From: Eutreptiella sp. 'Long Island Sound 2002'
Taxonomy: Eukaryota > Protista > Euglenida
Reading direction: 5' to 3'
Assembly: GCA_964036045.1 (NCBI GenBank)
Contig: OZ038379.1
Span: 32,736,001-32,800,000 of the forward strand
Length of the DNA stretch: 64,000 bases
Made by a program: the position numbers and the translations under genes. The notes under the pieces are model-generated. The model saw nothing but the letters and a program-made list of their open reading frames with translations, searched no databases and had not been told where the DNA came from. Positions 1 to 64,000 of this stretch are shown here, in pieces; position 1 is the first letter of the stretch; each line of letters starts with the position of its first letter.

Positions 1-899
1 GTCCACGCGCTTGGTTGCACATACATCATGGCCAAAGCTGTGATGGCACAGCTTACGACGACTTGGGGCAACCCAATTATGGGCCAGCGGATGCCGTGGG
101 TGCACGTTGCAGTTGGCAGGGGGTCGGAAACCCCCTACGGTTGCGCTCCACTATGCCACTCTAGGGCTTTACCAGGTTTACGAAGAAAGGAGCCCACAGC
201 AAGTACCCGTGTACGAGGATGAGTCGATAGAGACGAACATGGGCACGTGGTGTAGCCAGCACTGGTGGGCAGCGTGGATTCGTAAGGAGGTCCGTGATTC
301 AGGCCTTGGCACACGTCACGGGGAGAGGCTGGGTGCAGAAGAGTCGAGACAAACAGGTGCCAAGCGACGACGCACGCGTGGAGGGTTCGGACTCGGAGAT
401 CGCAGAGAGACTGGCAAGCGGCGATGAGGATGACTCGGAGGCGGAATATCAGTTCGACGAAGGAGACAACTAATGATGAGGATGGAGAGAAGGCCGCACA
501 CAGGGGGAAAGAGGAGACAGTGGAGATGCAGACGACTTGCAGGACGTACAATGTGATACATGCGGTCAGTGGGATGGCGAGTGTGCAAGGTGAGCTAATT
601 CCACGATTAAATGCAGCGTTTGTGTCAATGATTCAAGGGGTCCATGATGCGACAAATTCCCAGGGGGTGGCCGAATCTGGAGTTATGGAGGCTTTGAAGA
701 CAATGACGCAAGTTGGCCTATCACAGGCAAGCACTGAGTCCTACTACCTTGAGGATCAGGATGACTGCCAGGCACACCTTGAACTGGCCAGCAGGGGGTT
801 GGGGCCAGTGGGTAGTGTGCGCGTAGCCCCTAGCCCGTGCCAGAAATGGGTACCGAGGGGCTTGTGTAAGAGGTACCAAGAGTGGGAGTCAGACAGGGT

Positions 900-1700
900 G
901 CCTGAATTATCGAAGGGCAGGGGGGTAAAGGAGATGCTCAAGGCCATAAGAATGGCGAGGGGTTTGAAGGCTACGGCAAACACACAGGCCACAGGAAGAG
1001 CGGTGGTAATCCTGAAAAACTCGGCAAAGCGCAGCATGATTTTGAGCTGTAGGAAACAAAATCACGCCAGTGGAGTTGAGCCCAAAGGATTCCGTTTACC
1101 ATAAGTGGAGAAAATACGTGACCGCTTAGTTTTTGAGAACAAGCAGTCGAGGTGGTGGATGTGTAAGTTAGATCTGAGTAACTACTAGAGCATCCGCCTG
1201 CCAGCCCAGTGGAGGAACAGTTTTCAAGTGTATGTGCCTGGGAAGGGGGGTGGGGGAGAGATGGACCAGGCTGCCCTTTGGATGGTCTTTCAGTTCGGTG
1301 GTGTGCCAGAAATTGGTCTTAGGTATTGTGCATTGTGTGTTAGCCCGGCTGCAGACTGATGGTTTTGTGTATTTAGACAATATCTTGCTGATTGCTAGGA
1401 GGTCACAAGTGAAGCGAGGTGCACGTTGCGTCGCCCAGAAATTGCGTCGGGCAGGATGCCTAATCAGTCCCAAGTCAGTGTGAGAGCCGACGCAACGGCT
1501 AGATTTTATTGGGAAATGGTTTGATACAGAGAAAGGGAGTGTGGGGAACAGACAGGACACACTTGGTATGTGGATGCAGCAAAATCCAGGCATGGATACG
1601 TGGCGGCAACATGGGTACCCAAAGTGGGCTGCTGCATCTCCCTCCCCCCTCAGTGGGTAAACTCCCAACAAACAGCATAGCTGATGGCCATTGTTAATGA
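900..1700 (+). mobile_element. Degenerate reverse transcriptase of a tyrosine-recombinase (DIRS/Ngaro/TATE-like) retrotransposon
   Basis: Joining ORFs 424-1104 and 1232-1483 through stops gives ILSCRKQN..PKGFRLP, KLDLSNY, WTRLPFGWSFS, VYLDNILL, LISPKSV and LDFIG, i.e. RT motifs in order with YxDD degraded to YLDN. Several in-frame stops. Confidence 0.7.
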
Positions 1701-1949
1701 AGCAAAGCTGGCTGAGGATTGCAGTCAATGCATTGGGTTGGCAATTTCAGACAGGCCGCAGCACAACAACACATGGCAAATATCTACAGGGAGCTGGGAG
1801 CCCAGTTCGGACAGCACTAGGGAAGCGCGGGGGAAGGGAACCAACCCTCGGGGGAAATGCACATGTATTAGTTCAGGGTCCTGGTGCAAACATTTTACCA
1901 AATCATGTCTGATGACTGGACCGACGGACACCTTTGACAAATTGTTTCA

Positions 1950-3400
1950 GGGCAGACTTGCACGTTCTTTTGAACCTTCCCGCCACCGCCCTAGCTGCCT
2001 GCTAGAGAAACATGACCAAACCGCCACCATTGCAGGGGCACTTAATGAGGGCGTGTGAGTTTTCGCAAACAGAAAGAGGGGAAGGTCGTTGGCAGCCATT
2101 GGGATGGCCGGATTATGGCTCGTCGAGAAGTTGGAACTACCCCCCCCCCCCCAGTAGTATGGGACACTATTGGCCCATAGCCTGCCCCCCCGCCCTCCCA
2201 TTTGGAAGCCCTGTTGCGTGGGCCCTTGTCCTGCTTGCATTGGGTTCATCGGGGCATGGCCATTCCTTGCTGTGCTTGTCCCACGGCTTGCTGAGCTGCC
2301 TGTCCGTTCATCTTGCAAAAATGTTCCCAGTGCATTCCCCTGAGAACTCGCAGGGGGCTGATAGGGCCCCTTGCATGTCAAAAGCCACCCCTTTCTGAGA
2401 GACGAACATTTGCGTTTGACCTACCATTTGTACCCTTCCTCCCCTCCTCACCCCACCCGCCTAGCGGTTTGCTGCGCAGTGGCCGGGTCCTCCACACTTG
2501 AAGCAGTTTCCGGGGGGTCGGTGGGTGACTGTTAGCATAACTTGTCCAGGCTGTTGTACTGGTACGTAGTGCTGTCGGCCTCCCCACCCCTGATTTCCCC
2601 GTGGTGCCGAAGAGTTTTTGCCTTGCCATTATGCCCTGAACTCTTTGTTGATGACGTTCAGGTCACTTGGGCCAGCTCGTGCTCCGTCCAGCTTTGGTCT
2701 CTCTACGCAAATTCTCGGAGTACCACCAGTAGGTTGGACATCTAGGCGTACAGTAGCTGTTCTCCCATTATGGGATTTAGTGAGTCTACTGTAAGACCCA
2801 GCACCAGGCTCTGCCTTAGCGCTTCGCTCTCCACTCTCGCGGCAGTCAATCTGGCAATGAGCTCATGGAAAGCCGCTGGCTGCTAACCACTCATACCCAC
2901 CACGTTGTTTGTGTCCGTTCCTTTTGCTTGCTACGCTTCTGCCGTCTGGTTATTGTCCGCTCTCCACTGCACGAAACACCCTTTGACGAGGTTTGCTTGG
3001 AGTCCCTTCCACTTTCTGTAGACCGCCAGCGCTCTGAGGAGGTCCTCCTTTGATAGGTCCACTCCTGATATCACTTCCAACGCCTCGAGTGCACCATCTG
3101 GTATCTCCTATTCGGCAATGTCCTCTTCTTGGCTCAGTGTCATCTCGGCTATGTTATCAGTGTGTCCGCTTTTCCCATGAAGGATCTGAACGGCCCTTTC
3201 ACCCATCTGGCCCATGCCGCAACTCATGGGTCTCTTGTGTCTCCTTCCGCTGCATCTGCTGGCCTTTTTCTGTTGCCCTACTTTTGATCCTGCTTGCCTT
3301 GCCGTTGTCCGTTATTTTGGTCATCCACAGTTGGGTCCATATCCATGTTAGGCATTACAGGAGAGAGAGAAACAAAAACTCCATGAGTCTACACCGGAAC
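1950..3400 (-). mobile_element. Decayed gag-like region with degenerate CCHC zinc knuckle (LTR-retrotransposon-like remnant)
   Basis: Minus-strand reading near 2480-2510 gives CFKCGGPGHCAANR (last Cys lost). An upstream frame gives AFHELIARLTAARVESEALRQSLVLGL. Stops and frameshifts throughout. Confidence 0.4.
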
Positions 3401-3419
3401 AGGGCACACTTGACTTAAA

Positions 3420-5030
3420 CTTTAGTTTACTGGCACAAACAGGGGTTGTGCAATATACACAGTGCTCCCATTGGCGCATCGGACATAAGCTGTATTCTGG
3501 TCAGAATCATGGCAGCGTAACCACGATTCCAAGGCACAGGCATCAGTGGAATCAGTATCCTTTGGTGTCCGGTGCATCTTCGACAAAATCATCTTCCTTG
3601 TCCAACACAAGTGGGACACCTCAGGGCTTCAAAAGGGTGGCACCGCTTTGGAGTAGAGACTCCAAGATGCACCGCGCAGATGAGCCAATATGCGGGTGTA
3701 GCTCAAGGGTGGCGGTGGCACGTGCTGTGCCCCTTTCCCAAACCATTTTGAGATCAACACTTTGCACACTACAGTCTGCCGTGTATTGGAACAAAGTCAA
3801 GCGATCTGTGGTGTAGCGCTGATGTTACTTTCGCCAATCTGGATGTGCCTACAAAATGTCTTAGATGTCCAGAATGGCCTGCAAGCGGTCGCACAGTTGC
3901 AATACATCGACATTGCGGCAGCGGTTTAGGGTGTGGGATATGGACAACAAGTTCTCCGCAAGCGGCAACCCGATTTGGCATGTGTACAAATTTGCGGTGC
4001 GGTCGCCCTTGCATTACTTTTAGAGTAATGAAGAGGGTTTGAAAGGTCATTTGCAACCGCAAATAATGGCTTTCGGGTACGAAGTCCTTGGTGTATTTAT
4101 TGAATCCACGCAACATCAATTGATGGCCCGTAGACAAATTTTCCATTCCAACATACAAACTCAGCTTTGGGTCAAAGTACCGTGACATCAAAAAGTCAAA
4201 AACCTGCCCCGTCAACCGCACGTCCGGGATGGCTGCGCACAACACCAGTGACCAATCGCGCCCACCGAGGCTACAAGCAGCATCACCTATCCTTTTGAAC
4301 AATTGCAAGAATGCATCTGCCAGCGGCACACATCCTTGTCCTTCGGATTGCCAACCCGGTCTAAGATCGGACACCGAAACACATGTGCCATGGAGTGAAC
4401 TGTTGCCACCGTAATGCGCAGTCCTGACTCTAGTTGGAATCCATGGTTCAATGCATGCGAGCGGGTGTTTTTAAAGAGATGTGGCAGGTAAAAAAAAATC
4501 CCACCCCAACAAGCAACAAGACAATCAACACCGGGGAAGTCCAGTGTTTGTGATACTTGCAAGCTACCATGGTGCGCGGCAGCCCGTCGGGCATTACCGT
4601 CCGTGCTTGGTGACAATTAGTCCCCGCGGTCACATAGCTCACTAGATTGGGCCCATGTTGTGTAGGTGTGCTGGAGCATGTGTTGCATGTCCTGCCAAGC
4701 AAACATATTACACGAGTCATACATCAAGAAGGGTATGCCGCTATGGACCTCACATTGCATGGGGACAATGAGCCACACGGCACGTACCGATGCCCGTTGA
4801 ATGGTACCATCCTCTACGTGTTGCCGAAAAGCAAGTAAATCACCTTCGCTCTGTATTTCGAGAACTCCCCCATGGTCCATGCAAAACTCATATAGCAACG
4901 GGGAAGCACCCGCAACCATTGATGGCACAATACCCCCCTCAACTGCAGCAACTCGTCGTGCAACATTGGAATGTGTAGACAAGTTGTACAAACCATGCAA
5001 AGTAAACGACACAAACAGATGCACTTAGAG
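3420..5030 (-). pseudogene. Decayed protein-coding remnant, probably transposon-derived, unassigned
   Basis: Protein-like ORFs 3769-4374 and 4617-5024 on one strand, Cys-containing and broken by stops. Abuts a tandem repeat array at 5090. Confidence 0.3.
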
Positions 5031-5089
5031 TGAAAAAAGCAATCAGCATAGGATACATCACCGTTGCCGTCTCAAGCGGAATTGCCACA

Positions 5090-5560
5090 TAACCCTTGCA
5101 TTCTCGTGAACCCAAAAGAACGGAACTAAATCAGAAGTGGCTACCTCAACCCTGCCTTCTCGGGGACCCACAAGTGGGCGGCATTGCTGCGTAACCCCTC
5201 CATTCTCGGGAGTCCGCAAAGCCAAGCGCGGCGAGAAAATCAGAATTGGCCATCTCACCCCTGCCTTCTCGAAGGCCCTAAAGAGGGCAAAAATGCAAAG
5301 TCACCCTTGCGTTCTCAGGGGTCCCCAACACCAAGCGCGGGGAGAAAATCAGAAGTGGCTACCTCACCACTGCCTTCTCGGGGCCCGAAACAGGGCGGAA
5401 ATGCTATGTCAGCCCTGCATTCTCGAAAGTCCCCAAACAAGGGAACACAATCAGAATTGGCTACCTCACCCTTGCCTTCTCGGCCTGCAGCAAGTGGGCA
5501 GAATTGCTACGTAACCCCTACATTCTCAGGGGTTCCCAAACAAGGGAACAAAATCAAAAA
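5090..5560. repeat. Tandem array, about 55/110-bp units (AAATCAGAAGTGGCTACCTCACCCCTGCCTTCTCGGGG family)
   Basis: The motif aaatcagaa(g/t)tggc recurs at about 5128, 5236, 5346 and 5449. The same family occurs at 54000-54490. Confidence 0.8.
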
Positions 5561-5699
5561 AGGCTGCATTCGGGACAAGGACAAAATTGTGGTTATGCGG
5601 CCCAAAAGAATATCACACAAAAAATTCTATTGCCTTTGACAAGGCACCTCGAAGAGGGGAGAGGGAGGACCAAGGCTGGATAAGTGCATAAGCGGTTTG

Positions 5700-6180
5700 T
5701 GCCCCAACCCCTTGGGAGCCCCCCCCCCCCCCCCCCAAATGCCCAAATAGGGTGAAAAACACATAAAGAGGGGCTAAAACATGCTTTACATAGGATATTT
5801 GATCATTTTGGATGGTCACAGTATCGGAAAAATCAGTTTCGGAAATTTCCATTTTTGAGCTGCCGAGGCTGGAAAACTGCAAAAGCAGGTTGTGCCCCAG
5901 CCCCCTTGGGAGCCCCCCCCCCCCCCCCCCAACACTCAAATAGGGTGAAAAACACACAAAGAGGGGCTACAATATGCTTTACATAGGATATATGATCATT
6001 TTGGATGGTAAAAATATGGAAAAAATCAGTTTCAGAAATTTCCAGTTTTGAGCTGCCAAGGCTAGAAAACCGCATGAGCAGGTTGTGCCCCTGCCCCCTT
6101 GGGAGCCCCCATCCCCCCCGAACACCCAAATAGGGCGAAAAACAAACAAAGAGGGTCTAAAACATGCTTTACATAGCATA
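5700..6180. repeat. About 195-bp tandem repeat, roughly 2.5 copies
   Basis: ccccttgggagccccc...aaatagggtgaaaaacac..aaagaggggcta..atgctttacatag recurs at about 5708, 5902 and 6096. Confidence 0.8.
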
Positions 6181-6339
6181 TTTCATCTTTGTGAGTGGTC
6201 AAAATATCAAAAGAATGTTGCAAAAATTTCTATTTTTGACCTATAGAGGGTGCTTGTTTGTGCCGTTTGTGCACACACCAAAGGCCATTCAACCACCGAC
6301 GAACAACAATTTTGAAGCTTTTGAGGGGCCCGTGGCTCG

Positions 6340-6700
6340 GGCTAGATGGTCCCAGTGGCCACTACGTGGGTCCCCATGGGTGCTCAAGTATCCGTATTGT
6401 CACCAAATGATCACCCAAACCCATCCTCGGGGCAACGGAAGGGCTTTGGAATGAGTCGAAATGTGAAAAGTTTTCAAGTGTCACTAAACAGCCTGCGCAA
6501 CAGCAACTGCGAGGTGATTTTGGGGCTTTTGGAGGGCCCATGGCACTAGCTATACAAACCTAGCAGCCACCATGTGGGTCCCCATGCGTGCTCAAGCACC
6601 CATATTGTCACCAAATGATCATCCAAACCCATCCTAGGGGCAACGGAAGGTATTCATGACAACTCCAATTTCAAAAAACTTTCACGTGCCACTAAACAGC
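6340..6700. repeat. About 210-bp tandem duplication
   Basis: gtgggtccc..tgctcaag..ccgtattgtcaccaaatgatca.ccaaacccatcct.ggggcaacggaagg is present at about 6366 and 6574. Confidence 0.75.
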
Positions 6701-7639
6701 CTACCCAGAGTTCAAACGGCTAAGCCCTCACTGCCAAGGGGCTATATGGGGGGGGGGGAGGGGGGCGACTGGGGATTCCTGGAATTGGGACCCGGGACCC
6801 CCGCCATGGGTTAGGGGGTTCATACACAGGAAAAAAAATCTTCAGGACCCAGGTCCAAATACAAACACAGTGGCCACAATACGCAAATAAGTTATGACCC
6901 CCCCCCACCACCCCCCACCCCCCTCTCAAAAAAGGGGTACCTAGGTGCGGGAAGGGGGGGGTACGGGGGTAAAAATCCAAACAATCATCGGGGGATCATT
7001 TTTGGTCCTAAAATGATGATTTTACAAGGGGTTAGACATCAGAAACCATACATTGGGGTATGCGAGTTGAGCAACCCCAAAAAAGGGGGGTATACGACGC
7101 TTGCGCTTGCGCTTGATCTAACAACCCCTCTTCGAGGTGATTTCGCACAAGTGGTGTGCTTGCATCGAAAAACACCCTTAAAACCCCCCCACGGACCATT
7201 TAAAAAGGGGGGGGGGTTTCCGAAACCCCTCATGGCATCGGATTTCTGAGACCCCCCGCCCCCCTGCCAATAGATTTGTATAGCACTGCCGGTGTCTAGT
7301 GCCGTGTCTTCTATGACCTGTTTGTTGGTTAACATGAGACCGGTGTGTGTGTGGGGGGGGGGGGGGGTCGTGGGTAATAGCGGAATGCATATCCCACTGC
7401 TAATGATTGCGGGCATTGCCATGCCAGTGCTCATTGGCATGGTTCACATTAACGGGGCGTGGGGCGGCATATCACACAAGAATTGCTAGGCCAAGTTTTT
7501 GTTCAAAAATTGCATGTGCATTGTGCACTGAAACACCCTCAGGCCACCTCTGAAAAACACTGTGACACGGCAAGGCAGCTAGGCCAATACGATAGACATT
7601 GAACCACTGCCAACCTGGTACTTTGATGTACCCATGAAC

Positions 7640-8150
7640 ATCTCATGTAGAGTACATCTATGCACTGGCATGCAACCAACACATATGTTTAAGTGGCAAT
7701 TACCACACTCTCATATCTCATTTGGACCTTGGCCGCACAATTGGCAACAAACACCATCGTCATTCTCCTCCTCTTCCTCAGTAGCTTTGTCTCGTGTCAA
7801 CACATACATGAGGCCAAGTTCCATAGGGCTGATACCTAGTCTACTAGTAGATAGAAAATTGAGTACCATGAAGCAAAATGCGAACATGATTGTGCAAATG
7901 GTGCAAATAGTGCAAATAGTGAGCCTGCCCACACATGTCAGAAAGCTCAGGAGAGCCTGCCCACACATTTCGCACAATCCTCCGGTGCCACAAGCGAGCA
8001 AAGAGGTGCTCCATCCTTGCATGATAAAAGCCATGCACATCAATATATGCTTGTTGGGCTTCCGTCAAAATCTTCCGCCCCATATACTGTACAACAATGT
8101 GCATTTGTACCCATTTTCATCCACAGCCACAATTCGGCAAGGGTGATGTC
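7640..8150 (-). pseudogene. Decayed coding remnant with acidic tract and Cys-rich PHD-like segment (transposon-like)
   Basis: EEEEENDDGVCCQLCGQGPNEI*ECGNCHLNIC..C; upstream frame IDVHGFYHARMEHLFARLW. Frameshifted. Confidence 0.3.
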
Positions 8151-8619
8151 GCCTCATTGATTTCTCCTCAACATGGGGACGCTCGAAACGGCAGGGGTGG
8201 TGTAGCCTTCTCTATTTCTCCCTACCATGGGTCCTTCACGAATGCACGGGCAGTTCTATGGTTATGAAGCAGGAAAGCACCGAAACTGGGGCTCGGGTAG
8301 TTACCGACATACAAAACTTTGCATTGCGTGCACGTCACATCCCCACTTCAAGGGGGATGGGTTATTGGGAGCAGAAACTCAATATAGTGGCTCATGAGAA
8401 GGGCATGACATGGGCCCACCTTCCCGGACATTGATTTGGTCCATTGCTGTGCCCCCCCCCCTCCCCCGCCCCCAGGGGCCAAGTGCACAGAGTCTCCCAT
8501 GCTTGATGGATAAATGGCGTCCTCAGATACTCTACCCTGCGCCCCCGCCAGCTCCTAACAGCTACACCTGCGCCCTCCAGCGCCACTTCTGATCCGGCCC
8601 ATGCCTCTCACTTGGGGGT

Positions 8620-8900
8620 GTTTCGGCACAGCGCAGGCACAGCGTGCGCACACCGCCGATTATTACGTTGTTTATCCCGGGAACACCCCTGAAATTCAAA
8701 TTCAAAACAGCATGGGGTGCAGAATTCAGGACCCTGGGACCCGTGGCAAGCATCACACTAAAACAAAAATCCCTGATGTACCAGCACGGGGGATGTACGG
8801 TGCAGAATTCAGGACCTTGGGATCTGTGGCTACCGGTGGTGGAAAACGGCCGACTTTTCGCACAGCACGGGCACAGCGCACAGTGCGCCCCCTTTTGCGG
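8620..8900. repeat. Dispersed about 290-bp MITE/SINE-like family, copy 1
   Basis: Near-identical to 14535-14820 (gcacagcg..attacgttgtttatcccgggaacacccctgaaa..ggaccctgggacc..ggaccttgggatc..gtggaaaac..gcacagcgcac.gtgcgccccct). Related pieces at 61730-61800 and 62175-62240. Confidence 0.8.
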
Positions 8901-9256
8901 TGCGCCCCTGCCCATGCGGCTACCTCAGACACTTCAAATCTATGGCTTTCTCACGGCTACGCCCGGCACACACGTCACACACACGGCTTCTTGCACAGAC
9001 ATACCGGACAAACGTGGCTACCCCACACCCCTCGTCCATCCGCTACCTCACGCACACATGCACACACACACATGCACGCACAGACACGGCTATTCCTCAC
9101 ACATGTCTCTCGCACACCGACCTCACGCTGTCCAAAATTGCTGAACACACTGTTGTGCCCTCCATGGCCCTTGCCCCATGTGCACTGCCCTCATACGGCG
9201 GCAAGCCGTGCCTGCACCCTCTCGCTTTCCCCTTTTGCGGCTTTCCGTGCACAGAC

Positions 9257-12200
9257 CTTCACTATAGTGTAAGGCCCCATGACATCAGGAGCGGTGGCTT
9301 GAACAATTTCGCTGTTGGAGGACCACGTCAGAATGCCGCAGCCATGCACCATCCGAGAGGCAAACAAGTACCACTCCCCAGTGGGGGCTTGGGCTGCGGA
9401 GGCGCCCCAGGTGGTGACCCCTGCATGGCACATAACACATCCACCGGCAGTGTGGCGGAAGGATTGGGGGGTGACATGCACCCACAGGCAGTGCACCATG
9501 CTGGGCTAGTGTCAGCCCCCCCCCCCCCCCCATACACACATGCCCCACTCACGGACCTGTGTGCAGCCCCTTAGAGCCGGGGTCCACATGGCTGCAAAGG
9601 GAGTCCTCCAGCCCTCCGCACAGCCCTCCGGACCTTTGTAACATGTTCTCGCCCGCTGTGCAAAGCCCCAGACCTGTATGCGACCTCCTGCGCCCTTCCA
9701 GAACACTTTTGATCACTGTCAGGCCCTCTACACCTTCGCACCACCACGACTGTTCTGCGAGCCTCCGCAGTAGAATACTCCCGTACACTTTGGCCAGCTG
9801 TTGGGCTCTTACCTACATGCAATGCTGCACGGCCCAACCGTCAGACCTGTCTAAACACCTGTGGTGCCTGCAGCCCCACCACAGACGTGCTGATTGGCAA
9901 AAAGGCTCATTTGAGGATGCCGTCGCACTGCTGTCGCATGAGAAAAGACCAATTCAATGTGGGCATGTTGCATGTGGCAGTGCAACGGCCAAGGCGTGTC
10001 AACAGACTTTCAAGGGCCAGGGTTGAACAAACACACACAACACGACAACAGAAATGAAGTCATCCGCCATTGTTGCAGTTGTTTGTTATGTTACAGTTGT
10101 TGCCCCGGAAGTCATGGGTTATAACAGTGGTTCACATTTCCATCTGGATTCTCGTGCCCCCCAATTAATCAGCATAAAAGACTTCAAAGTTCCATCTTCA
10201 ATTGAAAGCAAGCCCTGTGCCTGTGCGGTCACCCCGGTATCAAATGGGTATCTGTGGCTGAACGCCATCCCTCTCGCCCCAACAGCAACGTTCACCCACT
10301 CATGGCATCCGTCCCGACTGGGTAGTGCAAATGCAGTGCAGTCCAGAGCTGCTTGGGGCATCCCTTAAAAACACTGCGCCCCGGTGCCATGTTGTCGAGC
10401 TCCTGGGGCCCGGCCGCACTCTGCAGCGCCCTGTTTCTGGCGGCTGCTTCAAGCAACTTGCCGCAGAAACAGGGGTACCGTCATGTCTGCCCCCCACTCA
10501 CGCCCCCTGCGGCGCCTGTGCGGCGCGTCAGCAGCAGGAGGTGCTCTGGGGGACAGAGAGCACGCAGCAGGGGGGCATCAGGGACGAGGGTTTGGAAATG
10601 GCCACACCTGCACGGCTGGCCTTATGGAACGCTGGCTGGGCCGTGCCTGGCACGAGGTCGAGCACTCCGCAGGTTGGCCCTGTCCAGCCTTGCAAACAAG
10701 AGCACTGTCCACCAGCCAAGCACTTGCCTGCGAGGTTGCACTGCTCGCATACGTCTTGCATGGAGTCTACTGCACCTGCATCGCATGCGTGGCAGCGGAA
10801 TGCACCAGCCACACGGGTCGGGAGACATTGGGGCACCGGCTGAACCAATCCCAACCAGTCCTGGGAAACCAATCTCACCCAGCTCAACCAACCTGGGGGG
10901 GCTTTGGTGCACGTGCTTTGTTGAGATGGGTGGGAATCCATTCACTCACTCCGGGGGGATACTAAAAAAAATCCCAGAAAACGTCCGACAACAACCAGAC
11001 GAAATGTACTTCAAACCCCCTGAGTTGTACCATAAAACCGCCCTAATTGTACCATAAAACGGCCCTAATTGTACCATAAAACCGCCCAAATTGTACCATA
11101 AAACCCCCAAGATGTACCAAAATCCGGGGAAATATGCCAAAAAAAACCCAAAATGTCCCAAAAAACCCCCCGAAATGTACAAAAAAAAACCCTGAAATGC
11201 ACCAAAAAACCACCAAAAACCCCACCAGAATGTACCAAGAAAACGCACCGTACAACCCCCCAAAAATGTACCAAACCCCCCCCCCCCAGGGGGGGGTTGA
11301 TACATTTTAGCCGGGGGTTTTTTGGTACATTTTGCACCAAAACGGGGGGTTTTTTGGTATTCACCAATTCTACACGTGCATGGAACCTCTGGCTTGCAGT
11401 CAATTACCCCTCAACTGGGTGCGTGGGTTCTTGGCACAACCCTAATGTATGCAACACGTGCGCACCGTGTCCGCAACTCCCTCTTGGCGCAAAGCAAAGC
11501 AAACACGTAACATACAGCAGCAGTGGGTTTCAGATGAGGGCCAGGCTTTCCTCGTCAGTTTTACAAAACAGGACCCCTGGATACAACAAATAAATACATG
11601 TGCCATTGGCCCTTTCACAGGTGGAAGGTATGGGCAGCTAACTGAAGTTCGAAAACTTCTGAAAGCCAACCTCAGATGGCCCCCCACCTTACAATGCAGG
11701 TGCTCCCTACACACTCAGCGACGGCAGGCACATCTGATTTCTTATATTCCTGCAAGGAAGGAAGGGAGATCATCCCTGAAACTGGTGATAAGAAAATGGG
11801 GCAGCAGTCCAACAGCAGGACAGACATGTCCCTCCTCCCCCCTTGCGAGAACATCAATAAAGGCACTGAAAATGAGGGAAACAAACCCTCCTGTTGTTCT
11901 TACAAGGGCATTGTTGACGCACACCCTGAGAAGACACAAGCAGTGGCACCACCTCAGAGCCCAGTCCCTGTATGATGACCTGCACACCTGGACACCCAAA
12001 CATGCGGCAACAAGTGGCAGGCCGCCCATCAGCATCCACAAAATACCATCATCAGCCCCAAATAATAGAAAAACTTGGTCTTCACGGAAACACAGAAAAT
12101 GGATATGCGATGTTCTAAGGCTCCAAAAAAGCGGAAGCATCACCTCGCGTGTTGTTCCGACAAGAGATTGTTCTCACAAAGGGGGTGGGGGGTACCATGG

Positions 12201-12946
12201 AACATTCAAGCAGGTCAAAGCAAGCACATACCCACGCTGCCTTGGGGTGGGCCAAGCTCGTTTGAGCTTCGTTGGTTGCACTTCAGTGAGAATGATAAAT
12301 ATTTTTTTGTGTTCCGGTGCAGCATGAGTTCAAAGGTATGGACAAATGGGAGTGCACTTACGCAAACGCCTAGCAGCATGTACAGCTGCTGTGGCCACAG
12401 CTACTGGCTTTGCGCAGATTATGCCTGTTCTAGTGGGTTGCACTTTGGTGAGAATAATTATTTGGGATTAGTTGGTATGTCAACAGCCTCATGACACCGG
12501 GTTGCTGGATTACCGCAGACAATGGGAAGGAACTGAAGGGCCACAGTGCGTTCCTTGCCGGAGAAAATTGGCATATGTACCTGAGAGCACTTGGGCATCA
12601 ACCCCCCGTCCCCCCAGGACAACAGCATGAAAAGCAGGCTGAGTATACGCAACCTGCGTATGCAGATACCCTGCAGACAGACAATGCACAGTGTAGAGCG
12701 CCTCCTCGTCCGCCCCCAACAAGATGCCATACCGAGTGCTGGTGCTGTACCATGATCAGAGTCCTGGCTTTCGGAAGGCAATGCTTGCTCATTGGCAATC
12801 TGGCTGGCAGTAGCAGGGAGGACGATACCAGTCACTGGGGCTGCGCGGAGGGACCACACCACAGCACAGAGCAATACCCCAATGACTGCAATGAAGACCA
12901 CCAGGAATCGAAACTTGCTGAATGCATGCTTCCGCACAGCCCTCAT
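9257..12946 (-). CDS. Type II membrane protein with EGF-like domain and beta-propeller glycoside-hydrolase-like (GH43-type clan) domain; exons 12946-12733, 10775-10608, 9420-9257; 3' exons not found
   Basis: Exon 1: MRAVRKHAFSKFRFLVVFIAVIGVLLCAVVW (N-terminal TM). Exon 2: CNLAGKCLAGGQCSCLQGWTGPTCGVLDL. Exon 3: TTWGAS..GEWYLFASRMVHGCGILTWSSNSEIVQATAPDVMGPY. GT-AG junctions with matching phases (1,1,0): G|gtatgg, tgcag|GT, G|gtgtgg, tgcag|GG, AAG|gtctgt. Confidence 0.8.
10946..11360. repeat. MITE-like block of short TGTACC(A)-containing tandem units with an inverted end
   Basis: About 22-bp units ttgtaccataaaac at 11025-11105, diverged units to 11275, and inverted ggtacattt/ggtattc units at 11320-11360. 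Lies in intron 1 of the GH-like gene. Confidence 0.6.
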
Positions 12947-14534
12947 GAGCAGCCGGAAGATCTGATGGCTAATGCACACATGGTGGCTGCAGCAAGGGAA
13001 GCACATGTGACACAAACCACGCTGCCTCACCCACACAAACACGGCAGTGGCCTATGGTAATTGCAGTAGTACTAGAGGACATCCCTCCATTGATAAAAGT
13101 GTCAAAATGTGCCTCGTTTCAGCCCCCTAGCTGAACAAGTGCAACAGGGGAACATCTTGAGAACTTGAGGAGACAAGAGTTGCGATGATTGTATGCAATA
13201 TGTGGTGCTTACCATTGGGGGGGGGGCGACCCCTCTGTTTCTATATCTCTTGGGGACACCGGGTTTCATGCCAACACGGAGCGTTTTCAGGGGTTGGTGC
13301 CTTTGTTGCCTCATTTGCGCCTGCTGAGTGTCCCAAAGCGGAGGGGTATGTGGGGCATATTCGGAAAGCCCTTGAAAAGGGCTATTTGGAACACCCAGGT
13401 CTGCATGCTGTACTGACGACATGTTTGAGATTTTCGTCCCTTTTGGACAGTGTGTGTGCTGCCTGCTGCCTCTTTTTGTCAACAGGCAGCTACTATGTCT
13501 GTATACAAATTCACACAACGTGCTGTTGCTTCCCCCGATGCACCACAACAACCTTTGGTGCGCAAAAGGGCTCGCTCTGGGGGTGCAGAGTGGGTGCGTA
13601 TGACTCATTGTCGTGCCAAGTAGGTCGAGAAGCCTCGTACAGCCGGTTCACAGCAACCTGCATGCTCTCATGAGGAACACCAGATCCTGTCCACCACAGA
13701 GGCCGCTGCTTTTGCAGCCCAGTTTTGGGATCGTAAAGAACACCCCAGCAAGGCTTCCCAGCAAGGCCAGAGTACGTGGTTGGTAAGGGCTTTAATGAGA
13801 CAGCCTCCCTCTGATTGGAGAGCTGTACAGGTGCTCCACAAGGGCAGGGCACCTATTCATCCATACAGATGGCTGCTGTTCTGAATTTCTGAACTGGGCG
13901 TTTTGTAATTTCGTCATGTGCGGCGTTTCATTTACAGCTCTGTGCTCAAAACTGTGACCACCTACCCCCCAACCCCCACCCCAAACATTTTTGAAACGAC
14001 CTTTTCTCACAGATTTCAAAAAGCATACACATGCCCCCGCCTAGGTGACAACATTTTGGTGCATTGAACCAAAACTTGAAATATCCCTGAAAAATTGCAA
14101 ATTCGCTCCGTGTTGGCAGGAACCACATGTCCCCGAGAGAGATGCCCCCCCCCCCCCCCTCCTCCCTGCCCTGCGGGCCCAGTTAGTTACAAAGGGTGGC
14201 CATGTTTGACCCGCAATAATGGTGGCGCTGAAGGTGGTCTCTTTGGCCAAAATCTAAACCCATTCAGTAGGAAGTTTTGTTTGTAAAAAACAGATTTCAG
14301 CAGCAGTAGTGTGAGGAGGGCCTATAATCCTGTCTGGTTTCAGAAGTTAAGCAGCAGTTGGTCCATTTAGTACTCAGGTTGAACCCCTTTGACCACTTTT
14401 TGGGGATGATTTGTCCAAATCCACACCCATTTGGAAATCATTGGTACACAACAATGAACCAACAAGTTGCTGACTGCCCCTTTGAAGCGGGGGGGGGGGG
14501 GGGGTGCCCCAACATATATACCTTAGGGGGCATT

Positions 14535-14820
14535 TTTCGCACAGCGCGGGCACAGCGTGTGCACAGCACCAATCATTACGTTGTTTATCCCGGGAACACC
14601 CCTGAAAGCTACCCACCTGCAGAAGGATGTATGATCAATTCAAAACAGCATGGGGTACAGACTTCAGGACCCTGGGACCCTTGGCAAGCATCAGACTAAA
14701 AAAAAATCCCTAGTGTACCAGCAGGGGGGGTGTAGGGTGCAGAATTCGGGACCTTGGGATCCGTCTGTGGCTACCAGTGGTGGAAAACACAGCGCGGGCA
14801 CAGCGCACGGTGCGCCCCCT
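14535..14820. repeat. Dispersed about 290-bp family, copy 2
   Basis: Colinear match to 8620-8900. Confidence 0.8.
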
Positions 14821-15289
14821 TAAAAACAACCGTCATGGGGTGCAGGAGAGCATGATACCTCGCGTACAATGTCACTCAACTTCTAAGCCACCAAACAAGG
14901 CTGGGGCTGCTGAGGCCTTGTGGCGAAGAGGCGTTTTCCCGTTGCTTAGATTTACTGACAACTCCCATTATACAACCATATAGCCAAAAGCCACCACCCA
15001 CCTACGATACAGACTCTCAAGGCACCATTGTGCAGCTGTTTCACTTTTCCCTAAGACGGCAGCAATTTTCCAAATATCTCTGATTCTGCCTCGTCCTCAA
15101 GGGGAGCTTTTCAAGCAAGCACTTTATTTGCTGTGACCACTTTTGTGTATATGCCGAAGAAAAAAACCAATTTCTGATGTAACCTCCTCTTGTTGTATTT
15201 GTGTATACGGGAAAGGGGAAAAAAACAAAGTTCAGCACCACAGTAAAACCCCTTACCTTGGAATGTCATTCTGCTAACCAAAATGCAAT

Positions 15290-15690
15290 CTGGGCCACTT
15301 TAGATTGTGTCCCCTGCTGTGAAGCGTTAGGGACCCCCCATACGGCAGGGGTTATGTAACCAATCCGCCCTTTTGTGGGCCATTGCTGACTGTGTTCCCC
15401 GCTGTGAAGCGTTGGGGACCCCCCATACGGCAAGGGTTATGTAGCCAATCCGTCCACTTGTGGGCCACCACTGACTGTGTCCCCCGTTGTGAAGCGTTGG
15501 GAACCCCAGACAGCACGGGTTATGTAGCCAATCTGCCCACTTATGGGCCACTACTGACTGTGTCCCGCGCTTTGAAGCGTTGGGGACCCCCCATACGGCA
15601 CGAGGTACGTAGCCAGGCCGCCCAATTGTGGGCCACCACTAACTTTGTCCCCTGCTCTGAAGCGTTGGGGACCCCCCCATACGGCAGGGC
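15290..15690. repeat. About 80-85-bp tandem array (GAAGCGTTGGGGACCCCCCATACGGC..TTATGTAGCCAAT)
   Basis: Five units at about 15321, 15406, 15491, 15581 and 15660. The reverse complement resembles the 5090/54000 family. Confidence 0.85.
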
Positions 15691-16560
15691 CAATTTGTTG
15701 GGTTTCTGAATTTCGCCGATTTGTTTTCCCGATTCGTTGGATTTCTCTGATTTTGCCGATTTGTTTTGCCGACTTGTTGGGGCTTGTGGGATTCCAAGAC
15801 ACTTGATTTGGAGGTGTCAACGTAAGATCTGCATCATTTACTTTGGGACACGACACTGGATAATACCTTTTCTTTCTATATTGGCTCTTCAGATTGGCAC
15901 CATGAAGTGTTTTTACTGCTCACAGAAAGACTCATCTCTAGTCCCCTGGGATTCATTGTCCCCCAAGGTTCCTAGTGCCCTGGATCTCAGTCCCAGGCCC
16001 CAAACACACGTTCCTTTTGGTTGTTCAGTAGTTGGAGTCATGTGGAAACCCAAAATAGGTGGGTTTGTTGCAGACCCTGTGGCAGACCATGTGGCAGCAG
16101 TAGAAGACTCTGCAACAGTCGCTGAAGGCTCCACAACCCCAAATTCCATTGACTTTGCCGAAAAATTGGTCTGCCGATTTGTTCGCCGATTTGTTGGGAT
16201 TTCTTCGCCGATTTTGGGGGGGGGGGGGCGGGGGGTTGAATGCAAGCTTCCACGGAGCCCCTGGCGGAACAAATCGGCGAGGTCAGCCAAATTTGGCCGC
16301 CAATTTGGGGGGGGGGGGGGGGGCTGGCGCATTGTGCAACACATTTTAAGGAGGAATCATTTTATACCCGCCACTGAATAGTAACCGCCCTTGAATAGTC
16401 ACCGGGAGGCTGTGAAGCAATGGATACTAAGCTACAGATATAGTCCCTATGACACAGGGGAAACGGCCACAGCTCAGTTAGTGTTTGTTCCAAACCAATG
16501 CTGAATGTTGCCTTGAGTTAGCCAGACCCGGCTATTGAATGTTGCATAGGCTGGTTTGGG

Positions 16561-17300
16561 TCAGCTCTGCCCCCTCCCCAAGAACCTGGTCAGCAACCTG
16601 TTGCATGCATACCCGGGCACTGTCGTTTCACTGGCGACTTGCCTACACTCAGTCACTGTACAGATCCCGCGCAGTTTCGGGCTCCTGACATTCAGACATT
16701 TCCTCCAGACCCAGGTCCTGCCAAATGTCCTGCACTTCACCCTGACCTGATGCAAGCTCTTTGACGCCCCCTGCTGGGCACACTGGTCTGCCCCCTCATT
16801 CCCCTGCACGCCTACATGCAACGGGACCCACTGTACCAACACACTATCCCCCAACAGTTGCAAGCTACACCAGAGGCGTTGCCACAGATCCCGATGCGCC
16901 AGCGGCCCCTGCAACCCCCACCCATCCATGGCGCTCCCACTTCTCACTCTTGCCTGTTAACCTTGCATATATGGTTTCCGAATCTGTGACAACATGCAGC
17001 TTGATACATAGTGGTTTGTCCTCTGCTGCAGTCAGTATACCGTACAGCTATGCCCTGCCAATTGTTTGTTTCTCTGCTGGCGGGACCGGTGAGCGCACAT
17101 TGAACCCTGTCCTGCTGCCCTGATGCTGCCCAGACTGGACCAAACGCCCTGTGGACCACGTCCGCAGCAAAACCCATAAACTTGCAAAAGCCCACTGCAT
17201 GCACCGGGGACCGCACCACAACACATGCCACTTGCGCATACCCACGGACAGTTTACTCCACAAAGCATGTCGTATAAAATCCTTTGCCCTACCCGTTAAC
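16561..17300 (-). mobile_element. RNase H remnant of a non-LTR retrotransposon
   Basis: HRDLWQRLWCSLQLLGDSVLVQWVPLHVGVQGNEGADQCAQQGA, preceded by a degenerate ETNN motif. Confidence 0.75.
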
Positions 17301-20300
17301 CACAGCTCATACTTCTGCACTCTGCCTCTCTAGTGGGGGCGCCAGCGGCCGCAAAAAATGAAGGAAAGCTCCACAAGACGTTGTGCCCCAATATGGGTGG
17401 CAGATCCGGAACAGGTTGTTGCTCCAACCACCTGCAGCCAATAACCCCCGCCCCCCCTCCCCTAGGTGGGCGGCAGTGGCACTTGCGTTTTCTGCTTATG
17501 CCCTTGAACATGCACCAAGTGGTTCATTCCGCAGCACACCAGAAGCAGTGAGCAATAAGTGTGTGATTGCTCGTTCCTGAAAAAGGCATTGCGCCACACA
17601 GGCATAATATGCAATGCGATGCAGAGGCAGGGCTGGTGTCCCACGTCGCAACTGAGAATAGCACTTACAAGCCCTTTGCAGCACTGAGCGAACTCCCCGG
17701 ACCACTGCTAGTTGACAAAAAAGGCAGTACTTATGAATAGCAACCGGGAGTGGGGGGGGGGGGGAGGGGGCGAGGGAAGCGTAGGTTGGATATTGGGTTT
17801 CTCATGTGTGTTTGCTGGTACTGTTGTCAATTTCCAATATTTAGGCAGTGGTGTTCTTGCCAAGATTTGGGGCCCTCAGAGTGCAGTGCTTACTACCGGT
17901 CCATCACAGAGCGCTCTGGTGACACATGACTGTGCCCCTATAGCGCGGATGTCTCTCCTCCGGGTTGGAGCACCTTATCAAACCTGTAGCCAAGCCTGCT
18001 CCCAAAGCTGCCAAACCTCATGCCAAACCCTTAACCAAGAGTGGAACCAAAACTTGCTGCCCAGGTGGCAGCCCAACCTGCAGCCAGACCTTTGCTTATC
18101 AAGGGGGGGGGGTCATTTTGGGACTGCCTGAGGACCGGGTAACCCACCCACCCACCCAAGCTGACCACACACACCTCTTACCCCCCCGAAGGGGGGGGGG
18201 GTCTCTCATCTCTCATCCCATATCCATTGCATGTTAAAATATTCAAAAAATTGAACCCCAGGCTGGCCCTGGCAGTTGGAATATGGGCATTGGTTCAAAT
18301 CCCAGCGATCCAATTTTTTTATACCACGAAACACTGCCCTCTCCCCAAAGAGAAGTCTCAACAATGGGAAACACAACAAATCAGCAACACAAATCACACC
18401 CAGCCAGCCAGCCACCCACCCACCGAAACCCTCCCCCTCCACTGGGGGGGAGTGGGCACTTTGGGCCAAATTGCCCAAAACCAAACTAACCCACCCACCC
18501 ACAGGCCACAACCCCCCCCCCCCCCCCCCTGGGGGTCGGTTGGGACCCACCTTAAGCAAAGGTGTGCCTGCAGCCAAGCTTGCAGCGAGAGAGCCCATTG
18601 CAGTGGCCCTTTTTGAGCACGGGCAGCTCATCAAAGTCAAATACTCGCACCCAAAAGTGGCACATAGAGCCTGTCTCTTAGTATAGCTGAACATGCACCC
18701 CAAACAAGCAGTTTCCGGGTCTTCTTGTGGTTCATATGCTCTCGTGTTTGCATGTTTTGCTTCGTGTCACGTGTCCTTTGTGTTCCCTCGGGCAAGTGAG
18801 GGAAGTGTCACTTTGGGGATGTTCCCCCAGGTGTATGGGGACACCATGGCGCACAGACAGTCACTATTCAAGGGGGGGATGTTGCACGCAACGTCGACAA
18901 CGGGTACCCCCCTTGAAATAGGCACCCCCACTTTCCCCTGCCCGTGGCCCTTCCAACCTTGCTTGCGATATCGCATGCACGTTTGGTAGGTGCACGCCAT
19001 CCAAATTTTCAAGCCGAATTTCCAAGCAGTTTTCCCCACGGCCGTCCTTAAGGGGGGCGGGGGGGGGGGGAGCACCAACAAAAACAAGTGTTCACGGGGA
19101 CACCTTTTTTTTATGTCAAACGGGCCAACTTTGCCAAGAGCCGTGAAGGCAGTGTAGGAGCTAAGTACAAATTTTGACAGAGCCATGGTGTGCATATGGA
19201 ATTCAGCTCTGGGCTGGTTCCCCATGATTTCCTGTAGAAGATGGGGTGGTAACGTAAGTTGGATTTTCCACTCCGTCGGATCCCAGTGCGCCCTTTGTCG
19301 TTTGGTGAAGGGTTGTATTGGGACTTCCCATAAGGTGGCATCCCAATCTTCCTATACCCTTTTGCGTATGAAGTATAGGGACTGTTTGGTCGTCTTAGTG
19401 GTGTGCATGTACAAGGCTGTGAGCATTGTTGCACGCCCCAGTTCCTGAAATGTTTTGCGGCACAAATCCCATGGACCATGCCCCAAATCAAGGATACAAT
19501 TGCGAGAAGTGCAAAGTGACACGGGCTACCAAATCGGCCTTGGCTCATGGCACCGTACGTTTCCCAAATGTCATCAAAATTGCTTGTCTACGCAGATAAA
19601 CATGTTCAGTGGGGCAGTGTCTTGGCCGACACTACCCTGAAAGAACTCCGGCACGACTTTGGCGTAACGCATCCAATCCGTATGGTGGGCACCCGAGCAG
19701 TAGATTCGAAACGCGTTACCACCCGGGGTCTGCGATATGGGCAGGACCTTGCCAAAGGGGCACTGCCACTTCTTACTCCGGTTAGACACATGGCCTATGT
19801 GAACCTCCCGGACTGTGCGCCGATTCTTGTTACCCCCCTCTTCTCCACTCATGTGGGAGACCTCACAAATCTTTCCAAATGTCACAAATGGCTCGTTATC
19901 TTCTGCTGACATGCGCGCATTTGCCCCCCGGTTGGCCCCCATTAGCGTCGCGTCCGGGTGGTGGGATTGCCACATGCACACAGCACAAACCCACTCCCAA
20001 AAAGAACGAACATTTTGCACAAACAAACAATGTATGAGCAAGACACACATTGTGGACGGCGCCCTTAGCGGCCCCTTTTTGGGCACTATGCTCTCAAAAA
20101 GGAAGTGCACTGCCCAAATGGGGGGACCTCTAGAGTGTGGCACAGGTGCAGCTGCAGCTCTGAGCTCCCAAGCTCAGGGAGAGTTACCCTGTTTAATGAA
20201 CCGTCCACCAAGACCTCCAATGCCGCAATCACTCAAGGGCGATTAACTGTGTGCTCGGTGCCACTACACTACCATCTATTTATTCAACCCCAACTCTGGT

Positions 20301-22749
20301 TCTCAACATACCCCCAAAACGGGGCACTTTTTCAACCTCGGCTGTTTTGTTTTCAACCTCGACAGTGCCCCCCCCCCCCCCCCCACTGGGTTGAAATTTC
20401 ACCTGCTAGAGAGAATTTCTTTCCACCCCCCTCCCTGTCTTGTCCGTTGGAAAAAAATCCCCCTCACTCAGCAAATGGGTCACTGGGGCTAAACTAGATT
20501 CCGCATCCACATTAATGGCAACAAGCATCGGTGGTTGAGTTGCGCTCCTGCTTGCACGCGGACGTATCTAGCGGACCTTTTTCTTGGTGGGGCAGATGGG
20601 GCGGCCTCGGCTTCTGAACTGCTGATAGTGACAGCACTGCTGGTTGCATCGCTGTCATTGGAGTGACCATTGCCACTGCTGCTCCTACTGTTACTACCAT
20701 CCGGTAACGATTCCCTGGGTCGGATTGGGAATTGGGGTCACCGTCTAATGCATCCTCGGCATCAACCACCATGCGCCAATGCCGCTTTGTTGTGCGCATG
20801 GGCTGAATGTGCCTGATGGAGCTCATCCACAGAGGCCATACAATGGCAAATCTCTCCACAAAAGCCAAAACCACGCTCAACGACGCAATCAATTGGAACC
20901 TCGGGTCCAAAACTCGCTGAACCGCATCGACCCGCCACATCCACGACTTTACCTAGCCCAACTGCCTTTGGACGGCGGCCCATGCACCCGTGCACGTCGT
21001 AATCACGCACATCCTGTAAGCATCAGGCACGATGCCCAAGGGCATGGCCACCCTAACCACCCCACAGCAACACAACCCCATGCACGCCACCCGCGAGGCC
21101 CTCCGGGGGCCCATCGAAACCACACCCTATGCTAGCGGACGAGCCACCACCACACCGACCTACCACCAAGCCCCCCCCCCCCCCCAAACCCCTTTCCCAC
21201 ACACCTCGACATGCGCAACAAACCACCCAAGACGCCCAACCCACACCCGGCTCTGATAATGTTGAGATGGGACAACCTGAACCTGAGGCCCTCGTGCATG
21301 GAATGGCTACGGCAAGGAGTATTTAGCCCTAAACATGATGGAGGGGGGGGGGTGACTGTCTGGCAGGGGACTGAGCAACCCACCCCCAAGACCGCAAACA
21401 CAGGAGCCAAAACCAACCAACGTGAAATCATCGACGCTGACGCCAGTGATGGCGGGAGTGCAGTGTGACACTGTCCACAAAGCACAAAGCTCATCTGTAA
21501 CGTCAAAAAAGCCCAAATGCCATAGTCATGGAAAAACTAGTATTTGCCAGGAATTGAACCAGCGACTCTTTCCCCTAAAGGCTAATACATTATCCAACTT
21601 AGCTACAACCATTTCGCAACAACACTTTGCATCACAGCGACCATAGCTTGAACAGGCCCCAGACCAAAAAAAAAACGAGGTTCCCTAAATAACAATAATA
21701 ATAACTGGCGGATCAATATGCGGAGCATAGGCTCGGTACGGCGCGGTGGTTGGGTTCCACGGCAATACGCGCGGCACTAGTAGGCCCTGATCCCTCCACG
21801 CCCTCTGCTTGCTCGTTCCCTTGCCTATCACGGCCCCTCCCTCCCCGTGACGTAGCAGCTTGCAGAGCACAGGTTAGGGGTGGTGTGGGGGGTGAGGTGC
21901 ACGGCATTTTGCGTGGCAGTAATTTGGGTTGGTTGTTGTGTGCATCCTTTCCTCGCTCCCCGTCTCCCTCGTGCTACACTATGTGAGGCACTATGCAAGG
22001 CACTTTGTGGTCCCGTGGCTTTTTTTTAGGGGGGGGGGGGGCACTCCCCAGCGGCCTAATCCCCCGCCACCCTCCCCTACTTGTTCCTCCCGCACAACAA
22101 CAGGCAACACATAGGCCCTCCTCCTCTGCACTCTCACCCCACCCTCCTCTTGTCCGTTAACGCCATGCCCTCGCCCCCCTTTTTCCTTTGCACAGCAGCT
22201 TGCCAAGCAAGGGTATGGTATGCGCTCGGTATGGGTAGTGTGAACAAGAGTGGGTAGGGAACAATTTTGCAACTAGACACCACAATCCCATGGCGGTAGT
22301 CGCCCTGTCTCGGCGTTGACGAAATGGACGTGTGCCCGTCCCTCCTTTGTCCTTACTTTGAAGATGAGCTACATACCTTGGTGGTATGTCTAATAAAGAG
22401 ATGCGGGCAGCGGGGAGGACTTACCGTACACCTCGAAGGCTTTTTGCGACATCCACCGCCTTGGACGAGGGGAGGGCCCCTGTTTCGGCACCTAACGACC
22501 TGGGGGGGGGGGGGGTTGACAACCCGTCCTTTCCCTGGTGCCTGTGTTTCCACCACCAAGCAACCAATACCGGTGCCTCAGTGGTAGCCACTTAGTAGTG
22601 GTGGCTACAAAGCGGCCATAGGCTCTCGTACCCAAGCCGCTTAGACCTCCGATCGTGATGGTGGCCCATGAAGTCCTATGGCAGCGGCCGGGGAACGGGT
22701 TGGGGATTTCCGGCATCCCCTAACCGTTACACGGCTGGTCGCTAGATCC

Positions 22750-25620
22750 GCACGCGGGGGACCAAGTGGATGGCGCCGCTGGTGCCCGCCCCCGCGCGCG
22801 CACTTAGACTCCACGTCTTAGTCCGGTGGCCACAGAGGGCCCAACAGATGGCGCCGCTGGCGCCTGCTCCCCCTGAGACAGCCTTCGCAGCTGGACACGG
22901 TTGGCTCAGTGGATGGTGCCACTGATGCCTTTCCCCTCCGTGCTTGACTGTCATGGTGCAATGCATACACGCATGAAGCGCCATACTAATCCTTTGTTTC
23001 CGGCACGTTTTCCTACTTGGCCCCTACCACCCTGCATACAGTGTCCCTCCCATTACCCTGCCCCCTCCGGTCCCTTTCCGCTCCTGGGCCATTCTACCGC
23101 ACGCCATATGCACGGCACTACATACCTCACGTCTCCTTGGTCCCTTGCGCTATGCACTGTGCATGCACTCTGCGAGCAGCCTAACCCTTCTGCCCACCCT
23201 CCTCTCTTTGCCCCATACCTCTTTCTCCTAGCCCAACATCGTGAAGGCCTTATGCACGTATTCTCCCCCTGCCTACTTCCACCTGCCCTCCTGCCCTTCT
23301 GCCATGCACCTGCGCCCTGTGCACCCTTTGTGTCCCCGTCCTCTACACCGGCTTTCCTTTTGCAAGTATTATGCTCACTCTGTCCGCCCGGCCCTCTTTG
23401 CCCTTGTCCATGTGCCTGCGAATGGGGGCATTTGGGGCACCCCCTGACCGTCATACACCTTGTGACAAGGTCCTCGCACAGGGGGCCCAGCGGATGGCGC
23501 CGCTGGTGCCCCCCCCCCCCCCCTGTGCACACTAAACTTCCACGTGGTTGTCCGGTAGTCACAGGAGGCCCCATGGATGGCGCCGTTGTGCCTGGCTTGT
23601 GCCTTGTCCCCCTATGACAGCCATCCATGCTGCTTCGCACCCGGTCACGGGGGGGGCCCAGTAGATGGCGCCATTGGTGCCCATCCCATCGTGCCAACTC
23701 GCATAATGACCGCCCCTCACTGTACACTTCTTTTTGCTACTTCTTGTGCGGTACCCTTACCTCCTTGGCGCCAACCCTCTCTCTGCTGCTCCCCTTGTTG
23801 TGCCTCACCTCTCCCTGGTTCCCTGCGCCGTCAATTTTGTAGGCACTCTGCAAGGAGCCTGACCATTCTCTGCCCCTCCTTCCTTTTCCCCATACCTTTT
23901 CCCCGTACCTTTTTCTCCCAGCCCCATATTGTGAAGGCACTATGCACGCATCCTCCCTTGCCTGCTTCCACCCGCCCTCCGGCCCTTCTGCGATGCACCT
24001 CCGCCCTGTGCACCATTTGCATCCTCTCTTCTACCCCGGCTTCGCTTTGGCAGGTACTATGCACGCACCGTCCCCACAGCCCTCTTCGGCCCTCTCCCTG
24101 TGCCTGCGCATTCTTGCACCCCGTGATTGTCATACACCTTGTGACAAGGTCCTCGCACAGAGGGCCCGGAGGATGGCACCGCTGGTCCCCCCCCCCCCCG
24201 CGCACAGTCAAGTTCCACGTGGTTGTCCAGTAGTCATAGGAGGCCCCACGGATGGCACCGCTCTGCCTAGCTGGTGACTAGTCCCCCTATGAGAGCCATC
24301 CTTGTTGCTTCGCACCCGGTCACGAGGGGGGGGGGGGGGGTAGATGGCGCCATTGGTGCCCGTCCCCTCGTGCCAACTTGCATAATGACCGCCCCTCACT
24401 GTACACTTCTTTTTGCTACTTCTTGTGCGGTGCCTTTACCTCCTTGGCGCCAACCCTCTCTCTGCTGCTCCCCTTGCTGTGCCTCACCTCTCCCTGGTTC
24501 CCTGCGCCGTCAATTTTGTAGGCACTCTGCAAGGAGCGTGACCCTTCTCTGCCCCTCCTCCCTTTTCCCCATACCTTTTCCCCGTACCTTTTTCTCCCAG
24601 CCCCATATTGTGAAGGCACTATGCACGCATCCTCCCTTGCCTGCTTCCACCCGCCCTCCGGCCCTTCTGCGATGCACCTCCGCCCTGTGCACCATTTGCA
24701 TCCTCTCCTCTACCCCGGCTTCCCTTTGGCAGGTACTATGCACGCACCGTCCCCCCGGCCCTCTTTGGCCCTATCCCTGTGCCTGCGGATTCTGGCACCC
24801 CGTGACCGTGACACAGCTTGTGACAAGGTCCTCGCACAAGGGGCCCAGCGGATGGCATCCCCCCCCCCCCCCCCCTGCGCGCACAGTCAAGTTCCACGTG
24901 GTTGTCTAGTAGTCACAGGAGGCCCCACAGATGACACCGCTCTGCCTGGCTGGTGACTAGTCCCCCTATGTCAGCCATCCTTGCTGCTTCACACCCGATA
25001 ATGGGGGTCCAATAGATGGTGCCACTCGTGCCCATCCCCTCCGTGCCGACTCGCATCATAACCGCCACTCACAGTAGGCTTCCTTTTCCTACTTCGTGCT
25101 CTATACCCTTACCTCCAACTCTCCGTTGTTCCCCTTCCTACTGCACGCAATGCACGGCACTGTGTAGCTCACCTCTCCCTGGTCCCCCGCACCCTGCACT
25201 CTGCATGCACATTCCCGCTTCTAGCTGCCACCTGCCATTCTACCCTTCGGCCTTGCTCCCTACCCCGTGTTCCCTTTGCAGCCCCTTGCCCTTCCCCATC
25301 CTCCCTTTGACATGCACTATGCACACACTGTCCCACCGTCCCTTGTTGCCCATGTGCCCCTTGTGTCTCCCCCCCTCCTGCCTTGCACTGTGCATGCACT
25401 ATACCTTTCGCTCCGTCCTTCCCCTTTCTCCCTCCGTGCCTCCCTGCCGCAAGCACTATGCACGCACGGTCCTTTTGGCCCTAGCTTCCTTTACGCCTTT
25501 TGCCTACCTCCTTCCCGCACTCTGTGCCCTGCCTGTGCAAGCACTATGCGGGTCACTATGCCGGCACTCCCCTCCCCCCCTCAGTCACCCTCACCCAACA
25601 ACCTGTTTAATCGTGCCGTC
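22750..25620. repeat. About 680-bp tandem repeat, roughly 3.5-4 diverged copies
   Basis: The marker gtgacaaggtcctcgcaca.ggggccc..ggatggc recurs at about 23462, 24142 and 24820. ORF track shows duplicated translations. Confidence 0.85.
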
Positions 25621-28600
25621 ATCCTCCTCTGGACTAGCCATCCTTTGGTCGTGGGCTGCCACCCCCTCAAGGAGGCTCGCTTCGACCTTCCACTGCGCAA
25701 GCCCCCATAGGAGCACTTGCCTTGGGTCGCTGCATCATATGTCGTGGGGGCTTTGCCTTTTGCGGCCCCAGTAGCCCCCAGGCCAGGGTTTCACGATACC
25801 CCTAACGGCGCCTGGTCGCCTAGAGGGATCCATCAAAAGTACCTGCAAGAATCGAAAGGTGATCAATCAATCGAGACCATGGCACGGCTTGCAGTTGTAG
25901 CCCCATAGTTCCGGAGGACAGCCACTAGGATATCCAACGCCTGCTGCACCGCGGTGGTTCCCCGGCGAAGAGGCGTGCTGGGTTTTGCCTCAAGAAGGCT
26001 GCTCAGCTTCCTTGGAACGCCCCCGTTCCTTTGAAACGACCCCCCCCTGCGTGCACAATACGCCCAAGAACCACGGGGGCCAGAGTCGGGACCCTCCCCT
26101 GTACAGCTTGGGCCATGAGCTTACATAGCCCCGTCATAAACACCCTCAGTTGGCCAGTTGAGCGCCCTCCCCTTGCCCCTGGCCTGTCCGGTGCCCTGGC
26201 TAGGCCTTGGCCTCGGTGACGTTCACCAGGCAAGCGGCCACCGCCCGGCATTTTGGGGAGTCAGCATGTGAGTTCCCGGCTTCTCCCCAACCTTCCCAGC
26301 GCCCCCTGGAGCGCCGGGCCAAAAGCCTGTGGTGAGGCCGGCCCTCCATCCCCCGGCCAACCGCCGACAACCTCCTGGTGAGGCGCTAGTGGTGTGATGG
26401 GGATTCCAAGAGCTCGTGCAGCGGCGTTCCCCCACCCTTGCATCCCACACCTTGCCTCCTTGTGCCCCGCCGCATGTGAGGGCACTGGAAAAGGTGATGG
26501 AGGCATTGCGTTCGCGGCAGCGCAGCTCCCCGTACCAAGTCTGGACGCTAGCAGGGCAAGGGGCTGGGTGAAGGACTGGTGAGCCCCTTGGGCCCTAGGT
26601 GCCCTTGTCGACAGGGGGGGCAGTGACTAGCCACGTGTGCCCTGTTCTTGGTGGTCGTGTTTAGGGAGGAGCCGAATTTCGTGGTCCCCGTGACCAAAGC
26701 TTCCTGAGCTCCGGCCGTAACCGGTGCTTGTTGTCCTTGGGACACAGCAACCAAACGTTCTTGGCTGCAGTCACGAGCGCTGAAGCCGTAGTAGCCACGG
26801 TGAGGAGCTGGGAGGCCTTGTTGGGGATGCGCAGGTGTTTGATGATGATGAGGACGGCGCCAGCCCCGTGGGAGGCGGAGGCATGGGGCACCGATGAGAG
26901 GCGTTCAAGGAGGGCCAAGATGCCAAGGGCGTTGGTGTGGGGGGCTTGCTCCAAGAATTGTTCCGACGTGGGGAGGGAGCCGCCGGGGGCTGTGATGGCC
27001 GGGGCTTGTGAGGGGGCGTGCAGGAGTAGTGAGGTTGCAGGGAGGCCGGAAGCGGCCCTCGCTTTGGACGAAAGATGTTCCTCAAGAAGGCTCTGTTCTG
27101 CTTGAAGAAGCTGCCGGGTAAAGGTCCACCACCATAGCATCAGTGATGAGGAGAAGGCAGATAAAATCAGGTTGATGTCAAACACATCGGTAATGCCAGC
27201 GTGATGTCTCGCCACCACCAGAGGCTGCTTGGTGACAGGGTTGAATGATAAGGAGAGCAGGGGCCAAGCTGCAGTGCAGCTGAGCTACTCGCGCTGCTCG
27301 TCATGGGATAGCTAGGTCAACGGGTGTGCCATGAGGTCTGTGGGATGAAGAGGTGATATGGGCTGGTCGTGGGCGCGGGGACGGCGGCAAGGTTGCGCGC
27401 TCTGTTGTCGAGGACACGTAAGCTCAGCTCTGGCCGTGCAGCACACCGGTGAGAGACGCGCGCAGTGTGTCGCTGGTGTTGAGCTACCGGCACGCTACAT
27501 GTGTGACGTGCCGCCCGCTGGGAGAGCAAATGGAGGAGCGGGGCGCGGAGGATCACGGGCTTCACTTGGCCGATGTGGGCCAGGGTTTCCAGCAAGGTAC
27601 GGAAGTCCATGCTCCGGACCGGGCCATCCCCAAAGGGGGTGCTGTGCTGTGGGGCCTCGTGGACAAGATCATGTTGCTGAGCCTGTGTGGCAACAGCCGG
27701 CCAATCAACGAGGAGCTCCAGGGCGGACCGAAAAGAGAGCCATGGACCCGATCGCAGAGTCACCAGCCGAAGGCAAGGCGCGACTTCCCATGGGGACAGA
27801 CTTGCGGGCGGAACCTTTGCCACCGGGGAGCCCTGTTAGGATGGCTCTGTGGCAGCGGTGCACCGCAAGTGACTGATGCACTGGACGACGAAAGTGAGTT
27901 GCATAGACATCACCGTGCTCGCTGCACTCGTTGAGCATCGTCAGAGACCACCTGCTGCGCAACTTCCCCCCTTCTTCCGTCACTACCCCATGTGTACGTG
28001 ACGCGCTTGCTTCGGAAGACGGGGGGAACGTCAGCGGGGGTTTGGGCTGATTCGACGTGAACCCGCTTTTGGGGGTGGGCTGATACCAAGCGTTGCGACG
28101 GGGGGTCAGTCAGGGAGCTGTTGCCGACACTCCACGGCTCCCCGGTGATGTCTTTCCGGTAGGTTAGGGTGAGCTCCCAGCCGTCAGGCTGCTGGAGTTG
28201 CCGCTTGTGGTGAGCTACTCAGAGTAAAGTGTGTACTTTGGCCGCTACCACGGCTATCCTCCAACCACGTCGGCTAACCTAGGGTTAGACGTATACAGGG
28301 GTTCCTAGGGTCAGCGTGAGCGCGGCTGTCCTGGCCTCTTGGTTGTCGCCTTGAAGGCTTGCGATACGTACCGTGCTGGGTGCAGTGGCGGTCGAAGGCT
28401 GCGATTGGGGAGCCCAGAGGAGAGACGCCGCTGGCGGATGCTGTTTGGCCGTCAGCGTCAGGAGGGGTCTGGGTGCTAAGCGCTGTGGGGGGGGGGGGGG
28501 CTAGGAGGACGGTGGTAGGGCCCACAAGGGGGGCAGATAGGCTGGCCCAGAACCAGTTGAAATTTGCCGTCTCATGAACAAGTAGGAGGAGCTGCTTCAC

Positions 28601-29300
28601 CCTCTCGTGTAGCTGCTGGTACTCGGCGGCAGTGCACAGGCACGTCGGGGGGCAAAGTTGATAAATCCCATGGCGAAAAGAGGCGGCGTCTACGACATTG
28701 CAGGGCAGAGTAGACCATGAGGGGGAAAGACGGGCTGGGCGTTGGCTGTGGGGCCGCTGATGTCCAGTTGATCCTTGGGCGGGTTGCGTTGGCTGTGATA
28801 CGGGGTTGGCCATATGACAGTACGGGCCGACTACTCCGCCGTATAATGGGGGATGATGCTGAGCCGAGAGAAGGCGGGGGAGCATGGTGACTTGGACCGC
28901 TGGAGGCTCGATCTTGGCAAGGTCCATAGCCGCGACGAGTAGGGTGGAGGACCATGAGGGGTCTGGGGTTGAAAAATGCTGGGCGTACTCGGACTCCCGA
29001 TGATGGCGGATGATGGCGTCAGCCGCCTTCCGAGGCCCGATGATAAGGCGTCCCTAGTGCGTGGCCAGAACGCGACTTGTGAAGAGCTCAATCCAAGGCA
29101 CTGAGTACGCGCAACCCTCGTACGGCCTGAGACGTAGCAAACAGTCCGCCTCCGCGTTGAGTAAGGCCACAACGGTGGAGGAGCCGGAGTCGTGCTGGGT
29201 TGAGAGCCACACCTCACGTAGACAGGCCCGGACCCTTAGGACAGGCCGCCTCATCCCCAACAGGACCAGGGGGCAAGCTGGCTTGTAGGAGGCAATCCAC
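25600..29300 (-). mobile_element. Highly decayed tyrosine-recombinase retrotransposon (DIRS/TATE-like): RT-like at about 27000-27800, YR-like at about 25600-26500
   Basis: LAHIGQVKP..LRVLDNRARNLAAVPAP..HLFIP resembles the start of DIRS-type RT. VWDARVGE resembles YR box I. Many stops and frameshifts. Confidence 0.4.
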
Positions 29301-29439
29301 GTTAACCCCTATTTTCTACTTGCGGTACAACCACGGATCCTCATCACGAGGGATGCGGCTTCGCATAGGGCACACCAATGTGGTCAATAGAAAACCACAT
29401 CCTTTGTACTGCATGCACCACATTTTTTGCTCGCACTGC

Positions 29440-30472
29440 CACCAACCCCCCCCCCCCCCCCTGGTGCGCCTCGTTAGCGCGCAAACCCGCCCCCCGGTAT
29501 GCACCGCCTTGTATGTGGACCTCCCTCAGCTTCGGCTCGCGTCGCTCCGTACGGGGGACATCCCTGCACCCCCCTTAAATAACAAGACTCCTGCAGTGGC
29601 TACAGACCGCCTTTTGTATGCACCACCTTGTGTGTGCACCACCTTGTATCTCCACCGCGTCGTGTATGCACCGCCTTGTATGTGGACTACGACTCGCTTC
29701 GCTGGATGCGGGGGACACCCCTGCACCCCGCTTAAATAACAACACTGCGGTGGCTAAAACCCACCTTTTATGTGCACCGCCTTGTGTATGCACCGTCTTG
29801 TACGTGGACTACGGCTCGCTTCGCTCGATGCGGGAAACATCCCCGCACCCCCTCTAAAGAACAAGACTTTTGCAATGGCTACAGACCGCCTTTTGTGTGC
29901 ACCGCCTTGTCTGTGCAAAGCCTTGTATGTGCACCGCCTTGTATGTGGACTACGGCTCCCTTCGCTTGATGACGGGGACACAACCCGCATACCCCTTAAA
30001 TAACAAGACTCCTGCGGTGGCTACAGACCGCCTTTTGTGTGCACCGCCTTGTATGTGCACCGCCTTGTGCATGCACCGTCTTGTATGTGGACTACGGCTC
30101 GCTTTGTTCGATGCGAGAGACATCCCCACACCGCCTCTAAAGGACAAGACTTTTGCAATGGCTCCAGACCGGCTTTTTTGTGCACCGCCTTGTCTGTGGA
30201 ACGCCTTGTATGTGCACCGCCTTGTATGTGGACTACGGCTCCCTTCGCTTGATGACGGGGACACAACCCGCATACCCCTTAAATAACAAGACTCCTGCGG
30301 TGGCTACAGACCGCCTTTTGTGTGCACCGCCTTGTATGTGCACCGCCTTGTGTATGCACCGTCTTGTATGTGGACTACGGCTCGCTTCGCTCGGTGCGGG
30401 GGACATCCCCGCACCCCCCTTAAATAAGAAGCCTCCTGCGGTGGCCACAAACAACCATTTGTGTGCACAACC
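29440..30472. repeat. Minisatellite array (GCACCGCCTTGTATGT core; 283-bp higher-order period), left host flank of the LINE
   Basis: gcaatggct.cagacc at 29872 and 30155. The same motifs resume at 39816-40095 and 53451-53530. Confidence 0.85.
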
Positions 30473-31455
30473 GTTTTGAATTGTACAGCCACTTTAATGT
30501 CCGGACAGGGAGACAGCCCTCAATCAGAGTGAAGTGTAAATACAAACGTGCTTGGCTCTCCCTAGCACTATGTGAGGGGTGTAGCCATGGAGGAACCTCG
30601 GAACTCGCCCTGTCGTGGATGGGTAGGGTTGAAGAGAGCGAGGTTGCCTTGGCACGCGCCCGTTTGGGTGCCTGGTTGGTTGCATAGAGAAGTGGAGGCG
30701 TGACAGGAGAGAATCAGGATCAAGGGGAGGAACGGAGGCGCTGTGATGTGAGACGTGATGGTGTGGATAAAATCAGCCAAGGCTTACTGAATTGTTGGAA
30801 CAAGTCGGTAACTACTGTGAAGTGTGCAGGCAGACATAGAGAAGGATCTCGGGGGGGACCGGTGTAAAATGCATATTGGTCTATGTGAACAATTATTTTC
30901 GAAGGACGACAGTCGAGTAGTATTCTGGGGGGGGGGGGATCTGGATCCAGTTCTGACAACACTGATAACGCTTGTGGTGGCCTTACCGTAGTAATGGCGC
31001 GGTCGCCGTCTCCAAACTCGACCGGTGAGAGATGTGTGTACGTCGCGGAAGGAAGGAGCTCGCAGAGATGACCAAGTGGTTGGTAGTCGGAACCGCTGTG
31101 TGCAATGGATCAGGGCCTCACAAACTGACTTCAGTGTTCGAAGGGATTGGAAAGGGTCTCCCAGGGTGCATTATCAGGTTGTCCGCATGCAACGCCAAGA
31201 CAAACGCCGATTGCGGGTGGGCTTGGTGCACTGGAGTGCTGCAGACATTTAGACGAGGTACCACAGGATTTCAGGGGACGGCTCGCGGGGTTCAGGTACC
31301 CAGAACAAGCAATAGTAGTATCCAAGACATTCAGGTTCATACCACCAGTGGATGCCGAGGTACCACATGATAGCAATGGATAGGGAAAAGGCTGAGAAGT
31401 GGGATGAGTGACTGAAGGGGTAGGGGCCTCGTTCGTTCGGCTAGGGTTCAATCTG

Positions 31456-34400
31456 TTATTGGCCGAGATGAAACCGCTTGCTGGGGGGGGGGGGGGGTAG
31501 GGCAAGCGATGGGGGGGGGGGCGGAAAAGATTCCGTCGCTGATCTCGCTGACGGGGGCGGCTTGGCTGGAGGTAGAGGGGGGACTGGAGCTCGGAAGAAG
31601 TCAGTAATCCGTCGGTTGGAGCTGTCAGCGCCGGGGGGTTGGGGGGGTGCCACTGGTTTAGGGGCGTAAGTGTCACTTCGACTTTTGCGTGGTGGGGGGT
31701 CTTCAGTGTCCCGGTCGCGTTTCGTGGGTGGTCGTTTGGGATGCATGGGCCTTTTGCTTTTGTGGGTGCGTGGCTTTTTTGAGGGGGGGGATTGGACTGA
31801 GTCTGGCAGGTGGTCCGGGGGCAAGGGATAGTGGTATTCGCTGTGCGCCCGTGGGGTGTGTGACGTGCTGTAGATGCTGTTTGGTTTGCCCCAGGTGTTG
31901 GGACCTTGGGGGGGGGGGGGGCGCGGGAGGGGGGGGGGGGGATCTTCGGCTAGCCAAGTGAGTGCTTTGGACAGAGCGTCTTTCAACTTTCGCTGGCGCT
32001 GGGGGAGTGCATTTTTAAAAGACAAGACGCGCCGGGGTTTGGTTTCGCCTGTTGTGGGTGTAATCATGGCTTCGTACAGGGTGGAGGGCACCAGGAGCTT
32101 GACGAAGTTTCGTTTGTCTCCTGGGTGGGAGCACTGGGCCCACCAGATGCTTGCTACTTGGCTGAAAGGCGGAGGCCACGCATGTATGAAGCTTTGCACA
32201 ATGTGGTCAGCGCTAGGGCAGTGGGATAGGAAGGAGGCTGCATCGAGGGGGTGTGGTTGTGAGCATTTGTGACATATTCGAGGAGTTAGGTCGTTGTGGA
32301 ATGCATAAGTAAGGAAATTCATGTTGCCAGACGACCATTTGAAGGGGAGTCCAGAGAACCACGATGAGTGGTTGTAGAAGAAAAAACTGGACGGCACGTG
32401 AATGTTGTGGTGGTGATGGCGGGGGATGAGGGCCCTCGATACAGAGGTGGTTAGGCGGTGGCAGACAGGCAAGCTACCGGAGGATACAGTTCCCAAGGGG
32501 GGTGGGGGTTGCAACTCAGGGGAGGATGATGAACTATATGCAATCCACTTGGAGAATAGATCACAACATTCATTTCCCTGAAATCCCGCGTGCCCTTTGA
32601 TCCATGCGAATTGCGTTGACACGAATCTTGGCATCTGAGCTTGGAGGGAGGAGTAAGCCTTAACCCATGTGCCATGTGATGAGCGCGATGCCATCACCTA
32701 TGATTGAGTGTTTGCAGTGCGGATTACTTGTTCGTTGTCGCCTAGAATTATGCATTGCATAGGTTGGTTTAGGGAGGACACCCACCGAAGAAGCATAATG
32801 CCAGCCCAGTACTCGGACCCTTCAGAGGAATAATAGGGGGATGGGAGGCAAAGAACCAGAACCGTACCGTTGGGGTTGTAGATGGTGGCAGCAGAGCCGA
32901 AACCCCCTTGCTACGCCGAACCATCCAGGTATACCCAGGTTGTTTCGGAGGAGGCCTCTTGCAGGAGTTGGGCTGCTCAGTTGCAGTTCCACGCTTTGAG
33001 GTCATCAGCTCGGAGAGAGTGCGGGGGTAGGCCGTGGATTTGGTACAAATATCCCATTGGTGAGGCTTGGAGCAGGACCCCGTTCAAGGGGGGGGGGGGG
33101 TGTTGTCACGTAGGGGGGGGCAGGCGTTGTAGGAAGGGATTAAGAGATGGTGGTTCCCGAGGATGTTGGTGGGCGCGGCTATGACTGGGGGGTGGATGGT
33201 GTAGACTTTTTCTGACCCCCGGAGGTTGAAGGTTGTGTCATCCCCCGGGAAGTAGATGGCTGCTTGGTCGCAAGAGGTGTCAGTCACGATGCCTCTGTGG
33301 ATGCCCAGGTCTGTGTTTTGGTGGCGTTGCTTGTTGCCCCACTTGGTAACTCGGTTGCTGGAGTAAGTGGTGAAATGGACATAGGCGTGTTCACATTTTT
33401 GGAGCAGGTGGGGTGGAGTGTTAATTTCAGAGCTTGTGGTGTTGAATCTTACGTGGAGGCTGTGACAGGCATCGCTGATCAGCTTGAGGACCATTGAGTT
33501 TTCCGCGCCAAGTGCTGCTTGCCGAAAAATTTGGTTGGTTTCGTCCGGAGCCTCGTTGTTCAAGTAGCGGATGGCAAAATTGACAGTAGAGATATTGAGG
33601 CAGTGTTGGAAGTGGCGCAAGTCAAGTCCACCATGGGGCCTGGAAGTGTATTTGTCTTTGTTAGACACTAATCTGGAGATGCGGTTGCGTTTTTCTGGAT
33701 CATGGTCAATGGCAATGTTTTTCCAAATGATGTTTTGCAGGGATTTGAGCTGTGATTGATCGAGTGGGTGAGCCATGAGGCGATATTGGAGAGTGGGGAT
33801 TAGCTGGAGGTTCACCAGTCGGATATATTTAGAAAGGGTGAGGTTGAGTGGATGTAAGAAAGTGAAAAAAGACGTGATTTCAGATTTAGCCAGTTCATAT
33901 GTGAGAATGGGGTCGGGATCTGTAAACAGGTAAACACCGAGGTATTTGTATACCTTCCGGGGAGCGAGGGTTTTTGGGTCGATGGTTGATAACCTCTTTC
34001 GAGAAGGTGCAGTGATCGTGGTTTGAGGGGCCTTTCCCATGCTGTGGAGTTCTGCTTTGCTGAGGTTGATGTCTAGACCCCATGCCCGGCCCTTGGAGTC
34101 ATAGAAAGACAGGATCTCTTCAATGCGTTGGGAAGATTCGGAGCGGTACAGCAGGTCATCCACAAACGCATGGCTAGATTCATGTTGTGTGATGGGAGTG
34201 GACAGGTGGTGAGGGACAGCGAATAGTAAAACATTCACGTACAATACGAACAGGATCGGAGATAAGGGACATCCTTGGCGGACGCCTCTGGTTTGCAGGT
34301 GTGATGCACTGGTGTGGCCGTTAACTACAAGGTAGTCCCGTGGAGCTCGGTAGAGCCCAAGGATGAGTCGGATGAGGGGGGAGGGGAGGCGGTAGTGTTC

Positions 34401-36555
34401 CAGGGTCTTAAACAGGGACCCGTGAGGGACACTGTTGAAGACTTTGTTGAAATCTATGTAGAGGCTCTATGAAGCTGGGCAGTTTTGGTATTTGGCCAAT
34501 AGTTGAAAAATGTGATCTGAGCACCGGCGGTTGGGAAGGCCGCCGAACTGAGTTTTGTGGATCAAGCCATAAAACGAGGAAATTTCGTATAGGTGTTTGG
34601 CAGCGTGAGTGGCCACAATTTTGTAAAGCGTGTTAAGGAGGGCGATTGGTCTGTAGTTCACCGGGTCGTGTGTTGGGCCTTTTTTGTAAAGCAAAACCAC
34701 GTTAGCTTCCAACCACGCATCACGCATATCGTTGGTAAGGTGGAGGTCGCAGACAGAGAGCAGAAATCGTTTCACTGGTTCGGGAGAGATATGGAAAAGG
34801 TAACCATTCGTGGAGTCTCGGCCACCTGCCTTCGAAGGTTTGCAGGAGTGCAGGTAGGAAGTGAACCCGTGCCATGAGATTTCCGGCGTAGGGGTGATGG
34901 CTGTGGTGGGGGGGCACTGGGGTGTATGCCGGAGGAGTTCTTCGGCAGTGTTTACACTAGGTTCGTAGTTTAGGGGTCCGCCCAGAGTGAGTAGGGTGTC
35001 AGAAAAAATTTCGGTGAGGCGTTTGGTGTCACTTGTTAATTTGCCTGTGTTTGGGTCTTTCAATGTGGATGTTCGATGCTCCGTTGGGTTTGCCGCTTCG
35101 TTGAGTGTTTTCTTGATGTTGGTTTTTTGGATGAGGCACTTGTGAATCTTTGACCTTTTAGATTTGTTGTAAGTGTCATCCCATTGGTGGATTGCATCAT
35201 TCAATTGTGCCATTCGGGTAGAAAATTGCGGGTGCGTTGGGGGGGGGGGGCATCGTTTAATGCCTGGCGAATGGATTTGATGGCTAGGGAGTCGGGTTTA
35301 ATGCAGGGGGCTGTGGTGTTGTGGTAGTGAGCGCTGAGCTCCCGAATGACCATGGAGGTGTATTTTTGGACCGTAGCAAGGGGGGGTGTTTTTGATGAGA
35401 GGGGTAAATGATTGGCACCACTCAGACATTTCTTGTAGGGCACCGTTGAAAGTGCTGATCTCAGACTTGTTGAGTTTTCTGAAAACGCGTTTGGTAATTG
35501 TAGATGGGTGGAAAGGGGTGGGGGGGATAGAAAGGGTGCACGAGGAGGGATGGTGGTCAGTAGCGCGGTTTTCTGAATGAATGCTTGCTTCCAAGAGGGA
35601 TATCTTCCCTAGTGAGGTCGGGGAAATGAAAATGTAGTCTGGTCTGGACGAGCTGGTGCGGTGTCCTTGTGGATACCTGGTGTACTCCCGTGCCGTAGGG
35701 TTCGCCAGACGGAAGGTGTCGCGTAGTAGGGGTGGGGTGGCCGTGGCTGAGTGTCTGATCCATGGCCAATGATTGTCATTCAGTAACCCCTGGCTGTCCA
35801 AGGCGGGGTTGATCAGACAATTGAAGTCACCCCCCAACAGGAAGTTTGGAAATTGCTTGAGGAGTGGGCGTAAGCTGGTTTCCACTTTCCTTCTCCATAC
35901 CTCGCCCGCAGGCGCGTACACAGAGGCGACTAGGAGAGGTGGTGAACCGGGCAGAGTGAGGAGGGCAGCTGTGATGAGACCATCTTTGTCGGGGTTATCG
36001 CAAGGGGTGACGAACTGGCTCAGGAGGGGTGAGAAGGCTAAACCGGAACCGTGTTCGTGGTGGGGGGATAAGTTTGAGAAAACCACAGCTCGGTGACCTT
36101 TTTGGTTGTAAATGTGAGGCACGAGGGGTTTTTTCCTGAGTTCTTGAAGGAAAACAATGTCGAAGCCTTGTTTGAAATGTTGTAAAAGAAGGGGGGTCGA
36201 AGGTTTCTTTTCTGTATTGTGGGTGATGGCACGGATGGTGTGGATTAGGCTTTTGGGTGATGGCTTCGCCGGAGCGTAGCCTTTTTTCAGTTTCGGATGT
36301 CACCGGAGGGGGGGAGGGGATTCTGGGGTTGGAGGGTGGCTCCATTCGAGAAACATTTGAATTATGTGTTGGACGTACGGAAACAATCGGGGAGGTGTTG
36401 GGCTCAAGGTCGGTCGCCGTGAGGTGTGTGAGGTCTGAGGGTGAGGGAGGGGAAGGGAAAAAAGGCACGGTGTTCATGTGGGACTCCACGAGGGTCGAAG
36501 CGGACGGGGCTGCTATGCCAGCCCCGATGAGCACGTCCTTTAGACTTTTAACCAT
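31456..36555 (-). pseudogene. LINE ORF2: AP endonuclease, reverse transcriptase, RNase H, Cys/His motif, Pro-rich tail
   Basis: APE: IRAITHN..DIVFLQE, ASVYAP, LLGGDFN, RPDYIF, TDHHP. RT: KAGGRD, NYRPIALLN, YIDFNK, GVRQGCPLSP, AFVDDL, YKYLG. RNase H: VYLDGS, GDNEQV, WIKGHAGFQGNECCD. C-terminal CHKCSQPH..SHC. Stop at 34467-34469, further stops near 32700-33000, frameshifts at G/C runs near 36310, 35380, 35240 and 33090. Confidence 0.93.
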
Positions 36556-38617
36556 GGCATTTGCAATGGCGCAAGATCATGGCGTATCGGAGAACTCGTT
36601 GCGTGTATTGGCCATTTCTTTCATCCATGGTAGTTTTGGGAATTGCATGCAAGTATGACCAGCGGGCTTCTCCCCGTAGACATGTGAGCGAACCGGAGCC
36701 CATCCAGTGGGCGTAGTGATGTCCTCCTTTCACATGGCGAAAATGCATGGGGACAGGACATTTGAGGTTCAAGTCTAGCACATATTTGCCCAACGCTTCG
36801 GCGTCCACATGATCTCCTAAGACTGAACCAGGCTCGTAGCGGGCGACAGTCACTTGGTTTGGAGCATCGATAGAAATACTGCGGGAGGCCAATTGAAGCA
36901 GAATTTTTTCAATGTAAGGCTCGAATTCGGGTGGTAGGTCTTCCAACCGTGTGATATCGGTGCCATTAGCTCCCATTCCATAGCCAAAGTGCTTCGGATG
37001 TCGATGCATAGAGGTGTCCCAATTTGGTTGGAGGTGTTCGAACATAGTAATGAGACTGTCTTCTTCCTCAGCAGTGAAGAGAGCTGGAATATAGTCGAGA
37101 CCGTCGGGAACTTTGTTAGAGGCGAAATGCGCAGGGGGCATTTTGTAGGAAACTTCGGGGTTCACTTCGGGCGGAGGATCGTGGTCGACATCGATGGTGT
37201 CGATTTTCTCGGCTTTCTCTTCCGGCGGGGGGTCTTGATCTACATTGATAGCTTCGGCGAAATTTGGATCCTTTCGGAAGTCTGCGGTGGCTTTGTCCTC
37301 AACGTCGTTATTCACTATTGGGCTGTATGGGTTGTGGACGTGTGCTTCGAGTATAGGAGTGAGGAGTTGTTGGTCATCCGTGTCCACGTCGGCCGGAGGG
37401 TGCACCTCTGGCGAAGGCGATGGGTGGTCGTTATTAGGCGGTGATGGACTGGATGTGGTTGGATGGGGAGTGCTTGAGGTTGAATCGGAGTTGTCGGGTG
37501 CCGTATCTCCTGAAGGATGGAAGAGGGGTGGTGAAGGGGAGAAGGCCGTAGAGGTGTTAGCGTGTGATGGTGTCTTAGGCGTGTTGTCTTCCGTGTTCCA
37601 TTGGGATATTTTGTCACGCGGGGTCGGAGGTGGCGCGTCCAATTTTTCTTGGAGTTCCATGAGCTGGGTGACAAAGGCGCCGGCACCAAGGGTTCCTCCA
37701 CATTGGAAAACAGCGATAAGGTCGTTGGGGTGTTCTTCGTCGGTGTGCGGTTTGAGGATTTTTTCCCGAGAGACATGGTCCGGTTCGAGGCAGCGTGCAG
37801 ATATTCCTCGGTAACTGAAGCCATGTGCCAATAGAGCAGAGTCCCTCTTTTGGTATTTGAGTTGGTATAGAGTGGCTACGTTAGACGACGTGATCACCTT
37901 GTCAATTGAGTAGAAGGGCCCTAGCAAACCCATAACTATTTTGACCGAATGAAGAGACTCAGTCATCGGTGCGGCAACTTCAACTAAGCATGGGTCACTC
38001 GGCGTGCGGACTGGATCTTTAGGAAGAGGCCATTTGTCTTGAGGAAGAGCCGTGGACGCGAGGGAGGCTGATTGAGGTTTTTCATCCCGAAAGGGAACCA
38101 TGGCTCCCGCCGGTCCTTTGAATAACAAGAATCCATCGTCACGGAACAACCTTGTTGCTAGAGTTTGAAGCGGGGTTTTTTGAGGTTCGCATGGCACCGC
38201 CGAGTAGTCTAGGGTGACCAGCAAACTCGTTGAGTTTTTTAAGAGAGCTCCTTCGTACATGCAGCAGCGAGGGTGGGCCGCAAAGTTCCGCCTTGTGATA
38301 GACCAAATATCACCCGCTTTGTCGTCGGGGTTGCGAGATTTGCAATCACGAGAGGGTACAACGTGGAAGGTTCGTAGACTTTGGAGATCCTCAATACGCA
38401 TGATGAAAATGTCTCCTTTGGCAAACACCGGGGAGTTGACCACCGCATTGCGCAAGTAGGTGTTGAAGGGTGGTGGGAGATCCCAATCATACCTCACAAA
38501 ACCTTCAAGAGGAGAGCGGAAATTGCGGATTCCCCCTAGTGGGTAGAAAGCATTGGATGAGTTGATGCTAGCCGCGTCACTCAAACCGCCGAAGCCTCGA
38601 TTGAAACCCGTTTGCAT
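36548..38617 (-). CDS. LINE ORF1 (689 aa): possible RRM-like region, Pro/acidic linker, C-terminal AlkB-family 2OG-Fe(II) dioxygenase (about 36560-37110)
   Basis: YIPALFTAEEEDSL, HFGY, PNQVTVARYEPGSVLGDHVD (HxD), LRGEARWSYLHAI (second His), RYAMILRH (Rx5R). Open frame. Confidence 0.88.
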   Translation of the reverse strand: MQTGFNRGFGGLSDAASINSSNAFYPLGGIRNFRSPLEGFVRYDWDLPPPFNTYLRNAVVNSPVFAKGDIFIMRIEDLQSLRTFHVVPSRDCKSRNPDDKAGDIWSITRRNFAAHPRCCMYEGALLKNSTSLLVTLDYSAVPCEPQKTPLQTLATRLFRDDGFLLFKGPAGAMVPFRDEKPQSASLASTALPQDKWPLPKDPVRTPSDPCLVEVAAPMTESLHSVKIVMGLLGPFYSIDKVITSSNVATLYQLKYQKRDSALLAHGFSYRGISARCLEPDHVSREKILKPHTDEEHPNDLIAVFQCGGTLGAGAFVTQLMELQEKLDAPPPTPRDKISQWNTEDNTPKTPSHANTSTAFSPSPPLFHPSGDTAPDNSDSTSSTPHPTTSSPSPPNNDHPSPSPEVHPPADVDTDDQQLLTPILEAHVHNPYSPIVNNDVEDKATADFRKDPNFAEAINVDQDPPPEEKAEKIDTIDVDHDPPPEVNPEVSYKMPPAHFASNKVPDGLDYIPALFTAEEEDSLITMFEHLQPNWDTSMHRHPKHFGYGMGANGTDITRLEDLPPEFEPYIEKILLQLASRSISIDAPNQVTVARYEPGSVLGDHVDAEALGKYVLDLNLKCPVPMHFRHVKGGHHYAHWMGSGSLTCLRGEARWSYLHAIPKTTMDERNGQYTQRVLRYAMILRHCKCHG

Positions 38618-39543
38618 GATTCTATTGTCCGTGAGCGAGAAGTCTCCGTGAATTTGGGGTTTAGAACTTTGGATTCTTCATAGAAAGCGCGTAGGGTCTT
38701 GATGGAGACGTCAATTCGAACCTTAGAGTTGACCGTGTTGGGTGGTTTGGTGATGCGGGCATGTTGGAAGGCTTCGAAGAGAGATGGTTCGTAGAGGTTG
38801 ACATCAAAGAATTGAATTTCATCCGTTTTGCTTTTACGGCTATCAAGCCATAAGGCCACGACGGGGAGAGATTGTTCGTTTGTTTCGACGAAGTTGGGTG
38901 TGTTGTTCCTTACCAAAGCAAATTGGTTTTTGGTCTCTTTGAAAACGTGGATCTCGGCGATGAAATCTTTTATTTGAACGAGAGAACCATTCATTGTGGG
39001 GAGATAGGACTTGGATGTGACCTCCCTATCGTAGCTCGTAGTGATGAACCATCCACGGGTTGCAGTGCTCGGTGAAGCAAAGCGGCTCTTTAAGAATTCT
39101 ACGTAGTGTTTGGAAGTTTTCACCACTGGTGGCAACCCCGTTTTGTCCATGGGAGGTGCGAGGTAGAACGCGACCTTGGGCATGTACTCGTCTTTGTGCA
39201 AGAACAAGTCGTGGGCGGGCGATAGGTAGGTGTGTTGGTTTCGTTTGTTGATATCTTTGTTGATGAAGGCGTTGGTGAAGTCGGTGCCTCTTAGATCTCA
39301 GTCAAACGGGTGTCTATTGTAGATGAATTGGCGTATGTTGGAGTGTGCAATGAAGAGTTTTGAGTCAAACATGCGAGTACCTTCTTCGTAGGTGCCGAAT
39401 TTGACGTAGTCATTTTCCGAGGACGTTTTTGGTGTAGCTAGGAGTTGAGCGGCGCCATAGGTGAGTCCTTTTGGGATTGGAAAAGGGGACGGCGGCGGGA
39501 TGGTTGGGACTTTGTTTTTTGAGCCGAGACCAAAGAACGACAT
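38581..39543 (-). pseudogene. LINE ORF0, about 320 codons, unknown function, one in-frame TGA at 39298-39300
   Basis: ORFs 39298-39858 and 38581-39207 are in the same frame. The first ATG downstream of the SL gives MSFFGLGSK at 39543. Confidence 0.65.
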
Positions 39544-39786
39544 GTTGTGCGCTGAACGATGGATGTCCGGAGTTCGGGAATGGGATGCCAAAGCGTAGGA
39601 AGTGACGGTAAACACGGAGTTTGTCCAATATAGAAATAGCAGAAATGACGGTAATTTCGAAGGAAATGACCGTGAATTCGAAAGGACTTGGAAATCGGCC
39701 CAGAACTTGAACAGCCCAGGATTTTTGTAAATCACCGAATAGCCTGGACTATTGGTGGATCCATCAAAGGAATTCTGAGGGTCAAT

Positions 39787-39812
39787 CAAAAAAAAATGGA
39801 CACTCAGAAAGT
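39787..39812 (-). other. Retroposed spliced-leader exon sequence
   Basis: Minus strand ACTTTCTGAGTGTCCATTTTTTTTTG versus the Euglena SL as I recall it, ACTTTCTGAGTGTCTATTTTTTTTCG: 24/26, both mismatches C/T. It is not followed by a GT donor, so it is not an SL RNA gene. Confidence 0.88.
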
Positions 39813-40699
39813 GATTTTGTGTGCACAACCTTGGATGTGCACCGCCTTGAGTATGCACGGCCTTGTATGTGGACTGCGCGCCTCGTCAGCGCCAGCCCCC
39901 TCCCGCTCTGTGCACCTCGTTAGCGCCGAACCGCCCCCAGCATGCCTCGTTCGCAAACCCCCCCGTCGCGCGTCTCGTTAGCGCCAACCCCCCCCCCCCC
40001 CAGCCGTGCGCCTGGTTACCGCCAAATTCCCCCCCCCATGCGCCTCGTTCGCCCCAACCCCTCCCCCCCACCCGTGCGCCTCGTTAGCGCCAAACTCTTA
40101 GGCGGCTCTAAGTGAGTGGTCGGCCGAAACCCAAGTGAAAAATCACGGTTTTGAAAAGGGCCTTGTGGGGCATTGCATTTTGAAATGGTGGCTAAAACCC
40201 CTGCTTGGGGGAAGAATGTATTTTCAGACCTACGGGTCACAGCAAAATTTTACTATTCCACATCCACGCTTCACAGTGCAGTGAGGAAAACCCACCGTTG
40301 AACGCCCCCCCTCAGTGACATACCTGTGTGGTGTTTACAAACCACCATTCTGTATTGACGGCTTTATGATCAATGAAACCATCATCTATTGTGGAGCGCC
40401 TGTTTGGCACCACTCCAAACACTGGTGGTGTGTGGTTGCTTAGCAACCTATTAATCACCTAGAAATGAAAAATGCAGGGTACCGAGCAAACATAGGCAAG
40501 CAGTGGACAGTGCATAGTACGCTCATATAGGTAGGTATGCTCAAGCAGTTTTGTATTGGTGAACAGATAGGGTGCGGTAACAAAGACAATGAACTTTGTC
40601 AATGAGTACATATTGATGAACACGTAGTCAAACCTCACACTTGTTTGTACTTACTGAGAAATAACATGTAGCATTGTAAAAATGCAAATTCGCTCAACA

Positions 40700-43600
40700 G
40701 CGCTCTGCAGAGCGTTCTTCAATTCAAATCTTAAAAAAAAAGCATACCATGTGGCAAAGCACTGCCTGTTGGAACACTGGGGGCAAAACATCCAAACTAT
40801 TAGAAACAGACGACTGCAGCACCCATTGCTTCATCTTACTGGCCACCTTGGGTCTAGGCTTGGCGGTTGTTGCACCCTTCACCCTGTTCTGGAACGCATG
40901 TAGGCTCCCCGGAGGTTTGAAGGGCTTGTTACCACCACCAGTGCTGGAACTGGAGCGGTCATCCCGCTCATCCCTGGCATGTTGCTCTTGGCTCTGTCTT
41001 TTCCGTTTTGCTAGTGTGGTTTTGTCTCAAGAACACAGCATGCACAACAGCAAATGCGTCACAGCTTTCCGACTGCTAAAACTTCAGTTTGAGTGTGTCA
41101 AAATTCAGTTCTCTTCTGAGGCTCCAAGCAGTCGTTGTCATCCTCACCAATTTCACCCAGATCGTCATCACTGTCGTCACATTTCACTTTCTCCACTCCA
41201 ACCGGCATCCCATTGACAATATCCTTCATCCATCTAGCCCCGCCAATGATGTACAAGGTATCCAGCTCCTGAATTGTCTCCCGGCTGTCAAAGATGAATT
41301 GCTGCAGACCATAAATCTCTCCAGTGTATTCCAGACCCATGTTGACATTCATAACAACTCCTTAACAGAGCTGGGCAGGCAACTGATGGTATGGGGTGTA
41401 GCAGAGAGTCCAAGGCTCCTCGCCAGGGGCCCACTATGGCATTGGCACAATACCAAGCACTTGCAACAACCATCCAGCAATACCAATAGTGATTTGAGAT
41501 GCGCACGACCCCTGATCAATATTAGTGTAGTTTGGGACCTTCACAGCCAATTTGTTTGGTGTGCTTATCAATGCTAGTCGTTTTGAGTATCAATGCACAC
41601 TGTGGCTGGTTGATCAATCATATATCCAGACTTGCATCCACTGCGATCCCTGGGTTGCGTCGAGGTCCTTCAGCAAGTGACCAATGTGTTTCACGTCCAC
41701 AGGCTTGCCGGCAATGCAAATAGGTGTGTCTTTCATGAGCAACCTGCCAATTAGGGGATGAAAGTCCGCTGTACCACTTGGTCCCAGTTCCCAAAGAATC
41801 TACAATCAAAACACACTAAGACAAACCCATTTTAATCGAATACGGAGGAAAAACGCTCTGCAGAGCGTCTCGAGGACGAAACCGACTATTGACTACACAA
41901 TTGACAAGGAATGGTACACACCGCTGCGTAAGGTCTTGCTGCAAAGGTAGCTGGCACACCACGACCTTGAATGATTGGTGCAATAAGGATTTGTGTCCCT
42001 GTATCATCGTCGTCCTCATTGGTAGCCTCAATTCCCGTGTTCCGGAGGACAACGACCTTGTCGTCAGTGAGCTCTATGTCAACTGTTGGCACAGGCTTCG
42101 ACAAGGCAGTCTTGACAGCCTTCCACTCCTCTGCACTCCACAAGGGGCATTTCTGCATTGCATCCCACGGCGGGTAGGAGGTAGGCTGTGACCAGCGCCA
42201 GCGGCCTGTGTTCATCTTCGCCACAGTGGCACTCCTCAGCATTTTTCGGATACACAACATCTCAGATTCATTTTCTACATGGAAAATGTTACAGAAAATG
42301 AGGACTGTTACTGCAATACCACCAGAACGAACAAATCAGCACAGAGGCATACTTCTGGTCACATGTACGGTAGTGTTCTCCGGATGCATCCACATAATCT
42401 CCCACGCCCTGTCCTTCTTCAGTCCACGGCACATTTTTGCCAGTCCACTCACTTTTACCTTGTACGACGTTAGAAATGACATGACCTTCAAATATTGGTC
42501 CGGTTGCAGCCCTAAGCATGGTCTCAGAGTAGTGTAGGTGATCACTAGAGGGGCAAAATGGTAGAACAATGCCAGTTATGAAGCACAACTTGTGCGGAAC
42601 GCTCTGCAAAGCGTTTTGCCGATAGAAGACGGTTTTCAAGGTGACATTTAATAGCACAACAGGCCGAGAACGCTCTAAAAAAAAAAAGAGAGCGTTCTTT
42701 GTCCAAACGTGGTTGGGAACCATTGCTGCATACCTTCAATCCCCGCTTATCTCTCAAGTCCGCGGGTGCCCCGCTGAGCTCGTTTCACTGATCTCGTTCC
42801 TCGTTGCCACCACGCCTTCGACCAGAGGTTTCCATGACTTGAATACTGCGTTTTGCAAAGCAACAGGTAATAACAGTACATTGGAAAAGCAAGTAACATG
42901 CAGTGGATCGCAAAAACATCAGTGCATACTGAACAGGCCGACTTATCCAGCTTTCCAGCTTTTCATAAGGCCAGAAGAAGGGCTTTTGTCTCCTGCACGT
43001 TGCTAGACGCATTAAGCTCATCCCATATCCGGTTTCCACTTTCTAACAGTTGCAGCAAAGAACAGCGGTGTTGCATTGCATTGTGGTCCCTTGCGATCTG
43101 CTGCCTAATGGATAGCTTAGTGTCCTCTTTCATCATGTCGCATTGCACGTGGGATAGCAATACTGGTAACGCCTTGCCGGCCTAGAGGTACTCCGGTTGC
43201 AATTTTTTGAAGACCCGTACACATGTGCTGCGCACCAAGGACCCGGACCGCACCACCGACATGGCAAGAGTGATAGAATTGGTGCCAATGAAGCAAGATG
43301 AGAGTGCTGCAGGGTTTGGAACGCGGTACTATTATTACACATGCTGGCAGCGAGAAATTGCTCCGAAACGCTCTGCAGAGCGTTTTGTTGACGAAGCTGC
43401 ATCTATTAACCCCTATTAAGCACAAAATGGAATTGGAACGCTCTGCAGAGAGTTGTTGGTGCGGAAGTGGTTCATGTACCTTCATCTTGCCAGGCCAGAA
43501 TGGTAATCAACTTCAACGGGGGATTCTGCTTCAAAGGTGCCAGCCGCTTCGCCACCTCGTTGCCATCACCCTTCCTCGTCTGCCCATGTTGAAGGTGCAC

Positions 43601-43830
43601 ATCGAATTGTAGTTGTGCGATCCGCACTCTGACCGACCCGCGCTCCATGTACTTTTTGAGATCCTGTCCAACACGCTGCTTCAATGGCTTGCCCATTGGC
43701 ACTGCTGCTGGCTTCGGTCCGGCTAATGCTTGGCTAAGTGACATCTCAGCATTGTTTGGTTACGTTGCGTCGTCTGCTGTGGGCACCAGGTTGGCTGTCT
43801 GGCTTGCCATGGCAAAAGGAACGACTTGAA
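40700..43830 (-). pseudogene. Decayed multi-exon gene of unknown family, with palindromes in putative introns
   Basis: Protein-like pieces 43472-43744, 42963-43160, 42336-42569, 41886-42260 and 41098-41352. Plausible GT-AG introns 43479-43344 and 42733-42545. Confidence 0.4.
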
Positions 43831-44911
43831 CAATCCAAGCAGGGGCAATAGGGGGACGAGGAACCGGCAAAACTCAACAAGGCAGTGGTTCGACAGGCAT
43901 GGTGCTTATATTTTCCCACCTCCCCCCAAAAAGGGGGGGGGGGCTGATGCAGGCTGGTCTATTCATCATCTAAAGAAATGACATCTGCCCCCCCTCCAAA
44001 ACCAACACAGACGGCACAGATGGATCAATGGACACGGCAACTACAACAGGGGGTGCCTCAACATCGGAGGTTGCATCATCACCCTCGCATACGTGAGGAA
44101 TTCCTACAAGCTCATCTAGAAGGTCCGCAAAATTGTGTGCAGGAGGGGGAGGGGGGGCAAGTCGCGTGCAAGTGCATCCACGAGTGCGCTCTCAGGGCGG
44201 ATAGCCTCTGGCATGGCCATGTTCGTACCAACATAGCGTTGTGGTTGGCGTTGGCTCAAGATGGTGTCACCTGCGGTGCTATGGCCAGCCTGCTGTGCCA
44301 TCGACCGATGGGGGATGTGCTGTTGCAGTGCATCCATGCAGTCATGTGATATAGCAACATGTTTGACAAGGGTTTGCAATGTCCGTTGCAACAAGGCTTG
44401 CAAATGATCAATCGACATGTCATGGTACAAACTAATAGGAAACTGGGGGACTTTAGGCCAATCATCCATAACCTTAATAATCTTCATCTTTGACTTCCAC
44501 AACACTGGGGATACTAAGCAGTATGGGCCATGGCGTCGTGGGTGCGTTGGGGTTGCAGGCCCAGCACGTGCGGGGCGCCTGCCAGGATTGTGTATAAAGT
44601 CTGATGTCTGATGTCTGATAAGGGATGTTGTGTGTGCGGTCTGTCCAAGAAGATGTCTGATATTCTTATCTACTGGAGGTGGGTCTAGGGGTCCAATGCC
44701 TAGAGGAAATTGGGAGAAATTATGCCTAAATCTAAATCAACCCCCCCCCCCCCAAATGAAAAAAACAAAAAGGGAGGACACAATTGAAAAATCATTGGGG
44801 AACCACCTTCGACAATCAGAAACATGGCAGTACAGCAGCAAAAAAGACTTTGAACACCAAAATGGGAAAATGGGGAAAATTTGTGAGCAGGGAAAGGGGC
44901 AAAAAAAAAAA

Positions 44912-47184
44912 GGTGCCCATAGGCCCCCATAGGCCCCCATAGGCCCCCAAAGGTGCCCATAGGTCCCCTAAGGTGCCAATAGGTCCCCATAGGCCCGCAT
45001 AGGCCCGCATAGGCCCGCATAGGCCCCCAAAGGTGCCCAATGGGTCCCCAAAGGTGCCCATAGGTCCCCAAAGGTCCCCCTAGATGCCAATGAGTCCCCA
45101 TCGGCCCCCATAGGTCCCCATACGTCCCCAAAGGTGCCCATAGGTCCCCACAGGCCCCCATAGGCCTCCACAAGCCCCCATAGGTCCCCATAGGACCCCA
45201 TAGGCCCCCATAGGCCCCCAAAGGTGCCCATAGGCCCCCATAGGCCCCAAAAGGTCCCCATAGACCCCCAAAGGTCCCCATAGGCCCCCATAGGCCGCCA
45301 TAGGCCGCCATAGGCCCCCATAGGTCCCCATAGGTCCCCCTAGATGCCGATGAGTCCCCATCGGCTGCCATCCCCATAGGTCCCCAAAGGTTCCCAAAGG
45401 TGCCCAAAGGTCCCCATAGGCCCCCATAGGTCCGCATAGACCCCCATGGGTCCCCAAAGGTGCCCAAAGGTCCCCACAAGTCCCCAAACGTCCCCGTAGA
45501 CCCCCATAGGCCCCCATAGGTCCCCATAGACCCCCATAGGTCCCCATAGATGCCAATGAGTGCCCAAAAATCCCCAAAGGTCCCCAAAGGTCCCCATAGG
45601 CCCCCGTACGTCCCCAAAGGTGCCCAAAGGTCCCCAAAGGTCCCCATAGGCCCTCATAGGCCCCCATAGGCCCCCATAGGCCCCCATAGGCCCCCAAAGG
45701 TCCCCATAGGCCCCCATAGGTCCCCACAAGCCCCCATAGGCCGCCATAGGCCCCCATAGGCCCCCATAGGTCCCCCTAGATGCCAATGAGTCCCCATCGG
45801 CCCCCACCCCCATAGGTGCCCATAGGTCCCCAAAGGTGCCCATAGGTCCCCAAAGGTGCCCAAAGGTCCTCATAGGCCCCCAAAGGTCCCCGTAGACCCC
45901 CATAGGCCCCCATAGGTCCCCGTAGGTCCCCATAGACCCCCATAGGTCCCCATAGGCCCCCATAGGTCCCCATAGGCCCCCATAGGCCCCCATAGGCCCC
46001 CAAAAGTCCCCATAGGCCCCCATAGGTCCCCACAAGCCCCCATAGGTCCCCATAGGTCCCCATAGGTCCCCATAGGCCCCCATAGGCCCCCATAGACGCC
46101 CATAGGCCCCCATAGGCCCCCATAGGCCGCCATAGGTCCCCCTAGATGCCAATGAGTCCCCATTGGCCCCCATCCCCATAGGTCCCCATAGGCCCCCGTA
46201 GGTCCCCAAAGGTGCCCGTAGGTCCCCAAAGGTCCCCAGAGGCCACCATAGGCCCCCATAGGCCCCCAAAGGTCCCCATAGGTCCCCACAAGCCCCCATA
46301 GATCCCCATAGGTCCCCATAGACCCCCATAGGCCCCCATAGGTACCCACAAGCCCCCAAAGGTCCCCATAGGTCCCCATAGGCCCCCATAGGTCCCTATA
46401 GACCCCCATAGGCCCCCATAGGCCCCCATAGGCCGCCATAGGCCCCCATAGGTCCCCAAAGGTGCCCATAGGTCCCCATAGGTCCCCATCGGCCCCCATC
46501 CCCATAGGTCCCCAAAGGTGCCCACAGGTCCCCAAAGGTGCCCAAAGGTCCCCATAGGCCCCCATAGACCCCCATAGGCCCCCATAGGCCCCCATAGGTC
46601 CCCATAGGTCCACATAGACCCCCATAGGTCCCCAAAGGTGCCCATAGGTCCCCATAGGTCCCCACAAGCCCCCAAAGGTCCCCATAGGTCCACACAGGCC
46701 CCCATAGGTCCCCAAAGACCCCCATAGGCCCCCATAGACCCCCATAGGCCCCCATAGGTCCCCACAAGCCCCGCATAGGCCCCCATAGGTCCCCACAAGC
46801 CCCCAAAAGTCCCCATAGGTCCCCGTAGGCCCCCATAGGTCCCGGTGGACCCCTGTAGACCCCCATAGACCCCCATAGGCCCCCATAGACCCCCATAGAC
46901 CCCCATAGGCCCCCATAGGCCCCCATAGGTCCCCATAGGCCCCCATAGACCCCCATAGGCCCCCATAGGCCCCCATAGGCCGCCATAGACCCCCATAGGC
47001 CCCCAAAGGTCCCCATAGGCCCCCATAGACCCCCATAGGGCCCCATAGGCCCCCATAGGCCCCCATAGGTCCCGGTGGACCCCCATAGACCCCCATAGAC
47101 CCCCATAGGCCCCCATTGACCCCCATAGGCCCCCATAGACCCCCATAGGCCCCCATAGGCCCCCATAGGCCCCCATAGGCCCCC
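44912..47184. repeat. 10-bp satellite (CCCCCATAGG and variants), about 2.3 kb, with recurring marker units
   Basis: Direct reading. The marker tagatgcc(a/g)atgagt occurs at about 45081, 45341, 45548, 45778 and 46142. Confidence 0.95.
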
Positions 47185-48935
47185 AATATTTAGGGGGTCT
47201 ACACCCCCCAAATATTTGACGGATGTATGTCCATCAAATATTTTGGGGGTGTAGACCCCCCCAGATAACTGACGCATGGGCATGCGTCAAATATTTGACG
47301 GACATGCATCGGTCAAATATTTTGGGGGTGTAGACCCCCCAAATATTTGACGGATGCATGTCCGTCATATATTTTGGGGGTGTAGACCCCCCAAATATTT
47401 GACGGATGTATGTCCGTCAAATATTTTGGGGGTGTACACCCCCCAGATAACTGACGCATGGGCATGCGTCAAATATTTGACGGACATGCATCCGTCAAAT
47501 ATTTAGGGGGTGTAGACCCCCCAAATGTTTGACGGATGTATGTCCGTCCAAAATTTTGGGGGTGTAGACCCCCCAAATATTTGACGGACATGCATCCGTC
47601 AAATATTTCGGAGATGTAGACCCCCGAAATATTTGACGAATGTATGTCCGTCAAATATTTTGGGGGTGTAGACCCCCCAGACAACTGACGCATGCGCATG
47701 CGTCAAATATTTGACGGACATGCATCCGTCAAATATTTAGGGGCTGTAGACCCCCAAAATATTTGACGGATGGGGTTCCGTCAAATATTTGGGGGCTGTA
47801 GACCCCCAAAATATTTGACGGATGGGGTTCCGTCAAATATTTGGGGGGTCTACACCCCCAAAATATTTCACGGATGTGGTTCCGTCAAATATTTGGGGGC
47901 TGTAGACCCCCAAAATATTTGACGGATGGGGTTCCGTCAAATATTTGGGGGGTCTACACCCCCAAAATATTTCACGGATGGGGTTCCGTCAAATATTTGG
48001 GGGCTGTAGACCCCCAAAATATTTGACGGATGGGGTTCCGTCAAATATTTGGGGGGTCTACACCCCCAAAATATTTGACGGATGGGGTTCCGTCAAATAT
48101 TTCGGGGGTCTACACCCCCAAATATTTGACGGATGGGGTTCCGTCAAATATTTGGGGGGTCTACACCCCCAAAATATTTGACGGATGGGGTTCCGTCAAA
48201 TATTTGGGGGGTCTACAACCCCCAAATATTTGACGGATGGGGTTCCGTCAAATATTTGGGGGCTGTACGGCCCCCAAATATATTTCACGGATGGGGTTCC
48301 GTCAAATATTTGGGGGCTGTACACCCCGAAAATATTTGACGGATGGGGTTCCGTCAAATATTTGGGGGGTCTACACCCCCAAAATATTTGACCGATGTGG
48401 TTCCGTCAAATATTTGGGGGGTCTACACCCCCAAAATATTTCACGGATGGGGTTCCGTCAAATATTTGGGGGGTCTACACCCCCAAATTATTTCACGGAT
48501 GTGGTTCCGTCAAATATTTGGGGCCTGTAGACCCCCAAAATATTTGACGGATGGGGTTCCGTCAAATATTTGGGGCGTCTACACCCCCAAAATATTTGAC
48601 GGATGTGGTTCCGTCAAATATTTGGGGGGTCTACACCCCCAAATTATTTCACGGATGGGGTTCCGTCAAATATTTGGGGGGTCTACACCCCCAAAATATT
48701 TGACGGATGGGGTTCCGTCAAATATTTGGGGGCTGTAGACCCCCAAAATTTTTGACGGATGGGGTTCCGTCAAATATTTGGGGGGTCTACACCCCCAAAA
48801 TATTTCACGGATGTATGTCTGTCAAATATTTGACGCATGCCCATGCGTCAGTTACCTGGGGGGTGTAGACCCCCAAAAATATTTGACGGATGTATGTCCG
48901 TCAAATATTTGGGGGGTCTACACCCCCAAAATATT
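47185..48935. repeat. Foldback-like element built from 52-bp double-hairpin units
   Basis: Unit aaatatttgacggatggggttccgtcaaatatttggggggtctacaccccca. The first and last about 150 bp are inverted copies, including gacgcatgggcatgcgtc. Confidence 0.9.
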
Positions 48936-48942
48936 ATCGTAC

Positions 48943-49491
48943 AGACACCGCAGGTAGGCCCTGCTGCTGTCTCTCAAGAGCCAGTGCATCCAGACATCCG
49001 TTTGCTGCTGCATAGTTCGCCTGCCCTGCACTCCCAAACCCACTGGCGATCGATGAACACAATACGAAGAAATCCAGCTCCATGCCGGCAGTGCACTCAT
49101 GGAGGTTGCGCGCCCCGTGCACCTTGGGTCGGTACACAGGCTCAAAGGCCTCCACGCTCAATTCACTGAGCGTTTGGTCTGCAAGCACACCAGCAGCATG
49201 CACTATGCCTCTCGTATTCGCATACGTCTGCAGTACTGCCTGCACTTGACTCAGGTCGCCCACGTCACACTTCACCACCGCTGGCCGCACTGCACCCTCC
49301 CAATCACTGGGCAGCTCACACCTACTGGACGACAGCAGCACTACACTCCGCGCCCCGTGTTCAATCAGACCCTTGGCAACCAACTGCCCAACATACCCAA
49401 GGCCACCAGTAATCAGATAGGTGGCCTCACGGCACAACAGCATCGGTTGCGTCACCACCACTTTGCCGATGTGTTGGGCCTCTCGCATGTA
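48943..49491 (-). CDS. Isolated exon of a type I polyketide/fatty acid synthase: end of enoylreductase plus ketoreductase domain
   Basis: YMREAQHIGKVVV, TYLITGGLGYVG, VKCDVGD, GIVHAAGVLAD, RPKVHGARNLH, LDFFVLCSS, GQANYAAANGCLDALA. Acceptor ccag| at 49492. Possible donor |gtacga at 48942. Confidence 0.88.
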
Positions 49492-49619
49492 CTGGATTTT
49501 TTTTGGGGTTCGGACCTTGGTAAGCTGGCGGGAAAGCACTCTACTAGAAAAAAAAAACCTGAAAAAGAAAAACAGGCATACCCTCCCTAACCTCAACCAC
49601 ACAAGCAGGGAAATGACAG

Positions 49620-49810
49620 GGTGGGAGGGAGGGAGGGAGGGGAGGGAGGGAGGGAGGGAGGGAGGGAGGCTCTCTTGGGCGGCCGTAGGGGCTGTGTTGT
49701 GCTGTGTTGTGCTGTAATATGCTGTGCTATGCTGTATGTTGTGCTGTGCTGTGGTGTGCTGTGATGTGCTGTGATGTGCTGTGCTGTGCCGTGCTGTGCT
49801 GTGCCGTGCT
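49620..49810. repeat. Microsatellites (GGGA)n and (GTGCT)n
   Basis: Direct reading. Confidence 0.9.
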
Positions 49811-50999
49811 CGAAACCCACTACCCCCCCTCTCCACAGTTCCGGCCCAACCCGATGAACCCCCACCCACCCACCCACCCCACCAGCAAAACTGACCCGAT
49901 TAGCTCAGGTGAGGTTGCTTGGGCCAGACATCAGGATTCTGTTCCCACTTGTCTTCAGTCACATATGAGCCCCCCGATCGGTTTGAGTCAAAGAGATGGG
50001 GTGGGGTGGGGTGGGGTGGGGTTGGGGGGGGGGGGGCCACGTACCATCATTGAAGGGGTTGCAAGCATTGGTTTGGTTTCAGACGCTAGGGTCGAGACCA
50101 CAACCCACTTCTACACCTCAAGGGTGTGGTGACAATGGGACAAGTCTGATATTGGGGGGGACACGGGGGGGGGGGGGGGCGAAGTCTGACACGGGGGGGG
50201 GGGGGGTAGAAAGGGTGTTGGGGTGGGGGGGGGGGGCATGAGGCAACGGAAACTGGGTTCGCATACGCCCCCGTGTCACAGGCGCATGGTCATAACCACA
50301 TTGGGGTGGGGGGGGGGGGGGTTGGGGGTGATGGTCCATAAAAGTCTGATGTCTGATGTCTGATAGCCGACTAGGTCGCTATACACAATCCTGGCGCCTG
50401 CTGGGAGTCCGTGACCATAGGCAGGTCGTGGAGCGTCATGTGGTGTTTGGGTATGCGCCATTTTACCCCGTGGTAGGTGACGGTGGTTTGGGTGGGTTGG
50501 CCAGCGGTGGGACGGGGCCCGTCGCTGGGGAGACGGGTTCCCGTTTCGAGCCGGTGGGTGTGTAGGGCTTGTCCGCCGCGATTGGGTATGGTGTTGTTTT
50601 TGGAACTCCCGGTGTGCTGTCTTTCTTGTCCGGTAAGAGGTTCCCCGTGTCCCGTGTCGTCTGTGTGAGATACTGGTTGAAGAGCTGATACCGGGGCCAT
50701 GCGGGGAGCCGTAGGAAAGTGGTGTGATGTGCCCCACTGCGGTGGTAACTGACCATCACTAATTTGGCATACAAAGGTGTTGAGGTTGCGCCGTACCCAA
50801 CTGATTGTGTCATTCTGCAAGTGGGAGCCATGAAGGTTCCTAAGGTCGGTGCGTGCTGCTGGTGTAAGTAAAAACAGATCAAAACAATCATCCAAGGAAC
50901 TGCTGTTGGGGTTCAACCGTAGCTTCTCAACCAAACTAGCTAACAAAACCTCACCCAATGGCATTTCCTTGGTATTGTTTGTTCCCAACGACCCCAAAA

Positions 51000-53400
51000 C
51001 AAGAAAAAAACCCTCAGGGTCCGAACATACTCGGTGGTGTGCTCAGCCCCTCAACATAGGTGGACAAGAATGCGGAACGCGTAATGAGCAGCTTGCAAGG
51101 CATCATCCGAGGTCTGTTGGTTTAACCAGTTGCTGTTGCGAACCAGAAAACCACAGAGGAATAGGGCAGGGATGTACTCCAAGAGTAATATAACCATCCC
51201 CTTGACTAAGGCAATGGTGGTCCTTTGTCTTTAAGACATATCAGGACGTGCATCACCGGTGGACGCCTTAAGGCGCACCAAGGGCGGCTTACATGAACTA
51301 ACCAAAACGAAGAGAGCAGCCATAACTCGCTCCATATAAATAAGCTTGGGATATGGATACACCTCCGTCCCTGAGGGCAGTCTACCTTGCGTCAAGAATA
51401 CAAACAAAAGAAAAAAGCGCCCCTAGCACACAGTAACCGCATACTTATAAGGGTGCCACACGCTGTACAACACCGGACATCGTTGTAAAAAAAAAGAGCA
51501 AGATTGTACAGTGCATACAACTTACTGTACATTATCTTACACAGGCGACAGTGGATGTTTTTATCCACGAGGATTGGTAACACTTTGTTACTCTGCTGCT
51601 GCACCTCAACCAACAGGTGGACTAATGCTACCAAATGTGGTTGGGATCCTGTGGTGAGGTCCGTCAGGAAAAAAGGTTTCCATTGCAAACTGTGAACGCT
51701 TGTTCGTCTACATTCCAAGGGGAACGGATATCTATTGCCTCAATGGCCCCTTGAACCAAAGTCTTTGTGGCGTCACACAACCCGAGGAAAGAGTCACGTA
51801 ACCTCTGAGCAACCACAGGGAGACGTTGCTTCAACGCGTCCAACTTGGGATACCCAGGGTAGATGTCCAAGTCACTACGCAGCTGTAACAAAGCCATCGC
51901 AGTACAGTTAAGGCTCCGGTTGGGAGAATCGGGTGAAGGAGCAAAGCGGCGACGATAGCAATTGTCGAACCAGACAATGTGTTGGAATAGTTTAACCAGG
52001 TCCCAGGGATCCCGAGCCATCTGGCAAGCACGTTGATGTGTGCTGCCAACATTATACGTACAATCTCCCAAGTGGGAGAGTTTCCTCCTCACTGACCTAC
52101 ACATAGGAACATCATCTATAGGGCGGCAAGCCGTGGGCTTGTAATGTTTGTGCATCAAACGCCACAGGTTGAATGCCTCTATGAAAAGGGGGGAGTACCA
52201 GTGGGGCGGGTGATGCACCACTCTTTTTTGTCAACCATGCCTGTCGAACATCGCCAAGCGAGCGCCCAGTCCTTGCATCACCCCGAAGCCCACACACCCA
52301 CTGTATGAAAGCTCCGGGTCCCCCACTTGGTCCGTCGTCCTGAACAAAATGTCCAATGAACTCCTCCACACTAGAGTAGTCCGGCACAACTGACAATAAC
52401 TTGCGGAATGGCCCGGGATGGATTGTGCAGCTGCCAAGGGACCCATGAGGTACAGAGGTACTTGGGTAGGTGTTGCCCCACAACCCGACAGTCCATTGAC
52501 TCTGATACCAAGAAGAGTTTTGGGACAAGAACGCTCTGCAGAGCGTTGTTGATGTCTAGTGGGCCAAAAGAGGTGTAGCAAAAGAGTAAGCAAGCACGAC
52601 ACTAAAACACAACCATTATTGAGGAGCTTCCAATAAAGAACGCTCTGCAATGTTCCAGTTTTGAAGGGTATTCATAATGATATTCGGTGCAGACAAGCAC
52701 CATACCTTGTGCTAGTTGAGGTAATGCAGCCTCCAAGCAATAAATGACCAAGATGCCAAGCAGTTTGATAACCCAAAGTTGTCTTTGTCAAGTGACGTAC
52801 CCCTCAGTGGACGGCAACAACACGGCATTGGCGAAGGAGTTCACAATATTGAAGTAATGGGTGCTGCAGCTGTTAACCACACTCAACAACGAACCAAACA
52901 ATAGGGGGAAACACAACAGTGTAGCACCATTGCACCGGGGGTGTTTGAAATGGATTTTAGTTGAAAGAACGCTCTGCAGAGCGTTCTTGAACACAAACTC
53001 CATAAATCATGGTATGAACAAGCAATGTGTACACACAAATAAAACTCAAGCATCGCGAGGTGGTACAAGAGGCAAGTCAGCAAAGATGGTAAAATATGGG
53101 AGTAGTAGAGGAATTTTGGAACAAGAACGCTCTCCAGAGCGTTCTTGCTGCCAAAATCCATTACAAGCATGCTCGTATTGTGTATCCAACACGTAAATAA
53201 TAGAACAAAAAAGAGCATGTGAAAGAAATAGGTTGTACCGACCCTCTGTAGGTGCAAAGGTGAATACATGTCCCGTACATTGTGTGTGATGTTTACAACT
53301 TTGCAGCAACGTGGTACTATGCGGTGGCACAACTGATTCCACATGGCACCCAAACAGTGTGAAAAACAGGGGGTGTATAGTTAGTTTTGAAAATGGACCC
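51000..53400 (-). pseudogene. Decayed coding region, probably transposon-derived, with the same palindromes as 40.7-43.8 kb
   Basis: ORFs 51664-52221 and 52112-52528. Downstream fragments YSVWHPYKYAVTVC and VYPYPKLIYMERVMAAL. Four palindrome copies at 52530-53147. Confidence 0.35.
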
Positions 53401-53999
53401 TCCGGCTCATTTCCGGCACCCATTCGTGACTCGCTTAGAGCCGCCTAAGAACCCCCCCCCCCCATGTGCCTCGTTAGCGCCAAACCCCACCCCACCACGT
53501 GCGCATCGTTGGCGCCAAACCCCACCCCCCGCCACCCGGTCTCGGTCAAACTATGCTTCTTGCGGGCATTCTTTGAGTAAAACTGTTTTGGTGGTTCCGC
53601 CCGTGCAGTGACCAAGCATTCCACACATGCCAACTTGAACACACCATGGCACACTTTATAAGTGCGCATGAGCAAAGACAACTACTCGCGGCAGTGCCTG
53701 TATATGTTACTTGCCATTTGTGGGCACCAACAAGTGTGTTGCCTGTGGTCATAGCAACTCAGGGTGGTGGTCGCAGACCACTGCGCGCAAGGGTACATCA
53801 CCTATCCCCGCTTACACCAACTTTGCAAGAGAACTAGAAGAAATGCCAATATCGAATGGGCATGTTTGGCACGGCCCCCTTTGCAAAGCAAAGGAGGGCA
53901 CAACACCCCAAACCTAATGGTGCAATGAGCCATTGCTCACCAGGCAGCACGCTCAGGGCACCGTAGGGACCCAATGCAAGGGACAAAAAGCAGACTTGG

Positions 54000-54490
54000 G
54001 ATTACGTAGCACTTCCGCCCACAAGGTAGGGGTGAGGCAGCCAGACCTACACGTTTTATGAAAAGAAAAAGTATTTTATGCTTTTTTCGTTGCGCAAGGT
54101 ACGCTTTTTCTGTCCCTGGCTTCGAAGTGTTAGGGACCCCCCAGACGGCAGGGGTGATGTAGCCACTAAGCCCATTTGTGGGCCACCTCTGATTTTGTGC
54201 CTCGCTGTGAGTTGGGGTCTAGGGTCCCTGCATTCTGGGGGTTCCCCAAACAACGGGACAAAATCAGAAATGGCTACCTCACCCTTGCCTTCTCGGGGGC
54301 CCAAAAGAGGCCGGAATTACAGCGTAACCACTGCATTCTCCGGGGTCCCCAACGCCAAGCGCGGGGAGAAAATCAGAAGTGGCTAAGTAGTGGGCGGAAG
54401 TGCAACGTAACCCGTGCATTCTCGGGGGTCCCCAAAAAAGGGGACAAAATCGGAAGTGGCTGCCTCACCCGTGCGTTCTCGGGGGACAAA
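54000..54490. repeat. Tandem array of the AAATCAGAAGTGGCT family, partly inverted
   Basis: Matches 5090-5560. The segment at about 54110-54250 is in the opposite orientation. Confidence 0.75.
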
Positions 54491-57007
54491 ATCAGAAGAG
54501 GCATATTAAAAAAACCATAGCTCGCTTTATTTTTTTTTGAAAAAGCGTAACTCGCTTATTTCTATTTTTTTTTGGCAGCGGGTCACGTATACAAAAAAAG
54601 TGTAGGTCCTGTAACATAAAAAGCGTACCTCGCTTTTTTTGAAAAAAAAAAAGGCGCAATTTGCTTATTTCTATTTTTTTTTTTGCTGCAGGTCGCGAAA
54701 CAAAGAAAAGCGCAGCTCGCTTATTATTATTTTTTGAAAAAAAGCTAACTCGCTTATTCATTTTTTGCCGCTGGGCCGTAAGGCCCGCCGTACGCTATCT
54801 GGCCTCGGGGGAGGGGCCACGCGGCCGCCGGCGACGTTCAACTGTAAAGCTGACCCCGGTGATTATCCCGCTAGATGAATCTTGTCATACTGTTGGCAAC
54901 GGACGAGGTTTAGGACGAACCGAATGCACATTTGTAGATGGCAGGTTGGCCCCTACGAGAATTTATAGGGGAATTTTTTTTAATTGGCTAGGATGGTGAT
55001 TTTTGATTGAAAATTTGTGCGCACGCGTGACCAGTGGCAGTCGCCGACATTGCCGATCTTTGTTTGGGCCTGTCCAACCCAGCCCCTAGCTAGAGTGGAC
55101 GAAAATTCGATTTAAGGCCATGAATGTGAAGGGTTTTGAAGCCCGAATAATGTTGTCAAATCGCTTTTTCGCAAAATTGCACGAATCACTGTTCCGGAAC
55201 ACCGATTGTCGATTTCCGCGATCAGGGTGTTAGACGCCGAGGTTTCGACTAAGTATTCATGTTCAGTGTCAAAAACTACCCAGATTTAGCTTTCGGTTTA
55301 TCAAAATGCGAGCCGGTGGGCCAAAGATATGGCTTTGTTAAGTTTTTATACAGTTGGCTCATTTTGGCCATTTTGGCCTGTTTCGTAGGCCTGTTGTAGC
55401 TAAACGAGGAGGCTCTACCAACGAACCAAGTGACAATCCAAGTTCATTTGCACCCAAATGATGTGAAAATCCCCAGGGTTGACCCCTCTAGCCTCCTCTT
55501 GATGGTTAGAAGGAGGGTACAAAAGGTAGAAAAAGCAGTACTTGGTTGAGGTTGCCTATCTCCATTGTACAGCCTTGTCAAAGCGCTATATCCTAGCCTA
55601 GAGATTGAACCTTTGTGTACACTAGTCCCGTATGGGTCCAATGGAACGGGGAGAAGCAATGTCACGTCCCTATGGCCTCTACAGAGAGCACATCGGGGCG
55701 AAAACTCAAAAATACACACTTTTTCAGCCGTGTTTTTTGGTGCGGTCACAACACCAGCCTACTAGAATCATGGGTCTCCCCCCCAGTGTTCCGGTTGCAT
55801 CCCTATGCTTGTGTGGGACTTCAAGCAAGTATATTTGAGTAGTTTGGACCTAGAGGGAGGGGAATGGCCACTACTTTGCCTAGTGTACCCCCAACGGCCG
55901 CTAGATATATCCGCCGGGGGTTTGGCATGTTGGTCAAAAATGGACATTTTGGGTTTGTGGGTCCATTCGTCGGAGCTCGTTCTCCGACATACCGTGGAGT
56001 TAGAACAAAGTGTTGGGCTCGTTTGAAGGCTGAGAACAAGTCCTAAAAGGATAATAGGACCCGTCACAAGCCGTCTCACACTCATTTCTCGCAAAAATGG
56101 CGTTTTTAGTGGTCATTTTTACGTAACATTAGATGTATGTTTTGTAGACCCTTCCGTATCAGAACTATCGGCACGCAGTCGGGTAGGAAGCACATAGGTT
56201 ACGGAGCCCTCAACGAAGCATATTGGAGTTGTTCGGACCTAGAAGGATGCAAAGGGACAGTTGTTTGCCCGTTGAAACCACGTTGGCCCTAAGTTGTAAG
56301 CGTTGGGGGTTCTGCAGTTCAGTCAAAAATAGCCGTTCTTCAGTTCATGCTTCCGTTTGTCGGAGGTCGTTCTCCATCATACTGTTGCGTTAGAACAAAC
56401 CGTTTAGCTTGTTTGAAAGGGGAAAGCATATCCTAAAAGGATATGAGGATCCGTCATAGCTCATGTCACTGTCAGTTTCGGCAAAAATCAGGTTTTTGGT
56501 CATCATTTTGGGCTAAAATGAGACATGCTAAAATCAGAACATGGCATATGCAAACATGTTCCTGTTGGCACGCAGCGAAACTTCTGACACCTTTGGCGTT
56601 CCTAGGCTTGGGGAGGAGGAGCGTAGCGAGTCCTTCCAAAGCCGCGACAAGACCCGGCGGGAGAGGGGTGACCACGGGGGCTGGCGCCAGCCAATGTGTG
56701 ACCCCGAGGGGTGTTCGACAGTTTGGGGGGCTGTAGAGGGGGGGGGGGGACCCCACCCCCCTCCGAAGGGGGGGGGGACCCCACCCCCCCCCCCTTCGTT
56801 GACCCAAACCCAGCACCTTTTCCGGCAGGCCCCGTCCAAGCGCGCAAACACACAAAGCTAACAAGATGCACTGTGAATGGTGATTGTTTTGCTGCACTGC
56901 AGCACTTTCATAGCAGTACTGAATGTTGCCTTGAGTTCGCCCAAAGGCCTTTCCTTCCCCTTGTCACAAACCACAGACATATATGTAGAGAAGCGAAGGG
57001 AGTCTCA

Positions 57008-57010
<3 letters not shown>

Positions 57011-57040
<30 letters not shown>
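57011..57040. repeat. (AT)n microsatellite
   Basis: Direct reading. Confidence 0.95.
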
Positions 57041-57044
<4 letters not shown>

Positions 57045-57064
57045 GTGAAGGGAGGAGAGGGGCC

Positions 57065-57900
57065 TCAAGCATCGGAATCATCCTCCCACTCGTCGCGTGC
57101 CCTCTTGCCGGTACTCTTGGGGCGAGCACGCTTCTTTGGCCGGGCTGCTTGTGCTCTTGTGACCCGGCAGGCTGCCGGCCCATCAGACATGTATTCCGAT
57201 GGCACATAGTCACTAGTGCCTGACGGGGCACTACTGCTGGAGGCTGCACTCGTACTGGAGGAGGCATTGGTGGACGAGCTGCTGCTACTACTACTGCCAC
57301 TGCTACTACTACCTTGGTTTGGCCCAGAGAGAAGAGCAGGGAGAACAATGGGCAGAGCCGGCGGCGCAGCAGGCTTCGCCTTCGGTGGCAATGGGGCCCG
57401 GAAATTGTCAAAGGCTTGCAACACCTTTGTTTTCTCTTCTTCGCTGCACCCGGCATAGTCATGGGACACACCAGGGTGCGCTTGTGCCATGTGGTGTGGC
57501 ATGGCGTAGGTGCAATGCCATTTTCGGCAATCAAGCACCTTGCAACGAACTGGCAAGTTGGTGCTAGGGTTCATCGCTGTTGGGGTTGCCGCGCTGTTGA
57601 GCCGTAGCCGATGGTACGCGAGACTGCAATTGCTGTCAATTTTCTTGCCGTGCATAGTTGTGCTGCACTTGCCATCTGTGTTGCCACACCACAAGCAAAA
57701 CGCGCCTTTATCCGCACCCTCTTGGCCGGCCCAACTATGGCCTCGCAAAAAATGCCCAGCAATATGCGACCGCATTGAAGCGTGCATGAAAAATCGGTCG
57801 CAATTCGAAAAAAGGCAGGGCATACGTTTTGCTCCTGGAGCATTCCTCAGTTGCTCACGGTATTGAGCACAACCCAACGCCGCAAGGTGGCTACATAACC
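57065..57900 (-). pseudogene. Cys/His-rich zinc-binding-like domain with Ser-rich and basic tail; 5' end replaced by repeats
   Basis: MRSHIAGHFL, FCLWCGNTDGKC, SNCSLAY, NPSTNLPVRCKVLDC, HHMAQAH, tail KKRARPK. The upstream part of the 434-aa ORF is repeat-derived. Confidence 0.55.
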
Positions 57901-59322
57901 TTTTTGTGCTTTTCAGCCATTTTTGAATTCTCCACAAAATTCTGAGTATTTTGAGTACAAACACATGGGGTGGAACAAAAAAATTCCCCCCCGCCGTATG
58001 CCTAAAACAAAATCTGCGGTGCCTCCGGCGCCGACAAAGCACACTGTTCCGTGCGACAATTTTGGGGTCCGTAGAGCGGGGGGGGGGCACCCCCCCCCCC
58101 CCCCTTTGGGGTCGGGTCCCGGCCAGGGCCAGCCCCCGTGGGGGTGACTGTGGTAGCAGGCAGTAAGTAGTAGCAGTGGTGATGGTGGTAAGTGCTTGTA
58201 GTGGCAGCGGTAGCAACAAGCGCAGTAGGAAGCCCGGCCCGCCCACCCGCGACAATACCCGGCGGGAGAGTGGTAACTGTGGTAGCAGGTAGTAAGTAGT
58301 AGCAGTGGTGATGGTGGTAAGTGCTAGTAGTGGCAGCGGTAGCAATAACATATATACAAATTGTACCATCCACGTTGTTCCATTCTCTCAACGGTTGTCA
58401 CACTTTATCCTTGGACCCTACCTAATCACCACAAGTGAAGGAAAAAGGTACGCAATTCATGAATGTCGTTCATGACGCAAAAAAAAAAAAGCTATCATAT
58501 GACACTTTCCTGCATGAACGAATTTCAGCGCACAGTACATTCTATTATCATAATAACAATATTGTGCGGTACAAAGAAAATCACCACATGCTACCATACC
58601 TACCCACAACGTCTCCTTTTACCTCTTTGCGATTCATGATTAAAAAAAATATAAAAAAGACAACAGAACAACATATGTACAGCAACAATCATTCACCCAT
58701 CTCACACACACAAACCAATAGCAAAAATACAAGAAAATAAAGCAAAACCTAAGCGATGCCATTGGCTTCGTGACTAGGGTGGGCGGGCCGGGCTTCCTAC
58801 ATTGCTTGTTTTGGGAGTAGGTCGCGTATCAATAAAAGCTTAGGTCATGTAGCAAAAAAGCGTAACTCAATTTTTTTTTTAGAAAAGGCGTAACTCGCAT
58901 AACTTTTCTTTAACTTTTTTTAGGTGTAGGTCACGTCACAAAAAAAAAGCGCAAGTTGCGTACCATACATTTTCAAGTTTTTCTTTTTCCACACTTGACT
59001 TACGCCCCCCCCCCCAAAAAAGGCACAACTTACGCCAAATAAAAAAAAATAAGCAACTTACGCTTGACACCAGTGTTTGGTACTTCCTGAGGCACGCGGG
59101 AGGCGTGTTTCCATTGGTTGGCCCACAGCTGGTGAGAAAATGGCCGTTTGGTTCGTTACAGTGGAACAGTGGTCCCTCTGCTCACAGGTGCTGCTTCTGC
59201 CCCTTGGGACAGTGGTGGTCGGGAGGGCTACAGCTGTGCAGGTGAGAGTGGGATGTGCGTCGAAGTGGTTGCAGTGTTCTGCCCCCGTGGCGCCCCTTCC
59301 CCTGACGGCAGCAGGACAAGGG

Positions 59323-61404
59323 TCACTTGTAGTCCTGCCCCATGTAAAACAGATCGCGGTCAATCCCCGCCGCATCCAACGCGAGCTCAATTTCCCGCTC
59401 CGAGGGCGCTTGGCTGCGGTCTGTGCGCACGCTGTCCGGGAAGGCCACTGGGCGGCCGTCGGGGAGGTAGTAGAGGCCCCAGGGCTGGTCTGGGCCGGCC
59501 CGTTCGAGAAGGACCGGGCGGCCACGGGACGTCCGCACGCGCAACGCATAGACTGTAACCCACTGCGTGTCATCCAGCATCTCCCGCGCATCGGCCTTGA
59601 GGCCCTGCTGCCATGGCTGTCCGATGGCCACCTCCCCCTTCCCAAAAGAGAGCCACGGGTTAACCACCAGAACCGCGTGCTCCGGGTCAAGGGGCCGTTT
59701 GCCGTAACGCCCCCGGAGGACATCGCGGAGGGTGACGAACGTCAGGTCCCCAACGAGCGTGAGTAGTGTGGCCCCGCGCTTGCCCAGCTCCAGAGACCAC
59801 ACGCCCACTCCGTCTGCATCGCCAGACGTGGTTTGTTTGACATCGTCGCGGCGGTTGCCAGGGATCAAATTGAGCAGGGGTTGAATGGGGTCTGTGTCGT
59901 CTTGGATCTGCAAACCACAGAATTCAGAAATGATTGCGGTGCTATAGGGCATCAACACAGCTGCAGATTTCCGAGGCGGGGTATGCAAGCACACGCCAGA
60001 CGGCGGGAAAGGCAGGAGGAACACTTGTTGGAACTCGGCACAGCGAGTCACAGACGGCGTGCCCCTTGGGCGTGGGCTGCCTTTGGCAGTTCATGCCACA
60101 CATCTTGTCAAAAGCCCCACACCCCCTCCAAAAACAACAACATGGTACTGAAACAACGGATCCCCGGTGGGTGCCGTGTAATGCAGCCCAAACCACATGG
60201 CAGTGGCACTTGTATCAGCAGAAACGGCAAAGAGACTCAGAGTGAGGCATTGACAAAGAAATGGCCACAATCTCCCAAATGCCACGAAGAAACTCTCCCA
60301 CACGATGCACTGGTTCCCGCAAACTATATCCTCCTTTGCACTCAGGAAACCACCGCGAGGCACTCCCCAAGTGACCCCTGATTGGCAGAGCAGAGCACAA
60401 ACAGTGTTCGCTTCCTTCTTCACCGACGGGGCTGTGATGCCACCAAAAGCACAGGAACAGTCAGTAGGGGGTACATGGGAACTCTTTTGGATGGCCCACA
60501 GGGACCCATTGTACAACGGATGAGGGATCCGTGATCTGTGGGGGGGCTTGACCCCGAGTCATTGTCATGTGAGGGGGCGTACCTGCCCATAATACTCCGC
60601 CCGATAGCCCTCGATCAGGTCCTCGACGAGTGGCCGCAGCGCGCGAAACCGCTGACGGATGCCGCCCGGGAACCCCCCCTCCTCTGGGACAATAGGATCG
60701 TTCACGCTGTTCACAGGGACTGGCAGCTCAACAACGAGGCGCACTGGCTTGGGGGTCTGGGCGGCCGTGTCAGCGAGGCGCTCGGACAAGGCACGCAGCG
60801 CACGTCGCGCCGCCAGCACACCGTCCCGATACGTCCGAGGGGCGGGGGTAGTCGGGGCGCTGTGGGTAGGGTCGGGGGCGGCGGAGAGCTGGCTGATGGT
60901 CCGCCCAAGGGCCCTCACTGCAACCCCGGGAGGGGTCACCATGTAGAGTGCACCGCATGTGCCCCCGCCCAGTGGCCCGGGGCCGAAGCTGCATGACATC
61001 AGGGCCAGGGTCCGGGTTCGCCTCCTTCGTACTTGGCAGAGCAGCAGACCAAGAACCGTGACAAGGCACCCGAACAGGGGGTAGGCGGCGCGGACAAGAG
61101 GGGGCCAACGGATGCCAATGCTTGCAGATCTCAGGATCCGGGTGTTTGTGTCAGTGGGCGGCAGGGACGAAGGAAGCCAAGGTAAAGGGTCCAGCATCGT
61201 CTGCACCGCGGGCCTCACATACGTCTGAGGCTGAGGATGCCTTTCCAGTTTGACTGTGGACAGGGCCCCGGAAGCAGTGTGACTAGGGATAACAAAGAGA
61301 GTGACAAATTGAGGTGCCAGGGACCCACAGAAAAGGGCCATGGCACCGAGCGCCATAACCCGACTGCTGGAGAGGACGAGCCTGAAAGGAGATGCTGTGG
61401 CCAT
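59323..61404 (-). CDS. Plastid-targeted DUF1995-like protein; exons 61404-60583 and 59907-59323
   Basis: Hydrophobic signal, Ser/Thr/Pro transit region, second TM (LFGCLVTVLGLLLC) and RRRRTR form a Euglena class I presequence. RLVVELPVP, FPGGIRQRFRALRPLVEDL, DADGVGVW, LVVNPW, IGQPWQ. Phase-0 GT-AG intron 60582-59908 (CAG|gtacgc..ttgcag|ATC). Confidence 0.8.
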
Positions 61405-64000
61405 GCGGCAAGAAGAAAGTGGTGCCCTGAAGGTCACACATCGGAGCACATGATGGTGCACTGCATAATGCGTTGCCAGGGTCAAAGAGCCGGCCTGGCA
61501 TGTGGTTTTGGACTGCCCACCATGCTCCACAAGCCAGGATCACCGCATGGTACCAAAATCACAAGAGCTGTGCAGGTGCGTCCTATTCCGAGTGGGCGTC
61601 CCATGATTGGTCTCTGATATGACATGCTTGTGGTCAAGATCGGTTCTGGGATGGTGGTTTGGGAAGAGTGTTGCATGTGTGGTGCGAAGATGATTGAAAG
61701 GTCCTTGGTGGTGCCATGTTGCGGGTCCTTGGGGGCACAGCGCCAATTATTACACTGTGTATCCCGGTAATACCCTTGAAAACCACCCACCTACGGAAGC
61801 ATGCATGTGCAATTCCAAAACTGCGCAATTGAAACGTGCCGTGTTCTCATCATCACATTTGTCCAAAAACATGTATTGGACCCAATATATTTGGGTTCCA
61901 TTTGTTAAAGAACACATGAAAATATATTAAGGGCTACTTGGGAACCTCAATCTCACAAGTATGTTCACACATGCAACCTGAACACAAGTAACGGTCACAA
62001 GTGGAGCATTCGGAGGTTTCCCTTTTGCTGCAAACTTAGCAGAGATAGGTTTTATCATCATCCTCCTCCACAAGTAGGGGAGGGGAAATGATGCTACAAT
62101 TATGTACAATGCCAACGGCACACTATGACAATGCTGTGTGGGTGCCCATGCCCATCACACACCCCAAAAGCTAAGCTACCGGGAGTGGAAAATAGCCGAC
62201 TTTTCGCACAGCGCACGCACAGCACACGGTGCGCCCCCCTTGGGTGTGCGGTAGTGTGTGTTGTGGTTGTGGGTATGGTGGCTCTTGCACTCCCCATAGT
62301 GTTGTACCCTGTGGCTGTGATGGTGGCTCATGCACTTGTCCCTCATCCCACGGTGCTAGTGCTCATGGAATCATCTATTGGCATCGTGATCCTGGTACCT
62401 CCCACTGTTCTATCTATCCCGGGTGTGCAAATCTGGGCAGCTGCTGACGGCTTGGTGCCTTGCACGGGTCGTGTTGTGGCAAACACACTAGCGCATGAGC
62501 TCCCTATTCCGTTGCCTATTCTCCCTGGGGCATCCTGAAATTGGCTTGCATTTTGGGACACGGACGTCCACCCCCCCCCCCCCTTCTGGCGAGCCGTGAC
62601 AGGGACTATGAAGACGGGTAGACACTGCCCTTGCCTAGCCCTCCCCCTCAATGCTGCAAATAGTGGTGGTATTTGTTTCTGGTTCTTTCTGGTTGCATCC
62701 CATAGCACAAAGGGGGAGGGGTACAACACTATGCCCCCTCCCCCCTTGGCAATTAGTCTCATGCAGACGTCAAAGAAGATAAATTAGATGAATCCACTGA
62801 AGCGCAATCAGAACTTGCGCTATCATTGTCAGAGCTTGCGGTGCTGTCTAAAAAGAGATAAACCCCTTTCCTAGCTGGGGGGAGCAAATAAAAGAGGCGT
62901 TGTGTCTACCATTTTAGCCCTTAGGGGACGGGGGGGGGGGGTCCGAGTACGTATTTGCTCAGCCCACTTTATAAGGGTTGGGCATTGTGGCTCCTGATGA
63001 GCAGCCCCAAGAGGTCTCGTTCTAAAGTTGTTCTTTTTCCCCCTTTCCTCCTCACATTGCTCAAAGAAGGGTGCAGCACCTGCTAGATGCTAATTTCACT
63101 CACAAAATGCCCCAACCCTCCAGAGTCATACAAATAGACTTCAAAGATCACCGTTCAAAAGAAAAAAGCAGTACATGGAGCCCATAACATGGGTCCTGTC
63201 GCAGATGTCCATTTCCTAGACCCCCCCCCTCCGTGTGTGACCCGTGACCCCGCCACCCCTTGAGTGCAAGTCAAGTTTCCCCATCTCCTGTGTGTGAACA
63301 GGTGGCACCACCTTATCTTGTTCCACATTTCCAGAAGGCGGCTATTGGGGTGTTCGCTTGGGCAATCGCTCAAGCCACAACCGCACTTGCTTTGTAGAAT
63401 GAGGTGCTAGGCTCTTTCAATTGCTCTATTTGGGGTTCTTCTTGACGGTACCACCTTCTCGTGTGCATTTCGGAGCTGTACATGGTGGTGATGTTGATGA
63501 TGAGATGTTTCTGCTGTGTTTTGTGCTTTTTCTTGTCCCTAGATCGTGACCTTGGTCGCCTGTACTAGTGTGTGGAGGGATAACTTAAGGAGGAGCTAGA
63601 CTTGTACCTCCTTCTTTTTTGCTTGTGTGCTGACACGGACAATGAGTCGGACTCTAGGGGCGTCCCTGCAGTGCGCGCAAATTGCGTGCTACTTTTAGAC
63701 AAGTTTCCCCCTGAAGAGCCCCCGGGCACACCCCTTCCAAACACCCTTAAAATCAGGTACCCAAGCTCAATACAGCTACAAGCTACCTTCCCTTCACATA
63801 AGACATCATGCACAATGGGAAAAGCCATGAACGGCGATGGTCGCCACCCCGGGTATTGGTTAGGAATATAGGACACCAGATGTCTCAAGACACAGGGGTT
63901 TCCATGGCCATGCCTTGGCCAAGCAACCGAATGGCAGTTAATCAGAATAGAATCACAATCAGACCACAATATTCAAGCAAAATTTCAGAGTATCTAGGTT

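Follow-up and report, generated by a model that had tools for sequence, protein, structure and literature searches.

A dead full-length LINE of Eutreptiella sp. with a spliced leader at its 5' end and an AlkB-family domain in ORF1

Structure of the element

The window, that is, the whole stretch of 64,000 nucleotides analysed here from Eutreptiella sp. 'Long Island Sound 2002', contains on its minus strand (39815..30473) a 9.34-kb non-LTR retrotransposon of the LINE type, inserted into a 142-bp satellite. The following features were assigned, in 5' to 3' order of the element.

39816..39830, minus strand: 5' target-site duplication (TSD) GGTTGTGCACACAAA, exact repeat of 30458-30472
39813..39815, minus strand: three extra nucleotides (ATC) between TSD and spliced leader, two variable ones followed by an invariant C
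39787..39812, minus strand: complete 26-nt spliced-leader (SL) exon, with 2 private mismatches in the window copy
39773..39809, minus strand: predicted hairpin of SL nucleotides 4-14 with the first 14 nt of the element body (GACCCTCAGAA)
39544..39786, minus strand: 5' UTR, from the SL junction to the first ATG of the consensus ORF1
36548..39543, minus strand: ORF1, about 1000 aa in the subfamily consensus
36551..37180, minus strand: AlkB-type 2OG/Fe(II) dioxygenase domain, C-terminus of ORF1 (Pfam PF13532, E 6e-11)
36811-36803 (HVD, the end of GDHVD at 36817-36803), within 36655-36638 (H) and 36589-36569 (Rx5R), minus strand: AlkB motifs
31456..36555, minus strand: ORF2 (APE-RT-RNase H-CCHC), its start overlapping the end of ORF1
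35607..36167, minus strand: apurinic/apyrimidinic-type endonuclease (APE) domain (PF03372, E 1.5e-5; 4.8e-9 in copy L003)
33930..34679, minus strand: reverse transcriptase (RT) domain (PF00078, E 4e-22; 1.2e-30 in L003)
32551..32640, minus strand: C-terminal part of the RNase H domain (PF00075 positions 103-136), the N-terminal part being frame-shifted
32203..32274, minus strand: Cys/His motif (CHKC...H...C) near the ORF2 C-terminus, read from the translation without a profile match
30473..31455, minus strand: 3' UTR, ending ...ATTCAAAAC
30458..30472, minus strand: 3' TSD, exact repeat of 39816-39830

The 15-bp TSD claimed in a preliminary description was recovered as an exact direct repeat of GGTTGTGCACACAAA (39830-39816 and 30472-30458). 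Joining of the flanks through one copy of this repeat, with the element removed, restored a regular 142-bp satellite unit, which identifies it as a true TSD. An A-tail is nearly absent from the window copy and comprises 7-12 A in other copies. The SL was likewise found where it had been described, 3 nt inside the 5' end at 39812-39787 and separated from the TSD by ATC; no second SL-like site occurs in the window, where chance alone would give 0, and the sequence differs from the published Euglena gracilis SL by 2 mismatches. The predicted hairpin between SL and element body had a free energy of -12.4 kcal/mol and a z-score of -4.4 in the window copy; four other copies gave z-scores between -2.0 and -3.1. 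None of the ribozyme families searched for was matched in the element.

Reading frames and domains

Three ORFs had been reported; there are two, the first two forming a single ORF1 whose frame is interrupted in the window copy at a private TGA (39300-39298) and, near 38656, by the loss of 1 nt. At these sites most other copies have CGA and the extra base. In the window copy, the frame of ORF2 is disrupted by one inserted nucleotide at 36294 and again ahead of RNase H, around 33100-32700, and in-frame stops lie at 35300-35298, 34469-34467 and 33086-33084. These nonsense mutations and single-nucleotide indels leave the window copy dead, although it is full length. The ORF2 motifs claimed earlier were matched by APE (PF03372), RT (PF00078) and, for RNase H, the C-terminal portion of the domain, which is complete (PF00075 positions 4-136) in copies L003 and L006. 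The nearest solved structure of the RT was human L1 ORF2p (1.5e-19).

In ORF1, a Pro/Ser-rich linker joins a strongly conserved N-terminal part to the AlkB-family dioxygenase at the C-terminus. For the N-terminal 600 aa, neither a known relative nor a recognisable RNA-binding domain was found. The AlkB assignment of the preliminary description was borne out by PF13532 at E 6e-11 and by the presence of HxD, H and Rx5R. Both the family consensus and the distant family C retain HxD/E, H and Rx5R, one of which has been lost in single decayed copies. Comparison of the domain with the PDB gave ALKBH8 (4e-10). The predicted model (pLDDT 92) has a confident AlkB fold with the catalytic residues; Foldseek matched it to ALKBH6/ALKBH8 at 1e-13 and, in Swiss-Prot, to ALKBH8 at 6e-16, with Ofd2 also among the best matches and the 6mA-DNA demethylase NMAD-1 also a close fold match. 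ALKBH8 and ALKBH6 are closer to the domain than are the m6A erasers ALKBH5/FTO or AlkB/ALKBH2/3. No RRM or methyltransferase partner of the ALKBH8 kind was found in the element.

Between the two subfamily consensuses, which were built from only 3-4 copies each, dN/dS was 0.048 for the N-terminal part of ORF1 and 0.147 for AlkB, as against 0.139 for APE-RT. The AlkB domain is under purifying selection and is a selected part of the element.

Further copies and related families

The family comprises roughly a hundred copies, P0001 representing 106 member sequences. Six copies were fetched and were 86-96% identical to the window copy. All seven begin with NNC, followed by the complete SL and ATTGACC; their flanks are unrelated, their A-tails are short, and TSDs of 13-16 bp were seen in the three complete copies. 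Short-read contigs matched the element up to 39813/39814 and continued beyond that into many different sequences. The check on other copies proposed earlier thus did not refute the described architecture: SL and AlkB are both present in each of the six fetched copies, whose flanks and TSDs are independent, so that neither misassembly nor a one-off chimera explains it. Sequencing runs containing the element sequence behave like DNA assemblies, and no transcriptome-derived proteins matching ORF1 were found.

At least four further diverged families keep ORF1-AlkB (L007, L008/L009, L010, L012), with ORF1 25-47% identical. A LINE ORF2 follows in L007, L008/L009 and L010; in L012 no ORF2 was found within 10 kb of ORF1-AlkB. 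In two of these families, ORF1-AlkB is preceded by the same SL (L009:431 and L012:7700; ORF1 about 27-34% identical), and in L009 the SL and the ORF1-like region are separated by about 8 kb of sequence without assigned identity. Eight LINE-borne AlkB domains formed one clade against 57 other homologues, with an SH-aLRT support of 95 in a quick-search tree with long branches.

An artefact, be it misassembly, nesting of unrelated insertions or a host AlkB gene lying by chance beside a LINE, could be suspected because the assembly is seemingly long-read based, the indels of the window copy all fall in homopolymers and nested TEs are common at the loci. It is very improbable in view of the seven copies, which are colinear over 9.3 kb on different contigs with AlkB in frame within the consensus ORF1, of the TSDs that bracket the whole unit, of the ORF1-AlkB order in four further families, and of the junctions, which are covered by independent short-read contigs.

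Origin of the spliced leader

At dispersed sites, the junction with the element falls precisely at the 3' end of a complete SL exon, which points to a trans-spliced RNA as template. Most likely, the element is capped by the SL trans-splicing machinery of the euglenid and not via a promoter-defined start. The RNA copied into new insertions would then carry the host SL at its very 5' end, and target-primed reverse transcription would proceed to the SL end, so that every full-length copy would start with the SL; trans-splicing would recur in every generation. Expression through host trans-splicing, as claimed in the preliminary description, is thus supported in part, by the complete SL exon at dispersed junctions, and is likely as judged from DNA.

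A location in an SL RNA gene, as in site-specific LINEs of the SLACS/CZAR/NeSL kind which would borrow the start of that gene, could also place SL sequence at the 5' junction. It is hardly credible here: the flanks are 142-bp satellite in the window and unrelated sequences in other copies, the complete SL exon lies inside the TSD and is followed by element sequence instead of the SL intron, and the endonuclease is of the APE type and not restriction-like.

Alternatively, the SL may have been captured once or a few times, when a trans-spliced RNA was retrotransposed, and since inherited as DNA, with no trans-splicing needed now; transcription would proceed from an internal or SL-proximal promoter and start at the SL or 1 nt before it, like L1Tc/ingi Pr77. 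This is considered unlikely, with evidence on both sides. The last two nucleotides of the SL are CG, which leaves genomic SL-led copies without an AG acceptor where SL and element meet; no SL-less source copy with an acceptor was found. The position of the junction is the same in all seven copies, and an AG located 12 nt downstream is used by none of them. Published Euglenozoan LINEs have an internal promoter in the first 77 nt to which SL-gene transcription factors are bound (PMC1874656, PMC8190864). The two subfamily consensuses show no difference in the 26 nt of the SL where 1.7 would be expected, a weakly unexpected result that also fits inheritance. In favour of trans-splicing, all SL changes among individual copies are private and have accumulated at the neutral rate (3.3%, compared with 4.4% in the 5' UTR); in L002 and L003 the SL agrees with that published for E. 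gracilis at 26 of 26 positions.

A C stands directly before the SL in all 10 SL-led insertions seen, and under inheritance this C might represent a templated start. However, an unrelated SL-led retrocopy (L007:14678) has the same C+SL start, which assigns the C to the SL or its cap and not to a start peculiar to the element. The two nucleotides preceding it (trinucleotides CAC, ATC, CTC, GTC, CAC and ATC in the other copies) vary independently of the subfamilies and far more than the remaining element, a pattern expected of fresh additions at each insertion. Moreover, families whose proteins are only about 30% identical, with UTRs that cannot be aligned, nevertheless carry the exact SL of the host with only private changes, so that inheritance would require very strong selection on 26 nt.

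As a whole, this dead full-length LINE of the APE type is probably SL-led via host trans-splicing, in a family for which AlkB in ORF1 is most likely a working part.

Possible role of the AlkB domain

Since AlkB is fused to ORF1 and under purifying selection, it very probably travels in the RNP, as judged from sequence. The earlier claim that the element brings its own demethylase into the RNP is thus very probable as to residence in the particle; demethylase activity is not established for this ALKBH8/ALKBH6-like domain. ALKBH8 is a tRNA mcm5U (wobble-uridine) hydroxylase, and the chemistry of ALKBH6 is unknown. Most likely, the domain would oxidatively remove or convert a base modification on element RNA or on an RNA/cDNA intermediate, a substrate suggested by its fusion to ORF1, the presumed RNA-coating protein. 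Such activity would clear methylated bases that block RT or evade a methylation-based host mark. Demethylation of the element RNA itself by AlkB is conjectural.

The target may instead be DNA (e.g. 6mA at the integration site or in the new copy), tRNA (translation tuning) or protein, which appears rather unlikely. The nearest relatives, ALKBH8 with its tRNA substrate and ALKBH6, would fit such a target, as would the closeness in fold of NMAD-1 and the reports of promoter 6mA, heavy 5mC and retrotransposon-captured DNA methyltransferases in E. gracilis (bioRxiv 10.64898/2026.05.21.726589). On the other hand, AlkB is fused to ORF1 rather than to the DNA-acting ORF2, it lacks the RRM/methyltransferase partner that ALKBH8 has, and the sole TE-borne AlkB tested acts on m6A in ssRNA (PMC9289625). 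None of the points against such a target is decisive.

Comparison with known systems

In the literature searched, no description of an SL start or of an AlkB domain was found for a LINE, nor of both combined, and a TE-borne AlkB was found only in an orchid Gypsy element. The family resembles APE-type LINEs with RNase H (L1/I/ingi-like) in its two ORFs, in the order APE-RT-RNase H-Cys/His within ORF2, and in variable TSDs, A-tails and 5'-truncated copies. It differs from them in an ORF1 of about 1000 aa with a C-terminal AlkB and no recognisable coiled-coil, RRM or zinc-knuckle, and in a 5' end that is the host SL and not the start of a promoter-bearing 5' UTR. The SL-associated LINEs SLACS/CZAR/CRE and NeSL-1 insert into SL RNA genes by means of a restriction-like endonuclease, whereas the present family is dispersed and of the APE type. 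Some plant RNA viruses may be compared as selfish RNA-based replicons with an AlkB of their own. Their replicases carry AlkB within the polyprotein, where it presumably rids viral RNA of methyl lesions, and it belongs to a different subgroup from the LINE AlkB.

Among retrotransposons, Ty3/Gypsy elements of Phalaenopsis also have a fixed AlkB-family domain; they encode a paALKBH5-like protein that demethylates m6A in ssRNA in vitro (PMC9289625). There, the domain is a separate extra ORF of an LTR element, derived from plant ALKBH5/9B/10B and recently acquired (PMC9289625), whereas here it is fused to ORF1 of a LINE, ALKBH8/6-like and common to families diverged to about 30% identity.

Host SL trans-splicing is used by TE transcripts of Hydra, in which about 30% of TE Iso-Seq reads carry the SL; this concerns the RNA level only, and genomic copies starting with the SL were not reported (PMC12220107). 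L1Tc/ingi are, like the present family, Euglenozoan LINEs that solve the 5'-end problem within the first tens of nucleotides. Their Pr77 is bound by promoter factors of the SL RNA gene, and it is associated with unspliced transcripts and an HDV-like ribozyme (PMC1874656, PMC8190864, PMC3185411); here no ribozyme was matched, and the SL itself makes up the first 26 nt. Similar with respect to the 5' end are the SL-tagged retrogenes of dinoflagellates, in which the SL is also encoded in DNA at the 5' end of retroposed copies and is taken as proof of a trans-spliced mRNA template (PMC12014239, PMC5585692). These are host genes copied in trans, and DinoSL ends in AG, so that the relics can be re-spliced and stacked (PMC12014239, PMC5585692). 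In contrast, the tagged RNA in the present case is the retrotransposon's own, and its SL ends in CG.

Boundaries and target site

The following features were delimited at and around the element.

39830-30458, minus strand: 9.37-kb unit bracketed by an exact 15-bp direct repeat, GGTTGTGCACACAAA
39812-39787, minus strand: spliced leader (SL), ACTTTCTGAGTGTCCATTTTTTTTTG
39773-39809, minus strand: predicted hairpin
29638-30468, resuming at 39820-39871: tandem array of 142-bp period, in which the element is inserted
39958-40093: 36-bp G/C-rich tandem repeat adjoining the element, with G/C runs of at least 10

When the flanks were joined via one copy of the 15-bp repeat, a normal satellite unit was regained; the repeat was therefore assigned as a target-site duplication (TSD) and not as a by-product of the satellite. 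TSDs, an A-rich 3' end and the absence of terminal repeats agree with a non-LTR (LINE) retrotransposon. TSD lengths vary between insertions (window, 15 bp; L003, 13 bp; L005, 16 bp; L002, about 9-13 bp; L009, 12 bp; L002, L003 and L005 are further copies of the family, L009 a diverged relative). No second copy was found when the 64-kb window was searched against the element.

The satellite that served as insertion target has a 283-bp higher order, with 16-bp subrepeats inside the 142-bp units. Short-read depth was very high across 39836-40000. In each of the four runs, summed contig depth at 39652-39835 was about 10 times as high as over the remaining element, presumably owing to the SL (SL RNA genes, other SL-led copies), perhaps together with a first 130 nt common to other repeats.

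Other copies of the family

Nine protein clusters, which all derive from a single ENA assembly, matched the AlkB-bearing ORF, and one cluster represents 106 sequences; no transcriptome protein matched ORF1 in this search. Six further loci (L001-L006) are colinear with the window element at 86-96% identity and fall, together with it, into two subfamilies, A and B. The 3' end is reached in three of the six (L002, L003 and L005); L006 stops about 860 nt short, and L001 and L004 extend only into ORF2.

All six open with two nucleotides that vary, then a C, the complete SL and ATTGACC. The SL is identical at 26 of 26 positions in L002 and L003; L001, L004, L005 and L006 each have a single private change. 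Flanking DNA differs for every copy, and L002, L003 and L005 have TSDs of their own and A-tails of 7-12 nt. In the preliminary description, other copies lacking SL and AlkB, or misassembled junctions, were named as grounds against the element; all six carry both, and colinearity, different flanks and separate TSDs argue against a misassembly. Short-read contigs match the element up to 39813/39814 and then diverge into many sequences (agreement 0.47-0.53), as expected for many copies ending at the SL. The sequencing runs that contain the element behave as DNA assemblies and support the SL boundary at the level of the family, not as transcripts.

Spliced leader at the 5' end

Inside the TSD, the window copy begins with ATC, followed by the 26-mer ACTTTCTGAGTGTCCATTTTTTTTTG and then by ATTGACCCTCAGAATTC. 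The 26-mer is the sole such site in the window, with 0 expected by chance, and differs at two positions from the published SL of Euglena gracilis, ACTTTCTGAGTGTCTATTTTTTTTCG (PMC6242988). A complete SL exon with no SL intron lies at the 5' end inside the TSD in all seven family copies; a complete SL exon was likewise found at L009:431, L012:7700 and L007:14678. Since the exon is complete and without intron, lies inside the TSD and leads dispersed copies, template switching onto SL RNA was excluded, as was a LINE specific for SL genes. Elements of the latter kind (SLACS, CZAR, NeSL) occupy a fixed site in SL RNA genes and use a restriction-like endonuclease; here the flanks are unrelated and the endonuclease is of the APE type. 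The arrangement points to a trans-spliced RNA as template.

A self-cleaving ribozyme of a described family at the 5' end was also considered and is unsupported: Rfam returned no ribozyme or SL RNA family, either for the whole window at the gathering threshold or for the 5' 600 nt at a permissive threshold.

In all ten SL-led insertions the published SL start is immediately preceded by an invariant C, with 0-2 variable nucleotides between this C and the TSD.

Positions of the invariant C
Window: 39813
L001: 6239
L002: 8468
L003: 8133
L004: 8152
L005: 8806
L006: 9731
L007: 14677
L009: 430
L012: 7699

Either the true start of the SL RNA lies upstream of the published 26-mer (possibly with modified bases), or the C is added by the reverse transcriptase (RT) at the cap. 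The insertion at L007:14678-15748 reads AGC, SL, GCATGAATAAG and so on; it contains a 330-aa ORF with no Pfam match and is unrelated to the AlkB LINE. SL-tagged retrocopies seem to be common in the Eutreptiella genome.

Within 39773-39809, the first 14 nt past the junction are complementary to SL nucleotides 4-14 and form the predicted hairpin, which is significant against shuffled sequences in five copies (z -4.4 in the window, -2.0 to -3.1 in four others). By complementarity, this stretch could pair with the SL RNA in the precursor, and the hairpin could either anchor the SL RNP at the splice site or provide the RNA with a stem as its cap.

Coding content and ORF structure

Pfam searches on minus-strand pieces of the window copy gave an AlkB-type 2OG-Fe(II) oxygenase (PF13532, 6e-11), an APE-type endonuclease N-terminal to the RT (PF03372; E 1.5e-5, and 4.8e-9 in L003) and a LINE-type RT (PF00078; 4e-22, and 1.2e-30 in L003). 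Only the C-terminal part of RNase H was recognized by Pfam in the window copy, where a Cys/His motif follows it; the full domain is present in L003 and L006. Among solved structures the RT is nearest to L1 ORF2p (1.5e-19), then to R2, and it also resembles L1-like RTs of other eukaryotes. The APE domain had no match in the PDB by sequence.

The window copy is not intact, both genes being broken by stops and 1-nt indels. ORF1 contains a stop codon (TGA, 39300-39298) and has lost 1 nt near 38656; ORF2 has a 1-nt insertion at 36294, in-frame stops at 35300-35298, 34469-34467 and 33086-33084, and a further frame break before RNase H. Short-read contigs over the region show that most other copies have G at 39300 (coding-strand CGA), an extra base at 38652 and no base at 36294, so that these three defects are private to the window copy. 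All of its indels lie in homopolymers; some may therefore be assembly errors.

The majority consensus of subfamily A (window, L002 and L003) has a single open ORF1 of 998 codons from the first ATG, with AlkB at the C-terminus behind a Pro/Ser-rich linker. The first two of the three ORFs originally counted are thus one gene. About 100 nt of this linker (37156-37259, DPPPE repeats) are duplicated in subfamily A relative to B, and contig joints fall there. The N-terminal 600 aa of ORF1 had no Pfam match even at E 5, the best Atlas neighbour (score 0.34) was not convincing, and a single-sequence AlphaFold model was unusable (pLDDT 28).

The consensus ORF2 starts a few nucleotides ahead of the ORF1 stop and runs for about 1180 codons through APE and RT. 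In both subfamily consensuses RNase H and the Cys/His motif lie in a frame other than that of the RT; the relation between the frames differs between the two, and the break falls at a C run. Related families keep RT and RNase H in one frame; ORF2 is therefore provisionally read as one APE-RT-RNase H-CCHC gene. A third ORF or a programmed frameshift for RNase H was rejected as unproven, given the inconsistent frame relation, the C homopolymer and the single frame of related families.

Fold, subgroup and selection of the AlkB domain

In the window copy the iron triad HxD...H and the 2OG-binding Rx5R appear as GDHVD, YLHAIP and RYAMILR. The family consensus and most copies retain the triad and the 2OG arginines; single decayed copies lack one residue (L005 reads DYVD, and L007 is without the aspartate). 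A distant ORF1-AlkB family, C, keeps the catalytic set as HTE, H and RLSVIFR. The AlphaFold model, built with 60 diverse homologues, has the double-stranded beta-helix fold of AlkB proteins (pLDDT 92.2, pTM 0.88), with a Foldseek probability of 1.00 to ALKBH6, ALKBH8, Ofd2, NMAD-1 and ALKBH5 (TM 0.65-0.80). By fold, ALKBH6, ALKBH8, S. pombe Ofd2 and NMAD-1 rank ahead of ALKBH5, ALKBH3/2 and E. coli AlkB; by sequence, ALKBH8 is the sole significant match in the PDB. By neither measure does the domain stand closer to m6A erasers of the ALKBH5/FTO type than to other AlkB subfamilies. Sequence and model identify the domain as an AlkB-family enzyme of the ALKBH8/6-like group, a subgroup that does not predict substrate.

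Between the two subfamily consensuses, a comparison that removes most post-insertion decay, dN/dS was 0.048 for the N-terminal part of ORF1, 0.32 for the linker, 0.147 for AlkB and 0.139 for APE-RT. The AlkB domain differs by 20.5 synonymous and 11.5 non-synonymous changes. These rates indicate that, as the family diversified, purifying selection acted on AlkB just as on the RT. With the retained catalytic residues and the confident fold, they speak for AlkB as a working part of the element.

Diverged families and probable origin of the fusion

An exhaustive AlkB-domain search yielded 1084 relatives. The closest outside the window family come from the same assembly and again stand in LINE-like contexts.

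Sequence identity of the more diverged ORF1-AlkB families
L007: ORF1 47% overall, up to 78% in the best-conserved stretch; ORF2 50-60%
L008/L009: ORF1 26-34%; ORF2 about 32%
L010: ORF1 25-30%; ORF2 40%
L012: ORF1 29%

The eight AlkB domains borne by elements grouped together, apart from 57 other homologues, in a quick maximum-likelihood tree (SH-aLRT 95), with the caveat of long branches. Two of the diverged families, L009 and L012, also stand behind an SL. The L009 unit (430-17694, 17.3 kb) starts with C and SL, ends in CAAAAA (A5) and lies between two exact copies of a 12-bp repeat, GGATTAGAGACT, for which 0.0025 occurrences are expected by chance. Its 3' half (8509-17657) is a diverged AlkB LINE, and the preceding 8 kb from the SL hold only unassigned ORFs, several on the opposite strand. 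In L012 (7700-10606) about 1 kb separates the SL from the ORF1-AlkB downstream of it. No LINE ORF2 was found within 10 kb downstream, a Ty3-like RT/RNase H occupies 14387-17023, and the TSD search gave nothing convincing; L012 may be a LINE that has been interrupted, or ORF1-AlkB may here have another type of carrier.

Such a distribution would be expected if AlkB had been captured once, long ago, into ORF1 of an SL-using LINE lineage. A LINE family at a similar RT distance (L011:7314-14579; RT cluster of 261 members) has APE-RT-RNase H with a different ORF1 and no AlkB, and would serve as an outgroup for dating the capture. Apart from these elements, a JGI metagenome protein of 1227 aa (P0098) has an AlkB-type domain at its C-terminus, fused to a glycosyltransferase family 90 domain.

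Renewal or inheritance of the spliced leader

Whether the SL is added afresh in every generation or inherited as DNA was considered from the same copies, and the evidence points both ways. The exact SL of the host, with changes that are only private and at the neutral rate, persists in families whose UTRs cannot be aligned and whose proteins share about 30% identity, and the two nucleotides before the C vary irrespective of subfamily; both observations favour fresh addition over inheritance. On the side of inheritance, the SL ends in CG, so that the junction of an SL-led copy provides no AG acceptor, and a source copy without the SL was not observed. L007, L008 and L010 have 5' ends lacking the SL, but these copies are 5'-truncated or interrupted and hence uninformative. 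The subfamily consensuses show 0 SL differences against 1.7 expected, a comparison underpowered for this choice.

Proposed mechanism

The following course is considered probable. The element RNA would be capped through SL trans-splicing and translated into ORF1p-AlkB and ORF2p; ORF1p-AlkB would bind the element RNA, and ORF2p would nick the target and reverse-transcribe to the SL end. The most likely role of AlkB, given at best an even chance, is the oxidative removal of a base modification from the element RNA, by which RT-blocking bases would be cleared or a host mark erased. AlkB treatment clears RT-blocking bases in tRNA sequencing; erasure of a host mark has been proposed for the AlkB domain of an orchid Gypsy element (PMC9289625). 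The enzyme may instead act on DNA 6mA, tRNA or protein.

A more specific joint reading is improbable as a whole. It envisages a whole euglenid LINE clade that has abandoned its own promoter and takes its cap from host SL trans-splicing. The SL-complementary first nucleotides may help in recruiting the SL RNP. ORF1-AlkB would be functionally linked to this way of life: by stripping methylations, SL-proximal or elsewhere on the RNA, that would halt the RT or flag the RNA to the host, it would let each new insertion receive the SL down to the final nucleotide.

Comparison with known systems

An APE-type LINE lineage with a selected, ORF1-fused AlkB and an SL-defined 5' end is a real feature, wider and better supported than the preliminary description, made from sequence alone, had allowed. 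That description had raised the possibility of an architecture already catalogued; in the literature searched, the coverage of which was incomplete, neither an AlkB-bearing LINE nor genomic LINE copies starting with an SL were described. Among known LINE lineages this would be the first with an AlkB-type enzyme, a domain kept under selection across deeply diverged families. It would allow testing, in a natural setting, whether base modification of RNA or DNA restricts target-primed reverse transcription or marks retroelements for the host; so far the question has been argued from work on m6A in mammalian L1 and on one Gypsy element of an orchid.

SL-led copies would be a genomic record of a retrotransposon's own RNA passing through SL trans-splicing, and the SL may be used as a marker of full-length insertion events. 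They bear on the definition of the 5' end by LINEs of Euglenozoa without a conventional promoter.

Among known systems, orchid Ty3/Gypsy elements carry an AlkB domain with m6A demethylase activity in vitro (PMC9289625), and E. gracilis retrotransposons have captured DNA methyltransferases, in an account that does not mention AlkB (bioRxiv 10.64898/2026.05.21.726589). Transposable-element transcripts bearing an SL are described from Hydra (PMC12220107), SL-tagged retrogenes from dinoflagellates (PMC12014239, PMC5585692), and Pr77 from trypanosomatid LINEs (PMC1874656, PMC8190864).

Follow-up and report, generated by a model that had tools for sequence, protein, structure and literature searches.

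An ORF1 protein of a retrotransposon that seems to end in an AlkB-type dioxygenase raises the question of whether the element truly encodes such an enzyme for its own benefit and, if so, on what the enzyme would act. The case comes from a 64,000-nt stretch of the genome of the euglenid Eutreptiella sp. 'Long Island Sound 2002', called the window below. The element in question is a LINE (non-LTR retrotransposon) copy on the minus strand, laid out as follows.

30474..39814, minus strand: copy of LINE family F1, about 9.3 kb, with blastn limits common to 12 other genomic copies
39787..39812, minus strand: 26 nt resembling a spliced leader, ACTTTCTGAGTGTCCATTTTTTTTTG, at the 5′ end of the element, read from the sequence
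36548..39543, minus strand: what remains of ORF1, with its ATG at 39543-39541 and its TAA at 36550-36548, from alignment to the intact ORF1 of copy L031 (1,032 aa)
36548..38617, minus strand: 689-aa ORF, the C-terminal two thirds of ORF1, from the ORF list and the ORF1 alignment
37156..37260, minus strand: unit of a 105-nt repeat within the Pro-rich ORF1 linker, from the copy alignment
36548..36555, minus strand: overlap of the ORF1 stop and the ORF2 start, ATGGTTAA, read from the sequence
33084..36555, minus strand: ORF2 remnants in several frames, from the ORF list and weak Pfam matches to APE and RT
about 35298-36122, minus strand: APE endonuclease remnant of ORF2, a weak Pfam match; intact homologues carry APE and RT
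33084-35213, minus strand: reverse transcriptase remnant of ORF2, a weak Pfam match; intact homologues carry APE and RT

The copy in the window is a dead insertion, with both ORF1 and ORF2 broken. In intact copies, ORF1 is about 1,030 aa long (1,032 aa in L031) and starts with MSFFGLGSK; compared with these, codon 82 of the window ORF1 is a premature stop (39300-39298), and one nucleotide is missing near 38657. The original prediction spoke of an uninterrupted 689-aa ORF in ORF1. That open frame is real, but it covers only the C-terminal two thirds of an ORF1 that is broken upstream. The same prediction said that ORF2 of this copy contains stops, and it is indeed fragmented into at least four frames. 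The AlkB domain of this dead copy is itself undamaged. The nearest relative is copy L039, 96.5% identical, and both have one 105-nt unit fewer than most copies. The 105-nt repeat is also visible at joints in sequencing contigs that match the stretch. The four sequencing runs compared with it consist of such contigs, and no RNA run was found to contain it. We take the 26-nt leader to be the Euglena spliced leader; in elements of a second family, F2, the leader at the start is identical but for 2 of the 26 bases.

Is the domain what it appears to be? It occupies the very end of ORF1 and carries the following features.

36569..37099, minus strand: AlkB-type Fe(II)/2OG dioxygenase domain with a double-stranded beta-helix fold, from Pfam PF13532, the ALKBH8 match, and AF2 with Foldseek
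36803..36811, minus strand: HxD iron ligands, His-Val-Asp, read from the sequence and aligned to H-I-D of ALKBH8
36647..36649, minus strand: distal His iron ligand, read from the sequence and aligned to the ALKBH8 ligand
36569..36589, minus strand: Rx5R, 2-oxoglutarate binding, with Arg at 36589-36587 and Arg at 36571-36569, read from the sequence

The C terminus of the 689-aa ORF matches Pfam PF13532 (2OG-FeII_Oxy_2) with E=6.2e-11 and 43.3 bits, against a gathering cutoff of 31.2 bits, and no other Pfam family at E<=0.1; an NCBIfam scan of the domain returned no match. PF13532 is also above its gathering score in L031, L043, L044 and L046, so that families F1, F1b and F2 are all covered. The 689-aa ORF matches human ALKBH8 (3thp) with E=4e-10, and in a sequence profile search of solved structures, ALKBH8 was the best match, with 75.9 bits and E=2.9e-20. 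The next were Ofd2, ALKBH7 and ALKBH6, all at or below 35 bits, and the same search gave no match at E<=10 to Escherichia coli AlkB, ALKBH1, 2, 3, 5 or FTO. An AF2 model of the domain (pLDDT 69.7) was aligned by Foldseek with probability 1.00 to ALKBH6, ALKBH8, NMAD-1, ALKBH5 and AlkB, at TM values of 0.57-0.68; the best 50 PDB matches are all of the AlkB family, with ALKBH8 and ALKBH6 at the head of the list. Viral AlkB domains also match the model in a BFVD structure search. By profile and by predicted fold, the domain truly belongs to the AlkB family of Fe(II)/2-oxoglutarate dioxygenases, on its ALKBH8/ALKBH6-like branch, and the proposal of an AlkB-family domain in ORF1 holds. A TET/JBP identity was rejected, as the original prediction had anticipated from the look of the motifs: Pfam found PF13532 only, and no TET/JBP structure is among the best 50 Foldseek matches.

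The predicted catalytic residues, HxD, distal His and Rx5R, are all in place, by direct reading and, for HxD and the distal His, by alignment to ALKBH8. Among 30 F1 copies, the two HxD residues are retained in 28 and 29, the distal His in 29 and the two arginines in 28 and 30. The distal His is found in 11 of 11 sequences aligned across lineages, and the arginines (R208 and R214 of a 220-aa piece) are invariant among four families. The iron triad reads HxD in F1, F1b and the lineage of L053, with Glu replacing Asp (HxE) in the F2 group. The NxY motif stabilises 2OG; at this position the Tyr is invariant, and the Asn of ALKBH8 (I-N-Q-Y) is replaced by Ala (V-A-R-Y in F1, V-A-D-Y in F2). This loss of the Asn would suit a protein substrate, or a non-catalytic binding or scaffold role within the ORF1p particle, as would the presence in the same branch of ALKBH4, ALKBH7 and Ofd2, for which protein-directed or histone-binding roles have been reported. 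We nevertheless think such a role improbable and favor catalysis, because the metal and 2OG ligands are strictly retained over deep divergence.

How deep that divergence goes can be seen from the rest of the genome, where a search for the domain gave 1,457 candidate matches and 151 scored ones. At least six LINE lineages (F1, F1b, F2 and those in L051, L053 and L054) share the same order of ORF1 N-terminal region, AlkB domain and ORF2, with APE and RT in the ORF2 downstream of ORF1 in intact copies. Between lineages, identity is 23-28% in the ORF1 N-terminal region, 28-35% in the AlkB domain and 35-40% in ORF2. A phylogeny built from 147 AlkB domains unites all those of transposable elements (TEs) in one group (SH-aLRT 88-89). 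F2 copies are 99.6-99.9% identical to each other, with ORF1 open. The AlkB domain is thus the C-terminal domain of the ORF1 protein in an abundant LINE clade whose elements start with a Euglena-type spliced leader, and it predates the split of at least six deeply diverged lineages.

The dead state of the window copy would be expected if the element had captured a piece of host sequence, or if the domain were a relic in neutral decay that does nothing for the element. The pattern of substitutions argues otherwise. Pairwise dN/dS is 0.29, and a profile along ORF1 gives 0.18-0.29 for the AlkB domain versus 0.3-0.6 for the linker, values from copies chosen by protein score or long open frames and so biased toward intact copies; between F1 and F1b, pN is 0.19 and pS 0.79, the latter saturated. 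Variants common to several copies comprise 63 non-synonymous, 74 synonymous and 1 stop, whereas those private to one copy comprise 218 non-synonymous, 86 synonymous and 6 stop, a ratio that matches the neutral expectation. The difference between the two classes is clear (Fisher p=2e-7; 63 replacements vs 74 silent changes among shared variants, 224 vs 86 among private ones). Because shared variants are poor in replacements and private ones are near neutral, purifying selection has kept the AlkB domain in replicating lineages, with neutral decay setting in after insertion. A relic or one-off host fragment, an outcome that the original prediction named as fatal to its own proposal, is refuted by the more than 1,400 genomic matches, the layout common to six lineages, a dN/dS of about 0.2-0.3 and the depletion of replacements among shared variants, and we give it virtually no credence.

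The remainder of ORF1, in intact copies an N-terminal region of about 640 aa ahead of the AlkB domain, proved much less informative. This region has no Pfam match even at E<=10; a PDB profile search and an Atlas search were both empty, and a metagenome scan with it as query found nothing. No RRM, coiled coil or zinc knuckle was detected in it by Pfam, PDB or Atlas. Its AF2 model (pLDDT 33) is unusable, and a beta-alpha-beta-beta-alpha-beta run at residues 520-585 is a hint at most.

What, then, might the enzyme act on? One answer follows ALKBH8, by far the best solved sequence match (75.9 versus at most 35 bits) and, with ALKBH6, at the top of the Foldseek list; human ALKBH8 (3thp/3tht) and ALKBH6 (7vjs) are the best matches in sequence and structure, with the same iron and 2OG ligands aligned. 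ALKBH8 is a tRNA wobble-uridine hydroxylase and not a demethylase (as cited in PMC8868631). An ORF1 enzyme of this type would hydroxylate a modified uridine or other base in tRNA or another RNA and thereby tune translation of the element or make ready an RNA that serves in retrotransposition. We consider this unlikely. The TE domains lie outside the clade of ALKBH8 proteins with RRM, AlkB and methyltransferase domains in the 147-domain tree, identity to ALKBH8-type proteins is about 28%, the NxY Asn is Ala, and Pfam finds neither an RRM nor a Trm9-like methyltransferase domain in ORF1, only PF13532, whereas true ALKBH8-type matches (P0031 and P0059) carry both partners.

A DNA substrate seems to us just as unlikely. 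The domain would then clear the target site or the new cDNA of 6mA or alkyl lesions, or counter host DNA marks at the new insertion. Removal of 5mC is not a known activity of AlkB enzymes, and the domain sits on ORF1p, whereas DNA is handled by ORF2p. On the other side, the top structural matches include NMAD-1, which demethylates 6mA in DNA, and the Euglena gracilis genome is reported to carry heavy 5mC and promoter 6mA, with DNA methyltransferases that have been co-opted by retroelements (preprint 10.64898/2026.05.21.726589).

The reading that we prefer, in our judgment only slightly more likely than not, is that of an ancient, selected ORF1 AlkB domain that would act on a base modification of bound nucleic acid, probably the element's own RNA, and so aid retrotransposition. 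LINE ORF1 proteins generally bind RNA. One can picture ORF1p being translated from the trans-spliced mRNA of the element and, if it behaves like other LINE ORF1 proteins, binding that mRNA; the tethered dioxygenase would then oxidise a modified base in the nucleic acid held by ORF1p, which is most likely the element's own RNA. Such oxidation would clear away a methyl mark or lesion that stands in the way of reverse transcription or translation, or by which the RNA is singled out for silencing, and the outcome would be more retrotransposition. By sequence, the domain is ALKBH8/ALKBH6-like and does not resemble the established erasers of m1A, m3C or m6A, so that removal of these marks is something that we infer. 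Clearing of a base methylation of the cap-4 type, also considered, is without support: the Euglena spliced leader confers a trimethylguanosine cap, not cap-4 (review, PMC3388326).

Comparable domains are found in other replicators. Those of plant RNA viruses (Betaflexiviridae and Closteroviridae) and picorna-like viruses likewise lie inside a protein of an RNA-templated replicator and have clear structural similarity to the LINE domain; for the AlkB domains of viral replicases, repair of m1A and m3C in RNA has been reported. The viral domains are fused into a replicase polyprotein, whereas that of the LINEs is fused to ORF1 and matches another AlkB branch by sequence. CR1-like elements, with ORF1p of esterase and PHD types, provide a precedent for the upstream ORF of an APE-RT LINE bearing an added domain, which in the euglenid case is an AlkB dioxygenase. 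A further parallel is the Ty3/Gypsy LTR retrotransposon of the orchid Phalaenopsis, which also encodes an AlkB with intact HxD...H and Rx5R motifs, ALKBH5-like, for which demethylation of m6A on RNA in vitro was found and action on the element's own RNA proposed (PMC9289625). In the orchid, however, the AlkB occupies an additional ORF of its own in an LTR element and is a recent acquisition nested in plant ALKBH5 homologues; the euglenid domain is fused to the C terminus of a non-LTR ORF1p, is old (at least six lineages) and is ALKBH8/6-like by sequence. No account of a LINE-borne AlkB turned up in our literature searches, which paired AlkB with non-LTR elements, with LINE ORF1 or with Euglena.

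Homologues in sequence collections give some further view of the clade and its possible donor. The close matches among 5.8 billion proteins all have 'ena' as their only source label, and the six traced to contigs (P0002, P0004, P0005, P0206) all belong to a single ENA assembly, ERZ25074135, with the same repeat families. Two long matches with a C-terminal AlkB, P0017 and P0124, were rejected as ORF1 proteins; they lie on giant-virus-like contigs and are fusions to a glycosyltransferase and an mRNA capping enzyme. With an ALKBH8 query, the genome gave 1,813 candidates and a Trm9-like methyltransferase exon at C3:19827347-19827724, but among them no host AlkB exon distinguishable from the TE copies.

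The AlkB domains of RNA viruses and of the one orchid LTR element have been read as weapons against host RNA methylation. An AlkB domain in LINE ORF1, conserved through deep diversification and found in thousands of copies, carries that idea over to non-LTR elements and to a remote branch of the eukaryotes. More tentatively, and with somewhat less than even confidence, we suggest that an old and still active clade of euglenid LINEs may depend on a dioxygenase within an RNA-coating ORF1p that edits modifications on its own trans-spliced RNA, its cap or its target; such an element would be the first LINE to encode an epitranscriptomic counter-defence of its own, gained in a separate event from those of plant viruses and orchid Gypsy elements and out of a different AlkB branch. 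The affinity to ALKBH8 and ALKBH6 might also give a clue to what a little-understood branch of the AlkB family acts on. Young, near-identical copies with an open ORF1 offer a testable natural system for asking which modification of RNA or DNA holds retrotransposition back, in a genomic setting of trans-splicing, heavy 5mC, 6mA and base J.

In a LINE copy of the window, ORF1p carries a fused C-terminal AlkB-fold domain whose metal and 2OG ligands are complete in the predicted protein. Pfam 2OG-FeII_Oxy_2 (PF13532) matched the last ~190 residues of a 689-aa ORF (E = 6.2e-11, above the gathering score) and was the sole family found at E ≤ 0.1. The best solved relative by sequence was human ALKBH8 (3thp, E = 4e-10), with His-Val-Asp of the ORF lying over His-Ile-Asp of ALKBH8 and a later His over its distal His. 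The features of the copy are as follows.

39814 to 30474, minus strand: LINE copy, ~9.3 kb (limits common to 12 other genomic copies)
39787-39812, minus strand: 26-nt spliced-leader sequence at the element 5′ end (read from DNA)
36548-38617, minus strand: 689-aa ORF (ORF listing)
36811-36803, minus strand: HxD motif (read from DNA)
36649-36647, minus strand: distal His (read from DNA)
36589-36587 and 36571-36569, minus strand: both Arg of Rx5R (read from DNA)
36548-36555, minus strand: overlap of the ORF1 TAA and ORF2 ATG, ATGGTTAA (read from DNA)

For the 220-aa C-terminal piece, a structure model (pLDDT 69.7) matched ALKBH6, ALKBH8, NMAD-1, ALKBH5, Ofd2, E. coli AlkB, ALKBH2, and ALKBH3 in the PDB with a Foldseek probability of 1.00. 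The best 50 PDB matches were AlkB-family structures only, with no TET/JBP entry among them; together with the Pfam result, this led us to reject a TET/JBP identity. Because Pfam, the ALKBH8 alignment, the motifs, and the model matches agree, the original prediction of an AlkB-like rather than TET/JBP-like domain with HxD, distal His, and Rx5R all present describes something real. In the ALKBH8 and family alignments, these domains have Ala in place of Asn in the 2OG-stabilizing NxY motif.

The prediction had also placed the domain in an uninterrupted ORF1 of 689 aa, and this holds only in part. The ORF exists, but in open copies (such as L031, L032, L033, L034, and L037) ORF1 is ~1,032 aa and starts MSFFGLGSK; compared with these, the window copy has a premature stop at codon 82 (39300-39298) and a 1-nt deletion near 38657. 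Downstream, remnants of APE endonuclease and reverse transcriptase are spread over several frames, confirming the reported damage to ORF2; both are clear in intact relatives. Both ORFs of the window copy are therefore dead. Just four changes in its AlkB domain are private to it, and three of these replace an amino acid. The overlap of ORF1 stop and ORF2 start suggests coupled translation of the two. The Pro-rich linker of ORF1 contains a 105-nt (35-aa) tandem repeat (37156-37260, minus strand) whose unit number varies among copies, the window copy and its closest relative, L039, having one unit fewer. Elsewhere in the window, a 315-aa ORF of a short repeated GTYGGLWGPMG-type peptide (44700-45647, minus strand) probably reflects a tandem DNA repeat rather than a gene. 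In genomic sequence L042 (1100-3600), a long tandem repeat, open on both strands as repeating ~282-aa frames, adjoins a truncated copy of the LINE family of the window copy.

With the 220-aa piece as query, 1,457 candidate places were found in the 2.28-Gb genome; the 151 that were scored all had E ≤ 1e-22 or better. The scored matches form three groups: the family of the window copy (F1, 83-94% identical), its subfamily F1b (57-68%), and a second LINE family, F2 (~35%). Four F2 copies (L043, L044, L045, and L048, on genome contigs C9, C7, C19, and C23) are 99.6-99.9% identical to one another over ~7-7.2 kb with ORF1-AlkB open, and so F2 looks recently, and is probably still, active. L043 carries a 2.36-kb insertion (5627-7990). 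The ORF1 proteins of F1 and F2 are homologous over their full length, with 28% identity in the ~640-aa N-terminal region (E = 2e-70) and 36% in the AlkB domain. Three more lineages (L051, L053, and L054), from an ENA assembly with the same repeat families, share the order ORF1 N-terminal region, AlkB, APE-RT ORF2, with identities of 28-41% in AlkB and 35-60% in ORF2. The scale of this occurrence and the common layout in F1, F2, and these lineages rule out a one-off host fragment, a concern raised with the original prediction. As read from these sequences, the fused domain has persisted while the LINEs diverged deeply, and it occurs in lineages that appear to have been active recently.

F1 and F2 both begin exactly with the 26-nt sequence, which we take to be the Euglena spliced leader; that of F2, ACTTTCTGAGTGTCTATTTTTTTTCG (L045, 2744-2769, plus strand), and that of the window copy are mismatched at 2 of 26 bases. 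Such a start means that trans-spliced mRNA is the source of full-length copies. In three runs, contig depth over the 5′ UTR and leader (39648-39860) was ~10 times that of the remainder; this part is probably common to other repeat families.

A tree of 147 AlkB domains places every element-borne one in a single group (SH-aLRT 88-89), apart from a well-supported clade of true ALKBH8 proteins with RRM and methyltransferase domains. The simplest reading, with moderate support, is that the LINE clade acquired the domain once, long ago, and has passed it on vertically since. Pfam found no RRM or methyltransferase in ORF1, which, with the position in the tree, rules out an ALKBH8 orthologue. At C3:19827347-19827724, the genome matches the Trm9/ALKBH8 methyltransferase domain over an exon-like stretch (62% and 44% identity). 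No AlkB exon lies near it among the scored matches; the AlkB part may thus be missing from the host enzyme.

Lineages only ~30% identical all retain the first His, the carboxylate, the distal His, a conserved Tyr, and the Arg pair in alignments. The carboxylate is Asp (HxD) in F1, F1b, and the L053 lineage and Glu (HxE) in the whole F2 group, as read from an alignment of L043 with protein-database matches P0002, P0005, and P0008 (A3). Among 30 distinct F1 copies, picked by protein score or long open frames and hence biased toward intact ones, each ligand was kept in 28-30, the domain was stop-free in 24, and its pairwise dN/dS was 0.29. Along ORF1, the N-terminal region had a dN/dS of 0.15-0.25 and the AlkB domain one of 0.18-0.29, compared with 0.3-0.6 for the linker. 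Between F1 and F1b, pN was 0.19 and pS 0.79 (saturated); between F2 and its relative in L051, 0.31 and 0.85. Less sensitive to the selection bias is the contrast between variants private to one copy (218 nonsynonymous and 6 stops versus 86 synonymous; ratio 2.6, neutral expectation 2.45-3.55) and those in at least two (63 and 1 stop versus 74; ratio 0.86; Fisher p = 2e-7). Neutral decay, for which a dN/dS check had been proposed, is thus not seen for shared variants; the pattern is what purifying selection on the domain in replicating lineages, with neutral decay of copies once inserted, would be expected to produce.

AlkB domains occur in other selfish RNA-templated replicators: polyproteins of plant and picorna-like RNA viruses, whose domains our structure search matched, and a young orchid Ty3/Gypsy lineage. 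The ALKBH5-like ORF of those orchid elements demethylates m6A in vitro (PMC9289625). In the literature searched, we found no report of AlkB in non-LTR elements or Euglena repeats; nor did we find a protein with this ORF1 outside those 'ena' (ENA) records among 5.8 billion clustered proteins or in a metagenome scan. Two giant-virus-like contigs encode C-terminal AlkB fusions, one to an mRNA capping enzyme/guanine-N7 methyltransferase (L050, 2563-5805; 1,080 aa) and one to a glycosyltransferase (L049, 8001-11684; 1,227 aa).

What the enzyme might act on is constrained by its place in the family. A profile of four families matched ALKBH8 best (E = 2.9e-20, 75.9 bits) and Ofd2 and ALKBH7 (1e-7), ALKBH6 (3e-5), and NMAD-1 (~1e-2) far more weakly; E. 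coli AlkB, ALKBH1, 2, 3, and 5, and FTO were unmatched at E ≤ 10. The domain therefore sits on the ALKBH8/6/7/4 side and, by sequence, does not belong to the branches of the classical m1A/m3C repair enzymes and m6A erasers, so that the m1A, m3C, and m6A substrates first suggested are possible but unsupported. ALKBH8-like hydroxylation of a modified RNA base would fit the data equally well. Alternatively, the enzyme may act on DNA; a preprint describes heavy 5mC, promoter 6mA, and methyltransferase capture by retroelements in Euglena gracilis (10.64898/2026.05.21.726589). A protein substrate or a noncatalytic role is a further alternative. We favor a role on RNA. No known domain was detectable in the ~640-aa N-terminal region of ORF1. 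In our preferred reading, ORF1p would bind element RNA and the tethered AlkB enzyme would oxidize a modification on it, and this oxidation would favor retrotransposition.
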